DNA from: Eledone cirrhosa
Lineage: Eukaryota
Length of the DNA: 64,000 nt
Reading direction: 5' to 3'
Assembly (NCBI GenBank): GCA_964016885.1
Contig: OZ024765.1
Span: forward strand, 23,684,001 to 23,748,000
In this document: piece after piece, positions 1 through 64,000 of the stretch
Numbering within the stretch: position 1 is the stretch's first letter
Layout: each line of letters starts with the position of its first letter
Made by a program: the position numbers and the translations under genes
The notes under the pieces: generated by a model
What the model was told of the DNA's origin: nothing
Database searches by the model: none
What the model saw: the letters and a program-made list of their open reading frames with translations, nothing else

Positions 1-320
1 ATGGAGTTAGCTATCTGCTGCATGCGCCCCATTGTGCTATCTTCTAATTTATGTTTATTAGTACTCTCTTGTGGGGGTGTTCTTATTACTATATTGATAT
101 CGTCTACGTAACGAGAGTACATGATGAGGGCTATGGAGTTCTCTTCTAGGAGTTCTCTGAAAAAAATGGTCGCACATGCAATAGGAGCTAGTATTAAAAC
201 TAACCTAAAGGGCCATATGTTTAAATTTAATGATAAAGTCTCCACCCAGATTGAGGGAGCAGCGATGTTGCCATTCTATTTATGGTATGGTGGGAGAGGA
301 GAACTCCTAGAAGATGGTGC
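1..320. mobile_element. Rearranged Penelope-like retroelement reverse transcriptase relic
   Basis: Minus strand ~160->1 reads FRELLEENSIALIMYSRYVDDINIVIRT...MQQIANS (YVDD motif). Plus strand ~165-315 reads HMFKFNDKVSTQIEGAA then DVAILFMVWWER, resembling the Penelope F.F.GK.Y.Q..G.AMG region. agaactcctagaaga occurs in both orientations. Confidence 0.55.
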
Positions 321-368
321 CTCTACGACTCCACAAGAAGTTATGGGATCTTTATCGTTTTTTATCTA

Positions 369-3300
369 GTTTTAATATGGTACCACCACTCCTCAGGTTG
401 TGAGGAGTGGTAGTATTGGAGGTAGTGTTAATATGGTACCACCACTCCTCAGGTTGGGAGGAGTGGTAGTATTGGAGGTAGTGTTAATATGGTACCACCC
501 CTCCCCAGGTTGGGAGGAGTGGTAGTATTGGAGGTAGTGTTAATATGGTACCACCACTCCCCAGGTTGGGAGGAGGGGTAGTATTGGAGGTAGTATTAAT
601 ATGGTACCACCACTCCCCAGGTTGGGAGGAGTGGTAGTATTGGAGGTAGTGTTAATATGGTACCACCCCTCCTCATGTTGGGAGGAGGGGTAGTATTGGA
701 GGTAGTGTTAATATGGTACCACCCCTCCTCAGGTTGGGAGGAGGGGTAGTATTGGAGGTAGTGTTAATATGGTACCACCCCTCCTCATGTTGGGAGGAGG
801 GGTAGTATTGGAGGTAGTGTTAATATGGTACCACCCCTCCTCAGGTTGGGAGGAGGGGTAGTATTGGAGGTAGTGTTAATATGGTACCACCCCTCCTCAG
901 GTTGGGAGGAGGGGTAGTATTGGAGGTAGTGTTAATATGGTACCACCCCTCCTCATGTTGGGAGGAGTGGTAGTATTGGAGGTAGTGTTAATATGGTACC
1001 ACCCCTCCCCAGGTTGGGAGGAGGGGTAGTATTGGAGGTAGTATTAATATGGTACCACCACTCCCCAGGTTGGGAGGAGTGGTAGTATTGGAGGTAGTGT
1101 TAATATGGTACCACCCCTCCTCAGGTTGGGAGGAGGGGTAGTATTGGAGGTAGTGTTAATATGGTACCACCCCTCCTCATGTTGGGAGGAGTGGTAGTAT
1201 TGGAGGTAGTGTTAATATGGTACCACCCCTCCCCAGGTTGGGAGGAGGGGTAGTATTGGAGGTAGTATTAATATGGTACCACCACTCCCCAGGTTGGGAG
1301 GAGTGGTAGTATTGGAGGTAGTGTTAATATGGTACCACCACTCCTCAGGTTGGGAGGAGGGGTAGTATTGGAGGTAGTGTTAATATGGTACCACCCCTCC
1401 TCATGTTGGGAGGAGGGGTAGTATTGGAGGTAGTGTTAATATGGTACCACCCCTCCTCAGGTTGGGAGGAGGGGTAGTATTGGAGGTAGTGTTAATATGG
1501 TACCACCCCTCCTCATGTTGGGAGGAGTGGTAGTATTGGAGGTAGTGTTAATATGGTACCACCCCTCCCCAGGTTGGGAGGAGGGGTAGTATTGGAGGTA
1601 GTGTTAATATGGTACCACCCCTCCTCATGTTGGGAGGAGTGGTAGTATTGGAGGTAGTGTTAATATGGTACCACCCCTCCCCAGGTTGTGAGGAGGGGTA
1701 GTATTGGAGGTAGTGTTAATATGGTACCACCCCTCCTCATGTTGGGAGGAGTGGTAGTATTGGAGGTAGTGTTAATATGGTACCACCACTCCTCATGTTG
1801 GGAGGAGTGGTAGTATTGGAGGTAGTGTTAATATGGTACCACCCCTCCTCATGTTGGGAGGAGTGGTAGTATTGGAGGTAGTGTTAATATGGTACCACCC
1901 CTCCCCAGGTTGTGAGGAGGGGTAGTATTGGAGGTAGTGTTAATATGGTACCACCCCTCCTCATGTTGGGAGGAGTGGTAGTATTGGAGGTAGTGTTAAT
2001 ATGGTACCACCACTCCTCATGTTGGGAGGAGTGGTAGTATTGGAGGTAGTGTTAATATGGTACCACCCCTCCCCAGGTTGGGAGGAGGGGTGGTATTGGA
2101 GGTAGTGTTAATATGGTACCACCACTCCTCAGGTTGGGAGGAGGGGTAGTATTGGAGGTAGTGTTAATATGGTACCACCCCTCCTCATGTTGGGAGGAGG
2201 GGTAGTATTGGAGGTAGTGTTAATATGGTACCACCACTCCTCATGTTGGGAGGAGTGGTAGTATTGGAGGTAGTGTTAATATGGTACCACCCCTCCTCAT
2301 GTTGGGAGGAGTGGTAGTATTGGAGGTAGTGTTAATATGGTACCACCCCTCCTCATGTTGGGAGGAGTGGTAGTATTGGAGGTAGTGTTAATATGGTACC
2401 ACCCCTCCTCATGTTGGGAGGAGTGGTAGTATTGGAGGTAGTGTTAATATGGTACCACCACTCCTCATGTTGGGAGGAGTGGTAGTATTGGAGGTAGTGT
2501 TAATATGGTACCACCCCTCCTCATGTTGGGAGGAGTGGTAGTATTGGAGGTAGTGTTAATATGGTACCACCCCTCCTCAGGTTGTGAGGAGGGGTAGTAT
2601 TGGAGGTAGTGTTAATATGGTACCACCCCTCCTCAGGTTGTGAGGAGGGGTAGTATTGGAGGTAGTGTTAATATGGTACCACCCCTCCTCAGGTTGTGAG
2701 GAGGGGTAGTATTGGAGGTAGTGTTAATATGGTACCACCCCTCCTCAGGTTGGGAGGAGGGGTAGTATTGGAGGTAGTGTTAATATGGTACCACCCCTCC
2801 TCAGGTTGGGAGGAGGGGTAGTATTGGAGGTAGTGTTAATATGGTACCACCACTCCCCAGGTTGGGAGGAGGGGTAGTATTGGAGGTAGTGTTAATATGG
2901 TACCACCCCTCCTCATGTTGGGAGGAGTGGTAGTATTGGAGGTAGTGTTAATATGGTACCACCACTCCCCAGGTTGGGAGGAGTGGTAGTATTGGAGGTA
3001 GTTTTAATATGGTACCACCCCTCCTCATGTTGGGAGGAGTGGTAGTATTGGAGGTAGTGTTAATATGGTACCACCCCTCCTCATGTTGGGAGGAGTGGTA
3101 GTATTGGAGGTAGTTTTAATATGGTACCACCCCTCCTCATGTTGGGAGGAGTGGTAGTATTGGAGGTAGTGTTAATATGGTACCACCACTCCTCATGTTG
3201 GGAGGAGGGGTAGTATTGGAGGTAGTGTTAATATGGTACCACCCCTCCTCATGTTGGGAGGAGTGGTAGTATTGGAGGTAGTTTTAATATGGTACCACCC

Positions 3301-5462
3301 CTCCTCAGGTTGGGAGGAGGGGTAGTATTGGAGGTAGTGTTAATATGGTACCACCACTCCCCAGGTTGGGAGGAGGGGTAGTATTGGAGGTAGTGTTAAT
3401 ATGGTACCACCACTCCCCAGGTTGGGAGGAGTGGTAGTATTGGAGGTAGTGTTAATATGGTACCACCCCTCCTCAGGTTGTGAGGAGGGGTAGTATTGGA
3501 GGTAGTGTTAATATGGTACCACCACTCCCCAGGTTGGGAGGAGGGGTAGTATTGGAGGTAGTGTTAATATGGTACCACCACTCCCCAGGTTGTGAGGAGT
3601 GGTAGTATTGGAGGTAGTATTAATATGGTACCACCACTCCCCAGGTTGGGAGGAGGGGTAGTATTGGAGGTAGTGTTAATATGGTACCACCACTCCCCAG
3701 GTTGTGAGGAGGGGTGGTATTGGAGGTAGTATTAATATGGTACCACCACTCCCCAGGTTGGGAGGAGGGGTAGTATTGGAGGTAGTATTAATATGGTACC
3801 ACCACTCCCCAGGTTGTGAGGAGGGGTGGTATTGGAGGTAGTGTTAATATGGTACCACCACTCCCCAGGTTGGGAGGAGGGGTAGTATTGGAGGTAGTAT
3901 TAATATGGTACCACCCCTCCTCAGGTTGGGAGGAGGGGTAGTATTGGAGGTAGTATTAATATGGTACCACCACTCCCCAGGTTGGGAGGAGGGGTAGTAT
4001 TGGAGGTAGTATTAATATGGTACCACCACTCCCCAGGTTGGGAGGAGGGGTAGTATTGGAGGTAGTGTTAATATGGTACCACCACTCCCCAGGTTGGGAG
4101 GAGGGGTAGTATTGGAGGTAGTGTTAATATGGTACCACCACTCCCCAGGTTGTGAGGAGTGGTAGTATTGGAGGTAGTGTTAATATGGTACCACCACTCC
4201 CCAGGTTGGGAGGAGTGGTAGTATTGGAGGTAGTGTTAATATGGTACCACCCCTCCCCAGGTTGTGAGGAGTGGTAGTATTGGAGGTAGTGTTAATATGG
4301 TACCACCACTCCCCAGGTTGTGAGGAGGGGTAGTATTGGAGGTAGTATTAATATGGTACCACCCCTCCTCAGGTTGTGAGGAGGGGTAGTATTGGAGGTA
4401 GTGTTAATATGGTACCACCCCTCCCCAGGTTGTGAGGAGGGGTAGTATTGGAGGTAGTGTTAATATGGTACCACCACTCCCCAGGTTGGGAGGAGGGGTA
4501 GTATTGGAGGTAGTGTTAATATGGTACCACCCCTCCTCAGGTTGTGAGGAGGGGTAGTATTGGAGGTAGTGTTAATATGGTACCACCACTCCTCAGGTTG
4601 TGAGGAGTGGTAGTATTGGAGTTAGTGTTAATATGGTACCACCACTCCCCAGGTTGGGAGGAGGGGTAGTATTGGAGGTAGTGTTAATATGGTACCACCA
4701 CTCCCCAGGTTGGGAGGAGTGGTAGTATTGGAGTTAGTGTTAATATGGTACCACCACTCCTCAGGTTGGGAGGAGTGGTAGTATTGGAGGTAGTGTTAAT
4801 ATGGTACCACCCCTCCTCAGGTTGGGAGGAGGGGTAGTATTGGAGGTAGTGTTAATATGGTACCACCACTCCTCAGGTTGTGAGGAGGGGTAGTATTGGA
4901 GGTAGTGTTAATATGGTACCACCACTCCCCAGGTTGGGAGGAGGGGTAGTATTGGAGGTAGTGTTAATATGGTACCACCACTCCCCAGGTTGGGAGGAGG
5001 GGTAGTATTGGAGGTAGTGTTAATATGGTACCACCACTCCCCAGGTTGGGAGGAGGGGTAGTATTGGAGGTAGTATTAATATGGTACCACCACTCCCCAG
5101 GTTGGGAGGAGGGGTAGTATTGGAGGTAGTGTTAATATGGTACCACCACTCCCCAGGTTGGGAGGAGGGGTAGTATTGGAGGTAGTGTTAATATGGTACC
5201 ACCCCTCCCCAGGTTGGGAGGAGTGGTGGTATTGGAGGTAGTGTTAATATGGTACCACCCCTCCCCAGGTTGGGAGGAGGGGTAGTATTGGAGGTAGTGT
5301 TAATATGGTACCACCACTCCTCATGTTGGGAGGAGTGGTAGTATTGGAGGTAGTGTTAATATGGTACCACCCCTCCCCAGGTTGGGAGGAGTGGTAGTAT
5401 TGGAGGTAGTGTTAATATGGTACCACCCCTCCCCAGGTTGGGAGGAGTGGTGGTATTGGAGT
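369..5462. repeat. Tandem array of a 56-bp monomer, ~91 copies
   Basis: Unit taatatggtaccacc(c/a)ctcc(t/c)ca(g/t)gttg(g/t)gaggag(g/t)ggtagtattggaggtagt(g/a)t repeated head-to-tail, differing mainly by substitutions; no unique spacers. Confidence 0.98.
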
Positions 5463-5604
5463 TAATGAAAATTTAACATATATAAACAGATATGGGTTCA
5501 TTTAGAAATGTGTATACTTATCAATATTAAGAGTCCTGATAATAAAAGGTATTAAAATTATAATCCATATTGAAAATATATAATACACACATATCTACAT
5601 ATAC

Positions 5605-5608
<4 letters not shown>

Positions 5609-5654
<46 letters not shown>
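5609..5654. repeat. (TA)n microsatellite
   Basis: Perfect TA run. Confidence 0.95.
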
Positions 5655-5658
<4 letters not shown>

Positions 5659-5758
5659 AGATTCAAGACCCCGACGGCTGAGCTCCGGTCGTTTCAACTG
5701 CTAGATCGAAACTCTAGTTCAGATCTAGCTGTCGAAACGGCCTTGAATCTTTTCATAT
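5651..5758. repeat. Nested inverted repeat (fold-back)
   Basis: atatgaaaagattcaag (5651-5667) pairs perfectly with cttgaatcttttcatat (5742-5758). cgtttcaactgctagatc (5690-5707) pairs imperfectly with gatctagctgtcgaaacg (5722-5739). Confidence 0.85.
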
Positions 5759-6659
5759 TACCCACACTACTACCCCAAGTATTGAGTACTTTGGTGGGTT
5801 ATGGTCTAGCTGGTTTTACCAAACCCTATCTGATATATATATAAAACCACATACACACACATATAGACAAATATGTACCCTTTAGAAGGGTGAAAATAGA
5901 AATAACATGTACTTGCTATTTACTTATCACAGTTTGTATTGACGTTTGTTGGGGAAAGGAATTAGGTTGGAGATAGTTTGTCTTTAGGAAAACTGAATTA
6001 TAGACTGAGGGTAGATGGTGAAACCCAGTGAGTAGTAATGTGGGGTGTATGTAGATACCCAGGATTGGATTCTGTCAAGGTATATTATCTGACTAAATAG
6101 CTAGTGGTTAGATACTTGGATTAGAACTAAGGAAGTGAGAAAGAGGGGAAATCCAAGGCAAAGTAATTTTTAATTTTTGCTGAACCGGCAATCGCTCTGT
6201 ATAATCAGTTCCTGATTATTACTGGAATTCTATAAGAATCCAGCCTCTATAATTTTCGGCACAGGCCGCCGAGTACGTTGTTCTGAGGAACACCAACAGT
6301 GTGAAACAGATCTGTCAGCTTCTCTCCCTTCCTTTGCTGAAAAAGAAGTAAGTGACAAAGTCACTACTTTAAAATAATAGCGCAAGGTCTTCAAGATGTG
6401 TTTAATTAAACATACAGTATATTACCAAATATACTATACATACATTCATATATATTGTATTTTATCTGATGAGTGCGTACCAAAATTCTGGTATCCTTGA
6501 AATATAGATATATATTAAATCCATCCTATGTCCCAAATGCAGACTTTGGGTACACAAGAGATGTAATGGGATTCAAGGTAAGTTATCTAAGAATGCAGGT
6601 TTTATATGTAGTTGTTACACTGGAGCAGTAAGCAGTAATCTCTCTCAGGAGACAAGCTG

Positions 6660-7170
6660 TATCTGCTTCTGTTATGTTACCTGGCTGACCTAGTTAGCAG
6701 TGGAGGTGGGTGTTCTCAAAGTACTGTAACCAGGGTAAGAACGGGATAGAAGAAGTTCAGGGTGCTACTACCATTCCTGGCTGCAAAATGTTTTTCCCTC
6801 AAAATAAAGGGCAGTCTGTATGAGGTGTTTATAAAATAGCAACAATACATGGTAGTGACCCTGGGAACTGTGTGGAGAGGACCTCTAAAGATTGGATAGA
6901 AATGAAGCTTGTATGCTCTGATGGATGTGTAATAGTAATATACATGAAGAGTAAAGTGTAAATAAACTGAGAATGAGAATATACAGTGTGCTGGTATGGA
7001 TATGTGATGTGTAGGCAGGCTGCTCAAAGTGGATGGAAGTTATGGAAGAGGAAGACCTAGGAGAGCTTGAGATGAGGTGATAAAAACTGACCTGACACCA
7101 TTGTACCTCTCAAAGGTGATGACACAGGATTGAAATCTCCGGCGTTGTACAGTACTGCAGAAGACCTGTA
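6660..7170 (+). mobile_element. Degenerate 3' fragment of RTE-clade LINE
   Basis: Nucleotide similarity to 10110-10670 and to the 19467-20189 ORF (SGGGCS..TVTRVRTG.KKFR.LLP ... GRGRPR..DEVIKTDL); contains stops and indels. Confidence 0.8.
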
Positions 7171-7260
7171 TTCCCATGTGTTAACCTAATATATTGCTTC
7201 CATATACTGTACAGAATGTGTTGTTATTTCTGTTTACCTTTATTTCTCTTTACCTTTTGC

Positions 7261-7291
<31 letters not shown>

Positions 7292-7436
7292 CAATACTGC
7301 CGGTAATATATATATATATGTGTGTTTGTGAGTGGTGTGTGTGATTGTATGCATGAATGAGTGTTGGTATGTGAGTGGTGTGTGTGTGGTTGTGGTTTGT
7401 ATGCATGAGTGTTGGTGTGTGAGTGTGTGTGTGTAC
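7261..7436. repeat. Compound (TA)n/(TG)n low-complexity tract
   Basis: Visible directly; explains the H/T/Y/I-rich spurious ORFs. Confidence 0.9.
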
Positions 7437-7509
7437 GTCGTGGCAATAAGTTTGTATTTTTTTTTTTAATGACCATGATGTAAAATGGAGGGGTAGAGAG
7501 GGCCCTTGA

Positions 7510-10500
7510 GTCTAGTAAGACATCCTCTCTAGTCCTGGTGGCACAAATAAAAGCACCCAGTCCATGCTGTAAAGTGGCGCTGGTGTTAGGAAGGGCATCC
7601 AACCAGTGTATCAATGCCAAAACGCTTATCAGCACAGCAACAAATAGGAACAACAACAAAATATGAAGACGTCGCATCTCAGAGTTGCAACACTTAATGT
7701 TGGCACTCTCAGAGGTAGATCTGCTGAAATAGCAGAGATGCTGGAGAGAAGGCATGTGGATGTGTGCTGCGTGCAAGAGGTGAGATGGAGAGGTGCCTCT
7801 GCGAGACTAGTCGTAGGCAAGCGTCTTAGCTATAAGCTATTCTTGGTAGGTAAGGATGATGGGTTAGGGGGAGTAGGCATTTTCCTGGCTGAGAGATGGA
7901 TGAATAAGACAATAGAGGTAGTTCGAGTTAGTAATCGAATAATTAAGCTTAGATTAGTTGTAGGGAGGAGACTACTGACAATCATCTCGGCCTATGCTCC
8001 CCAAGCAAGCCTAGGCAAAGATGAGAAAGACTGCTTTTATGAACCGTAACTGTGCCCACCATGGGGTACATGGTGGGCACAGTTACGGTTCAAGAAATGA
8101 AGAAGGAGTGAGACTTCTTGAATTTTGTGATGCGGGTACATTGACTATTTGCAAAACAAACTTCCAGAAACCTGCCAATCACCTAATAACCTACAAATCT
8201 GGTGAGCACATAAGCCAGATCGACTTCTTACTAGTTAGGCAGCAGGACAGGCAGATAGTGGACAGATACCCTGGGGAAGATAGTGGGCAGATACCCTGGG
8301 GAAGAATGTACCCCACAGCATAGGTTAGTTGTTTGTGATATCTCAGTAAGCAAGAGATGGAATGAGACATATAGGAAGGTGTGGAGAAGAAAGGTCTGGA
8401 AGCTAAAAGACCTTTCACTAAAATACAAATTTAGGAAAGCCCTTCAAGATGTGTATGACGAAAAAGAAGACGATTTAGAGACGTATGACATAGATAATAA
8501 CTGGAATTTCTTACGTGACAACTTGCTGCAGGCTACTGATGAAACTTGTGGCTGGAGCAGAGCTCCAACCAGACAGAGAGTGACCTGGTGGTGGAACAGC
8601 ACAGTAGATAAGGCTATTAGAGACAAAAGACTAGCATGGAAGGCTTTGAAAAAGGGTGGGAGTAGGGAAGAATATACAGCCACTAAGAGAGAAGCTAGAC
8701 GTCAGGTGTACTTAGCACGCAGGGAGGCAGAGAGTAGGAGGTTTGCCAATGTTCTGCGACGGGAAGATCAGAGGCGTGCGGTGTTCCACATTGCAAGGCA
8801 GTGTGTCAATGCAAATCAGGATGTTGTTGGAGATAAATGTGTCTGGGATGATGCCGGTGTACTTAGTGTCACGAATGATCAGAAAAAGGAGGCCTGCAAA
8901 TGTCATTATGAGAGACTGATGAATGTGGAGAACAAATGGGAGAGAGAGAAATTACCCTTGGTAGATCCGACAGAGGGATCAGCTATTGAGATTAACGAAT
9001 ATAGGGTCCAAGAGGCGATTAGGGAAATGAAAAATGGTAAGGCTGCCGGACCATCAGGAATAGTTGCTGAGATGCTGAAGGCATCAGGGGACGTAGGCAC
9101 TAAACTGGTTGCACGCATCATCAATCAGGCTATATATGGTGGTGTCATGCCCAAAGACTGGTGCAGCAGTATTCTCATAAATTGCTACAAAGGTAAAGGG
9201 GATGCTCTGGAGAGGAGCAATTATAGGGGTATAAAACTGATAGATCAGGTTATGAAAGTGGCAGAAAGGATTTTAGCACAACTAATTAGAGAAAGGGTCA
9301 AACTAGATGAGATGCAGTTTGGTTTGTGCCTGGGAAGAGTACAACAGATGCCCTCTTCTTGGTGAAACAATTGCAAGAGAGGTTCTTAGAGAAGAATAAG
9401 TCACTATACTTAGCCTTTGTTGACCTAGAGAAGGCCTTTGATAGGGTGCCCCGATCTGTCATCTGGTGGTCCCTACGGAAGCTGGGTGTTGAGGAATGGC
9501 TTGTGAGGACATTGCAAACTTTGTACCGAAGTACTCTCAGTAAAGTGAGGGTAGGAATGGAGTTTAGTGAGGAATTCCAGATACAAGTAGGAGTACATCA
9601 GGGTTCGGTCCTCAGCCCGCTCTTGTTCATTATAGTCCTCCAAGCCATAACAGAGGAGTTTAAGACTGGCTGTCCATGGGAACTTCTCTATGATGACGAT
9701 CTGGTTCTTATAGCAGAATCAGTAGAGGAGCTAGAGAATAAATTCTGGCTATGGAAACAGCAGTTGGAAGCAAGAGGACTGAGAGTGAATCTAGCTAAGA
9801 TGAAAGTGATGATGAGTAGAAAAGATGACAAAACCCTGATTCTGTCAGGGAAATGGCCATGTTCGATATGCAGAAAAGGAACTGGCATAAATTCTATAAA
9901 ATGCACACAATGCAGATCCTGGGTACACAAGAGATGTAGCGGGATAGCAGGCAAACTAACAGGTAGGAGAAATATGTATGCAGAAGATGTACAGGGAAGA
10001 TGTACAGGGAAGATGTACAGGGAGATGTACAGGGAAATTAGACAGTAGAAGTCGCATTGATAGACACATTTTTTAAATGCAGGAGGGCGCTATAGAAGTG
10101 GTGGATAGATTCCGCTACCTAGGAGATTAGATTAGCATGGGAGGAGGGTGTTCCGAGGCCATAGTATCTAGAATAAGGACGGGTTGGAAGAAGTTTAGGG
10201 AGCTGCTTCCTCTGTTGACGAAGAAGGGTTTCTCCCTGCGTACGAAAGGCCGTTTGTATGATGCCTGTGTGAGGATTTCGATGCTGCATGGTAGTGAGAC
10301 ATGGGCAGCAACTGCAGAGGATATGAGACGGCTGGAGAGAAATGAGGCAAGCATGCTCCGTTGGATGTGCAGTGTAAATGTGCGTGAACGACCCAGCATA
10401 AATGTGTTGAGAGAGAAACTGTGTCTGAGAGGGATAGAATGTAGTGTATGGGGGAGGAGACTGAGGTGGTATGGACATGTGATGCGCATGGAGGATGACC

Positions 10501-10730
10501 GATGGGTGAAGAAGTGCCAGGAATTGCCAGTTGAAGGAAGACGTGGTAGAGGTAGACCACGAAAAACATGGGCGGAGGTGGTGAGAACAGACCTCAGATC
10601 ATTGAAGCTCACGGTGGAGATGACGAGGGACCGTGACAAGTGGAGAGATGGTGTGCTGAATAAGACCCGTCCCACCCTTGCAAGCAGGGAAAAGCGGACG
10701 TAAAATGATGATGATGATGATGATGATGAT
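7510..10730 (+). mobile_element. Near full-length decayed RTE-clade LINE (APE endonuclease + RT + PHD-like finger + C-terminal domain, (GAT)n tail)
   Basis: ORF pieces 7663-8049 (ATLNVGTL..DVCCVQEVRW..IISAYAPQ), ~8050-8330 (RNEEGVRLLEFC..SQIDFLL), 8283-9365 (GKAAGPSGI..NYRGIKL), 9326-10048 (AFVDLEKAFDRV..GVHQGSVLSPLLF..LLYDDDL) and 10137-10703 (MLHGSETW..RRLRWYGHVMRM..RGRPRKTW), then an atgatgatg tail at 10704-10730. It has frameshifts, a deletion near 8045 and YADD changed to YDDD at 9689-9700. Confidence 0.95.
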
Positions 10731-10930
10731 ATAAAGGTTAACAAAATATCGTTATAGGTCATCCAATTAAGTGAAACAATTAATCCAATTATCAGTGAAA
10801 CAATTGTTAGACTGCAAATAAATCCCCTTTTTTGTACTGTTGACCATGTTATTCTCCACTTTTTCAATTATATATATATATATTTATATATGTGTGTGAG
10901 TGTACGTCCATATATATATATATATATATA

Positions 10931-11188
10931 CTCTCCTAAAGTATAACAATATCTGTTTCAACGCAAGTTTTCAGATAAGAAACCTTGCTTGACAAATACA
11001 AAAACGGAGTGTGTGTGTGTGTGTATGTATATATATATATATATATTTATATATGTGTGTGAGTGTTCGTCCATATATATATATATATATACATACACAC
11101 ACCCACCCATTCCGTTCTTGTATTTGTCAAGCAAGGTTTCTTATCTGAAAAGATGCGTTGAAACAGATATTGTTATACTGTGGGGGAG
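10931..11188. repeat. ~78-bp inverted repeat pair flanking (TG)n/(TA)n microsatellites
   Basis: 10931-11008 (agtataacaatatctgtttcaacgc..ttttcagataagaaaccttgcttgacaaataca..acgga) is the near-exact reverse complement of 11111-11188. Confidence 0.9.
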
Positions 11189-11384
11189 TCATGCTGCCAA
11201 TAAAAACTCATGCAATTGTTGGTTTACTCTTCAATTTATTATAAACATCCAGTTGGTTAGTTTATTTGTTTATTGTCAAAGCTATTTTGTCACACATTAT
11301 ATAACCTCCTCAGTGACAAGGCTGTTATTTAGTATCTCTCCTGTGTTCTGTCAGACACCATCTAGTTTTTGTGAACTCACAAAT

Positions 11385-11560
11385 ACAAGAGATTATTTTT
11401 TTTGTTGCTTAGTAAAAATTAACACAACACATTGATTACATCTGAAGGAGGTAAGTTGACAAAGATTTACTTAATGTCTATATTAATGTGTAAATAATAG
11501 AATTATGTGAACCCTTCAACGTTACAGTAATAATATACAAGTGAAAATATAAAAACATTG
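11385..11560 (+). repeat. Dispersed ~170-bp repeat, copy 1 (also at ~12650-12810 + and ~29020-29150 -)
   Basis: Shared core acattgatta..tgaaggaggtaagttgacaaagatttacttaatgtctatattaatg. Confidence 0.8.
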
Positions 11561-11924
11561 GAAAAATATATTTCTTCAATATAGTCAATGTTAATCCTAA
11601 CTTTGCTGACTGCTTCTCTATACATGGCTTTATGATCATGTCTCCATAACATGTACCAGACAGTGTTTCAGGTAGCTCTTTACTATTAGAACCTTATTAT
11701 GTCACCAACGAAACCCTACACCAACAGATGTCCCTTCAATATCAAAACAACTCCCTGAAATAGTTACTCAATCCCTATTTCACAGGTTGACCCAGACATA
11801 GTCCCAAAGAAAGGAAATCCTTGTGGAATCATAGGGGTACCTTAGTGACATATAACATTTATTGGGTATTTTAGACCTGGTGGAGACCACACCCTTCCAG
11901 ATATGAATACCCTTGATTTCTTCC

Positions 11925-12270
11925 AGAGATGGTGGATGGGTGCTACACGAGAATGCTGAGGATGGCTCTGAACATTAATCAGTATACACTGAAGATGAAA
12001 AACTCAGAGCTGTATGGGAGCCTCTGAAACGTGACACAGAGGAGACTGAGGTTAGCTGGACATGCTCACGGACATCCAAAGTTGACACTGTACTCAGTGC
12101 TCCTGTGGGAGTCGCTGTATGGACAAACTGGAAGAAGAAGACCAAGGTTAACGTATGTTGATGACCTCAGGACAGACACTGGTCTGTTGGAGACGAAGGA
12201 AATGGCAGCGATAATGAGGGACAGGGGCCGCTGGAAAGAGTTCGTCCATGGATCTCGGGAATATTACCCG
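11925..12270 (+). mobile_element. 3' fragment of a second RTE/RTEX-like LINE family
   Basis: Translates VDGCYTRMLRMALNI..ELYG..RRLRLAGHAHGH..LLWE..GRRRPRLTYVDDL..DTGL..MRDRGRW, typical of RTE-clade C-termini. Confidence 0.8.
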
Positions 12271-12816
12271 CCCTATACATTATATATATATATATATATT
12301 GTATGGACCTGTAAATCTTGGGGTAGTCGTAGGGGTACTCTAGTGGATTTCAGTCTTTGTTGCACATATTTTAAAACCTGATGGATCCCATCTCCTCTCT
12401 CCAGGTCTGAACACAATTGAGATCTGAATAAAACTCCAAGTGAAATCAGATATTGTATGGATTCATATAGATTCATTAGACTCCTGGTCTAAACACAGCT
12501 GATTCCTCCCGGAGAAGGAGAGAGAAGTGAGAAAAAGATATTGAGAAAGAATTGACTCCTACTAATAAAAAGGTGGAAGTTAAACTGGTGTTGACATGTC
12601 ATCAGGAGAGGAGATGATAGCTTTGTTAGAAAGACCTATAAGAATGAATTTGTCTTTGGTTGTTTAATAAAAACTAACAACACAATTCATTGATTATATG
12701 TGAAAAAGCAAGTTGACAAAGATTTACTTAATGTCTATATTAATGTAAATAATATAATTATATGAACCCTTCAACGATAGCGTAATTATATACATTTGAA
12801 AATATATATAACAACA

Positions 12817-13790
12817 TTAGCACTAATACTAACTACTATACTGTACATTGGATAAGGTAGTCCTTGATACATTATGTCTGATAGCCACTAATACTAACTA
12901 CTATACTGTACATTAGATAATGTAGTCCTATACTATATCTGATAGTCACTAATACTAACTACTCTACTATACATTAGATAATGTAGTCCTAGATACACTA
13001 TGTTTGATAGCCACTAATACTAACTACTGTACTGTACATTAGATAATGTAGTCCAGAGTACACTATGTCTGATAGCCACTAATACTAACTACTGTACAGT
13101 ACATTAGATAATGTAGTCCTAGATACACTATGTCTGATAGCTACTAATACTAACTACTGTACTGTACATTAGATAATGTAGTCCTAGATACACTATGTCT
13201 GATAGCCACTAATACTAACTACTGTACTGTACATTAGATAATGTAGTCCTAGATATACTATGTCTGATAGACACTAATACTAACTACAATACTGTATATT
13301 AAATAATGTAGTCCTAGATATACTATGTCTGATAGCCACTAATACTAACTACTGTACTGTACATTAGATAATGTAGTCCTAGATAAACTATGGTTGGTAG
13401 TTACTAGTACTAACTACTGTAGTGTACATTAGATAATGTAGTCCTAGATACACTATGTCTGATAGCCACTAATACTAACTACTATACTGTACATTAGATA
13501 ATGTAGTCCTAGATATACTATGTCTGATAGCCACTAATACTAACTACTGTACATTAGATAATGTAGTCCTAGATACACTATGTCTGATAGCCACTAATAC
13601 TAACTACTATACTGTACATTAGATAATGTAGTCCTAGATATACTATGTCTGATAGCCACTAATACTAACTACTGTACATTAGATAATGTAGTCCTAGATA
13701 CACTATGTCTGATAGCCACTAATACTAACTACTATACTGTACATTAGATAATGTAGTCCTAGATACACTATGTCTGATAGTCACTAGTAT
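12817..13790. repeat. 65-bp minisatellite, ~15 copies (some shorter variants)
   Basis: Unit tagccactaatactaactactgtactgtacattagataatgtagtcctagatacactatgtctga; aatac recurs at 13081, 13146 and 13211. Confidence 0.95.
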
Positions 13791-13797
13791 ATACGTA

Positions 13798-14105
13798 ATT
13801 CTCAGGGAGATTTAGCGAAACAAAACATGTGACATGGCTTCCTTTTTAAATACATATAGAACCCATCTTGTACTTTATTGACACGTGTACCGTTGACATT
13901 GTTCTCAGGGAGATTCAGTGTGACAATTCTATGTAACAGCGTGTCCACTATAATTACTGGTACAACTTATTATTTTTGTCAGCTGGGAGAAATAAAACAA
14001 TGAGAAATAAAGTGTCTTGTTCAAGGCCCCGACGTACAGACCACCCGGTCTGGAATTCGAACTCACGAACCATACGTTCATGTACTGCGTGCTATCACCG
14101 CCTAA
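13798..14105 (-). mobile_element. tRNA-derived SINE-like element
   Basis: Minus strand has a B-box-like gtgagttcgaattcc (~14052-14066) followed by ccttgaacaagacactttatttc; similar to 28070-28207. Confidence 0.65.
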
Positions 14106-14594
14106 ATCCGGTTTCCTCCACACAAAATACACCAGAATATTTGAATCCGGATTAATTCAGGAACAAGAATTACAATAAGTCGCTGAGAGTGATCTTCCTT
14201 GGCTGACTTTAAAATCTTTACTTCTTCCATTAGAAATTAATTTGTTTCATGTCCGATTGAAAGACTCTGAAGTTTTTACCTGTCTTGGGTTTAATTAATG
14301 ATGAATTTTGAGGTATTTATAGCAATTATTAATTATTTCGTTACTGAGATATCATTTGAAGGATTTACTGAAGTTTTTAATTATTAATTATTTTATTAGT
14401 AACTTAACATGTGGTTCTTGTATAAAATTATGTTGGAAGATTTTAGGAAGAAGCTATGTCGCCAGTCCCTGTAAAATAGACTCCTAGGCTATGTAGCCGG
14501 TAAGAGTTTATGGTCTGAGTTGAGACAATTTAAAATCTTTTCCACCATCAATTGTTAAAAAACAAGTTAAAGTCATTTTGTCGTCCATTCGTAA

Positions 14595-14880
14595 CGTACG
14601 TTACACTTTAGTTACATACACACCCATCTACTGTGTTACATACACACATGTACTGTGTTACATACACACAGATCTACTGTGTTACATACACACACATCTA
14701 CTGAGTTACATACACAAATCTACTGTGTTACGTGCGCACACATATCTACTGTGTTACATATATCTACTGAGTTACATACACACATATCTACTGTGTTATA
14801 CACACACACACATCTACTCATACATATTCATAAATAGACACACAATACAAACAATTATTACATACACACACATCTCTGTA
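14595..14880. repeat. Degenerate ~24-bp minisatellite (tacatacacacacatctactgtgt)
   Basis: About 10 imperfect tandem copies. Confidence 0.85.
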
Positions 14881-15415
14881 ATGAGTGAGGAAGGAAGGGG
14901 CTGGTGAAACGCTATAGCAATGTGTGTGTTGCGTATCTTTAGGGTTTACCGGCTTCGTAGCCTATTCGAAGATTTTATTATAATTATGAACCTTGTATTT
15001 CAATTAATTATGAATAATTTTGAGCTATTTATCACAATTGTTAGTTAATTACTAACATAGTAACATAACATATGGTTGTTATATAGAATTTCGTTGGAAG
15101 ACTTTAATTTAGATAGGAACCATTTCCATAGAAGGAGAACCAATTTTGGCTGGGTTTCTACCAAAAGAGTTAATGAAGAATTTTGAACAGTTTACTAAAA
15201 TTATTAATTATTTCATTACTAAGATAATGTGTGAATACACAATTATATATGTTTGTGTGTGTATATATATATATATATAAACAGTATATATACTGTATAT
15301 ATATAGTATATAAATAGTATACAAAAGATGTGGGATAATGAGTAGTCTTAAGACAAGTCTGTCCAGATAGCTGCGCTGTAACTTACACTTATTGAGACTG
15401 TGTGTTGGCTAGCAA

Positions 15416-15470
15416 CAGTTGCGTAACTAACGGGGTTTCCTGTCGGTCTAGGTGGGCCCCCTAGGCTATA
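15416..15470 (+). mobile_element. Possible hAT left terminus
   Basis: cagttgcgtaacta..gggg..gggcccc resembles CAGTGGCGTA-type hAT termini and lies upstream of the transposase; no matching right TIR was found. Confidence 0.35.
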
Positions 15471-15609
15471 ATTCTAAACATATAACTTATTTCACATGTA
15501 ATTACGAATCCTTAACTACAACAACGTAAAGAAAACGCTTAATCTCTAATAAGACTAGAAGTTAAGACCAATCTCTTGTTTATTTAAAAAATATAATATT
15601 TCGGATAAA

Positions 15610-15833
15610 ATGGCAACTGCATCTAAAAAAAAGTGTAGACAATATTCCGTCGAATAAAAACGTTAAATTCTTTTTATTTGCTTTCCCCACATCTTATTTA
15701 GTTGAGTCGGGTTTCAGTCGGGTGATGCATCTCCTTTCAAAAAGTCAAAATCGCCTTGATATAGAAAGAAGAGGCTTTCACACCAAACATTGACAAATTA
15801 GTAGCCTTGCATCAATCACAGGGATCTCATTAA
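15610..15833 (+). mobile_element. Internally deleted Charlie/Buster-type hAT transposase relic
   Basis: N-terminus MATASKKKCRQYSVE lies just upstream of C-terminal AFPTSY.VESGFSRVMHLLSK..NRLDIERRG..PNIDKLVALHQSQGSH*. Confidence 0.65.
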
Positions 15834-16244
15834 AAACCGATTATTATATTCTTTGATTTGTAAATATAAATAAATGATTTAATATCTAAATTCTATATTA
15901 TTCTATTTGTTTGAAATGTTGTAATACATGCTTATGTTATTCTCGATACTCAGGTTTTTAACCTAATATTTAATTAAAAGTATAATTATGCATGAGTATA
16001 TACACACAAATATATATATCTATATATTGTGTGTATATATAGGAAAAATATATATAATATTTTTATCATTAGTCACATTTTAGAACAATTTGGTATTTGC
16101 GACATTTCCTGGACTTTTGCTCTGTTTTGTTTTTCGTCGATTATTTGACGTTTTTTACATTCTTTCGGTGTTGAATATCAAATCAAGCAAATTGCATTAT
16201 TCCAAGTGTGTCAATATAGTGCTCATTGTGGGTATGGTGTGTAG

Positions 16245-16460
16245 TGGCCGGAGGCTGGGCGTGCTTCACCGGAAGTGTGCTCAACCGGAAGTACGATCAG
16301 ATGTGACGTCAGCTTGAGAGGCCCTTTTCTCTTCTACGGCAGTCATCGGACTGAGACAGACGTGCGATTTGAGGCTGCGATCGGCGAGCTGGATTGTACA
16401 CACGTGGAAGAGAGTAAAACCAGCCAACGACTTTGCCAGGACCAGAGAAATGCGGTAAGT
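16245..16460 (+). promoter_or_regulatory. CpG-rich candidate promoter/first exon upstream of the hAT transposase
   Basis: CCGGAAGT at 16269 and 16285 (ETS-type), TGACGTCA at 16304 (CRE), CACGTG at 16401, and splice-donor-like G|GTAAGT at 16455. Confidence 0.45.
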
Positions 16461-16582
16461 AAAGTGTCTTTCTAATCACAAGCTATTTCGGCACTTAAAG
16501 ACTTATATAAAAAAAAAAAAGGAAGAATTTTTTTTAAAGACAAAGCCACTGGAAAACAGTGTCAATATAGTGCTCATTAACA

Positions 16583-18578
16583 ATGCTGCCTAAAAAAACT
16601 TACAAAACTGGAGCAACAAAGAGGAGAGAAGCTAGACAAGCTGCCATGGAAGAATCCTCAAAGAAATGTCATCTAATCACAAGTTTTCTGAAAAGTCAAC
16701 AGTCTTCGTCAACAAGTAGTGACACATCCCAAAGCAACGTAACTGCCGGAATTTCCGGCGAGTCGGTCTGGTCAGATGAACTGGAGAAACAGAATAGCAC
16801 TGCAGAGTCGCGAGAACCTGACGTCAAAGATGCCTCAGGTCCATCGACTATCTCAACAACCGTCGTAGTCACTGAAGATATAGTTCCAACTGGGGATCCG
16901 AACTCAATAGAGGGAAAAAGGGCTGTATCGGAATCTGAAAATGAAAATGATTCAGAGGAAACTACATTGGCAAAACAAATCCCAGAGTATGAGCCAGTAG
17001 AATGCATGTTGAATTTACAAGAGGAGTATCCAAGCGACCCGAAAAATTTCGAGGGCAGACCATTGACGGCACCTCTAATTCGCGCCCTCATGGCCGTTGG
17101 TCCTTGTCAGCCAGGATTGAAAGATAATTTTGCTGATTTCCCTCTCGACTCGAACCACAGAAAATTCAACATCAGTTGGTAACAGAGAAAGTGTGCTGGA
17201 ATCCATAAAGTTGACCGACACTGGTTAGTATACTCTCCTGAATCCAACAGACTATATTGCTTTTGTTGTTGGCTGTTTGCTGATAAAAATGCCGAATCTT
17301 ACTCGAAGACTTGGGGTAATCCAGAGTGTGGGATGGCAAACTTCAAAAAGGGAATCGAAAAAATTGCCAAGCATGAGAAAAGTGCCATTCACATCAATGC
17401 ACAAAAGCAATACTTCATGACAAAATATCGTTTGGACGCAGATAAAACAGTGATCGATAACCTCATCCATGAAGAGAAGAAGCGAATTGAACGAAATCGC
17501 CAGATATTGAGGCAATTGCTTGATTGTACGTTATTTCTCGCAAAACAAGGCCTGGCCTTCAGAGGTCACAGGGAATATGCTGGACTTGGCGCCAAATCAG
17601 AAAATGAAGGAAACTTTATTGAATTGTTGAAATTGATGGCCAAGTATGATACTATCTTGGAAAGCCATTTATTCTCGCCTGGGCGCACTAAAAGACAGCC
17701 TATATACTTACGTCCAAAAGTACCAAACGAATTCATAGAATGCCTGGCAATTGAATGTACTCAACAAATAATCACGGAAGTGAAATCGGCAAAATACTAT
17801 TCAGTCATCGTCGATTCCACAATAGACATTTCGCATCAGGATCAATGCTCTGTGTCACTGCGATATGTATCGAAAAGTGGCCACGCTCAGGAGCATTTCC
17901 TGTCGTTTTGTGAACTAGAATCAGCAGCACTGATATCAGACGCTAAAAATCTCGCCGAGCAATGTCAAGTTGAACCAGAATTTACAACGGAAAAGAAAAA
18001 AGAAGCGTTTTCATGATGAAAATGCCAGTGACGAACCTCATGAGACGATGAGTCAGCATTTTAAATGGGACGTTTACTACTTAGATAGAATCATTAGTAG
18101 CTTTAACGAACGTTTTGCCGACTTGCACGATCTAGTGAAGGATTTTTCGTGCTTGATACCGGCGGACTTCGACGACAACGACACATGCAATAGAGAGAGA
18201 ATCGATAATCTTGCGAAATTCTACGCAGGTGACATCGAAAATGACACTATCTTCGACGAGTATTTATCATTCAAAGATTTTTACAAGGAAGTGTGTTTAG
18301 ATAAATCCATATCGAGTTCTGAGATCGTTCCGTTTATGATTTCTAATGACTTAGATAGAGCCTATCTGAACGTGTTTGCCTTATACAAAATGTTCATAAC
18401 TATTCCGGTTAGCTCGGCGCAGGCTGAGCGAACCTTCAGCAGGCTCAAACTGATAAAGAATTATTTGCATAGTACCATGAGTGAAGAGCGGTTGAATGCT
18501 CTGGCAATGATGTACATAGAGCGAGAACTGGCTGAAAAAATTATGTGTGAATATGTAAATGAATGTATGAAAAATTGA
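16583..18578 (+). pseudogene. hAT (Tip100/ZMYM1-like) transposase pseudogene: TTF-type zinc finger, DUF4371-like region, hATC dimerization domain
   Basis: Motifs RKFNISW* ... WLVYSPESNRLYCFCCWLF ... KHEKSAIH; FLAKQGLAFRGHRE..NEGNFIELL..YYSVIVDSTIDISHQDQ; TIPVSSAQAERTFSRLKLIKNYLHSTMSEERLNALAMMYIERE. Lesions: stop at 17180, frameshifts near 17330 and 18000, and a large central deletion near 17925. Confidence 0.9.
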
Positions 18579-18949
18579 AAAAACAACCGTTTATTTAAAT
18601 TACGCTGGGGAAAGATAGGGAAGAAAGAGAAGAAAGAGAGAGAAAAAATTACTGTTATGAGATAGATAGAGAGATAGAGAGAAGAAAGAAATTTATAGAG
18701 GATGAACTCATGTAACGTAAATAAGTATTAAGTTTATATTAATGTTACGTATATTTACTAATTATTGTTAGAATTCTAATATAATACAATATAATATTTA
18801 CTATTATAAGTATATAGAAAAATAGATATATAGAAAAAATAAATATATATAAAGACATTGAAAAATAAATTGAAAATAAATAGATATAAAGTAGAAAATA
18901 GGAGAATCAATAGATAGAAGAATAGATATATGAGTGGATAAATGGCTAT

Positions 18950-19330
18950 ATCATCATCATCATCATCATCATCATCAGGTTTAGCGTCCGTGTTCCACGC
19001 TTGCATGGGTTTGGACGGGGGTTTTCCCACTTGAGGCAAGAGTGGTTGTCTTGCTCGCATAGGACTGTCTGGCGGGTTTTCTACAGTTGGATGCCCTTCC
19101 TAACACCAACCACATTTACAGTGTGGGGCTGGGAGGTTTTTACCGTGTTGCCTACACGGCCACATTACAGCGTGGACTGTCTGGCGGGTTTTCTACAGCT
19201 GGATGCCCTTCCTAACACCAACCACATTTACAGTGTGGGGCTGGGAGGTTTTTACCGTGTTGCCTACACGGCCACATTTACAGCGTGGACTGTGTGTTTT
19301 TTTGTCGTGACACCTACACGATCTCATTTG
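18950..19330 (-). mobile_element. Non-autonomous RTE-related retroposon with (GAT)n tail and an internal ~112-bp tandem duplication
   Basis: (atc)n tail and a 3' end matching LINE 10665-10730. ggatgcccttcctaacaccaaccac matches the LINE 5' region (7570-7605) and occurs twice (~19063-19174, ~19175-19290). Confidence 0.75.
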
Positions 19331-19439
19331 TTTCGGCCTGGATGTTGTGGGACCAACATAACTGTACATTGAAAGGGGCGGTGTGGATGGGGTGGAGGTG
19401 GTGGGACGGGGGGGGGGGTGTTTTGATAGAGATGCCTAC

Positions 19440-20205
19440 TGACTGTAGTAGGTTTTTACTTTGTATTTAGGTAAGGCGGGTCTTCTCTATTACTGAGTAC
19501 CGCCAAAGGTCTCGGTCCAGTGACATTGTCTTGGAGAGGTGTAAGCGTGTGAGGTCGGAATTTATCAGCTCGTCCCATGTTTTTCTGGGTCTGCCTACTC
19601 CGTGGCTACCGTCTATCTTTATTGCCCTGCACTTTGTTATACAGCTGTCGTCTTTCATGCGCATCACGTGACCATACCAATGTAGCCTTCTCTCGAGTAA
19701 ACAACATCTGATCCCTCTTATTTCTAATTTTTTCCTTAGTTCGTTTATGCTTTGCCGTTCACGTATATTACTATTGCACATCCAGCGGAGCATGCAAGCT
19801 TCGTTCCTCTCTAGTCTGCGTATATCCTCTGCACACAATGCCCAGGTCTCACTGCCATGCAGCATTGCTGTTCGTATGCAGGCATCGTATAACCTGCCTT
19901 TCATTTTTAGGGAGAACCCTCTAGCGGCTAATAGTGGTATAAGCTCTCTGAACTTTTTCCATCCAGTTCTGACTCTAGCTACTGTACTTTCAGAGCACCC
20001 TCCCCCACTGCTGATTTTGTCACCCAGGTAACGGAAGCTGTCCACTATTTCTATAGAACCCTCTGCGCAGTTGAAGGAGCTAGTATTTTGTGGGCACTTG
20101 ATGCTACTTATTGCACCAGAGCACCGGCCACATGTAAAATCTATGTTCTTAGTTAGCTTACCTGTGATCCCACTACATCTTTTATGCACCCATACTTTGC
20201 ATTTG
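19440..20205 (-). mobile_element. 5'-truncated RTE LINE fragment with an open 240-aa C-terminal frame
   Basis: ORF 19467-20189: HKRCSGITGKL..CGRC..FRYLGD..MLHGSETW..RRLHWYGHVMRM..KIDGSHGVGRPRKTWDELINSDL. Confidence 0.92.
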
Positions 20206-21344
20206 GGTCGCTATTTCTGGGATGGCTGTTTCTTGCGGTATAAAGTAACGTCCAAATATTTTTCTCGATTCTTCTCTCCATTCGAATCCATTCTTTCAAT
20301 CACTGTTCTATGTCCTAATTTCACACTATATCATAAATATCATGTTATAGATAATTGTTTTAATAAGTTATGAGGGATACTGGTTTATATTTAGTGTAAG
20401 TAATTAAATTAACTGAGTTAATAAGATTATTTATATGTTTTTAATGTTTTAAATTAGGAAGATACTGAAAAACCCAGTTTTGTTTATTTATTAGTTAGTA
20501 TGAGACCATTTTGACGAAGATATAAATGTTGAAAGATATATTTAGGCAGAATTAGTTATTGGTTATAACTCTAATATTAAATAATTAAAAAATATAAAAA
20601 AATATAAAAATATTAAAAGTTCTGGAAAAATTAGAAAAAAATTTTTTTAACCTCAGAAGATACTCAAAAAACCATTTTAACAAAATAAAATACTTAAAAA
20701 GTACTTGAACTATTTAAAATGTTTAAAAATATTAAAAAATATTAAAAAATTTTAAATAATCTTTAAAAAGTAATTTTTTAAAGAAATAAATAATAATTTT
20801 TAAAAATAAGTAATTTTTAAATATATTAGATATTTTAGAAGTAAAATAAAAATGAGATATTTTAGAAGTAAACTAAAAAATGGTGTCAAGTCATGTCACC
20901 AATTTGACCACTTTGAAGGGTGCTTCGGGTCCCTTCAGTCTTGCCACTAGCATGACTACTTTACAGAGTGGGCTAGGGGCCTTCTGTCATGTCTACCTCA
21001 CAGAGTGGACTGGGTGTTTAGTTGTCATGTCATCAGCATGACTACCTTGCAGGGAGGGTTAGATGTTCTTTTGTCATATTACCTAACAGAGAGGACTTGG
21101 TGCTCTTTTGTCATGACACCTGCATGACCACCTTACAGGGTTGCCTGAGGGTTTAGCCATTTCAGCAGCATTGGAGGAGAGCATGTTAAGCTTTCCTTAC
21201 TTGTATACATGGGTTGGTCAAGAAAGGTGTATCAGATGTGAAAGTGGGGGTGGGGCTGTGTGTATGTAGAGTGGGGATTATAGAGGTAGGTCAGGGTGGT
21301 GTACTTAGTAGGTAAAGGGGTGGAGTGTTAAGATGTGGGGAGGA

Positions 21345-22040
21345 GGAAAATTGGAGCATACTTCAAACCACTAAGTGTTGTGTCAACCCGTGTACATGGG
21401 AATGCAGGTCTCCTGCAGTACTGTATAACGCCAAAGATTTCAATCCTGTGTCATCACCTTTGAGAGGTACAATGGTGTCAGGTCAGTTTTTACCTCCACA
21501 TCCCAAGCATTCCTAGGTCTTCCTCTTCCATCAATTTCAAGTGGTCAACCTTTTATACAGCATCTCTACCTTCATACACATCACATGTCCATACCACAGC
21601 AATCTCCTCTCCTGCATACTGTATCTTATCCCTCTCATGCCCAGGTTCTCTCTTAGATTATTTACACTTTCCCCTTCATGTATATTAATATTACACATCC
21701 ATCAGAGAATTCAAGTTTCATTTCTATCCAATCTTCTGAGGTCCTCACTGCAATGCAGCATTGCTGTTCATATGCACACATCAATTTGGTGAAACAACCT
21801 TTTGTAGCTAGCAGCAGTAGTAACACCCTAAACCTCTGCCATCTTGTTCTTACTCTTGTTACTGTACTTTCAGAACACCTACCTCCACTGCTTATTTGAT
21901 ACCCCAGGTAACAGAAACTGTCAACTGCTTCTATGGAACCCTTTAAATATTTGATAGAGCTTGTCTCCTAAACGTGATTGCTACTTACTTCTCCAGCGCA
22001 GTGAACCAATGTAAAACCTACGTTCTTAGCTAACTTACCA
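21345..22040 (-). mobile_element. Degenerate RTE LINE 3' fragment (paralog at ~30575-31320)
   Basis: Reverse complement resembles 6660-7170 and 19467-20189. Confidence 0.8.
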
Positions 22041-22145
22041 TGTATGTGTGACCATTGGTTTCTGAGTCCAGTTATGGCACCACTTTTTGTTAGGCGAGGC
22101 ACTTCCAAACAGACCCTTCATAAAGTATGCTGACAAATATATTTT

Positions 22146-22500
22146 GCAATCTAGGTGAGTTAATTAGAAGTGGAGGGGGCTGCTCTGAAAGATGTACAGC
22201 TAGAATAAGGATAGGATGGAAAAAGTTTAGAGAGCTACTGCAACAGTTGACCACAAAAGGTTTCTCTCTCTGGACAAAAGGACAACTGTATGACACATGT
22301 GGGTGATATGCAATGATGCATGGTAACGAAACAAGGGCTGTGACTGCAGAGGATATGTAGACTGGAGAGAAATGAAAGAACCATGCTTTGTAGGATATGT
22401 TGTGTAAGTGTGAGAGAAAGGGAGAGCTTGGACAAGTTCAAGAAGAAGCTGGGTTTAAGAATGAGCTGAAGTGGTGTGTAAGAGAGAAGACTGTGTTTGT
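22146..22500 (+). mobile_element. Degenerate RTE LINE fragment (longer paralog at 32338-32950)
   Basis: Matches 10120-10475 (GGGCSE..RIRIGWKKFRELL..LTTKGFSL). Confidence 0.85.
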
Positions 22501-22969
22501 ACAGACATAAAATGAAAGGAGAATTTCTTAGTAAAACAGGTTTATTCAAAATATTAACAACATTGATGGCACTATTTTAGGTGAGTGACATGGTTTTTAT
22601 CTAATTGTGTTGCATTAAGTAATCTTTATAAGAGAATGATTTACCACAGACATCACAGTGATATAGTTCCTCTCCTGTATATGTTAGTGTCTAATTAAAC
22701 CACAACATTTAGAGAAGGATTTATCACAGACATCACAGTGATATGGTTCCTCTCCTGTAGATGTTAGTGTCTAGTGAAGCCACAACATTTAGAAAATGAT
22801 TTACCAAATATATCAAAGTGATATGGCTTCCCAGCTGTATGTATATGTGTGTGTGTAGTTAATGTAACATTCAAAGAGAATGATTTCCCTAAGATGTTAC
22901 AATGATATGTATTTGTATTCTCATTAATTCACAAATTTGAGAGAATGATTTATCACTGATGTCAATGCG

Positions 22970-23824
<855 letters not shown>

Positions 23825-24474
23825 AATGATTTCTTCTTCAACAGAATATATAAATGTTTTCTTTGTAATATTTTTTATATTATATTTCTTATAAAATATT
23901 CTTCTATATTTCCCTCAACTGTGATTTCAGTTAATATCTGAAGATAATACAAACTTCTTTTTCATCCAAGTTTAGTTAAAATACAAAACCATCTCATAGT
24001 GAAGAAAATAAACTCAGTTCTGAGGAAATATTTTACAGTAATTGAACTATAGATTTATATAAGTTCTGTTTAGAAGGTTTTAGTTTTCAAATGATGATAA
24101 ATAGAGGTGATGTATCCAAGATTGAAAATAATAATTTATCCCACTGTCATCTGATATTCTGAAATAAGAAAGAAATAGTATGAGATAATAGAGAATACTT
24201 TAGAAGCAGAGATAGATTTAACAGTGGAAATGTTATATTTCTATATTGGTAAACTGTAGATATCAAGATTCTGTCCAGAGAAATTCTCTCCAATGTAAGC
24301 AGTGGTATTCCAGCATGCTCTATAAATTATATCCTTCTATCTCTTCAGAGGTCTGCTCTATGGCAGTTTAGCAAAAAATGCATTCTTACAGGACTTATAA
24401 GAAAGTAACAGTATGAGATAATAGAGAATACTTAAAATACAGAGATAGATTTAACAGTGGAAATTTTACATCTT

Positions 24475-24612
24475 CACCACATTTCCTAGCGTCGAAGACG
24501 TTACTTTTTCCCTAATATAAGTCTCAAAAATCTAACATACGTCACGGAGGCCGAAGGTTGCTTCTTATTTTTTTTCAAAAATTGGTCGTCATTGGCGCCA
24601 GTAAGTACGGTA
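24475..24612. mobile_element. Short Tc1/pogo-type MITE relic (paralog ~35697-35827)
   Basis: Imperfect TIRs caccacatttcctagcgtcgaagacg and gtcgtcattggcgccagtaagtacggta, resembling TACCGTA-type termini. Confidence 0.5.
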
Positions 24613-24869
24613 CATTGGTAAACTATAGAAATATACCTGTGTCAGATTTATTTATTCATATAAACCAGCTACACCATCAGTATAGCGGGATCATCTAGTA
24701 CAGGGCCCCGAAACTGTGGTAACCTCATTAGATGGGTTTGGAACAGCTGACTGGCTACCCCTCCTCACAGTGGGTGCCACCCAGTACCAGGCCCCAAAAT
24801 TATAGTTCCACTGTGAGATGGGTTCAGCACAGCCAACTGGCCTGTCCCCCCTCATAACAGAGCCATCCA

Positions 24870-25055
24870 GTTCTACACTGTAAACATGGTTGGTGTTAGG
24901 AAGGGAATCCAGCTGTAAAATACCCGACCAAATTTACAGACCTCACCTGAGCAAGGTGTGACACATGGCCAAACCTGGCCAGACTTGCCTCCTGGCGTGG
25001 ATGACCTGTCTAACCCATGCAAGAATGGAAAAATGGACGCTAAATGGTGAAGATA
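24870..25055 (+). mobile_element. Short RTE-related non-autonomous retroposon (related copies ~36207-36390, ~36490-36665, ~29840-30000 minus)
   Basis: ggttggtgttaggaagggaatccagctg (LINE 5'-like) joined within ~120 bp to gtctaacccatgcaagaatggaaaaatggacg (LINE 3'-like) and a gat-rich tail. Confidence 0.7.
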
Positions 25056-25464
25056 CCTACATATATATATATATATCCCAGCCACACAGGACACGTAAAA
25101 GACATGGCAAAAAGTACCCACCCCACACTGGAAAGTGATGTAGGTTTCATGGAAACAAGCACCCAGCCCATACTGCAAAGTGGACGTGAAAAAGACACAG
25201 CAAAAAGCACTCGGCCCACACTGTAAAGTAGACATGTTTTTGATGATGATGGTGATGATGATATATAATAAAATGTTGTAGTTTGCTTGAAGCATTCTAT
25301 ATAATATATAACGTTGAAAGAGATAGAAGGTTAAACAATGCAAAATGGACTGTATGATGAGGTAAGGAAAAGTAAAAGTTACCTGGTAATCTTTGGTTTT
25401 TTTTTTGTTGTTCTTTTATCTGTCCAATATTTTCGGACCTAAAAGTCCTTTCTTCAGGGTTTAA

Positions 25465-26147
25465 CCCTTTAGAATTTACATTACTCTATATATACTATTA
25501 TATTTCCATGGTAAAGTCTTTACCTCACATAATATTTACATTACTCTATATATACTATTATATTTCCCTGGTAATGTCTTTATCTCACATAACATTTACA
25601 TTACTCTATATATACTATTATATTTCCATGGTAAAGTCTTTATCTCACATAACATTTACATTCCTCTATATATACTATTGTATTTCCATGGTAAAGTCTT
25701 TACCTCACATAACATTTACATTACTCTATATATACTATTGTATTTCCATGGTAAAGTCTTTACCTCACATAACATTTACATTACTCTATATATACTATTA
25801 TATTTCCATGGTAAAGTCTTTACCTCACATAACATTTACATTACTCTATATATACTATTATATTTCCATGGTAAAGTCTTTATCTCACATAACATTTACA
25901 TTACTCTATATATACTATTATATGGTAATGTCTTTACCTCACATAACATTTACATTACTCTATATATACTATTATATTTCCATGGTAATGTCTTTACCTC
26001 ACATAATATCGAATGTATGAGGTTTTGATATTATTTATATTGAGAACAAAACTTTAACATCAGTAAGAGTGGCCAGTTACAGCCAGTTTAAAAGAGAAAA
26101 ATGGGACAGAATTCTGGTCAGTTACAGCTAGTTTAAATGTTAAAGGG
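25465..26147. mobile_element. piggyBac-like MITE with TTAA target duplication
   Basis: TTAA|ccctttagaattta ... taaatgttaaaggg|TTAA. Confidence 0.8.
25474..26008. repeat. 60-bp minisatellite, ~9 copies, inside the MITE
   Basis: Unit atttacattactctatatatactattatatttccatggtaaagtctttacctcacataac; successive 60-nt lines are nearly identical. Confidence 0.97.
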
Positions 26148-26247
26148 TTAAGCAACTTTCAGTGGATAATGTTCCAATTTCCTCTCTTTGGGATTAAATT
26201 TTGATTTTGATTAAAATTATTTCTAAGTTGTTTTCAGACATTTTAAA

Positions 26248-26395
26248 AAATTGATGGAAGATGTGAAGTAGGAAGACCTGGGATGAGGTGATAATAGCTG
26301 ACCTGACACAATTGATGAAGCTAGGAAGACCTAGTTTGAGGTGATAAAAGCTGACTTCACACAATTGCACTTCTCAAAGATAATGACACAGGATA
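26248..26395 (+). mobile_element. RTE LINE 3' fragment holding two copies of the 61-bp satellite monomer (satellite seed)
   Basis: aattgatggaagatgtgaagtaggaagacctgggatgaggtgataatagctgacctgacac, a second partial copy, then the LINE continuation caattgcacttctcaaagataatgacacaggat (compare 7098-7130). Confidence 0.88.
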
Positions 26396-26635
26396 TATAC
26401 ACACATTACTATATATACACCTAACATATCGAAGACCCCCCGTCAGTCACTAAGGACCATGTGATTTGCAACTAGACAGTTCCCCTCCAAGGCACAAGTC
26501 TGGTTGTTTGAGGAAGACCAGCAGTGACCCAAATATAACAGTCTACCCTCTCCACGCCACCCATGTTGTCCAAGGGAAAGGTAATGGCTGATACAGCTTG
26601 GTACCAGTGACATCACTACATATATATACACTATA

Positions 26636-26966
26636 CCAGGTGTGTCAGAAAAGTTCCAGGACTGATGTCACAAAAGATTTATTTCAAACCCAAACTTCAC
26701 ACTAAGATGAGTCATGGATCTTCGAGTATGACCCGGAGGTGACCCGTTTTGAAGACATGGACGTCATCAAAAAGGCCGTGACGACGGAACTGCGGAGGGT
26801 CCCGGAAGAATCCTTCCAGGAGTGCATGCAAGCTTGGCAGAAAAGTATGGATAAGTGCATTAGATTCCAGGGGGATTACTTTCAAGGAGAAAACTCTTAG
26901 TGTGAAGTTTGGGTTTGAAATAAAACTTTTGTGACATCAGTCCTGGAACTTTTCTGACCCACCTCA
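26636..26966 (+). mobile_element. Internally deleted mariner element (MITE-like) with ~70-bp TIRs and TA flanks
   Basis: aggtgtgtcagaaaagttccaggactgatgtcacaaaag..tttatttcaaacccaaacttcacactaaga is inverted at 26896-26966. The interior encodes DESWIFEYDPE and RFEDMDVIKKAVTTEL..FQECMQAWQKSMDKCIRFQGDYFQG*. Confidence 0.9.
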
Positions 26967-27099
26967 TATATATATTATATATACACTGTCTACATTATAT
27001 AGGTTAACTTTGCCTTTCATCCTTACGGGGTCGATAAAATAAAGTACCAGTAATATACTGGGTAATTTCTGGCCTTGTGCCAATAGTACAAACAATTAT

Positions 27100-27905
27100 G
27101 TAGACATGCTAGAGTGAAAGGAAATTAACATATGCTGTGTGCAAGAGACTAGGTGGAGAGGAGTGTCCGCTAGAGGGCTTGTAGGCAAAAGTCAGTGTTA
27201 TAAATTTTTCTGGGGGGTGTAGGTATACTATTAGCTGACAAATGAGTAGATAAGGTAATCTCAGTGAACAGGGTGAACGCAAGAATCATTAAACTCAGCC
27301 TAGTCCTGAATAAAACAATTGCTACAATCATATCAGCTTACACACCCCAATTAGGGTGCCAGATGAACTTATGAATAAGTATTATGAGTCCTTAATGCAC
27401 ACTACTGCCATAACAAACAACAATGACTTCATAAACATTGCAGGGGACTTTAACCGTGACAGCTTCTATAAAGTCCATGGAGGTTACGGGTTTGGCACAA
27501 GAAATGAAGAAGGCTCTAGGCTTCTAGAATTCTGTGACGCCAATGACATGTCGATATGTATCACAAACTTCCCAAAACCCGACAACCATCTGATCACCTA
27601 TGGATCAGGGGAGCATTCTAGTCAGATAGATTTTATCCTTATCAGAGGACAAGATAGATGTACAGTTGTAAACACAAAAGCCTTCCTTGTGAGGAATGTA
27701 CCCCCCAACATAGCTTAGTTGTCAGTGACCTCATTGTCAGAACTAGAAGAACTTGGAAACAGAAGGCGGAAGCAGAAAGATCCCTCAGCCAGTTACTCGA
27801 TGCCTATGACAGTAAAGAAAAACAGATAGAGACATTCAATGTAGAAGAGCACTGGGAGTTTCTAAAAAATAACTTAATAAAGGTGACGGACAACACTTAT
27901 GGTTG
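27100..27905 (+). mobile_element. Decayed RTE LINE endonuclease-region fragment
   Basis: CCVQETRWRG..IISAYTPQ..IAGDFN..HGGYGFGTRNEEGSRLLEFC..SQIDFIL..EECTPQHSLVVSD. Confidence 0.88.
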
Positions 27906-28029
27906 TAAGCAATGGCCGATACAGCTTGGCACCAGTGACATGACAACATACATATACACTATGTACAGTATATATACACTAAATATATATTATATATACA
28001 TTGTGTACTGTATATATATGTCCAACAGA

Positions 28030-28207
28030 AAGGCTATGGCCGATACAGCTTGGCACTAGTGACATCACAACTCATTTCTACAACTGAGTAAACTGGAGCA
28101 ACGTCAAATAGAGTGTCTTGCACAAGGACACAACACATCACACCGTCCGAGAATCGAACTCACCACCTTTTAATTGTAAGCCCAATCCTCTAACCACTGA
28201 GCCATGA
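28030..28207 (-). mobile_element. tRNA-derived SINE head; probable remainder at ~26420-26617
   Basis: Minus strand tggctcagtggttagagg (A-box-like) and gtgagttcgattctc (B-box-like). atggc.gatacagcttgg.ac.agtgacat is shared at 26584, 27912 and 28036. Confidence 0.7.
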
Positions 28208-28249
28208 TACATTCCAGAACCAACCGTGATATAGAGAGACCATAAAGAC

Positions 28250-28792
28250 AACCGTTGTTTCAATAGTTTCAGCCTTAAAATACCTCTCCTACATGCTTTA
28301 AGTACATATAAACTTATTAAAACACACTTTTGTATTTAAACACCAAAAACAGCCAGTAACGATCTTATAGAAACTACCACCAACCATCGTACCACTAGTT
28401 ACCAATGAGGACCATTGCCAGCCACGGTAGCCACTTGGTAATACACTGCACATCTCCCGTCAATCTATGAAGGGTTTCTAGTAGATTAGAGCAAAACACA
28501 ATCAGTAAAACAGTAATGGAATGAAAAATATAAACATTTGTTCATAATTAAAGCCTTAAGATGTCCCTTCCTTACGATATACACTTTAATAACATTGAAA
28601 CTTATTTAATAAGTTTAAAATTTAAACTCTTTTTATTCAGACGTACCGCGATAAGAAACTAGATATGTTTTAACGAATAATCTGCGATGTGGCGAGGATT
28701 ACCGCGATAGAAAATTAGATATGTTCCAAAGAAATATCCGCGATGTAACGGGACCGCGAAAAGTGAACCGCGATATAGCGGGGGATTACTGT
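28250..28792. mobile_element. Tigger/pogo-like DNA transposon terminal fragment
   Basis: Ends gaaccgcgatatagcgggggattactg|ta (reverse complement ta|cagtaatcccccgctatatcgcggtt) with reiterated ccgcgat subterminal motifs; left boundary uncertain. Confidence 0.6.
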
Positions 28793-31379
28793 ATATATAC
28801 ACACACAATATACATTTATCTATATACACTCATAACATTTATTTCGATGTTTGACATTAAAATGTTGACTGAGGGTGACAACTGTTTCTTGTTTGAGGTT
28901 GTTCCAGTGGTTGAAATATAGACGGAGGTAATTTAAATAATAAAGACAGTCATGATAACAATATATTTTATATCACATGTAACACTGGAAACTGGTTAAT
29001 TACTGGATCGTTGTAGGGGTCACATAATTATATTATTTACACACATTAATATAGACATTAAGTATATCTTTGTCAACTTACCTCCTTCACATATAATCAA
29101 TGTGTTGTGTTGTTAGTTTTTACTAAACAACCAAAGAAATAATCTCTGTTATCAAATAAGAAGTTTCAATGTTATCAGCTTTATTTCACGACATTAACGT
29201 TGGTGTATCTTCTTCATCTTTAGTCATAAATTGATATCTTGTCAGAATGAAGTAGTGAGGCTGACTTTATATCTTTAGCTACAGATTTGATAGGAAATAT
29301 ATATATATTAGGTTGATATGGGGTCTAAAATATATATACTGTCTATAAATGACTGATAGCAGATGTCCTGGTGAAATAGTAGTTTTACTACTACAGATTG
29401 TAATGGAACTCTTAGTAGACACAATTGTAAAGTAAGAATAGATATGACAGTGTAAGACTGATGTCGGGGAAAGAAAATTGTGTATATATATATATATATA
29501 TATATAATTGTTACACAAGATACAATTAGATTAATTAAAGTTATAATGAAGACAGCAAGTACTCGGTGTCGTTGGGAATGTATCATCTCTCTTACCGGTG
29601 TCATACGTTAAAAGTCCCTGAAATAAATTAATACCTTCAGACACAGTTCCAATCGTTTTCAATTAATTGTAAATCAGAAAGATTGTGAGTTCAATTCTCG
29701 GACCGTATGGGCAAAACAGGGTCAGCCGACCGGACACTGCCCACAACAGGACAACCCATCTAACCCATGCTAGCGTGGAAGAACTGACGTAAAACGGTGA
29801 TGATGATGATATATAAACGTGAATATTCATATATTATACATCATCACAGTTTAAGTTCCATTTTACAAGCTAGCATGGGTCGGACGAGTTGTCCTGTTGT
29901 GTGAAAACTTAGATCAAATGACCATGTCTGGCTCATGCAAGAAACATTTCTGGCTTGATTTCTACGGCTGGATGCCCTTCCTAACTCTAACCACATTTAC
30001 AGGGGGGGACTTGGCATTTATTGTTGTGTTGCTAACATAACCAACCTGCAGGGGGGACTGGGTGCTTTTTGTTGTCTCACCATCACGACCACCACCTAAC
30101 AGAGCAGACAGGGTGCTCTTTGTCATGTCACAATTTGACTACATTGAAGGGTGCTTCGGGTCCCTTCAATCTTTCCACTAGCATGACCACTTTACAGAGT
30201 GGGCTAGGGGCCTCCTGTCATGTCTAACTCACAGGGTGAACTGGGTGCTTAGTTGTCATGTCACCAGCATGACTACCTTGCAGGGAGGGTTAGGTGCTCT
30301 TTTGTCATATTACCTAACAGAGAGAACTCGGTACTCTTTTGTCATGACACCTGCATGACCACCTTACAGGGTTGCCTGAGGGTTTAGCCATTTCAGCAGC
30401 ATTGGAGGAGAGCATGTTAAGCTTTCCTTACTTGTATACATGGGTTGGTCAAGAAAGGTGTATCAGATGTGAAAGTGGGGGTGGGGCTGTGTGTATGTAG
30501 AGTGGGGATTATAGAGGTAGGTCAGGGTGGTGTACTTAGTAGGTAAAGGGGTGGAGTGTTAAGATGTGGGGAGGAGGAAAATTGGAGCATACTTCAAACC
30601 ACTAAATGTTGTGTCAACCTGTGTACATGGGAATGCAGGTCTCCTGCAGTACTGTATAACGCCTGAGATTTCAATCCTGTGTCATCACCTTTGAGAGGTA
30701 CAATGGTGTCGGGTCAGTTTTTACCTCCACATCCCAAGCTTTCCTAGGTCTTCCTCTTCCATCAATTTCAAGCAGTCAACCTTTTATACAGCATCTCTAC
30801 CTTCATACACATCACATGTCCATACCACAGCAATCTACTCTCCTGCATACTGTATCTTATCCCTCTCATGCCCAGGTTCTCTATCTGTTTATTTACACTT
30901 GTTCTTCATGTATATAATATTACACATCCATTGGAGAAATCAAGCTTCATTTCTATCCAATCTTCGGAGGTCCTCTGCACACACCGCCCAGATCTCACTG
31001 CAATGGAGCATTGCTGTTCATATGCACACATCAATTTGATGAAACAACCTTTTGTAGCTAGCAGCAGTGTTAGCACCCTAAACCTTTGCCATCTTGTTCT
31101 TACTCTGGTTACTGTACTTTCAGAACACCTACCTCCATTGCTAATTTGGTTACCCAGGTAACAGAAACTGTCAACTGTTTCTATGGAACCCTTTTAATAT
31201 TTGATAGAGCTTGTCTCCTAAAAGCGATTGGTTCTTACTGCTAGAATGCAATGATCCCACGTAAAACCTACGTTCTTAGTTAACTCACCTTGTATCTCAC
31301 TAAATCTCTTGTGGACCCATAGTCTCTTTAGAGTAAATAATGTTTCATACACATAACATGTGTATGAAACATAAGTAAC

Positions 31380-32310
31380 TATGTCTTAAATACAACACTG
31401 CTTGTAGATTTCTAACACTCTTGCAGTAGCTTTACGTTCAGCATCTTGCGATCGTCTAATTGCAGCCTCCACTGACGATTCCTTTCCTTTTCCCTCTCTC
31501 AGCTTTCACCGTTTTTCGACCAATGGTGGATCTCTTCCTTGGAGGCCTTATCTAAGGAAAGAGGACGTAAGACACTAAGATGAGTAAAATATTAACCAAC
31601 AATTATTTAAGTTTTGCACATGTGACGTGATTGTCACAGTGATCCAGAGACAGCCTTCATCCACCTAGGGGCCACATTAGACAAAATATGGAAAATGTTA
31701 AGAGTCTACAACACTTCTGGGAACATAACCCATGTTTGTTCCAAATTTGAAGAGAATCAGTTGCAAACTGTTGAAGTAATGTAGGTACAGACATACACAC
31801 ATCCTCAGTTTTATATGTATATATATATGGATGGATGTATGTTTGTGTGTGTGTATGTGGACTTTGTAACTTGCCCAGACAAACAACACAACACACACAG
31901 TCACAGTACGTCTTGTGTGAAAGAGAGAGAGGGAATGGAGAACAATCAAGAACACACATTGTCGTCTGCTTTGGTTGAAATTTCTATATGTATATTTCTA
32001 GTAAGTTGTTGCCTCGTTTTGGAGGACTGAGTTGTGGGAGGAGGAAGGGTTGTAGTGGGAGAGAGGGTTTAACATACAGTAGTAGCATCTCCTCTTCCCC
32101 CTCTCTCACTGAAACGTCTTCTCTTTCCTCCTCCATTGTAAAGATGTCCACAGGGATTCCATTTATTGAAATCTAATTAGCCAGTCCTGTTTCTGAATAT
32201 TAGCTTAACATGTGTGTAAAGTTTCATCAGGATCTGATCACTGGTGTAGGCACCAACTGGTTATACACAGATACACAGACAGACAGAAATTGACATTTAT
32301 ATAGTAGATT
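31380..32310 (-). mobile_element. Helitron-like 5' terminal fragments
   Basis: Minus strand a|tctactatataaatgtcaatttctgtctgtctgtg at 32308, and atacatataaaactgaggatgtgtatgtctg..ttcaaatttgg at ~31820. PPRKRSTIGRKT-like peptide at ~31545. Confidence 0.5.
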
Positions 32311-32337
32311 ATACACACAGAAGTGGTTGATAGCTTT

Positions 32338-32950
32338 TACAATCTAGTTGACTTAATTAGCAGTGGAGGAGGCTGCTCTGAAAGATGAATAGCTAGAATA
32401 AGGATAGGATGGAAAAAGTTTAGAGAGCTACTGCAACAGTTGACCACAAAAGGTTTCTCTCTCTGTACAAAAGGATGACTGTATGACACATGTGGGTGAT
32501 GTACAATGATGCATGGTAACGAAACAAGGGCTGTGACTGCAGAGGTTATGTAGACTGAAGAGAAATGCAACAACCATGTTTTGTAGGATATGTTATGTAA
32601 GTGTGAGAAAGGGAGAGCATGGAAAAGTTAAAGAAGAGCTGGGTTTAAGAGTGACCTGAAGTGGTGTGTAAGAGAGAAGACTGTGTTTGTATGGACATGG
32701 GATGCACATGGATAATGACCACTGGGTGAAGGAGTGCCAGGAAATCCCAGTAGAAGGAAGCCATAGTAGAGGTAGACCAAGAAAGACCTGGACAGAGGCT
32801 GTGTGAACTGACTTCAAATAACTGACTCTCACAGAGAAGATGACAAAGGAACACGACAAGTTGAAAGATGCCATGTTGAGAAGGACCTGTCCAACCAAGC
32901 AAGCATGGAAAAACGGACATAAAAACAGTGATGATGTTGATGAAGATGAC
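32338..32950 (+). mobile_element. RTE LINE 3' fragment with (GAT)n tail
   Basis: Aligns by eye to 10120-10730, including the tail. Confidence 0.88.
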
Positions 32951-33595
32951 GTACATATACACACATACATACACAAATAAATCAAACACAGATATGCACA
33001 TACTTATATACAAACATATACATGGACACACATTTCTACACACATACATTCACATATATATAACGTATGTAAATTCTGAACGATACAGTTTTGTCAGCAC
33101 AACTCTTGGTTACAACTTCTACAAATAAAATGAAAGGAGAAGAATTTATTAGTAAAACAGTTTTATTCAAAATATTAACAAAATTGATGGCACTATTTTG
33201 GGTGAGTGACATCGTTTTTATCTTGTCTGATTGTGTTGCATTAAGTAATCTTTACAAAAGAAGGATTTATCACAGACATCATAGTGATATAGTTCCTCTC
33301 CTGTATATGTTAGTGTCTAATTAAACCACAACATTTAGAGAATGATTTATCACAGACATCACAGTGATGTAGTTCCTCTCCTGTAGATGTTAGTGTCTAG
33401 TGAAGCCACAACATTTAGAGAATGATGTACGAAATATATCAAAGTGATATGGCTTCCCAGCTGTATGTATATGTTTGTGTGTAGTTAATGTAACATTCAA
33501 AGAGAATGATATCTCTCAGATGTCACAAAGATATGTATTTGTATTCTCATTAATTCACAAATTTGAGAGAATGATATATCACTGATGTCAATGCG

Positions 33596-35038
33596 TTATG
33601 ATTTCTCTTCTGCGTGTATAAATTTGTGAATAGTCAGGCTACTTTTCCCAGAGAATGATATACCACAGATATCACAGTGATATGGCTTATCTCCTGTATG
33701 TGTACGTATATGTCTAGTTAAGTGACTAATTTGATAGAATGATTTATCACAGATATCACAGTGATATGGCTTGTCTCCTGTATGTATACGTTTGTGGCTA
33801 GTTAAGGTACAACTTTCAGAGAATGATTTACCACAGATATCACAGTGATATGGCTTCTCTCCTGTATGTGTACGTTTATGTGTAGTTAGGTTACTACTTA
33901 CAGAGAATGATTTACCACAGATATCACAGTGGTATGGCTTGTCTCCTGTATGTATACGTTTATGTGTAGTTAAGTGACTACTTCTAGAGAATGATATACC
34001 ACAAATATCACAGTGATATGGCTTGTCTCCTGTATGTATACGTTTGTGGCTAGTTAAGGTACTACTTTCAGAGAATGACTTACCACAGATCTCACAGTGA
34101 TATGGCTTGTGCCCTGTATGTATACGTTTATGCTTAGTTAAGCTACCACTTTGAGAGAATGCCATACCACAGATATCACAGTGATATGGCTTGTCCCCTG
34201 TATGTATACGTTTATGCTTAATTAAGCTACCACTTTGAGAGAATGCCATACCACAGATATCACAGTGGTATGGCTTGTCTCTTGTATGTATACCTTTGTG
34301 GCTAGTTAAGGTACTACTTTCAGAGAATGATATACGACAGATATCACAGTGATACGGCTTGTCTCCTGTATGGGTACGTTTGTGGCTTGTTAAGTTACCA
34401 CTTTGAGAGAATGATATACCACAGATATCACAGTGATATGGCCTCTCTCCTGTATGGGTTCGTTTGTGAGTAGTTAACTGACAACTAACAGAGAATGATA
34501 TACCACAGATATCACAGTGATATGGCCTCTCTCCTGTATGGGTACGTTTGTGAGTAGTTAAATGACAACTAATAGAGAATGATTTACCACAGATATCGCA
34601 GTAATATGGTTTCTCTCCTGTATGGGTTCGTTTGTGAGAAGTTAAGGTACTACTTTGAGAGAATGATTTACCACAGATATCACAGTGAAATGGTTTCTCA
34701 CCTGTATGGGTTCGTTTGTGAGAAGTTAAGGTACTATTATCAGAGAATGATTTACTACAGATATCACAGTGATGTGGCTTATCTCCTGCATGTATACGCA
34801 TGTGAGTAGTTAAGGTACTACGATTATGGAATGATTTACCACAGATATCACAGTGATATGGCTTCTCTCCTGTATGTATATGCTTGTGAGTAGTTAAGGT
34901 ATTATGTTTATTGAATGATTTACCACAGACATCACAGTGATATGGCTTTTCTTCTCTAACCTTCGTCATTTCACCAGGAATACTAAACACTTTAGATTGT
35001 GTTTCCCATTTAATCTCCTTTGTCAATTTATTTTCCAT
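33596..35038 (-). CDS. Tandem C2H2 zinc-finger protein, 16 fingers, ~480 aa, single coding exon
   Basis: 16 intact CxxC-x12-HxxxH units with TG(E/D)(K/R)P linkers. First in-frame ATG is at 35038 (MENKL), matching the paralog's ATG. An acceptor-like tttctttcttatttcag lies at ~35390-35406 on the minus strand. Confidence 0.9.
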
Positions 35039-36873
35039 AATGATTTCTTCTTCAACAGAATATACAAATGTTTTACTTGTAATATTTCTTATATTATATT
35101 TCTCATAAAATATTTCTTCTTCTATATTTCCCTCAAATGTGATTTCAGTTAATATCTGAAGATAATACAAACTTCTTTTTCATCCAAGTTTAGTTAAAAC
35201 ACAAAACCATCTCATTGTGATGAAAATAACTTAGTTCTGAAGAAATATTTCATAGTATTTCGACTACAAATTTATATAAACAGTGTTATATAAGTTTTGT
35301 TAAAAAAGTTTTAGTCTTCAAATGATGATAAATAGAGGTGTTGTATCCGAGATTGAAAATAATAATTTATCCCAATGTCATCTGGTATTCTGAAATAAGA
35401 AAGAAACAGTATGAGATAATAGAGAATACTTTAGAAGTACAGATAGACTTAACAATGGAAATTTTATATTTCTATATTGGTAAACTGTAGATATCAACTT
35501 TCCTGTCCAGAGCAATTCTCTCCAAAGTAAGCAATAGTATTCCAGCATGCTATATAAATTATATCCTTCTATCGCTTCAGAGGTCTGCTCTATGGCAGTG
35601 TAGTGAAAAATTCATTCTTATAGGACTTATAAGAAAGTAACAGTATGAGATAATAGAGAATACTTAAAATACAGAAACAGTGGAAATATTACATTCTTAC
35701 CATCGTCGAAGACGTTACTTTTTCCCTAATATAAGTCTCAAAAATCTACCATACGTACTGGAGCCGAAGGTTGTTTATTATTTTTTTTCAAAAATATTGA
35801 CGACTTCGGCACCAGTAAATACGGTACATTGGTAAACTGTAGAAATATACCTGTGATGTTTATTTATATAAACCAAGGCTATATATATGTCAAACTAGTA
35901 CAGGGTGTCATCTAGTACAGGGCCCCAAAACTGTGGTAACCTTGTGAGATGGGTTTGGCATGGCCGACTGGTTACCCTCCCCATAGTGGCATAGCCAACT
36001 GGCCAGCCCTTCTTGTAACTGTACCATCCAGTACCAGTCCCCATAACTATGGTAACCTCACGAAAAGGGTTTGGCCCATCTGGTTGGCCACCTCTCCCTC
36101 ATAATGGTGCCACCCAGTACCAGGGCCCAAAATTATACTTCCACTGTGAGATGGGTTCAGTGCAGCCAACTGGCCTGTCCCTCCTCATAACAGAGCCATC
36201 CAGTCCCACACTGTAAACATGGTTCATGTTAGGAAGGGAATCCAGCTGTAAAATACCCGACCAAATTTACAGACCTCGCCTGAGCAAGGTGTGACACATG
36301 GCCAACCCTGGCCAGACTTGCCTCCTGGCGTGGATGACCCGTCTAACCCATGCAAGAATGGAAAAATGGACGTTAAATGATGATGATATATACATACATA
36401 TATATCTCACCCACACTGGACATGTAAAAGACACAGCAAAAAGCACCCAGCCCACACTGCAAAGTGGGCATGTAGGTGTCTTTGGCACCCAGTCCACACT
36501 GTCAATGTGGTTAGCGTTAGGAAGGGCATCCAGCCGAAGAAAGCTAGCCAGAAACATCCCTATATGAGTGAGATATGGTCACCTGAACCAATTTGCCTCT
36601 AAATAGGACCCGTCTAACCCATGCTAGCGTGGAAGATGGACGTTAATTGATGATGATGGTGATGATATATAATAAAATGTAGTTTGCTTGAAGCATTATA
36701 TATAAAATATAATGTTGAAAGAGATAGAAGGCTAAACAATACAAAATGGACTGTAAGATGAGGTAACGAAAAGTAAAAGTTACCTGGTAATCTTTGTTTT
36801 TTTTTTTTTGTTGTTGTTGTTCTTTCATGTGTCCAATATTTTGGGACCTAAAAGTCCTTTCTTCAGGGTTTAA

Positions 36874-37068
36874 CCCTTTAGCATTTATATTACTCTATAT
36901 ATACTATTATATTTTCACAGTAAAGTCTTTACCTCACATAATATCGAATCTATGAGATTTTGATATTATTTATATTGAGAATACCTTAATATCAGTAAGA
37001 GTAGCCAGTTACCGCTGGTTTGAACAGAAAAAGGGGACAGAATTCTGGTCGGTTTAAATGTTAAAGAG
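36874..37068. mobile_element. piggyBac-like MITE, paralog of 25465-26147 without the minisatellite expansion
   Basis: TTAA|ccctttagcattta ... taaatgttaaagag|TTAA. Confidence 0.78.
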
Positions 37069-37103
37069 TTAATCAACTTTCAGTGGATTACGTTCCAATT
37101 TCC

Positions 37104-40100
37104 TGGAAGCTATGAAGTAGGAAGACCTGTGATGAGGTGATAAAAGCTGACCCCAGACAATTGATGGAAGCTATGAAGTAGGAAGACCTGGGATGAGGTG
37201 ATAAAAGCTGACCTCACACAATTGATGGAAGCTATGAAGTAGGAAGACCTGGGATGAGGTGATAAAAGCTGACCTCCCACAATTGATGGAAGCTATGAAG
37301 TAGGAAGACCTGGGATGAGGTGATAAAAGCTGACCTCACGATTGATGGAAGTTATGAAGTAGGAAGATCTAGGATGAGGTGATAAAAGCTGACCTCAGAC
37401 AATTGATAGAAGCTATGAAGTAGGAAGAACTGAGATGAGGTGATAAAAGCTGACCTCACAACTGATGGAAGCTATGAAGTAGGAAGATCTAGGATGAGGT
37501 GATAAAAGCTGACCTCACGATTGATGGAAGTTATGAAGTAGGAAGATCTAGGATGAGGTGATAAAAACTGACCTCAGACAATTTATAGAAGCTATGAAGT
37601 AGGAAGACCTGGGATGAGGTGATAAAAGCTGACCTCAGACAATTGATGGAAGCTATGAAGTAGGAAGACCTGGGATGAGGTGATAAAAGCTGACCTCAGA
37701 CAATTGATGGAAGCTATGAAGTAGGAAGACCTGGGATGAGGTGATAAAAGCTGACCTCACACAACTGATGGAAGCTATGGAGTAGGAAGACCTGTGATGA
37801 GGTGATAAAAGCTGACCTCACACAACTGATAGAAGCTATGAAGTAGGAAGATCTGGGATGAGGTGATAAAAGCTGACCTCACACAATTGATCGAAGCTAT
37901 GAAGTAGGAAGACCTGGGATGAGGTGATAAAAGCTGACCTCAGACAATTGATCGAAGCTATGAAGTAGGAAGACCTGGGATGAGGTAATAAAAGCTGACC
38001 TCAGACAATTGATCGAAGCTATGAAGTAGGAAGACCTGGGATGAGGTAATAAAAGCTGACCTCAGACAATTGATCGAAGCTATGAAGTAGGAAGACCTGG
38101 GATGAGGTAATAAAAGCTGACCTCACACAATTGATCGAAGCTATGAAGTAGGAAGACCTGGGATGAGGTGATAAAAGCTGACCTCAGACAATTGATCGAA
38201 GCTATGAAGTAGGAAGACCTGGGATGAGGTAATAAAAGCTGACCTCAGACAATTGATCGAAGCTATGAAGTAGGAAGACCTGGGATGAGGTAATAAAAGC
38301 TGACCTCACACAATTGATCGAAGCTATGAAGTAGGAAGACCTGGGATGAGGTGATAAAAGCTGACCTCAGACAATTGATCGAAGCTATGAAGTAGGAAGA
38401 CCTGGGATGAGGTAATAAAAGCTGACCTCAGACAATTGATCGAAGCTATGAAGTAGGAAGACCTGGGATGAGGTAATAAAAGCTGACCTCAGACAATTGA
38501 TCGAAGCTATGAAGTAGGAAGACCTGGGATGAGGTGATAAAAGCTGACCTCAGACAATTGATCGAAGCTATGAAGTAGGAAGACCTGGGATGAGGTGATA
38601 AAAGCTGACCTCAGACAATTGATCGAAGCTATGAAGTAGGAAGACCTGGGATGAGGTGATAAAAGTTGACCTCACACAATTGATGGAAGCTATGAAGTAG
38701 GAAGACCTAGTTTGAGGTGATAAAAGCTGACCTCAGACAATTGATAGAAGCTATGAAGTAGGAAGACCTGGGATGAGGTGATAAAAGCTGACCTCACACA
38801 ACTGATGGAAGCTATGAAGTAGGAAGATCTATCATGAGGTGATAAAAGCTGACCTTACACAATTGATGGAAGCTATGAAGTAGGAAGACCTGGGATGAGG
38901 TGATAAAAGCTGACCTTACACAATTGATGGAAGCTATGGAGTAGGAAGACCTAGTTTGAGGTGATAAAAGCTGACCTCACACAATTGATGGAAGCTATGA
39001 AGCAGGAAGACCTGGGATGAGGTGATAAAAGCTGACCTCACATAATTGATGGAAGCTATGAAGTAGGAAGACCTGGGATGAGGTGATAAAAGCTGACCTC
39101 ACACAACTGATGGAAGCTATGAAGTAGGAAGATCTAGTTTGAGGTGATAAAAGCTCACCTCACACAATTGATGGAAGCTATGAAGTAGGAAGATCTAGGA
39201 TGAGGTGATAAAAGCTGACCTCAGATATTATTTATATTGAGAATACCTTAATATCAGTAAGAGTGGCTTGAACAGAAAAAGGGGACAGAATTCTGGTCGG
39301 TTTAAATGTTAAAGAGTTAATCAACTTTCAGTGGATTACGTTCCAATTTCCTGGAAGCTATACAGTAGGAAGACCTGGGATGAGGTGATAAAAGCTGACC
39401 TGACACAATTGATGGAAGCTATGAAGTAGGAAGACCTGGGATGAGGTGATAAAAGCTGACCTCACACAATTGATGGAAGCTATGGAGTAGGAAGACCTGG
39501 GATGAGGTGATAAAAGCTGAGCTCACACAACTGATGGAAGCTATGAAGTAGGAAGATCTAGGATGTGATAAAAGCTGACCTCAGACAATTGATGGAAGCT
39601 ATGAAGTAGGAAGACATAGTTTGAGGTGATAAAAGCTGGCCTCAGACAATTGATGGAAGCTATGAAGTAGGAAGACCTGGGATGAGGTGATAAAATCTGG
39701 CCTCACACAACTGATGGAAGCTATGAAGTAGGAAGACATAGTTTGAGGTGATAAAAGCTGACCTCAGACAATTGATGGAAGCTATGCCGTAGGAAGACCT
39801 GGGATGAGGTGATAAAAGCTGACCTCCCACAATTGATGGAAGCTATGAAGTAGGAAGATCTAGGATGAGGTGATAAAAGCTGACCTCACACAATTGATGG
39901 AAGCTATGAAGTAGGAAGATCTATCATGAGGTGATAAAAGCTGACCTCAGACAATTGATTTGAAGCTATGAAGTAGGAAGACCTGGGATGAGGTGATAAA
40001 AGCTGACCTCACACAATTGATGGAAGCTATGAAGTAGGAAGACCTGGGATGAGGTGATAAAAGCAGAGCTCCCACAATTGATGGAAGCTATGAAGTAGGA

Positions 40101-43100
40101 AGACCTGGGATGAGGTGATAAAAGCTGACCTGACACAATTGATGGAAGCTATGGAGCAGAAAGACCTAGGATGAGGTGATAAAAGCTGACCTCACGATTG
40201 ATGGAAGTTATGAAGTAGGAAGATCTAGGATGAGGTGATAAAAACTGACCTCAGACAATTGATAGAAGCTATGAAGTAGGAAGACCTGGGATGAGGTGAT
40301 AAAAGCTGACCTCAGACAATTGATGGAAGCTATGAAGTAGGAAGACCTGGGATGAGGTGATAAAAGCTGACCTCACACAATTGATGGAAGCTATGGAGTA
40401 GGAAGACCTGGGATGAGGTGATAAAAGCTGACCTCACACAATTGATGGAAGCTATGGAGTAGGAAGACCTGGGATGAGGTGATAAAAGCTGACCTCAGAC
40501 AATTGATGGAAGCTATGAAGTAGGAAGACCTGGGATGAGGTGATAAAAGCTGACCTCACACAACTGATGGAAGCTATGGAGTAGGAAGACCTGTGATGAG
40601 GTGATAAAAGCTGACCTCACACAACTGATGGAAGCTATGAAGTAGGAAGATCAAGGATGAGGTGATAAAAGCTGACCTCAGACAATTGATCGAAGCTATG
40701 AAGTAGGAAGACCTGGGATGAGGTAATAAAAGCTGACCTCACACAATTGATGGAAGCTATAGAGTAGGAAGACCTGGGATGAGGTGATAAAAGTTGACCT
40801 CACACAATTGATGGAAGCTATGAAGTAGGAAGACCTAGTTTGAGGTGATAAAAGCTGACCTCAGACAATTGATAGAAGCTATGAAGTAGGAAGACCTGGG
40901 ATGAGGTGATAAAAGCTGACCTCACACAACTGATGGAAGCTATGAAGTAGGAAGATCTATCATGAGGTGATAAAAGCTGACCTTACACAATTGATGGAAG
41001 CTATGAAGTAGGAAGACCTGGGATGAGGTTATAAAAGCTGACTTCACACAATTGATGGAAGCTATGAAGTAGGAAGACCTGGGATGAGGTGATAAAAGCT
41101 GACCTGACACATTTGATGGAAGCTATGGAGTAGGAAGACCTAGTTTGAGGTGATAAAAGCTGACCTCACACAATTGATGGAAGCTATGAAGCAGGAAGAC
41201 CTGGGATGAGGTGATAAAAGCTGACCTCACATAATTGATGGAAGCTATGAAGTAGGAAGACCTGGGATGAGGTGATAAAAGCTGACCTCACACAACTGAT
41301 GGAAGCTATGAAGTAGGAAGATCTAGTTTGAGGTGATAAAAGCTCACCTCACACAATTGATGGAAGCTATGAAGTAGGAAGATCTAGGATGAGGTGATAA
41401 AAGCTGACCTCAGACAACTGATGGAAGCTATGAAGTAGGAAGACCTGGGATGAGGTGATAAAAGCTGAGCTCACACAACTGATGGAAGCTATGAAGTAGG
41501 AAGATCTAGGATGAGGTGATAAAAGCTGACATCAGATATCATTTATATTGAGAATACCTTAATATCAGTAAGAGTGGCTTGAACAGAAAAAGGGGACAGA
41601 ATTCTGGTCGGTGTAAATGTTAAAGAGTTAATCAACTTTCAGTGGATTACGTTCCAATTTCCTGGAAGCTATACAGTAGGAAGACCTGGGATGAGGTGAT
41701 AAAAGCTGACCTGACACAATTGATGGAAGCTATGAAGTAGGAAGACCTGGGATGAGGTGATAAAAGCTGACCTCACACAATTGATGGAAGCTATGAAGTA
41801 GGAAGATCTAGGATGTGATAAAAGCTGACCTCAGACAATTGATGGAAGCTATGAAGTAGGAAGACATAGTTTGAGGTGATAAAAGCTGACCTCAGACAAT
41901 TGATGGAAGCTATGCCGTAGGAAGACCTGGGATGAGGTGATAAAAGCTGACCTCACACAATTGATGGAAGCTATGAAGTAGGAAGACATAGTTTGAGGTG
42001 ATAAAAGCTGACCTCAGACAATTGATGGAAGCTATGAAGTAGGAAGATCTAGGATGAGGTGATAAAAGCTGACCTCACACAATTGATGGAAGCTAGGAAG
42101 TAGGAAGATCTATCATGAGGTGATAAAAGCTGACCTCAGACAATTGATTTGAAGCTATGAAGTAGGAAGACCTGGGATGAGGTGATAAAAGCTGACCTCA
42201 CACAATTGATGGAAGCTATGAAGTAGGAAGACCTGGGATGAGGTGATAAAAGCAGAGCTCCCACAATTGATGGAAGCTATGAAGTAGGAAGACCTGGGAT
42301 GAGGTGATAAAAACTGACCTGACACAATTGATGGAAGCTATGGAGCAGAAAGACCTAGGATGAGGTGATAAAAGCTGACCTCACGATTGATGAAAGTTAT
42401 GAAGTAGGAAGATCTAGGATGAGGTGATAAAAACTGACCTCAGACAATTGATAGAAGCTATGAAGTAGGAAGACCTGGGATGAGGTGATAAAAGCTGACC
42501 TCAGACAATTGATGGAAGCTATGAAGTAGGAAGACCTGGGATGAGGTGATAAAAGCTGACCTCACACAATTGATGGAAGCTATGGAGTAGGAAGACCTGG
42601 GATGAGGTGATAAAAGCTGACCTCACACAATTGATGGAAGCTATGGAGTAGGAAGACCTGGGATGAGGTGATAAAAGCTGACCTCAGACAATTGATGGAA
42701 GCTATGAAGTAGGAAGACCTGGGATGAGGTGATAAAAGCTGACCTCACACAACTGATGGAAGCTATGGAGTAGGAAGACCTGTGATAAGGTGATAAAAGC
42801 TGACCTCACACAACTGATGGAAGCTATGAAGTAGGAAGATCAAGGATGAGGTGATAAAAGCTGACCTCAGACAATTGATCGAAGCTATGAAGTAGGAAGA
42901 CCTGGGATGAGGTAATAAAAGCTGACCTCACACAATTGATGGAAGCTATAGAGTAGGAAGACCTGGGATGAGGTGATAAAAGTTGACCTCACACAATTGA
43001 TGGAAGCTATGAAGTAGGAAGACCTGGGATGAGGTGATAAAAGCTGACCTCAGACAATTGATGGAAGCTATGAAGTAGGAAGACCTGGGATGAGGTGATA

Positions 43101-46100
43101 AAAGCTGACCTCACACAACTGATGGAAGCTATGAAGTAGGAAGATCTATCATGAGGTGATAAAAGCTGACCTTACACAATTGATGGAAGCTATGAAGTAG
43201 GAAGACCTGGGATGAGGTTATAAAAGCTGACTTCACACAATTGATGGAAGCTATGAAGTAGGAAGACCTGGGATGAGGTGATAAAAGCTGACCTGACACA
43301 ATTGATGGAAGCTATGGAGTAGGAAGACCTAGTTTGAGGTGATAAAAGCTGACCTCACACAATTGATGGAAGCTATGAAGCAGGAAGACCTGGGATGAGG
43401 TGATAAAAGCTGACCTCACATAATTGATGGAAGCTATGAAGTAGGAAGACCTGGGATGAGGTGATAAAAGCTGACCTCACACAACTGATGGAAGCTATGA
43501 AGCAGGAAGACCTGGGATGAGGTGATAAAAGCTGACCTCACATAATTGATGGAAGCTATGAAGTAGGAAGACCTGGGATGAGGTGATAAAAGCTGACCTC
43601 AGACAACTGATGGAAGCTATGAAGTAGGAAGACCTGGGATGAGGTGATAAAAGCTGAGCTCACACAACTGATGGAAGCTATGAAGTAGGAAGATCTAGGA
43701 TGAGGTGATAAAAGCTGACCTCAGATATTATTTATATTGAGAATACCTTAATATCAGTAAGAGTGGCTTGAACAGAAAAAGGGGACAGAATTCTGGTCGG
43801 TGTAAATGTTAAAGAGTTAATCAACTTTCAGTGGATTACGTTCCAATTTCCTGGAAGCTATACAGTAGGAAGACCTGGGATGAGGTGATAAAAGCTGACC
43901 TGACACAATTGATGGAAGCTATGAAGTAGGAAGACCTGGGATGAGGTGATAAAAGCTGACCTCACACAATTGATGGAAGCTATGAAGTAGGAAGATCTAG
44001 GATGTGATAAAAGCTGACCTCAGACAATTGATGGAAGCTATGAAGTAGGAAGACATAGTTTGAGGTGATAAAAGCTGACCTCAGACAATTGATGGAAGCT
44101 ATGAAGTAGGAAGACCTGGGATGAGGTGATAAAAGATGACCTCACACAACTGATGGAAGCTATGAAGTAGGAAGATCTAGGATGTGATAATAGCTGACCT
44201 CAGACAATTGATCGAAGCTATGAAGTAGGAAGACCTGGGATGAGGTGATAAAATCTGGCCTCACACAACTGATGGAAGCTATGAAGTAGGAAGACATAGT
44301 TTGAGGTGATAAAAGCTGACCTCAGACAATTGATGGAAGCTATGAAGTAGGAAGACCTGGGATGAGGTGATAAAAGCTGACCTCAGACAATTGATGGAAG
44401 CTATGCCGTAGGAAGACCTGGGATGAGGTGATAAAAGCTGACCTCACACAATTGATGGAAGCTATGAAGTAGGAAGACATAGTTTGAGGTGATAAAAGCT
44501 GACCTCAGACAATTGATGGAAGCTATGAAGTAGGAAGACCTGGGATGAGGTGATAAAAGCTGACCTCCCACAATTGATGGAAGCTATGAAGTAGGAAGAT
44601 CTATCATGAGGTGATAAAAGCTGACCTCAGACAATTGATTTGAAGCTATGAAGTAGGAAGACCTGGGATGAGGTGATAAAAGCTGACCTCACACAATTGA
44701 TGGAAGCTATGAAGTAGGAAGACCTGGGATGAGGTGATAAAAGCAGAGCTCCCACAATTGATGGAAGCTATGAAGTAGGAAGACCTGGGATGAGGTGATA
44801 AAAGCTGACCTGACACAATTGATGGAAGCTATGGAGCAGAAAGACCTAGGATGAGGTGATAAAAGCTGACCTCACGATTGATGGAAGTTATGAAGTAGGA
44901 AGATCTAGGATGAGGTGATAAAAACTGACCTCAGACAATTGATAGAAGCTATGAAGTAGGAAGACCTGGGATGAGGTGATAAAAGCTGACCTCAGACAAT
45001 TGATGGAAGCTATGAAGTAGGAAGACCTGGGATGAGGTGATAAAAGCTGACCTCACACAATTGATGGAAGCTATGGAGTAGGAAGACCTGGGATGAGGTG
45101 ATAAAAGCTGACCTCACACAATTGATGGAAGCTATGGAGTAGGAAGACCTGGGATGAGGTGATAAAAGCTGACCTCAGACAATTGATGGAAGCTATGAAG
45201 TAGGAAGACCTGGGATGAGGTGATAAAAGCTGACCTCACACAACTGATGGAAGCTATGGAGTAGGAAGACCTGTGATGAGGTGATAAAAGCTGACCTCAC
45301 ACAACTGATGGAAGCTATGAAGTAAGAAGATCAAGGATGAGGTGATAAAAGCTGACCTCAGACAATTGATCGAAGCTATGAATTAGGAAGACCTGGGATG
45401 AGGTAATAAAAGCTGACCTCACACAATTGATGGAAGCTATAGAGTAGGAAGACCTGGGATAAGGTGATAAAAGTTGACCTCACACAATTGATGGAAGCTA
45501 TGAAGTAGGAAGACCTAGTTTGAGGTGATAAAAGCTGACCTCAGACAATTGATAGAAGCTATGAAGTAGGAAGACCTGGGATGAGGTGATAAAAGCTGAC
45601 CTCACACAACTGATGAAAGCTATGAAGTAGGAAGATCTATCATGAGGTGATAAAAGCTGACCTTACACAATTGATGGAAGCTATGAAGTAGGAAGACCTG
45701 GGATGAGGTTATAAAAGCTGACTTCACACAATTGATGGAAGCTATGAAGTAGGAAGACCTGGGATGACGTGATAAAAGCTGACCTGACACAATTGATGGA
45801 AGTTATGTAGTAGGAAGACCTAGTTTGAGGTGATAAAAGCTGACCTCACACAATTGATGGAAGCTATGAAGCAGGAAGACCTGGGATGAGGTGATAAAAG
45901 CTGACCTCACATAATTGATGGAAGCTATGAAGTAGGAAGACCTGGGATGAGGTGATAAAAGCTGACCTCACACAACTGATGGAAGCTATGAAGTAGGAAG
46001 ATCTAGTTTGAGGTGATAAAAGCTCACCTCACACAATTGATGGAAGCTATGAAGTAGGAAGATCTAGGATGAGGTGATAAAAGCTGACCTCAGACAACTG

Positions 46101-49100
46101 ATGGAAGCTATGAAGTAGGAAGACCTGGGATGAGGTGATAAAAGCTAAGCTCACACAACTGATGGAAGCTATGAAGTAGGAAGATCTAGGATGAGGTGAT
46201 AAAAGCTGACCTCAGATATTATTTATATTGAGAATACCTTAATATCAGTAAGAGTGGCTTGAACAGAAAAAGGGGACAGAATTCTGGTCGGTTTAAATGT
46301 TAAAGAGTTAATCAACTTTCAGTGGATTACGTTCCAATTTCCTGGAAGCTATACAGTAGGAAGACCTGGGATGAGGTGATAAAAGCTGACCTGACACAAT
46401 TGATGGAAGCTATGAAGTAGGAAGACCTGGGATGAGGTGATAAAAGCTGACCTCAGACAATTGATGGAAGCTATGAAGTAGGAAGATCTAGGATGTGATA
46501 AAAGCTGACCTCAGACAATTGATGGAAGCTATGAAGTAGGAAGACATAGTTTGAGGTGATAACAGCTGACCTCAGACAATTGATGGAAGCTATGAAGTAG
46601 GAAGACCTGGGATGAGGTGATAAAAGCTGACCTCCCACAATTGATGGAAGCTATGAAGTAGGAAGATCTAGGATGAGGTGATAAAAGCTGACCTCACACA
46701 ATTGATGGAAGCTATGAAGTAGGAAGATCTATCATAAGGTGATAAAAGCTGACCTCAGACAATTGATTTGAAGCTATGAAGTAGGAAGACCTGGGATGAG
46801 GTGATAAAAGCTGACCTCACACAATTGATGGAAGCTATGAAGTAGGAAGACCTGGGATGAGGTGATAAAAGCAGAGCTCCCACAATTGATGGAAGCTATG
46901 AAGTAGGAAGACCTGGGATGAGGTGATAAAAGCTGACCTGACACAATTGATGGAAGCTATGGAGCAGAAAGACCTAGGATGAGGTGATAAAAGCTGACCT
47001 CACGATTGATGGAAGTTATGAAGTAGGAAGATCTAGGATGAGGTGATAAAAACTGACCTCAGACAATTGATAGAAGCTATGAAGTAGGAAGACCTGGGAT
47101 GAGGTGATAAAAGCTGACCTCAGACAATTGATGGAAGCTATGAAGTAGGAAGACCTGGGATGAGGTGATAAAAGCTGACCTCACACAATTGATGGAAGCT
47201 ATGGAGTAGGAAGACCTGGGATGAGGTGATAAAAGCTGACCTCACACAATTGATGGAAGCTATGGAGTAGGAAGACCTGGGATGAGGTGATAAAAGATGA
47301 CCTCACACAACTGATGGAAGCTATGAAGTAGGAAGATCAAGGATGAGGTGATAAAAGCTGACCTCAGACAATTGATGGAAGCTATGGAGTAGGAAGACAT
47401 AGTTTGAGGTGATAAAAGCTGACCTCAGACAATTGATGGAAGCTATGAAGTAGGAAGACCTGGGATGAGGTGATAAAAGATGACCTCACACAACTGATGG
47501 AAGCTATGAAGTAGGAAGATCTAGGATGTGATAATAGCTGACCTCAGACAATTGATCGAAGCTATGAAGTAGGAAGACCTGGGATGAGGTGATAAAATCT
47601 GGCCTCACACAACTGATGGAAGCTATGAAGTAGGAAGACATAGTTTGAGGTGATAAAAGCTGACCTCAGACAATTGATGGAAGCTATGAAGTAGGAAGAC
47701 CTGGGATGAGGTGATAAAAGCTGACCTCAGACAATTGATGGAAGCTATGCCGTAGGAAGACCTGGGATGAGGTGATAAAAGCTGACCTCACACAATTGAT
47801 GGAAGCTATGAAGTAGGAAGACATAGTTTGAGGTGATAAAAGCTGACCTCAGACAATTGATGGAAGCTATGAAGTAGGAAGACCTGGGATGAGGTGATAA
47901 AAGCTGACCTCCCACAATTGATGGAAGCTATGAAGTAGGAAGATCTATCATGAGGTGATAAAAGCTGACCTCAGACAATTGATTTGAAGCTATGAAGTAG
48001 GAAGACCTGGGATGAGGTGATAAAAGCTGACCTCACACAATTGATGGAAGCTATGAAGTAGGAAGACCTGGGATGAGGTGATAAAAGCAGAGCTCCCACA
48101 ATTGATGGAAGCTATGAAGTAGGAAGACCTGGGATGAGGTGATAAAAGCTGACCTGACACAATTGATGGAAGCTATGGAGCAGAAAGACCTAGGATGAGG
48201 TGATAAAAGCTGACCTCACGATTGATGGAAGTTATGAAGTAGGAAGATCTAGGATGAGGTGATAAAAACTGACCTCAGACAATTGATAGAAGCTATGAAG
48301 TAGGAAGACCTGGGATGAGGTGATAAAAGCTGACCTCAGACAATTGATGGAAGCTATGAAGTAGGAAGACCTGGGATGAGGTGATAAAAGCTGACCTCAC
48401 ACAATTGATGGAAGCTATGGAGTAGGAAGACCTGGGATGAGGTGATAAAAGCTGACCTCACACAATTGATGGAAGCTATGGAGTAGGAAGACCTGGGATG
48501 AGGTGATAAAAGCTGACCTCAGACAATTGATGGAAGCTATGAAGTAGGAAGACCTGGGATGAGGTGATAAAAGCTGACCTCACACAACTGATGGAAGCTA
48601 TGGAGTAGGAAGACCTGTGATGAGGTGATAAAAGCTGACCTCACACAACTGATGGAAGCTATGAAGTAAGAAGATCAAGGATGAGGTGATAAAAGCTGAC
48701 CTCAGACAATTGATCGAAGCTATGAATTAGGAAGACCTGGGATGAGGTAATAAAAGCTGACCTCACACAATTGATGGAAGCTATAGAGTAGGAAGACCTG
48801 GGATAAGGTGATAAAAGTTGACCTCACACAATTGATGGAAGCTATGAAGTAGGAAGACCTAGTTTGAGGTGATAAAAGCTGACCTCAGACAATTGATAGA
48901 AGCTATGAAGTAGGAAGACCTGGGATGAGGTGATAAAAGCTGACCTCACACAACTGATGAAAGCTATGAAGTAGGAAGATCTATCATGAGGTGATAAAAG
49001 CTGACCTTACACAATTGATGGAAGCTATGAAGTAGGAAGACCTGGGATGAGGTTATAAAAGCTGACTTCACACAATTGATGGAAGCTATGAAGTAGGAAG

Positions 49101-52100
49101 ACCTGGGATGACGTGATAAAAGCTGACCTGACACAATTGATGGAAGTTATGTAGTAGGAAGACCTAGTTTGAGGTGATAAAAGCTGACCTCACACAATTG
49201 ATGGAAGCTATGAAGCAGGAAGACCTGGGATGAGGTGATAAAAGCTGACCTCACATAATTGATGGAAGCTATGAAGTAGGAAGACCTGGGATGAGGTGAT
49301 AAAAGCTGACCTCACACAACTGATGGAAGCTATGAAGTAGGAAGATCTAGTTTGAGGTGATAAAAGCTCACCTCACACAATTGATGGAAGCTATGAAGTA
49401 GGAAGATCTAGGATGAGGTGATAAAAGCTGACCTCAGACAACTGATGGAAGCTATGAAGTAGGAAGACCTGGGATGAGGTGATAAAAGCTAAGCTCACAC
49501 AACTGATGGAAGCTATGAAGTAGGAAGATCTAGGATGAGGTGATAAAAGCTGACCTCAGATATTATTTATATTGAGAATACCTTAATATCAGTAAGAGTG
49601 GCTTGAACAGAAAAAGGGGACAGAATTCTGGTCGGTTTAAATGTTAAAGAGTTAATCAACTTTCAGTGGATTACGTTCCAATTTCCTGGAAGCTATACAG
49701 TAGGAAGACCTGGGATGAGGTGATAAAAGCTGACCTGACACAATTGATGGAAGCTATGAAGTAGGAAGACCTGGGATGAGGTGATAAAAGCTGACCTCAG
49801 ACAATTGATGGAAGCTATGAAGTAGGAAGATCTAGGATGTGATAAAAGCTGACCTCAGACAATTGATGGAAGCTATGAAGTAGGAAGACATAGTTTGAGG
49901 TGATAACAGCTGACCTCAGACAATTGATGGAAGCTATGAAGTAGGAAGACCTGGGATGAGGTGATAAAAGCTGACCTCCCACAATTGATGGAAGCTATGA
50001 AGTAGGAAGATCTAGGATGAGGTGATAAAAGCTGACCTCACACAATTGATGGAAGCTATGAAGTAGGAAGATCTATCATAAGGTGATAAAAGCTGACCTC
50101 AGACAATTGATTTGAAGCTATGAAGTAGGAAGACCTGGGATGAGGTGATAAAAGCTGACCTCACACAATTGATGGAAGCTATGAAGTAGGAAGACCTGGG
50201 ATGAGGTGATAAAAGCAGAGCTCCCACAATTGATGGAAGCTATGAAGTAGGAAGACCTGGGATGAGGTGATAAAAGCTGACCTGACACAATTGATGGAAG
50301 CTATGGAGCAGAAAGACCTAGGATGAGGTGATAAAAGCTGACCTCACGATTGATGGAAGTTATGAAGTAGGAAGATCTAGGATGAGGTGATAAAAACTGA
50401 CCTCAGACAATTGATAGAAGCTATGAAGTAGGAAGACCTGGGATGAGGTGATAAAAGCTGACCTCAGACAATTGATGGAAGCTATGAAGTAGGAAGACCT
50501 GGGATGAGGTGATAAAAGCTGACCTCACACAATTGATGGAAGCTATGGAGTAGGAAGACCTGGGATGAGGTGATAAAAGCTGACCTCACACAATTGATGG
50601 AAGCTATGGAGTAGGAAGACCTGGGATGAGGTGATAAAAGATGACCTCACACAACTGATGGAAGCTATGAAGTAGGAAGATCAAGGATGAGGTGATAAAA
50701 GCTGACCTCAGACAATTGATGGAAGCTATGGAGTAGGAAGACCTGGGATGAGGTGATAAAAGCTGACCTCACACAATTGATGGAAGCTATGAAGTAGGAA
50801 GACCTGGGATGAGGTGATAAAAGCTGACCTCAGACAATTGATGGAAGCTATGAAGTAGGAAGACCTGGGATGAGGTGATAAAAGCTGACCTCACACAACT
50901 GATGGAAGCTATGGAGTAGGAAGACCTGTGATGAGGTGATAAAAGATGACCTCACACAACTGATGGAAGCTATGAAGTAGGAAGATCAAGGATGAGGTGA
51001 TAAAAGCTGACCTCAGACAATTGATGGAAGCTATAGAGTAGGAAGACCTGGGATGAGGTGATAAAAGTTGACCTCACACAATTGATGGAAGCTATGAAGT
51101 AGGAAGACCTAGTTTGAGGTGATAAAAGCTGACCTCAGACAATTGATAGAAGCTATGAAGTAGGAAGACCTGGGATGAGGTGATAAAAGCTGACCTGACA
51201 CAATTGATGGAAGTTATGGAGTAGGAAGACCTAGTTTGAGGTGATAAAAGCTGACCTCACACAATTGATGGAAGCTATGAAGCAGGAAGACCTGGGATGA
51301 GGTGATAAAAGCTGACCTCACATAATTGATGGAAGCTATGAAGTAGGAAGACCTGGGATGAGGTGATAAAAGCTGACCTCACACAACTGATGGAAGCTAT
51401 GAAGTAGGAAGATCTAGTTTGAGGTGATAAAAGCTGAGCTCACACAACTGATGGAAGCTATGAAGTAGGAAGATCTAGGATGAGGTGATAAAAGCTGACC
51501 TCAGACAACTGATGGAAGCTATGAAGTAGGAAGACCTGGGATGAGGTGATAAAAGCTAAGCTCACACAACTGATGGAAGCTATGAAGTAGGAAGATCTAG
51601 GATGAGGTGATAAAAGCTGACCTCAGATATTATTTATATTGAGAATACCTTAATATCAGTAAGAGTGGCTTGAACAGAAAAAGGGGACAGAATTCTGGTC
51701 GGTTTAAATGTTAAAGAGTTAATCAACTTTCAGTGGATTACGTTCCAATTTCCTGGAAGCTATACAGTAGGAAGACCTGGGATGAGGTGATAAAAGCTGA
51801 CCTGACACAATTGATGGAAGCTATGAAGTAGGAAGACCTGGGATGAGGTGATAAAAGCTGACCTCACACAATTGATGGAAGCTATGAAGTAGGAAGATCT
51901 AGGATGTGATAAAAGCTGACCTCAGACAATTGATGGAAGCTATGAAGTAGGAAGACATAGTTTGAGGTGATAAAAGCTGACCTCAGACAATTGATGGAAG
52001 CTATGAAGTAGGAAGACCTGGGATGAGGTGATAAAAGCTGACCTTACACAATTGATGGAAGCTATGAAGTAGGAAGATCTAGGATGTGATAAAAGCTGAC

Positions 52101-55100
52101 CACAGACAATTGATGGAAGCTATGAAGTAGGAAGACCTGGGATGAGGTGATAAAAGCTGACCTCACACAACTGATGGAAGCTATGAAGTAGGAAGATCTA
52201 GGATGTGATAAAAGCTGACCTCAGACAATTGATCGAAGCTATGAAGTAGGAAGACCTGGGATGAGGTGATAAAATCTGGCCTCACACAACTGATGGAAGC
52301 TATGAAGTAGGAAGACATAGTTTGAGGTGATAAAAGCTGACCTCAGACAATTGATGGAAGCTATGAAGTAGGAAGACCTGGGATGAGGTGATAAAAGCTG
52401 ACCTCACACAACTGATGGAAGCTATGAAGTAGGAAGATCTAGGATGTGATAAAAGCTGACCTCAGACAATTGATCGAAGCTATGAAGTAGGAAGACCTGG
52501 GATGAGGTGATAAAATCTGGCCTCACACAACTGATGGAAGCTATGAAGTAGGAAGACATAGTTTGAGGTGATAAAAGCTGACCTCAGACAATTGATGGAA
52601 GCTATGCCGTAGGAAGACCTGGGATGAGGTAATAAAAGCTGACCTCAGACAATTGATCGAAGCTATGAAGTAGGAAGACCTGGCATGAGGTGATAAAAGC
52701 TGACCTCAGACAATTGATCGAAGCTATGAAGTAGGAAGACCTGGGATGAGGTGATAAAAGCTGACCTCAGATAATTGATCGAAGCTATGAAGTAGGAAGA
52801 CCTGGGATGAGGTGATAAAAGCTGACCTCAGACAATTGATCGAAGCTATGAAGTAGGAAGACCTGGGATGAGGTGATAAAAGTTGACCTCACACAATTGA
52901 TGGAAGCTATGAAGTAGGAAGACCTAGTTTGAGGTGATAAAAGCTGACCTCAGACAATTGATAGAAGCTATGAAGTAGGAAGACCTGGGATGAGGTGATA
53001 AAAGCTGACCTCACACAACTGATGGAAGCTATGAAGTAGGAAGACCTGGGATGAGGTGATAAAAGCAGAGCTCCCACAACTGATGGAAGCTATGAAGTAG
53101 GAAGATCTATCATGAGGTGATAAAAGCTGACCTCACACAATTGATGGAAGCTATGAAGTAGGAAGACCTGGGATGAGGTTATAAAAGCTGACTTCACACA
53201 ATTGATGGAAGCTATGAAGTAGGAAGACCTGGGATGAGGTGATAAAAGCTGACCTGACACAATTGATGGAAGTTATGGAGTAGGAAGACCTAGTTTGAGG
53301 TGATAAAAGCTGACCTCACACAATTGATGGAAGCTATGAAGCAGGAAGACCTGGGATGAGGTGATAAAAGCTGACCTCACATAATTGATGGAAGCTATGA
53401 AGTAGGAAGACCTGGGATGAGGTGATAAAACCTGACCTCACACAACTGATGGAAGCTATGAAGTAGGAAGATCTAGTTTGAGGTGATAAAAGCTCACCTC
53501 ACACAATTGATGGAAGCTATGAAGTAGGAAGATCTAGGATGAGGTGATAAAAGCTGACCTCAGACAACTGATGGAAGCTATGAAGTAGGAAGACCTGGGA
53601 TGAGGTGATAAAAGCTGAGCTCACACAACTGATGGAAGCTATGAAGTAGGAAGATCTAGGATGAGGTGATAAAAGCTGACCTCAGATATTATTTATATTG
53701 AGAATACCTTAATATCAGTAAGAGTGGCTTGAACAGAAAAAGGGGACAGAATTCTGGTCGGTTTAAATGTTAAAGAGTTAATCAACTTTCAGTGGATTAC
53801 GTTCCAATTTCCTGGAAGCTATACAGTAGGAAGACCTGGGATGAGGTGATAAAAGCTGACCTGACACAATTGATGGAAGCTATGAAGTAGGAAGACCTGG
53901 GATGAGGTGATAAAAGCTGACCTCAGACAATTGATGGAAGCTATGAAGTAGGAAGATCTAGGATGTGATAAAAGCTGACCTCAGACAATTGATGGAAGCT
54001 ATGAAGTAGGAAGACATAGTTTGAGGTGATAACAGCTGACCTCAGACAATTGATGGAAGCTATGAAGTAGGAAGACCTGGGATGAGGTGATAAAAGCTGA
54101 CCTCCCACAATTGATGGAAGCTATGAAGTAGGAAGATCTAGGATGAGGTGATAAAAGCTGACCTCACACAATTGATGGAAGCTATGAAGTAGGAAGATCT
54201 ATCATAAGGTGATAAAAGATGACCTCACACAACTGATGGAAGCTATGAAGTAGGAAGATCAAGGATGAGGTGATAAAAGCTGACCTCAGACAATTGATGG
54301 AAGCTATGGAGTAGGAAGACCTGGGATGAGGTGATAAAAGCTGACCTCACACAATTGATGGAAGCTATGAAGTAGGAAGACCTGGGATGAGGTGATAAAA
54401 GCTGACCTCAGACAATTGATGGAAGCTATGAAGTAGGAAGACCTGGGATGAGGTGATAAAAGCTGACCTCACACAACTGATGGAAGCTATGGAGTAGGAA
54501 GACCTGTGATGAGGTGATAAAAGATGACCTCACACAACTGATGGAAGCTATGAAGTAGGAAGATCAAGGATGAGGTGATAAAAGCTGACCTCAGACAATT
54601 GATGGAAGCTATAGAGTAGGAAGACCTGGGATGAGGTGATAAAAGTTGACCTCACACAATTGATGGAAGCTATGAAGTAGGAAGACCTAGTTTGAGGTGA
54701 TAAAAGCTGACCTCAGACAATTGATGGAAGCTATGAAGTAGGAAGACCTGGGATGAGGTGATAAAAGCTGACCTCACACAACTGATGGAAGCTATGGAGT
54801 AGGAAGACCTGTGATGAGGTGATAAAAGATGACCTCACACAACTGATGGAAGCTATGAAGTAGGAAGATCAAGGATGAGGTGATAAAAGCTGACCTCAGA
54901 CAATTGATGGAAGCTATAGAGTAGGAAGACCTGGGATGAGGTGATAAAAGTTGACCTCACACAATTGATGGAAGCTATGAAGTAGGAAGACCTAGTTTGA
55001 GGTGATAAAAGCTGACCTCAGACAATTGATAGAAGCTATGAAGTAGGAAGACCTGGGATGAGGTGATAAAAGCTGACCTGACACAATTGATGGAAGTTAT

Positions 55101-58100
55101 GGAGTAGGAAGACCTAGTTTGAGGTGATAAAAGCTGACCTCACACAATTGATGGAAGCTATGAAGCAGGAAGACCTGGGATGAGGTGATAAAAGCTGACC
55201 TCACATAATTGATGGAAGCTATGAAGTAGGAAGACCTGGGATGAGGTGATAAAAGCTGACCTCACACAACTGATGGAAGCTATGAAGTAGGAAGATCTAG
55301 TTTGAGGTGATAAAAGCTGAGCTCACACAACTGATGGAAGCTATGAAGTAGGAAGATCTAGGATGAGGTGATAAAAGCTGACCTCAGACAACTGATGGAA
55401 GCTATGAAGTAGGAAGACCTGGGATGAGGTGATAAAAGCTAAGCTCACACAACTGATGGAAGCTATGAAGTAGGAAGATCTAGGATGAGGTGATAAAAGC
55501 TGACCTCAGATATTATTTATATTGAGAATACCTTAATATCAGTAAGAGTGGCTTGAACAGAAAAAGGGGACAGAATTCTGGTCGGTTTAAATGTTAAAGA
55601 GTTAATCAACTTTCAGTGGATTACGTTCCAATTTCCTGGAAGCTATACAGTAGGAAGACCTGGGATGAGGTGATAAAAGCTGACCTGACACAATTGATGG
55701 AAGCTATGAAGTAGGAAGACCTGGGATGAGGTGATAAAAGCTGACCTCACACAATTGATGGAAGCTATGAAGTAGGAAGATCTAGGATGTGATAAAAGCT
55801 GACCTCAGACAATTGATGGAAGCTATGAAGTAGGAAGACATAGTTTGAGGTGATAAAAGCTGACCTCAGACAATTGATGGAAGCTATGAAGTAGGAAGAC
55901 CTGGGATGAGGTGATAAAAGCTGACCTTACACAATTGATGGAAGCTATGAAGTAGGAAGATCTAGGATGTGATAAAAGCTGACCACAGACAATTGATGGA
56001 AGCTATGAAGTAGGAAGACCTGGGATGAGGTGATAAAAGCTGACCTCACACAACTGATGGAAGCTATGAAGTAGGAAGATCTAGGATGTGATAAAAGCTG
56101 ACCTCAGACAATTGATCGAAGCTATGAAGTAGGAAGACCTGGGATGAGGTGATAAAATCTGGCCTCACACAACTGATGGAAGCTATGAAGTAGGAAGACA
56201 TAGTTTGAGGTGATAAAAGCTGACCTCAGACAATTGATGGAAGCTATGAAGTAGGAAGACCTGGGATGAGGTGATAAAAGCTGACCTCACACAACTGATG
56301 GAAGCTATGAAGTAGGAAGATCTAGGATGTGATAAAAGCTGACCTCAGACAATTGATCGAAGCTATGAAGTAGGAAGACCTGGGATGAGGTGATAAAATC
56401 TGGCCTCACACAACTGATGGAAGCTATGAAGTAGGAAGACATAGTTTGAGGTGATAAAAGCTGACCTCAGACAATTGATGGAAGCTATGCCGTAGGAAGA
56501 CCTGGGATGAGGTAATAAAAGCTGACCTCAGACAATTGATCGAAGCTATGAAGTAGGAAGACCTGGCATGAGGTGATAAAAGCTGACCTCAGACAATTGA
56601 TCGAAGCTATGAAGTAGGAAGACCTGGGATGAGGTGATAAAAGCTGACCTCAGATAATTGATCGAAGCTATGAAGTAGGAAGACCTGGGATGAGGTGATA
56701 AAAGCTGACCTCAGACAATTGATCGAAGCTATGAAGTAGGAAGACCTGGGATGAGGTGATAAAAGTTGACCTCACACAATTGATGGAAGCTATGAAGTAG
56801 GAAGACCTAGTTTGAGGTGATAAAAGCTGACCTCAGACAATTGATAGAAGCTATGAAGTAGGAAGACCTGGGATGAGGTGATAAAAGCTGACCTCACACA
56901 ACTGATGGAAGCTATGAAGTAGGAAGACCTGGGATGAGGTGATAAAAGCAGAGCTCCCACAACTGATGGAAGCTATGAAGTAGGAAGATCTATCATGAGG
57001 TGATAAAAGCTGACCTCACACAATTGATGGAAGCTATGAAGTAGGAAGACCTGGGATGAGGTTATAAAAGCTGACTTCACACAATTGATGGAAGCTATGA
57101 AGTAGGAAGACCTGGGATGAGGTGATAAAAGCTGACCTGACACAATTGATGGAAGTTATGGAGTAGGAAGACCTAGTTTGAGGTGATAAAAGCTGACCTC
57201 ACACAATTGATGGAAGCTATGAAGCAGGAAGACCTGGGATGAGGTGATAAAAGCTGACCTCACATAATTGATGGAAGCTATGAAGTAGGAAGACCTGGGA
57301 TGAGGTGATAAAACCTGACCTCACACAACTGATGGAAGCTATGAAGTAGGAAGATCTAGTTTGAGGTGATAAAAGCTCACCTCACACAATTGATGGAAGC
57401 TATGAAGTAGGAAGATCTAGGATGAGGTGATAAAAGCTGACCTCAGACAACTGATGGAAGCTATGAAGTAGGAAGACCTGGGATGAGGTGATAAAAGCTG
57501 AGCTCACACAACTGATGGAAGCTATGAAGTAGGAAGATCTAGGATGAGGTGATAAAAGCTGACCTCAGATATTATTTATATTGAGAATACCTTAATATCA
57601 GTAAGAGTGGCTTGAACAGAAAAAGGGGACAGAATTCTGGTCGGTTTAAATGTTAAAGAGTTAATCAACTTTCAGTGGATTACGTTCCAATTTCCTGGAA
57701 GCTATACAGTAGGAAGACCTGGGATGAGGTGATAAAAGCTGACCTGACACAATTGATGGAAGCTATGAAGTAGGAAGACCTGGGATGAGGTGATAAAAGC
57801 TGACCTCAGACAATTGATGGAAGCTATGAAGTAGGAAGATCTAGGATGTGATAAAAGCTGACCTCAGACAATTGATGGAAGCTATGAAGTAGGAAGACAT
57901 AGTTTGAGGTGATAACAGCTGACCTCAGACAATTGATGGAAGCTATGAAGTAGGAAGACCTGGGATGAGGTGATAAAAGCTGACCTCCCACAATTGATGG
58001 AAGCTATGAAGTAGGAAGATCTAGGATGAGGTGATAAAAGCTGACCTCACACAATTGATGGAAGCTATGAAGTAGGAAGATCTATCATAAGGTGATAAAA

Positions 58101-61100
58101 GCTGACCTCAGACAATTGATTTGAAGCTATGAAGTAGGAAGACCTGGGATGAGGTGATAAAAGCTGACCTCACACAATTGATGGAAGCTATGAAGTAGGA
58201 AGACCTGGGATGAGGTGATAAAAGCAGAGCTCCCACAATTGATGGAAGCTATGAAGTAGGAAGACCTGGGATGAGGTGATAAAAGCTGACCTGACACAAT
58301 TGATGGAAGCTATGGAGCAGAAAGACCTAGGATGAGGTGATAAAAGCTGACCTCACGATTGATGGAAGTTATGAAGTAGGAAGATCTAGGATGAGGTGAT
58401 AAAAACTGACCTCAGACAATTGATAGAAGCTATGAAGTAGGAAGACCTGGGATGAGGTGATAAAAGCTGACCTCAGACAATTGATGGAAGCTATGAAGTA
58501 GGAAGACCTGGGATGAGGTGATAAAAGCTGACCTCACACAATTGATGGAAGCTATGGAGTAGGAAGACCTGGGATGAGGTGATAAAAGCTGACCTCACAC
58601 AATTGATGGAAGCTATGGAGTAGGAAGACCTGGGATGAGGTGATAAAAGATGACCTCACACAACTGATGGAAGCTATGAAGTAGGAAGATCAAGGATGAG
58701 GTGATAAAAGCTGACCTCAGACAATTGATGGAAGCTATGGAGTAGGAAGACATAGTTTGAGGTGATAAAAGCTGACCTCAGACAATTGATGGAAGCTATG
58801 AAGTAGGAAGACCTGGGATGAGGTGATAAAAGATGACCTCACACAACTGATGGAAGCTATGAAGTAGGAAGATCTAGGATGTGATAATAGCTGACCTCAG
58901 ACAATTGATCGAAGCTATGAAGTAGGAAGACCTGGGATGAGGTGATAAAATCTGGCCTCACACAACTGATGGAAGCTATGAAGTAGGAAGACATAGTTTG
59001 AGGTGATAAAAGCTGACCTCAGACAATTGATGGAAGCTATGAAGTAGGAAGACCTGGGATGAGGTGATAAAAGCTGACCTCAGACAATTGATGGAAGCTA
59101 TGCCGTAGGAAGACCTGGGATGAGGTGATAAAAGCTGACCTCACACAATTGATGGAAGCTATGAAGTAGGAAGACATAGTTTGAGGTGATAAAAGCTGAC
59201 CTCAGACAATTGATGGAAGCTATGAAGTAGGAAGACCTGGGATGAGGTGATAAAAGCTGACCTCCCACAATTGATGGAAGCTATGAAGTAGGAAGATCTA
59301 TCATGAGGTGATAAAAGCTGACCTCAGACAATTGATTTGAAGCTATGAAGTAGGAAGACCTGGGATGAGGTGATAAAAGCTGACCTCACACAATTGATGG
59401 AAGCTATGAAGTAGGAAGACCTGGGATGAGGTGATAAAAGCAGAGCTCCCACAATTGATGGAAGCTATGAAGTAGGAAGACCTGGGATGAGGTGATAAAA
59501 GCTGACCTGACACAATTGATGGAAGCTATGGAGCAGAAAGACCTAGGATGAGGTGATAAAAGCTGACCTCACGATTGATGGAAGTTATGAAGTAGGAAGA
59601 TCTAGGATGAGGTGATAAAAACTGACCTCAGACAATTGATAGAAGCTATGAAGTAGGAAGACCTGGGATGAGGTGATAAAAGCTGACCTCAGACAATTGA
59701 TGGAAGCTATGAAGTAGGAAGACCTGGGATGAGGTGATAAAAGCTGACCTCACACAATTGATGGAAGCTATGGAGTAGGAAGACCTGGGATGAGGTGATA
59801 AAAGCTGACCTCACACAATTGATGGAAGCTATGGAGTAGGAAGACCTGGGATGAGGTGATAAAAGCTGACCTCAGACAATTGATGGAAGCTATGAAGTAG
59901 GAAGACCTGGGATGAGGTGATAAAAGCTGACCTCACACAACTGATGGAAGCTATGGAGTAGGAAGACCTGTGATGAGGTGATAAAAGCTGACCTCACACA
60001 ACTGATGGAAGCTATGAAGTAAGAAGATCAAGGATGAGGTGATAAAAGCTGACCTCAGACAATTGATCGAAGCTATGAATTAGGAAGACCTGGGATGAGG
60101 TAATAAAAGCTGACCTCACACAATTGATGGAAGCTATAGAGTAGGAAGACCTGGGATAAGGTGATAAAAGTTGACCTCACACAATTGATGGAAGCTATGA
60201 AGTAGGAAGACCTAGTTTGAGGTGATAAAAGCTGACCTCAGACAATTGATAGAAGCTATGAAGTAGGAAGACCTGGGATGAGGTGATAAAAGCTGACCTC
60301 ACACAACTGATGAAAGCTATGAAGTAGGAAGATCTATCATGAGGTGATAAAAGCTGACCTTACACAATTGATGGAAGCTATGAAGTAGGAAGACCTGGGA
60401 TGAGGTTATAAAAGCTGACTTCACACAATTGATGGAAGCTATGAAGTAGGAAGACCTGGGATGACGTGATAAAAGCTGACCTGACACAATTGATGGAAGT
60501 TATGTAGTAGGAAGACCTAGTTTGAGGTGATAAAAGCTGACCTCACACAATTGATGGAAGCTATGAAGCAGGAAGACCTGGGATGAGGTGATAAAAGCTG
60601 ACCTCACATAATTGATGGAAGCTATGAAGTAGGAAGACCTGGGATGAGGTGATAAAAGCTGACCTCACACAACTGATGGAAGCTATGAAGTAGGAAGATC
60701 TAGTTTGAGGTGATAAAAGCTCACCTCACACAATTGATGGAAGCTATGAAGTAGGAAGATCTAGGATGAGGTGATAAAAGCTGACCTCAGACAACTGATG
60801 GAAGCTATGAAGTAGGAAGACCTGGGATGAGGTGATAAAAGCTAAGCTCACACAACTGATGGAAGCTATGAAGTAGGAAGATCTAGGATGAGGTGATAAA
60901 AGCTGACCTCAGATATTATTTATATTGAGAATACCTTAATATCAGTAAGAGTGGCTTGAACAGAAAAAGGGGACAGAATTCTGGTCGGTTTAAATGTTAA
61001 AGAGTTAATCAACTTTCAGTGGATTACGTTCCAATTTCCTGGAAGCTATACAGTAGGAAGACCTGGGATGAGGTGATAAAAGCTGACCTGACACAATTGA

Positions 61101-64000
61101 TGGAAGCTATGAAGTAGGAAGACCTGGGATGAGGTGATAAAAGCTGACCTCAGACAATTGATGGAAGCTATGAAGTAGGAAGATCTAGGATGTGATAAAA
61201 GCTGACCTCAGACAATTGATGGAAGCTATGAAGTAGGAAGACATAGTTTGAGGTGATAACAGCTGACCTCAGACAATTGATGGAAGCTATGAAGTAGGAA
61301 GACCTGGGATGAGGTGATAAAAGCTGACCTCCCACAATTGATGGAAGCTATGAAGTAGGAAGATCTAGGATGAGGTGATAAAAGCTGACCTCACACAATT
61401 GATGGAAGCTATGAAGTAGGAAGATCTATCATAAGGTGATAAAAGCTGACCTCAGACAATTGATTTGAAGCTATGAAGTAGGAAGACCTGGGATGAGGTG
61501 ATAAAAGCTGACCTCACACAATTGATGGAAGCTATGAAGTAGGAAGACCTGGGATGAGGTGATAAAAGCAGAGCTCCCACAATTGATGGAAGCTATGAAG
61601 TAGGAAGACCTGGGATGAGGTGATAAAAGCTGACCTGACACAATTGATGGAAGCTATGGAGCAGAAAGACCTAGGATGAGGTGATAAAAGCTGACCTCAC
61701 GATTGATGGAAGTTATGAAGTAGGAAGATCTAGGATGAGGTGATAAAAACTGACCTCAGACAATTGATAGAAGCTATGAAGTAGGAAGACCTGGGATGAG
61801 GTGATAAAAGCTGACCTCAGACAATTGATGGAAGCTATGAAGTAGGAAGACCTGGGATGAGGTGATAAAAGCTGACCTCACACAATTGATGGAAGCTATG
61901 GAGTAGGAAGACCTGGGATGAGGTGATAAAAGCTGACCTCACACAATTGATGGAAGCTATGGAGTAGGAAGACCTGGGATGAGGTGATAAAAGATGACCT
62001 CACACAACTGATGGAAGCTATGAAGTAGGAAGATCAAGGATGAGGTGATAAAAGCTGACCTCAGACAATTGATGGAAGCTATGGAGTAGGAAGACCTGGG
62101 ATGAGGTGATAAAAGCTGACCTCACACAATTGATGGAAGCTATGAAGTAGGAAGACCTGGGATGAGGTGATAAAAGCTGACCTCAGACAATTGATGGAAG
62201 CTATGAAGTAGGAAGACCTGGGATGAGGTGATAAAAGCTGACCTCACACAACTGATGGAAGCTATGGAGTAGGAAGACCTGTGATGAGGTGATAAAAGAT
62301 GACCTCACACAACTGATGGAAGCTATGAAGTAGGAAGATCAAGGATGAGGTGATAAAAGCTGACCTCAGACAATTGATGGAAGCTATAGAGTAGGAAGAC
62401 CTGGGATGAGGTGATAAAAGTTGACCTCACACAATTGATGGAAGCTATGAAGTAGGAAGACCTAGTTTGAGGTGATAAAAGCTGACCTCAGACAATTGAT
62501 AGAAGCTATGAAGTAGGAAGACCTGGGATGAGGTGATAAAAGCTGACCTGACACAATTGATGGAAGTTATGGAGTAGGAAGACCTAGTTTGAGGTGATAA
62601 AAGCTGACCTCACACAATTGATGGAAGCTATGAAGCAGGAAGACCTGGGATGAGGTGATAAAAGCTGACCTCACATAATTGATGGAAGCTATGAAGTAGG
62701 AAGACCTGGGATGAGGTGATAAAAGCTGACCTCACACAACTGATGGAAGCTATGAAGTAGGAAGATCTAGTTTGAGGTGATAAAAGCTGAGCTCACACAA
62801 CTGATGGAAGCTATGAAGTAGGAAGATCTAGGATGAGGTGATAAAAGCTGACCTCAGACAACTGATGGAAGCTATGAAGTAGGAAGACCTGGGATGAGGT
62901 GATAAAAGCTAAGCTCACACAACTGATGGAAGCTATGAAGTAGGAAGATCTAGGATGAGGTGATAAAAGCTGACCTCAGATATTATTTATATTGAGAATA
63001 CCTTAATATCAGTAAGAGTGGCTTGAACAGAAAAAGGGGACAGAATTCTGGTCGGTTTAAATGTTAAAGAGTTAATCAACTTTCAGTGGATTACGTTCCA
63101 ATTTCCTGGAAGCTATACAGTAGGAAGACCTGGGATGAGGTGATAAAAGCTGACCTGACACAATTGATGGAAGCTATGAAGTAGGAAGACCTGGGATGAG
63201 GTGATAAAAGCTGACCTCACACAATTGATGGAAGCTATGAAGTAGGAAGATCTAGGATGTGATAAAAGCTGACCTCAGACAATTGATGGAAGCTATGAAG
63301 TAGGAAGACATAGTTTGAGGTGATAAAAGCTGACCTCAGACAATTGATGGAAGCTATGAAGTAGGAAGACCTGGGATGAGGTGATAAAAGCTGACCTTAC
63401 ACAATTGATGGAAGCTATGAAGTAGGAAGATCTAGGATGTGATAAAAGCTGACCACAGACAATTGATGGAAGCTATGAAGTAGGAAGACCTGGGATGAGG
63501 TGATAAAAGCTGACCTCACACAACTGATGGAAGCTATGAAGTAGGAAGATCTAGGATGTGATAAAAGCTGACCTCAGACAATTGATCGAAGCTATGAAGT
63601 AGGAAGACCTGGGATGAGGTGATAAAATCTGGCCTCACACAACTGATGGAAGCTATGAAGTAGGAAGACATAGTTTGAGGTGATAAAAGCTGACCTCAGA
63701 CAATTGATGGAAGCTATGAAGTAGGAAGACCTGGGATGAGGTGATAAAAGCTGACCTCACACAACTGATGGAAGCTATGAAGTAGGAAGATCTAGGATGT
63801 GATAAAAGCTGACCTCAGACAATTGATCGAAGCTATGAAGTAGGAAGACCTGGGATGAGGTGATAAAATCTGGCCTCACACAACTGATGGAAGCTATGAA
63901 GTAGGAAGACATAGTTTGAGGTGATAAAAGCTGACCTCAGACAATTGATGGAAGCTATGCCGTAGGAAGACCTGGGATGAGGTAATAAAAGCTGACCTCA
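37104..64000 (+). repeat. Satellite array of a 61-bp LINE-derived monomer (~415-420 copies in window) with higher-order structure; continues beyond the window
   Basis: Consensus attgatggaagctatgaagtaggaagacctgggatgaggtgataaaagctgacctca(c/g)aca. A 128-bp spacer starts at 39224, 41535, 43724, 46215, 49559, 51626, 53685, 55509, 57568, 60912 and 62979. Confidence 0.99.

Follow-up and report, generated by a model that had tools for sequence, protein, structure and literature searches.

A two-monomer LINE-derived repeat and a 61-bp satellite array at paralogous sites of a segmental duplication in Eledone cirrhosa

Several satellites are described as derivatives of LINEs, among them the common cetacean satellite (L1 3' end), chicken HinfI (CR1 ORF2/3' UTR), Phodopus PROsat and the seal satellite Pvc20 (L1 ORF2) (PMC9659126). 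For the birth of minisatellites, the Haber-Louis model, with duplication at direct repeats of 5-10 bp, and the Taylor-Breden model are available, and human tandem repeats derived from transposable elements have been described (PMC3389668). For the Drosophila elements hobo and R1, a two-step origin of arrays is described, in which a tandem dimer forms and unequal exchange then expands it, with eventual contraction (PMC5932611), and tandem arrays internal to MITEs are represented by Xstir and miDNA4 of Xenopus (PMC12628747). The octopus RTE element RTE-2_OV has an endonuclease, a reverse transcriptase and a zinc finger in one long ORF (PMC9115989), and the main text of a repeat study of Octopus vulgaris contains no occurrence of the word "satellite" (PMC13282606). 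In listings and abstracts of the openly accessible literature, we found no report of an RTE-derived octopus satellite or of a paralogous seed of one; a repeat library may already contain the monomer. It can seldom be decided whether a satellite is new or left over from an older library, a point that PMC8822648 gives as its main shortcoming.

The window analysed here is the whole stretch of 64,000 nucleotides from E. cirrhosa (contig OZ024765.1, positions 23,684,001 to 23,748,000). It contains two copies of a tandem segmental duplication, both delimited by collinear blastn matches: copy A at 20890-30121 (+), its right edge being inferred from the start of copy B, and copy B, which reaches from 30122 to 37103 (+), where a large array begins. 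Collinearity extends over 20890-26367 versus 30122-37285. Across seven non-repeat segments of the flanks, the 3807 aligned sites contain 285 substitutions as well as 39 gaps, corresponding to an A-B divergence of 7.5% (CI 6.7-8.4%). Copy B harbors an intact C2H2 zinc-finger ORF of 527 aa with ~15.5 fingers (33596-35179, minus strand), and the array lies ~1.9 kb upstream of it. The corresponding exon of copy A (22940-23914, minus strand; open frame 23282-23914) has two in-frame stops and ~9.5 fingers. Downstream of the zinc-finger exons, 80-bp tandem units (22631-22831, 33259-33450) resemble the 84-bp finger unit and are probably decayed fingers. Units of 50-65 bp have commonly expanded in tandem within the window, further arrays comprising 56 bp x91 (367-5461, 4.8% pairwise) and 65 bp x15 (12821-13786). 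Overlapping ORFs at 16571-18578 (+) resemble what we take to be a hAT-type transposase, and visual inspection shows long inverted ends on an element at ~26640-26965, presumably a mariner-like MITE.

The left flanks of the two sites are homologous, yet not identical in structure. Copy A carries a TTAA-ended MITE (25461-26151) with 23-nt inverted ends (25461-25483 and 26129-26151). No inverted-end pair passed in the stretch 36850-37110 of copy B, the sequence of which is nevertheless homologous. Inside the MITE, a 60-bp unit is present nine times in copy A (25474-26006, ~250 bp upstream of the dimer described below) and once in copy B (~36883-36942). As the units in copy A differ by only 3.9% pairwise (eight of the nine, one with a 6-bp deletion being dropped) versus 9.8% from the unit of copy B, they have likely grown after the duplication. 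Copy A carries, in other words, an expansion that is reciprocal to the array of copy B, with a different unit and in the other copy. It was part of the original prediction that the dimer of copy A and the array of copy B stand behind the same flank. The flanks are not identical, though: 72 bp (26183-26254, +) lie between the shared flank and the first monomer in copy A only; according to the alignment of the junction they are deleted in copy B and in every spacer copy of its array. Twelve public sequence runs share words with the region, each below half of the words, and the contigs of four of them (X1, X2, X3 and X7) were aligned to 26010-26640 at 85% likeness. Out of 14,124 pieces, 846 loose ends, 41 joints and 71 variant rows, the contig results cover 32, 24, 15 and 40, respectively. 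Since contigs of two runs with differing organism labels, X1 piece 1 (26148-26236) and X7 piece 26 (26131-26243), bridge the B cut point in the contiguous 72-bp form, the loss in copy B is likely derived, and copy A likely retains the ancestral left junction as far as these sequences tell.

At the site of copy A, TRF identified a 53-bp repeat with 2.0 copies (26264-26367). The first monomer, A1 (26251-26311, +), has 61 bp and differs at four positions from the array majority and at three from the closest array monomers. The second, A2 (26312-26364, +), has 53 bp, with a 1-bp and a 7-bp deletion compared to the majority, and is one substitution away from the array monomers at 38924, 41113 and 43302. 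The word AATTG is found at 26249, 26310 and 26363. Copy A had been predicted to consist of only two monomers that then continue into the LINE; the two monomers are present at 26251-26364, but the continuation is merely ~30 bp long. This LINE tail (26365-26395) can be aligned to five single-unit LINE copies in the window, and beyond it lie unrelated repeat pieces. That A2 already carries a variant which recurs in the big array proved correct, as its tagttt core of three linked bases is present in 59 of the 421 array monomers and the cctagtttgagg form of the surrounding 15-mer in 22 of 421. The 15-mer agacctagtttgagg itself occurs a single time on the plus strand of bases 1-37100, at 26327, and nowhere on the minus strand of the whole window. 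The A1 allele ctgacac is also found in the leading monomer behind all 11 internal flank copies of the array, and is missing from the very first array monomer (37100). Over the 114 bp of A1 and A2 combined, four substitutions are private (3.5%, CI 1.0-8.7%), about half of the A-B flank divergence. At position 26261 the base of copy A can be regarded as derived, since the base of the array accounts for 146,682 of the total depth of 148,289 in X7 and for 1,573 of 1,850 in X1. Two further alleles shared between copy A and the array, ttcacac (7 monomers) and aatagc (3 monomers), were dropped as evidence: the array already contains 58 of the 183 possible single variants and 24 of the 61 transitions, so this sharing may be due to chance.

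The monomer originates from the end of a LINE. An RTE-like LINE ORF 3'-end fragment encloses the dimer (26237-26395, +, with an approximate 5' edge) according to blastn and tblastn with LINE copies in the window, and two X1 contigs over the flank end at 26236 among the matches listed. Its motif reads KIDG..RKTWDEVI.ADL.QLH.SK.MT.D, and the 61-bp unit translates, across a frameshift, into the end of the LINE ORF (two-sequence tblastn search of the monomer region against in-window LINE, E 4e-7 to 7e-5), so that the unit is homologous to part of a transposable element. Among 44 proteins homologous to the LINE end, 38 contain a GRPRKTW-like motif, P0008 having it at an unrelated place; one of the 44, labelled Octopus bimaculoides, is 71% identical over 32% of the query. 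Judging by the C-terminal motif, we assume that the source LINE belongs to the RTE clade. The un-duplicated state is represented by single-unit LINE copies at 7037-7130 (+), aligned with the LINE tail over 7048-7130, and at 21537-21443, 30768-30674, 19586-19516 and 32780-32850 (blastn/tblastn). Compared to these copies the monomer misses ~10 bp, at a place at which a pair of similar GGAAGACC-like words stands in the LINE. The window also harbors a near-complete LINE relative (7648-10703, +), in which the domain scan detected the endonuclease (Exo_endo_phos, E 1.3e-5), the reverse transcriptase (RVT_1, E 3e-22) and a PHD-like finger (PHD, E 3e-5), the three kinds of domain that RTE-2_OV carries in one long ORF, here broken into four frames; their order agrees with that of the octopus RTE (PMC9115989). 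A function for the monomer was dropped, as it has stops in every frame.

In copy B, TRF identified a 61-bp array with 442.9 copies that extends from 37104 to 64000. This satellite (+) comprises at least 421 monomers of 84 types, arranged head-to-tail over 26.9 kb, and runs off the window end. The big satellite array that had been predicted is thus real, but it is no plain run of monomers, because 11 internal copies of the left flank split it into 12 higher-order units with 35, 36, 34, 39, 53, 32, 32, 28, 32, 53, 32 and at least 15 monomers, respectively. The first internal spacer (39224-39352, +) has ~129 bp and is a copy of the flank 36962-37104 minus 14 bp; the other flank copies start at 41535, 43724, 46215, 49559, 51626, 53685, 55509, 57568, 60912 and 62979 (+). 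All spacers are nearly identical, each heads one of the 11 internal units (39224-63107), and they include the 3' end of the MITE and have a 2-bp GA microhomology at the junction. As the internal units each begin with a copy of the left flank, the higher-order step presumably came after ~30-35 monomers existed. The order of monomer types is common to the 12 units, and exact repeats of 3.4-6.5 kb contrast with a monomer divergence of 8.1%, as is typical for higher-order repeats, with the qualification that these units also hold a non-monomer spacer and vary between 28 and 53 monomers. The longest exact repeat (46148-52647 = 57501-64000) has 6,500 bp and extends to the window end, and two more have 3,409 and 3,355 bp; by their sequence, these would be either very recent duplications or an assembly error. 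The mean pairwise distance between monomers is 8.1% (410 full monomers, the 11 unit-ending monomers left out), with 6.6% in unit 1 and 8.1% in unit 2, and the distance to the majority sequence, A-shared alleles excluded, is 4.1% (3.8-4.3% by unit). A search for the exit of the array into the LINE tail retrieved only that of copy A itself at 26362, as the array continues to base 64000. Such an exit could not separate growth in copy B from shrinkage in copy A, because both predict it.

Among the pieces listed for the four runs, no contig spans the dimer. Junctions between monomers are present in X7 (share 0.36), with loose ends at 26249 and 26317 among the matches listed, and one X7 contig (depth 727) holds a complete second monomer of a type missing from the window. 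The same kind of tandem junction is found in a contig of X2, which bears another organism label, at a depth of 2.6. For X1 (share 0.17), none of the 24 of 846 loose ends listed is a tandem junction, and the listed ends lead from one unit into the LINE. The depth at 26252-26273 is 6,528 in X1 versus 208,793 in X7, with similar depths of the MITE, and the satellite looks absent or rare in X1 from these contigs. X7 contigs with the 72-bp-intact junction have a summed depth of 1,727-3,083 (26237-26246) versus 165 at the right junction (26406), summed depth being no copy number, and X7 piece 27 bridges the intact junction with 14 differences from copy A. This may hint at an amplification of flank-plus-monomer units that kept the 72 bp, outside the lineage with the deletion of copy B and at odds with an expansion of copy B alone, or may else be due to numerous short paralogues. 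Over 26164-26250 the summed depth of X7 is ~10-20x that of X1 at a similar MITE depth, possibly owing to other arrays or paralogues. The high-depth contigs of X7 at 26430-26530 were rejected as an amplified right flank, as the depth is only 165 at 26406 and the stretch is a separate repeat. X3 (share 0.07) covers 6 of 29 bins, all of them common repeats, and has no bearing as evidence. The skip of the 72 bp as in copy B is absent among the 15 of 41 joints listed, which proves nothing. A metagenome scan with a 42-base monomer pattern gave 0 loci, and one match to a 20-base junction pattern (locus L001) was rejected as chance because unrelated sequence stands on both sides.

It is likely from these sequences that the tandem state, with at least two monomers, is older than the segmental duplication, since a linked three-base variant common to A2 and the array is unlikely to recur, and since ctgacac heads all 11 internal units and the private load of copy A fits the age of the duplication. 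In this respect the original prediction of a dimer that predates the duplication is upheld by the shared tagttt, the positional ctgacac and the private load of 3.5%. Its further claim, that only copy B expanded from an ancestor of exactly two monomers, is tentative at best: the diversity of the array (8.1%) is as deep as the divergence of the flanks (7.5%), and therefore growth of the array should have begun about when the duplication happened. Seed simulations that start from a dimer were run with the flank mutation rate assumed, for the seed model alone and with 300 runs per setting. The observed diversity without a fixed change was matched in 32-38% of runs when an immediate burst at the duplication was simulated, in 18% with gradual growth from the start and no turnover, in 0-4% with turnover, and in at most 1.7% when growth started half-way. 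As the models with a half-way start and those with gradual growth and turnover rarely fit, a seed would have had to persist as a dimer until it had acquired 3-5 differences and then to grow at once; these models speak against a dimer that waited and took off late. An early take-off in copy B and a contraction in copy A both fit the data. An ancestor with two to a few monomers appears reasonably probable to us, one with exactly two falls somewhat short of an even chance, and that copy A is a pristine seed is a tentative reading which we would sooner doubt than adopt.

The strongest alternative, which we consider less probable, is that an array of tens of monomers existed before the duplication and that a single deletion or unequal exchange left only the first and the last of them in copy A, the dimer then being a remnant. 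This would explain why the monomer diversity is as deep as the duplication and why the nested alleles tgggat > taggat > tagttt/tatcat are all found in copy B, whereas the intermediate class (column-30 A without TT; 103 of 421 monomers, 0 reciprocals) is missing from copy A. However, a seed gives both at non-trivial rates: in simulations with unequal exchange, the flank rate assumed and 1000 runs per setting, the intermediate class arose again in 14-42% of those runs that kept tagttt at a frequency of 5-50%, which weakens the argument that taggat proves three or more ancestral monomers. A contraction would also agree with the apparent lack of a derived fixed change in the B majority at sites where copy A differs, with an A-type junction that looks multi-copy in X7, and with shrinkage towards one unit as the expected fate of neutral arrays (PMC5932611). 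Moreover, A2 has two indels within ~12 bp at its start, by the A1/A2 junction, compared to an expectation of ~0.6 per 114 bp at the flank rate, and this pair could be the scar of an array collapse. On the other hand, X1 shows no tandem junction among its listed loose ends, and the reciprocal 60-bp case demonstrates that growth in one copy after the duplication does happen here. Far less probable is an assembly artefact, by which part of the array length and the top-level repeats would be spurious and the size of copy B overstated; the exact multi-kb repeats would fit, but the 84 monomer types with distinct unit orders speak against it, as do the tandem junctions that independent X7 and X2 contigs contain, and such an error would touch only the array size and leave the A-versus-B contrast unaffected. 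Least probable of all is ectopic gene conversion, by which copy A, with a single unit or a simple dimer beforehand, would have gained the tagttt monomer from the array, which is only 10.8 kb away in direct orientation and has three monomers one substitution from A2, since the private load of A1 and A2 is as expected since the duplication, the 8-bp shortening of A2 is found in 0 of 421 array monomers, and the 72 bp missing from copy B would demand an old and short tract.

We therefore return to growth in copy B from a short tandem, and regard it with moderate confidence as the probable history that an AATTG-bounded 61-bp LINE piece was doubled before the duplication, whereupon copy A stayed near the short state and copy B grew in stages. 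The start would be a decayed LINE fragment with one unit, the state seen in the five in-window copies, and loss of one of the two adjacent GGAAGACC-like repeats, as the alignment suggests, would have led to the 61-bp form. Tandem doubling at AATTG by slippage or unequal exchange, followed by the tagttt variant, would then have preceded the tandem duplication of ~9 kb with the zinc-finger gene that is seen in the window. Copy B would have lost the 72 bp and grown, probably early, to ~30-35 monomers; the growth itself is evident from the array. Duplication of flank plus monomers at the GA microhomology would have generated the higher-order units of 1.8-3.3 kb that are observed, and the multi-kb duplications visible in the array would be the latest step. 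Unequal crossing-over may thereby have enlarged copy B to at least 421 monomers, with copy A staying at or near the short state. It is most likely that the growth of the array is neutral drift without a function.

The locus is of value as a clean example rather than as new biology, with nothing that points to a function. The question of new versus leftover becomes testable at one locus through a paralogous copy that has unique flanks and a clock of 7.5% divergence, and the flank copy in each higher-order unit ties the array to its place of origin. As the zinc-finger ORF of copy B is intact and its paralogue in copy A has stops, a hypothetical effect of the array on expression could be compared between the copies. 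It would go further, and is rather improbable, to suppose that a lineage-specific octopus satellite family was born here, with copy A as the true unexpanded seed. If true, one stretch of 45 kb would hold the single unit, the dimer, a 30-mer array, a flank-tagged higher-order repeat and multi-kb repeats, along with the reciprocal expansion of another unit in the other copy, the spacer would be a birthplace tag on arrays elsewhere in the genome, and a dated, internally controlled test would be at hand of why one of two identical seeds expands.

Satellites derived from transposable elements are already well known, and the present locus is a tidy new case with a mechanism of known kind. Like the LINE-derived satellites of PMC9659126, it goes back to an internal or 3' part of a non-LTR retrotransposon that became arranged in tandem; in contrast to those described there, the source is RTE-like, the unit has only 61 bp, and single-unit, two-unit, array and higher-order states occur at one locus with unique flanks. 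The 60-bp x9 expansion inside the MITE of copy A matches the arrays of Xstir and miDNA4, whereas the 61-bp satellite is not MITE-internal and contains the MITE 3' end in its spacer only (PMC12628747). As described for minisatellite birth, the unit would have arisen within the remnant of a transposable element, and the AATTG words at its ends may be the direct repeat at which it was duplicated; with 5 bp, AATTG stands at the lower limit of the 5-10 bp of the Haber-Louis model and is a common word in AT-rich DNA. Unlike minisatellites, the array has grown to at least 26.9 kb and recruited its flank into the higher-order unit (PMC3389668). The two-stage model of a dimer and subsequent expansion resembles that for hobo and R1 of Drosophila (PMC5932611). 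There, however, whole elements inserted twice with target-site duplications, the double-insertion dimer of McGurk and Barbash, whereas here the unit is an internal 61-bp ORF piece that was duplicated within a dead fragment.
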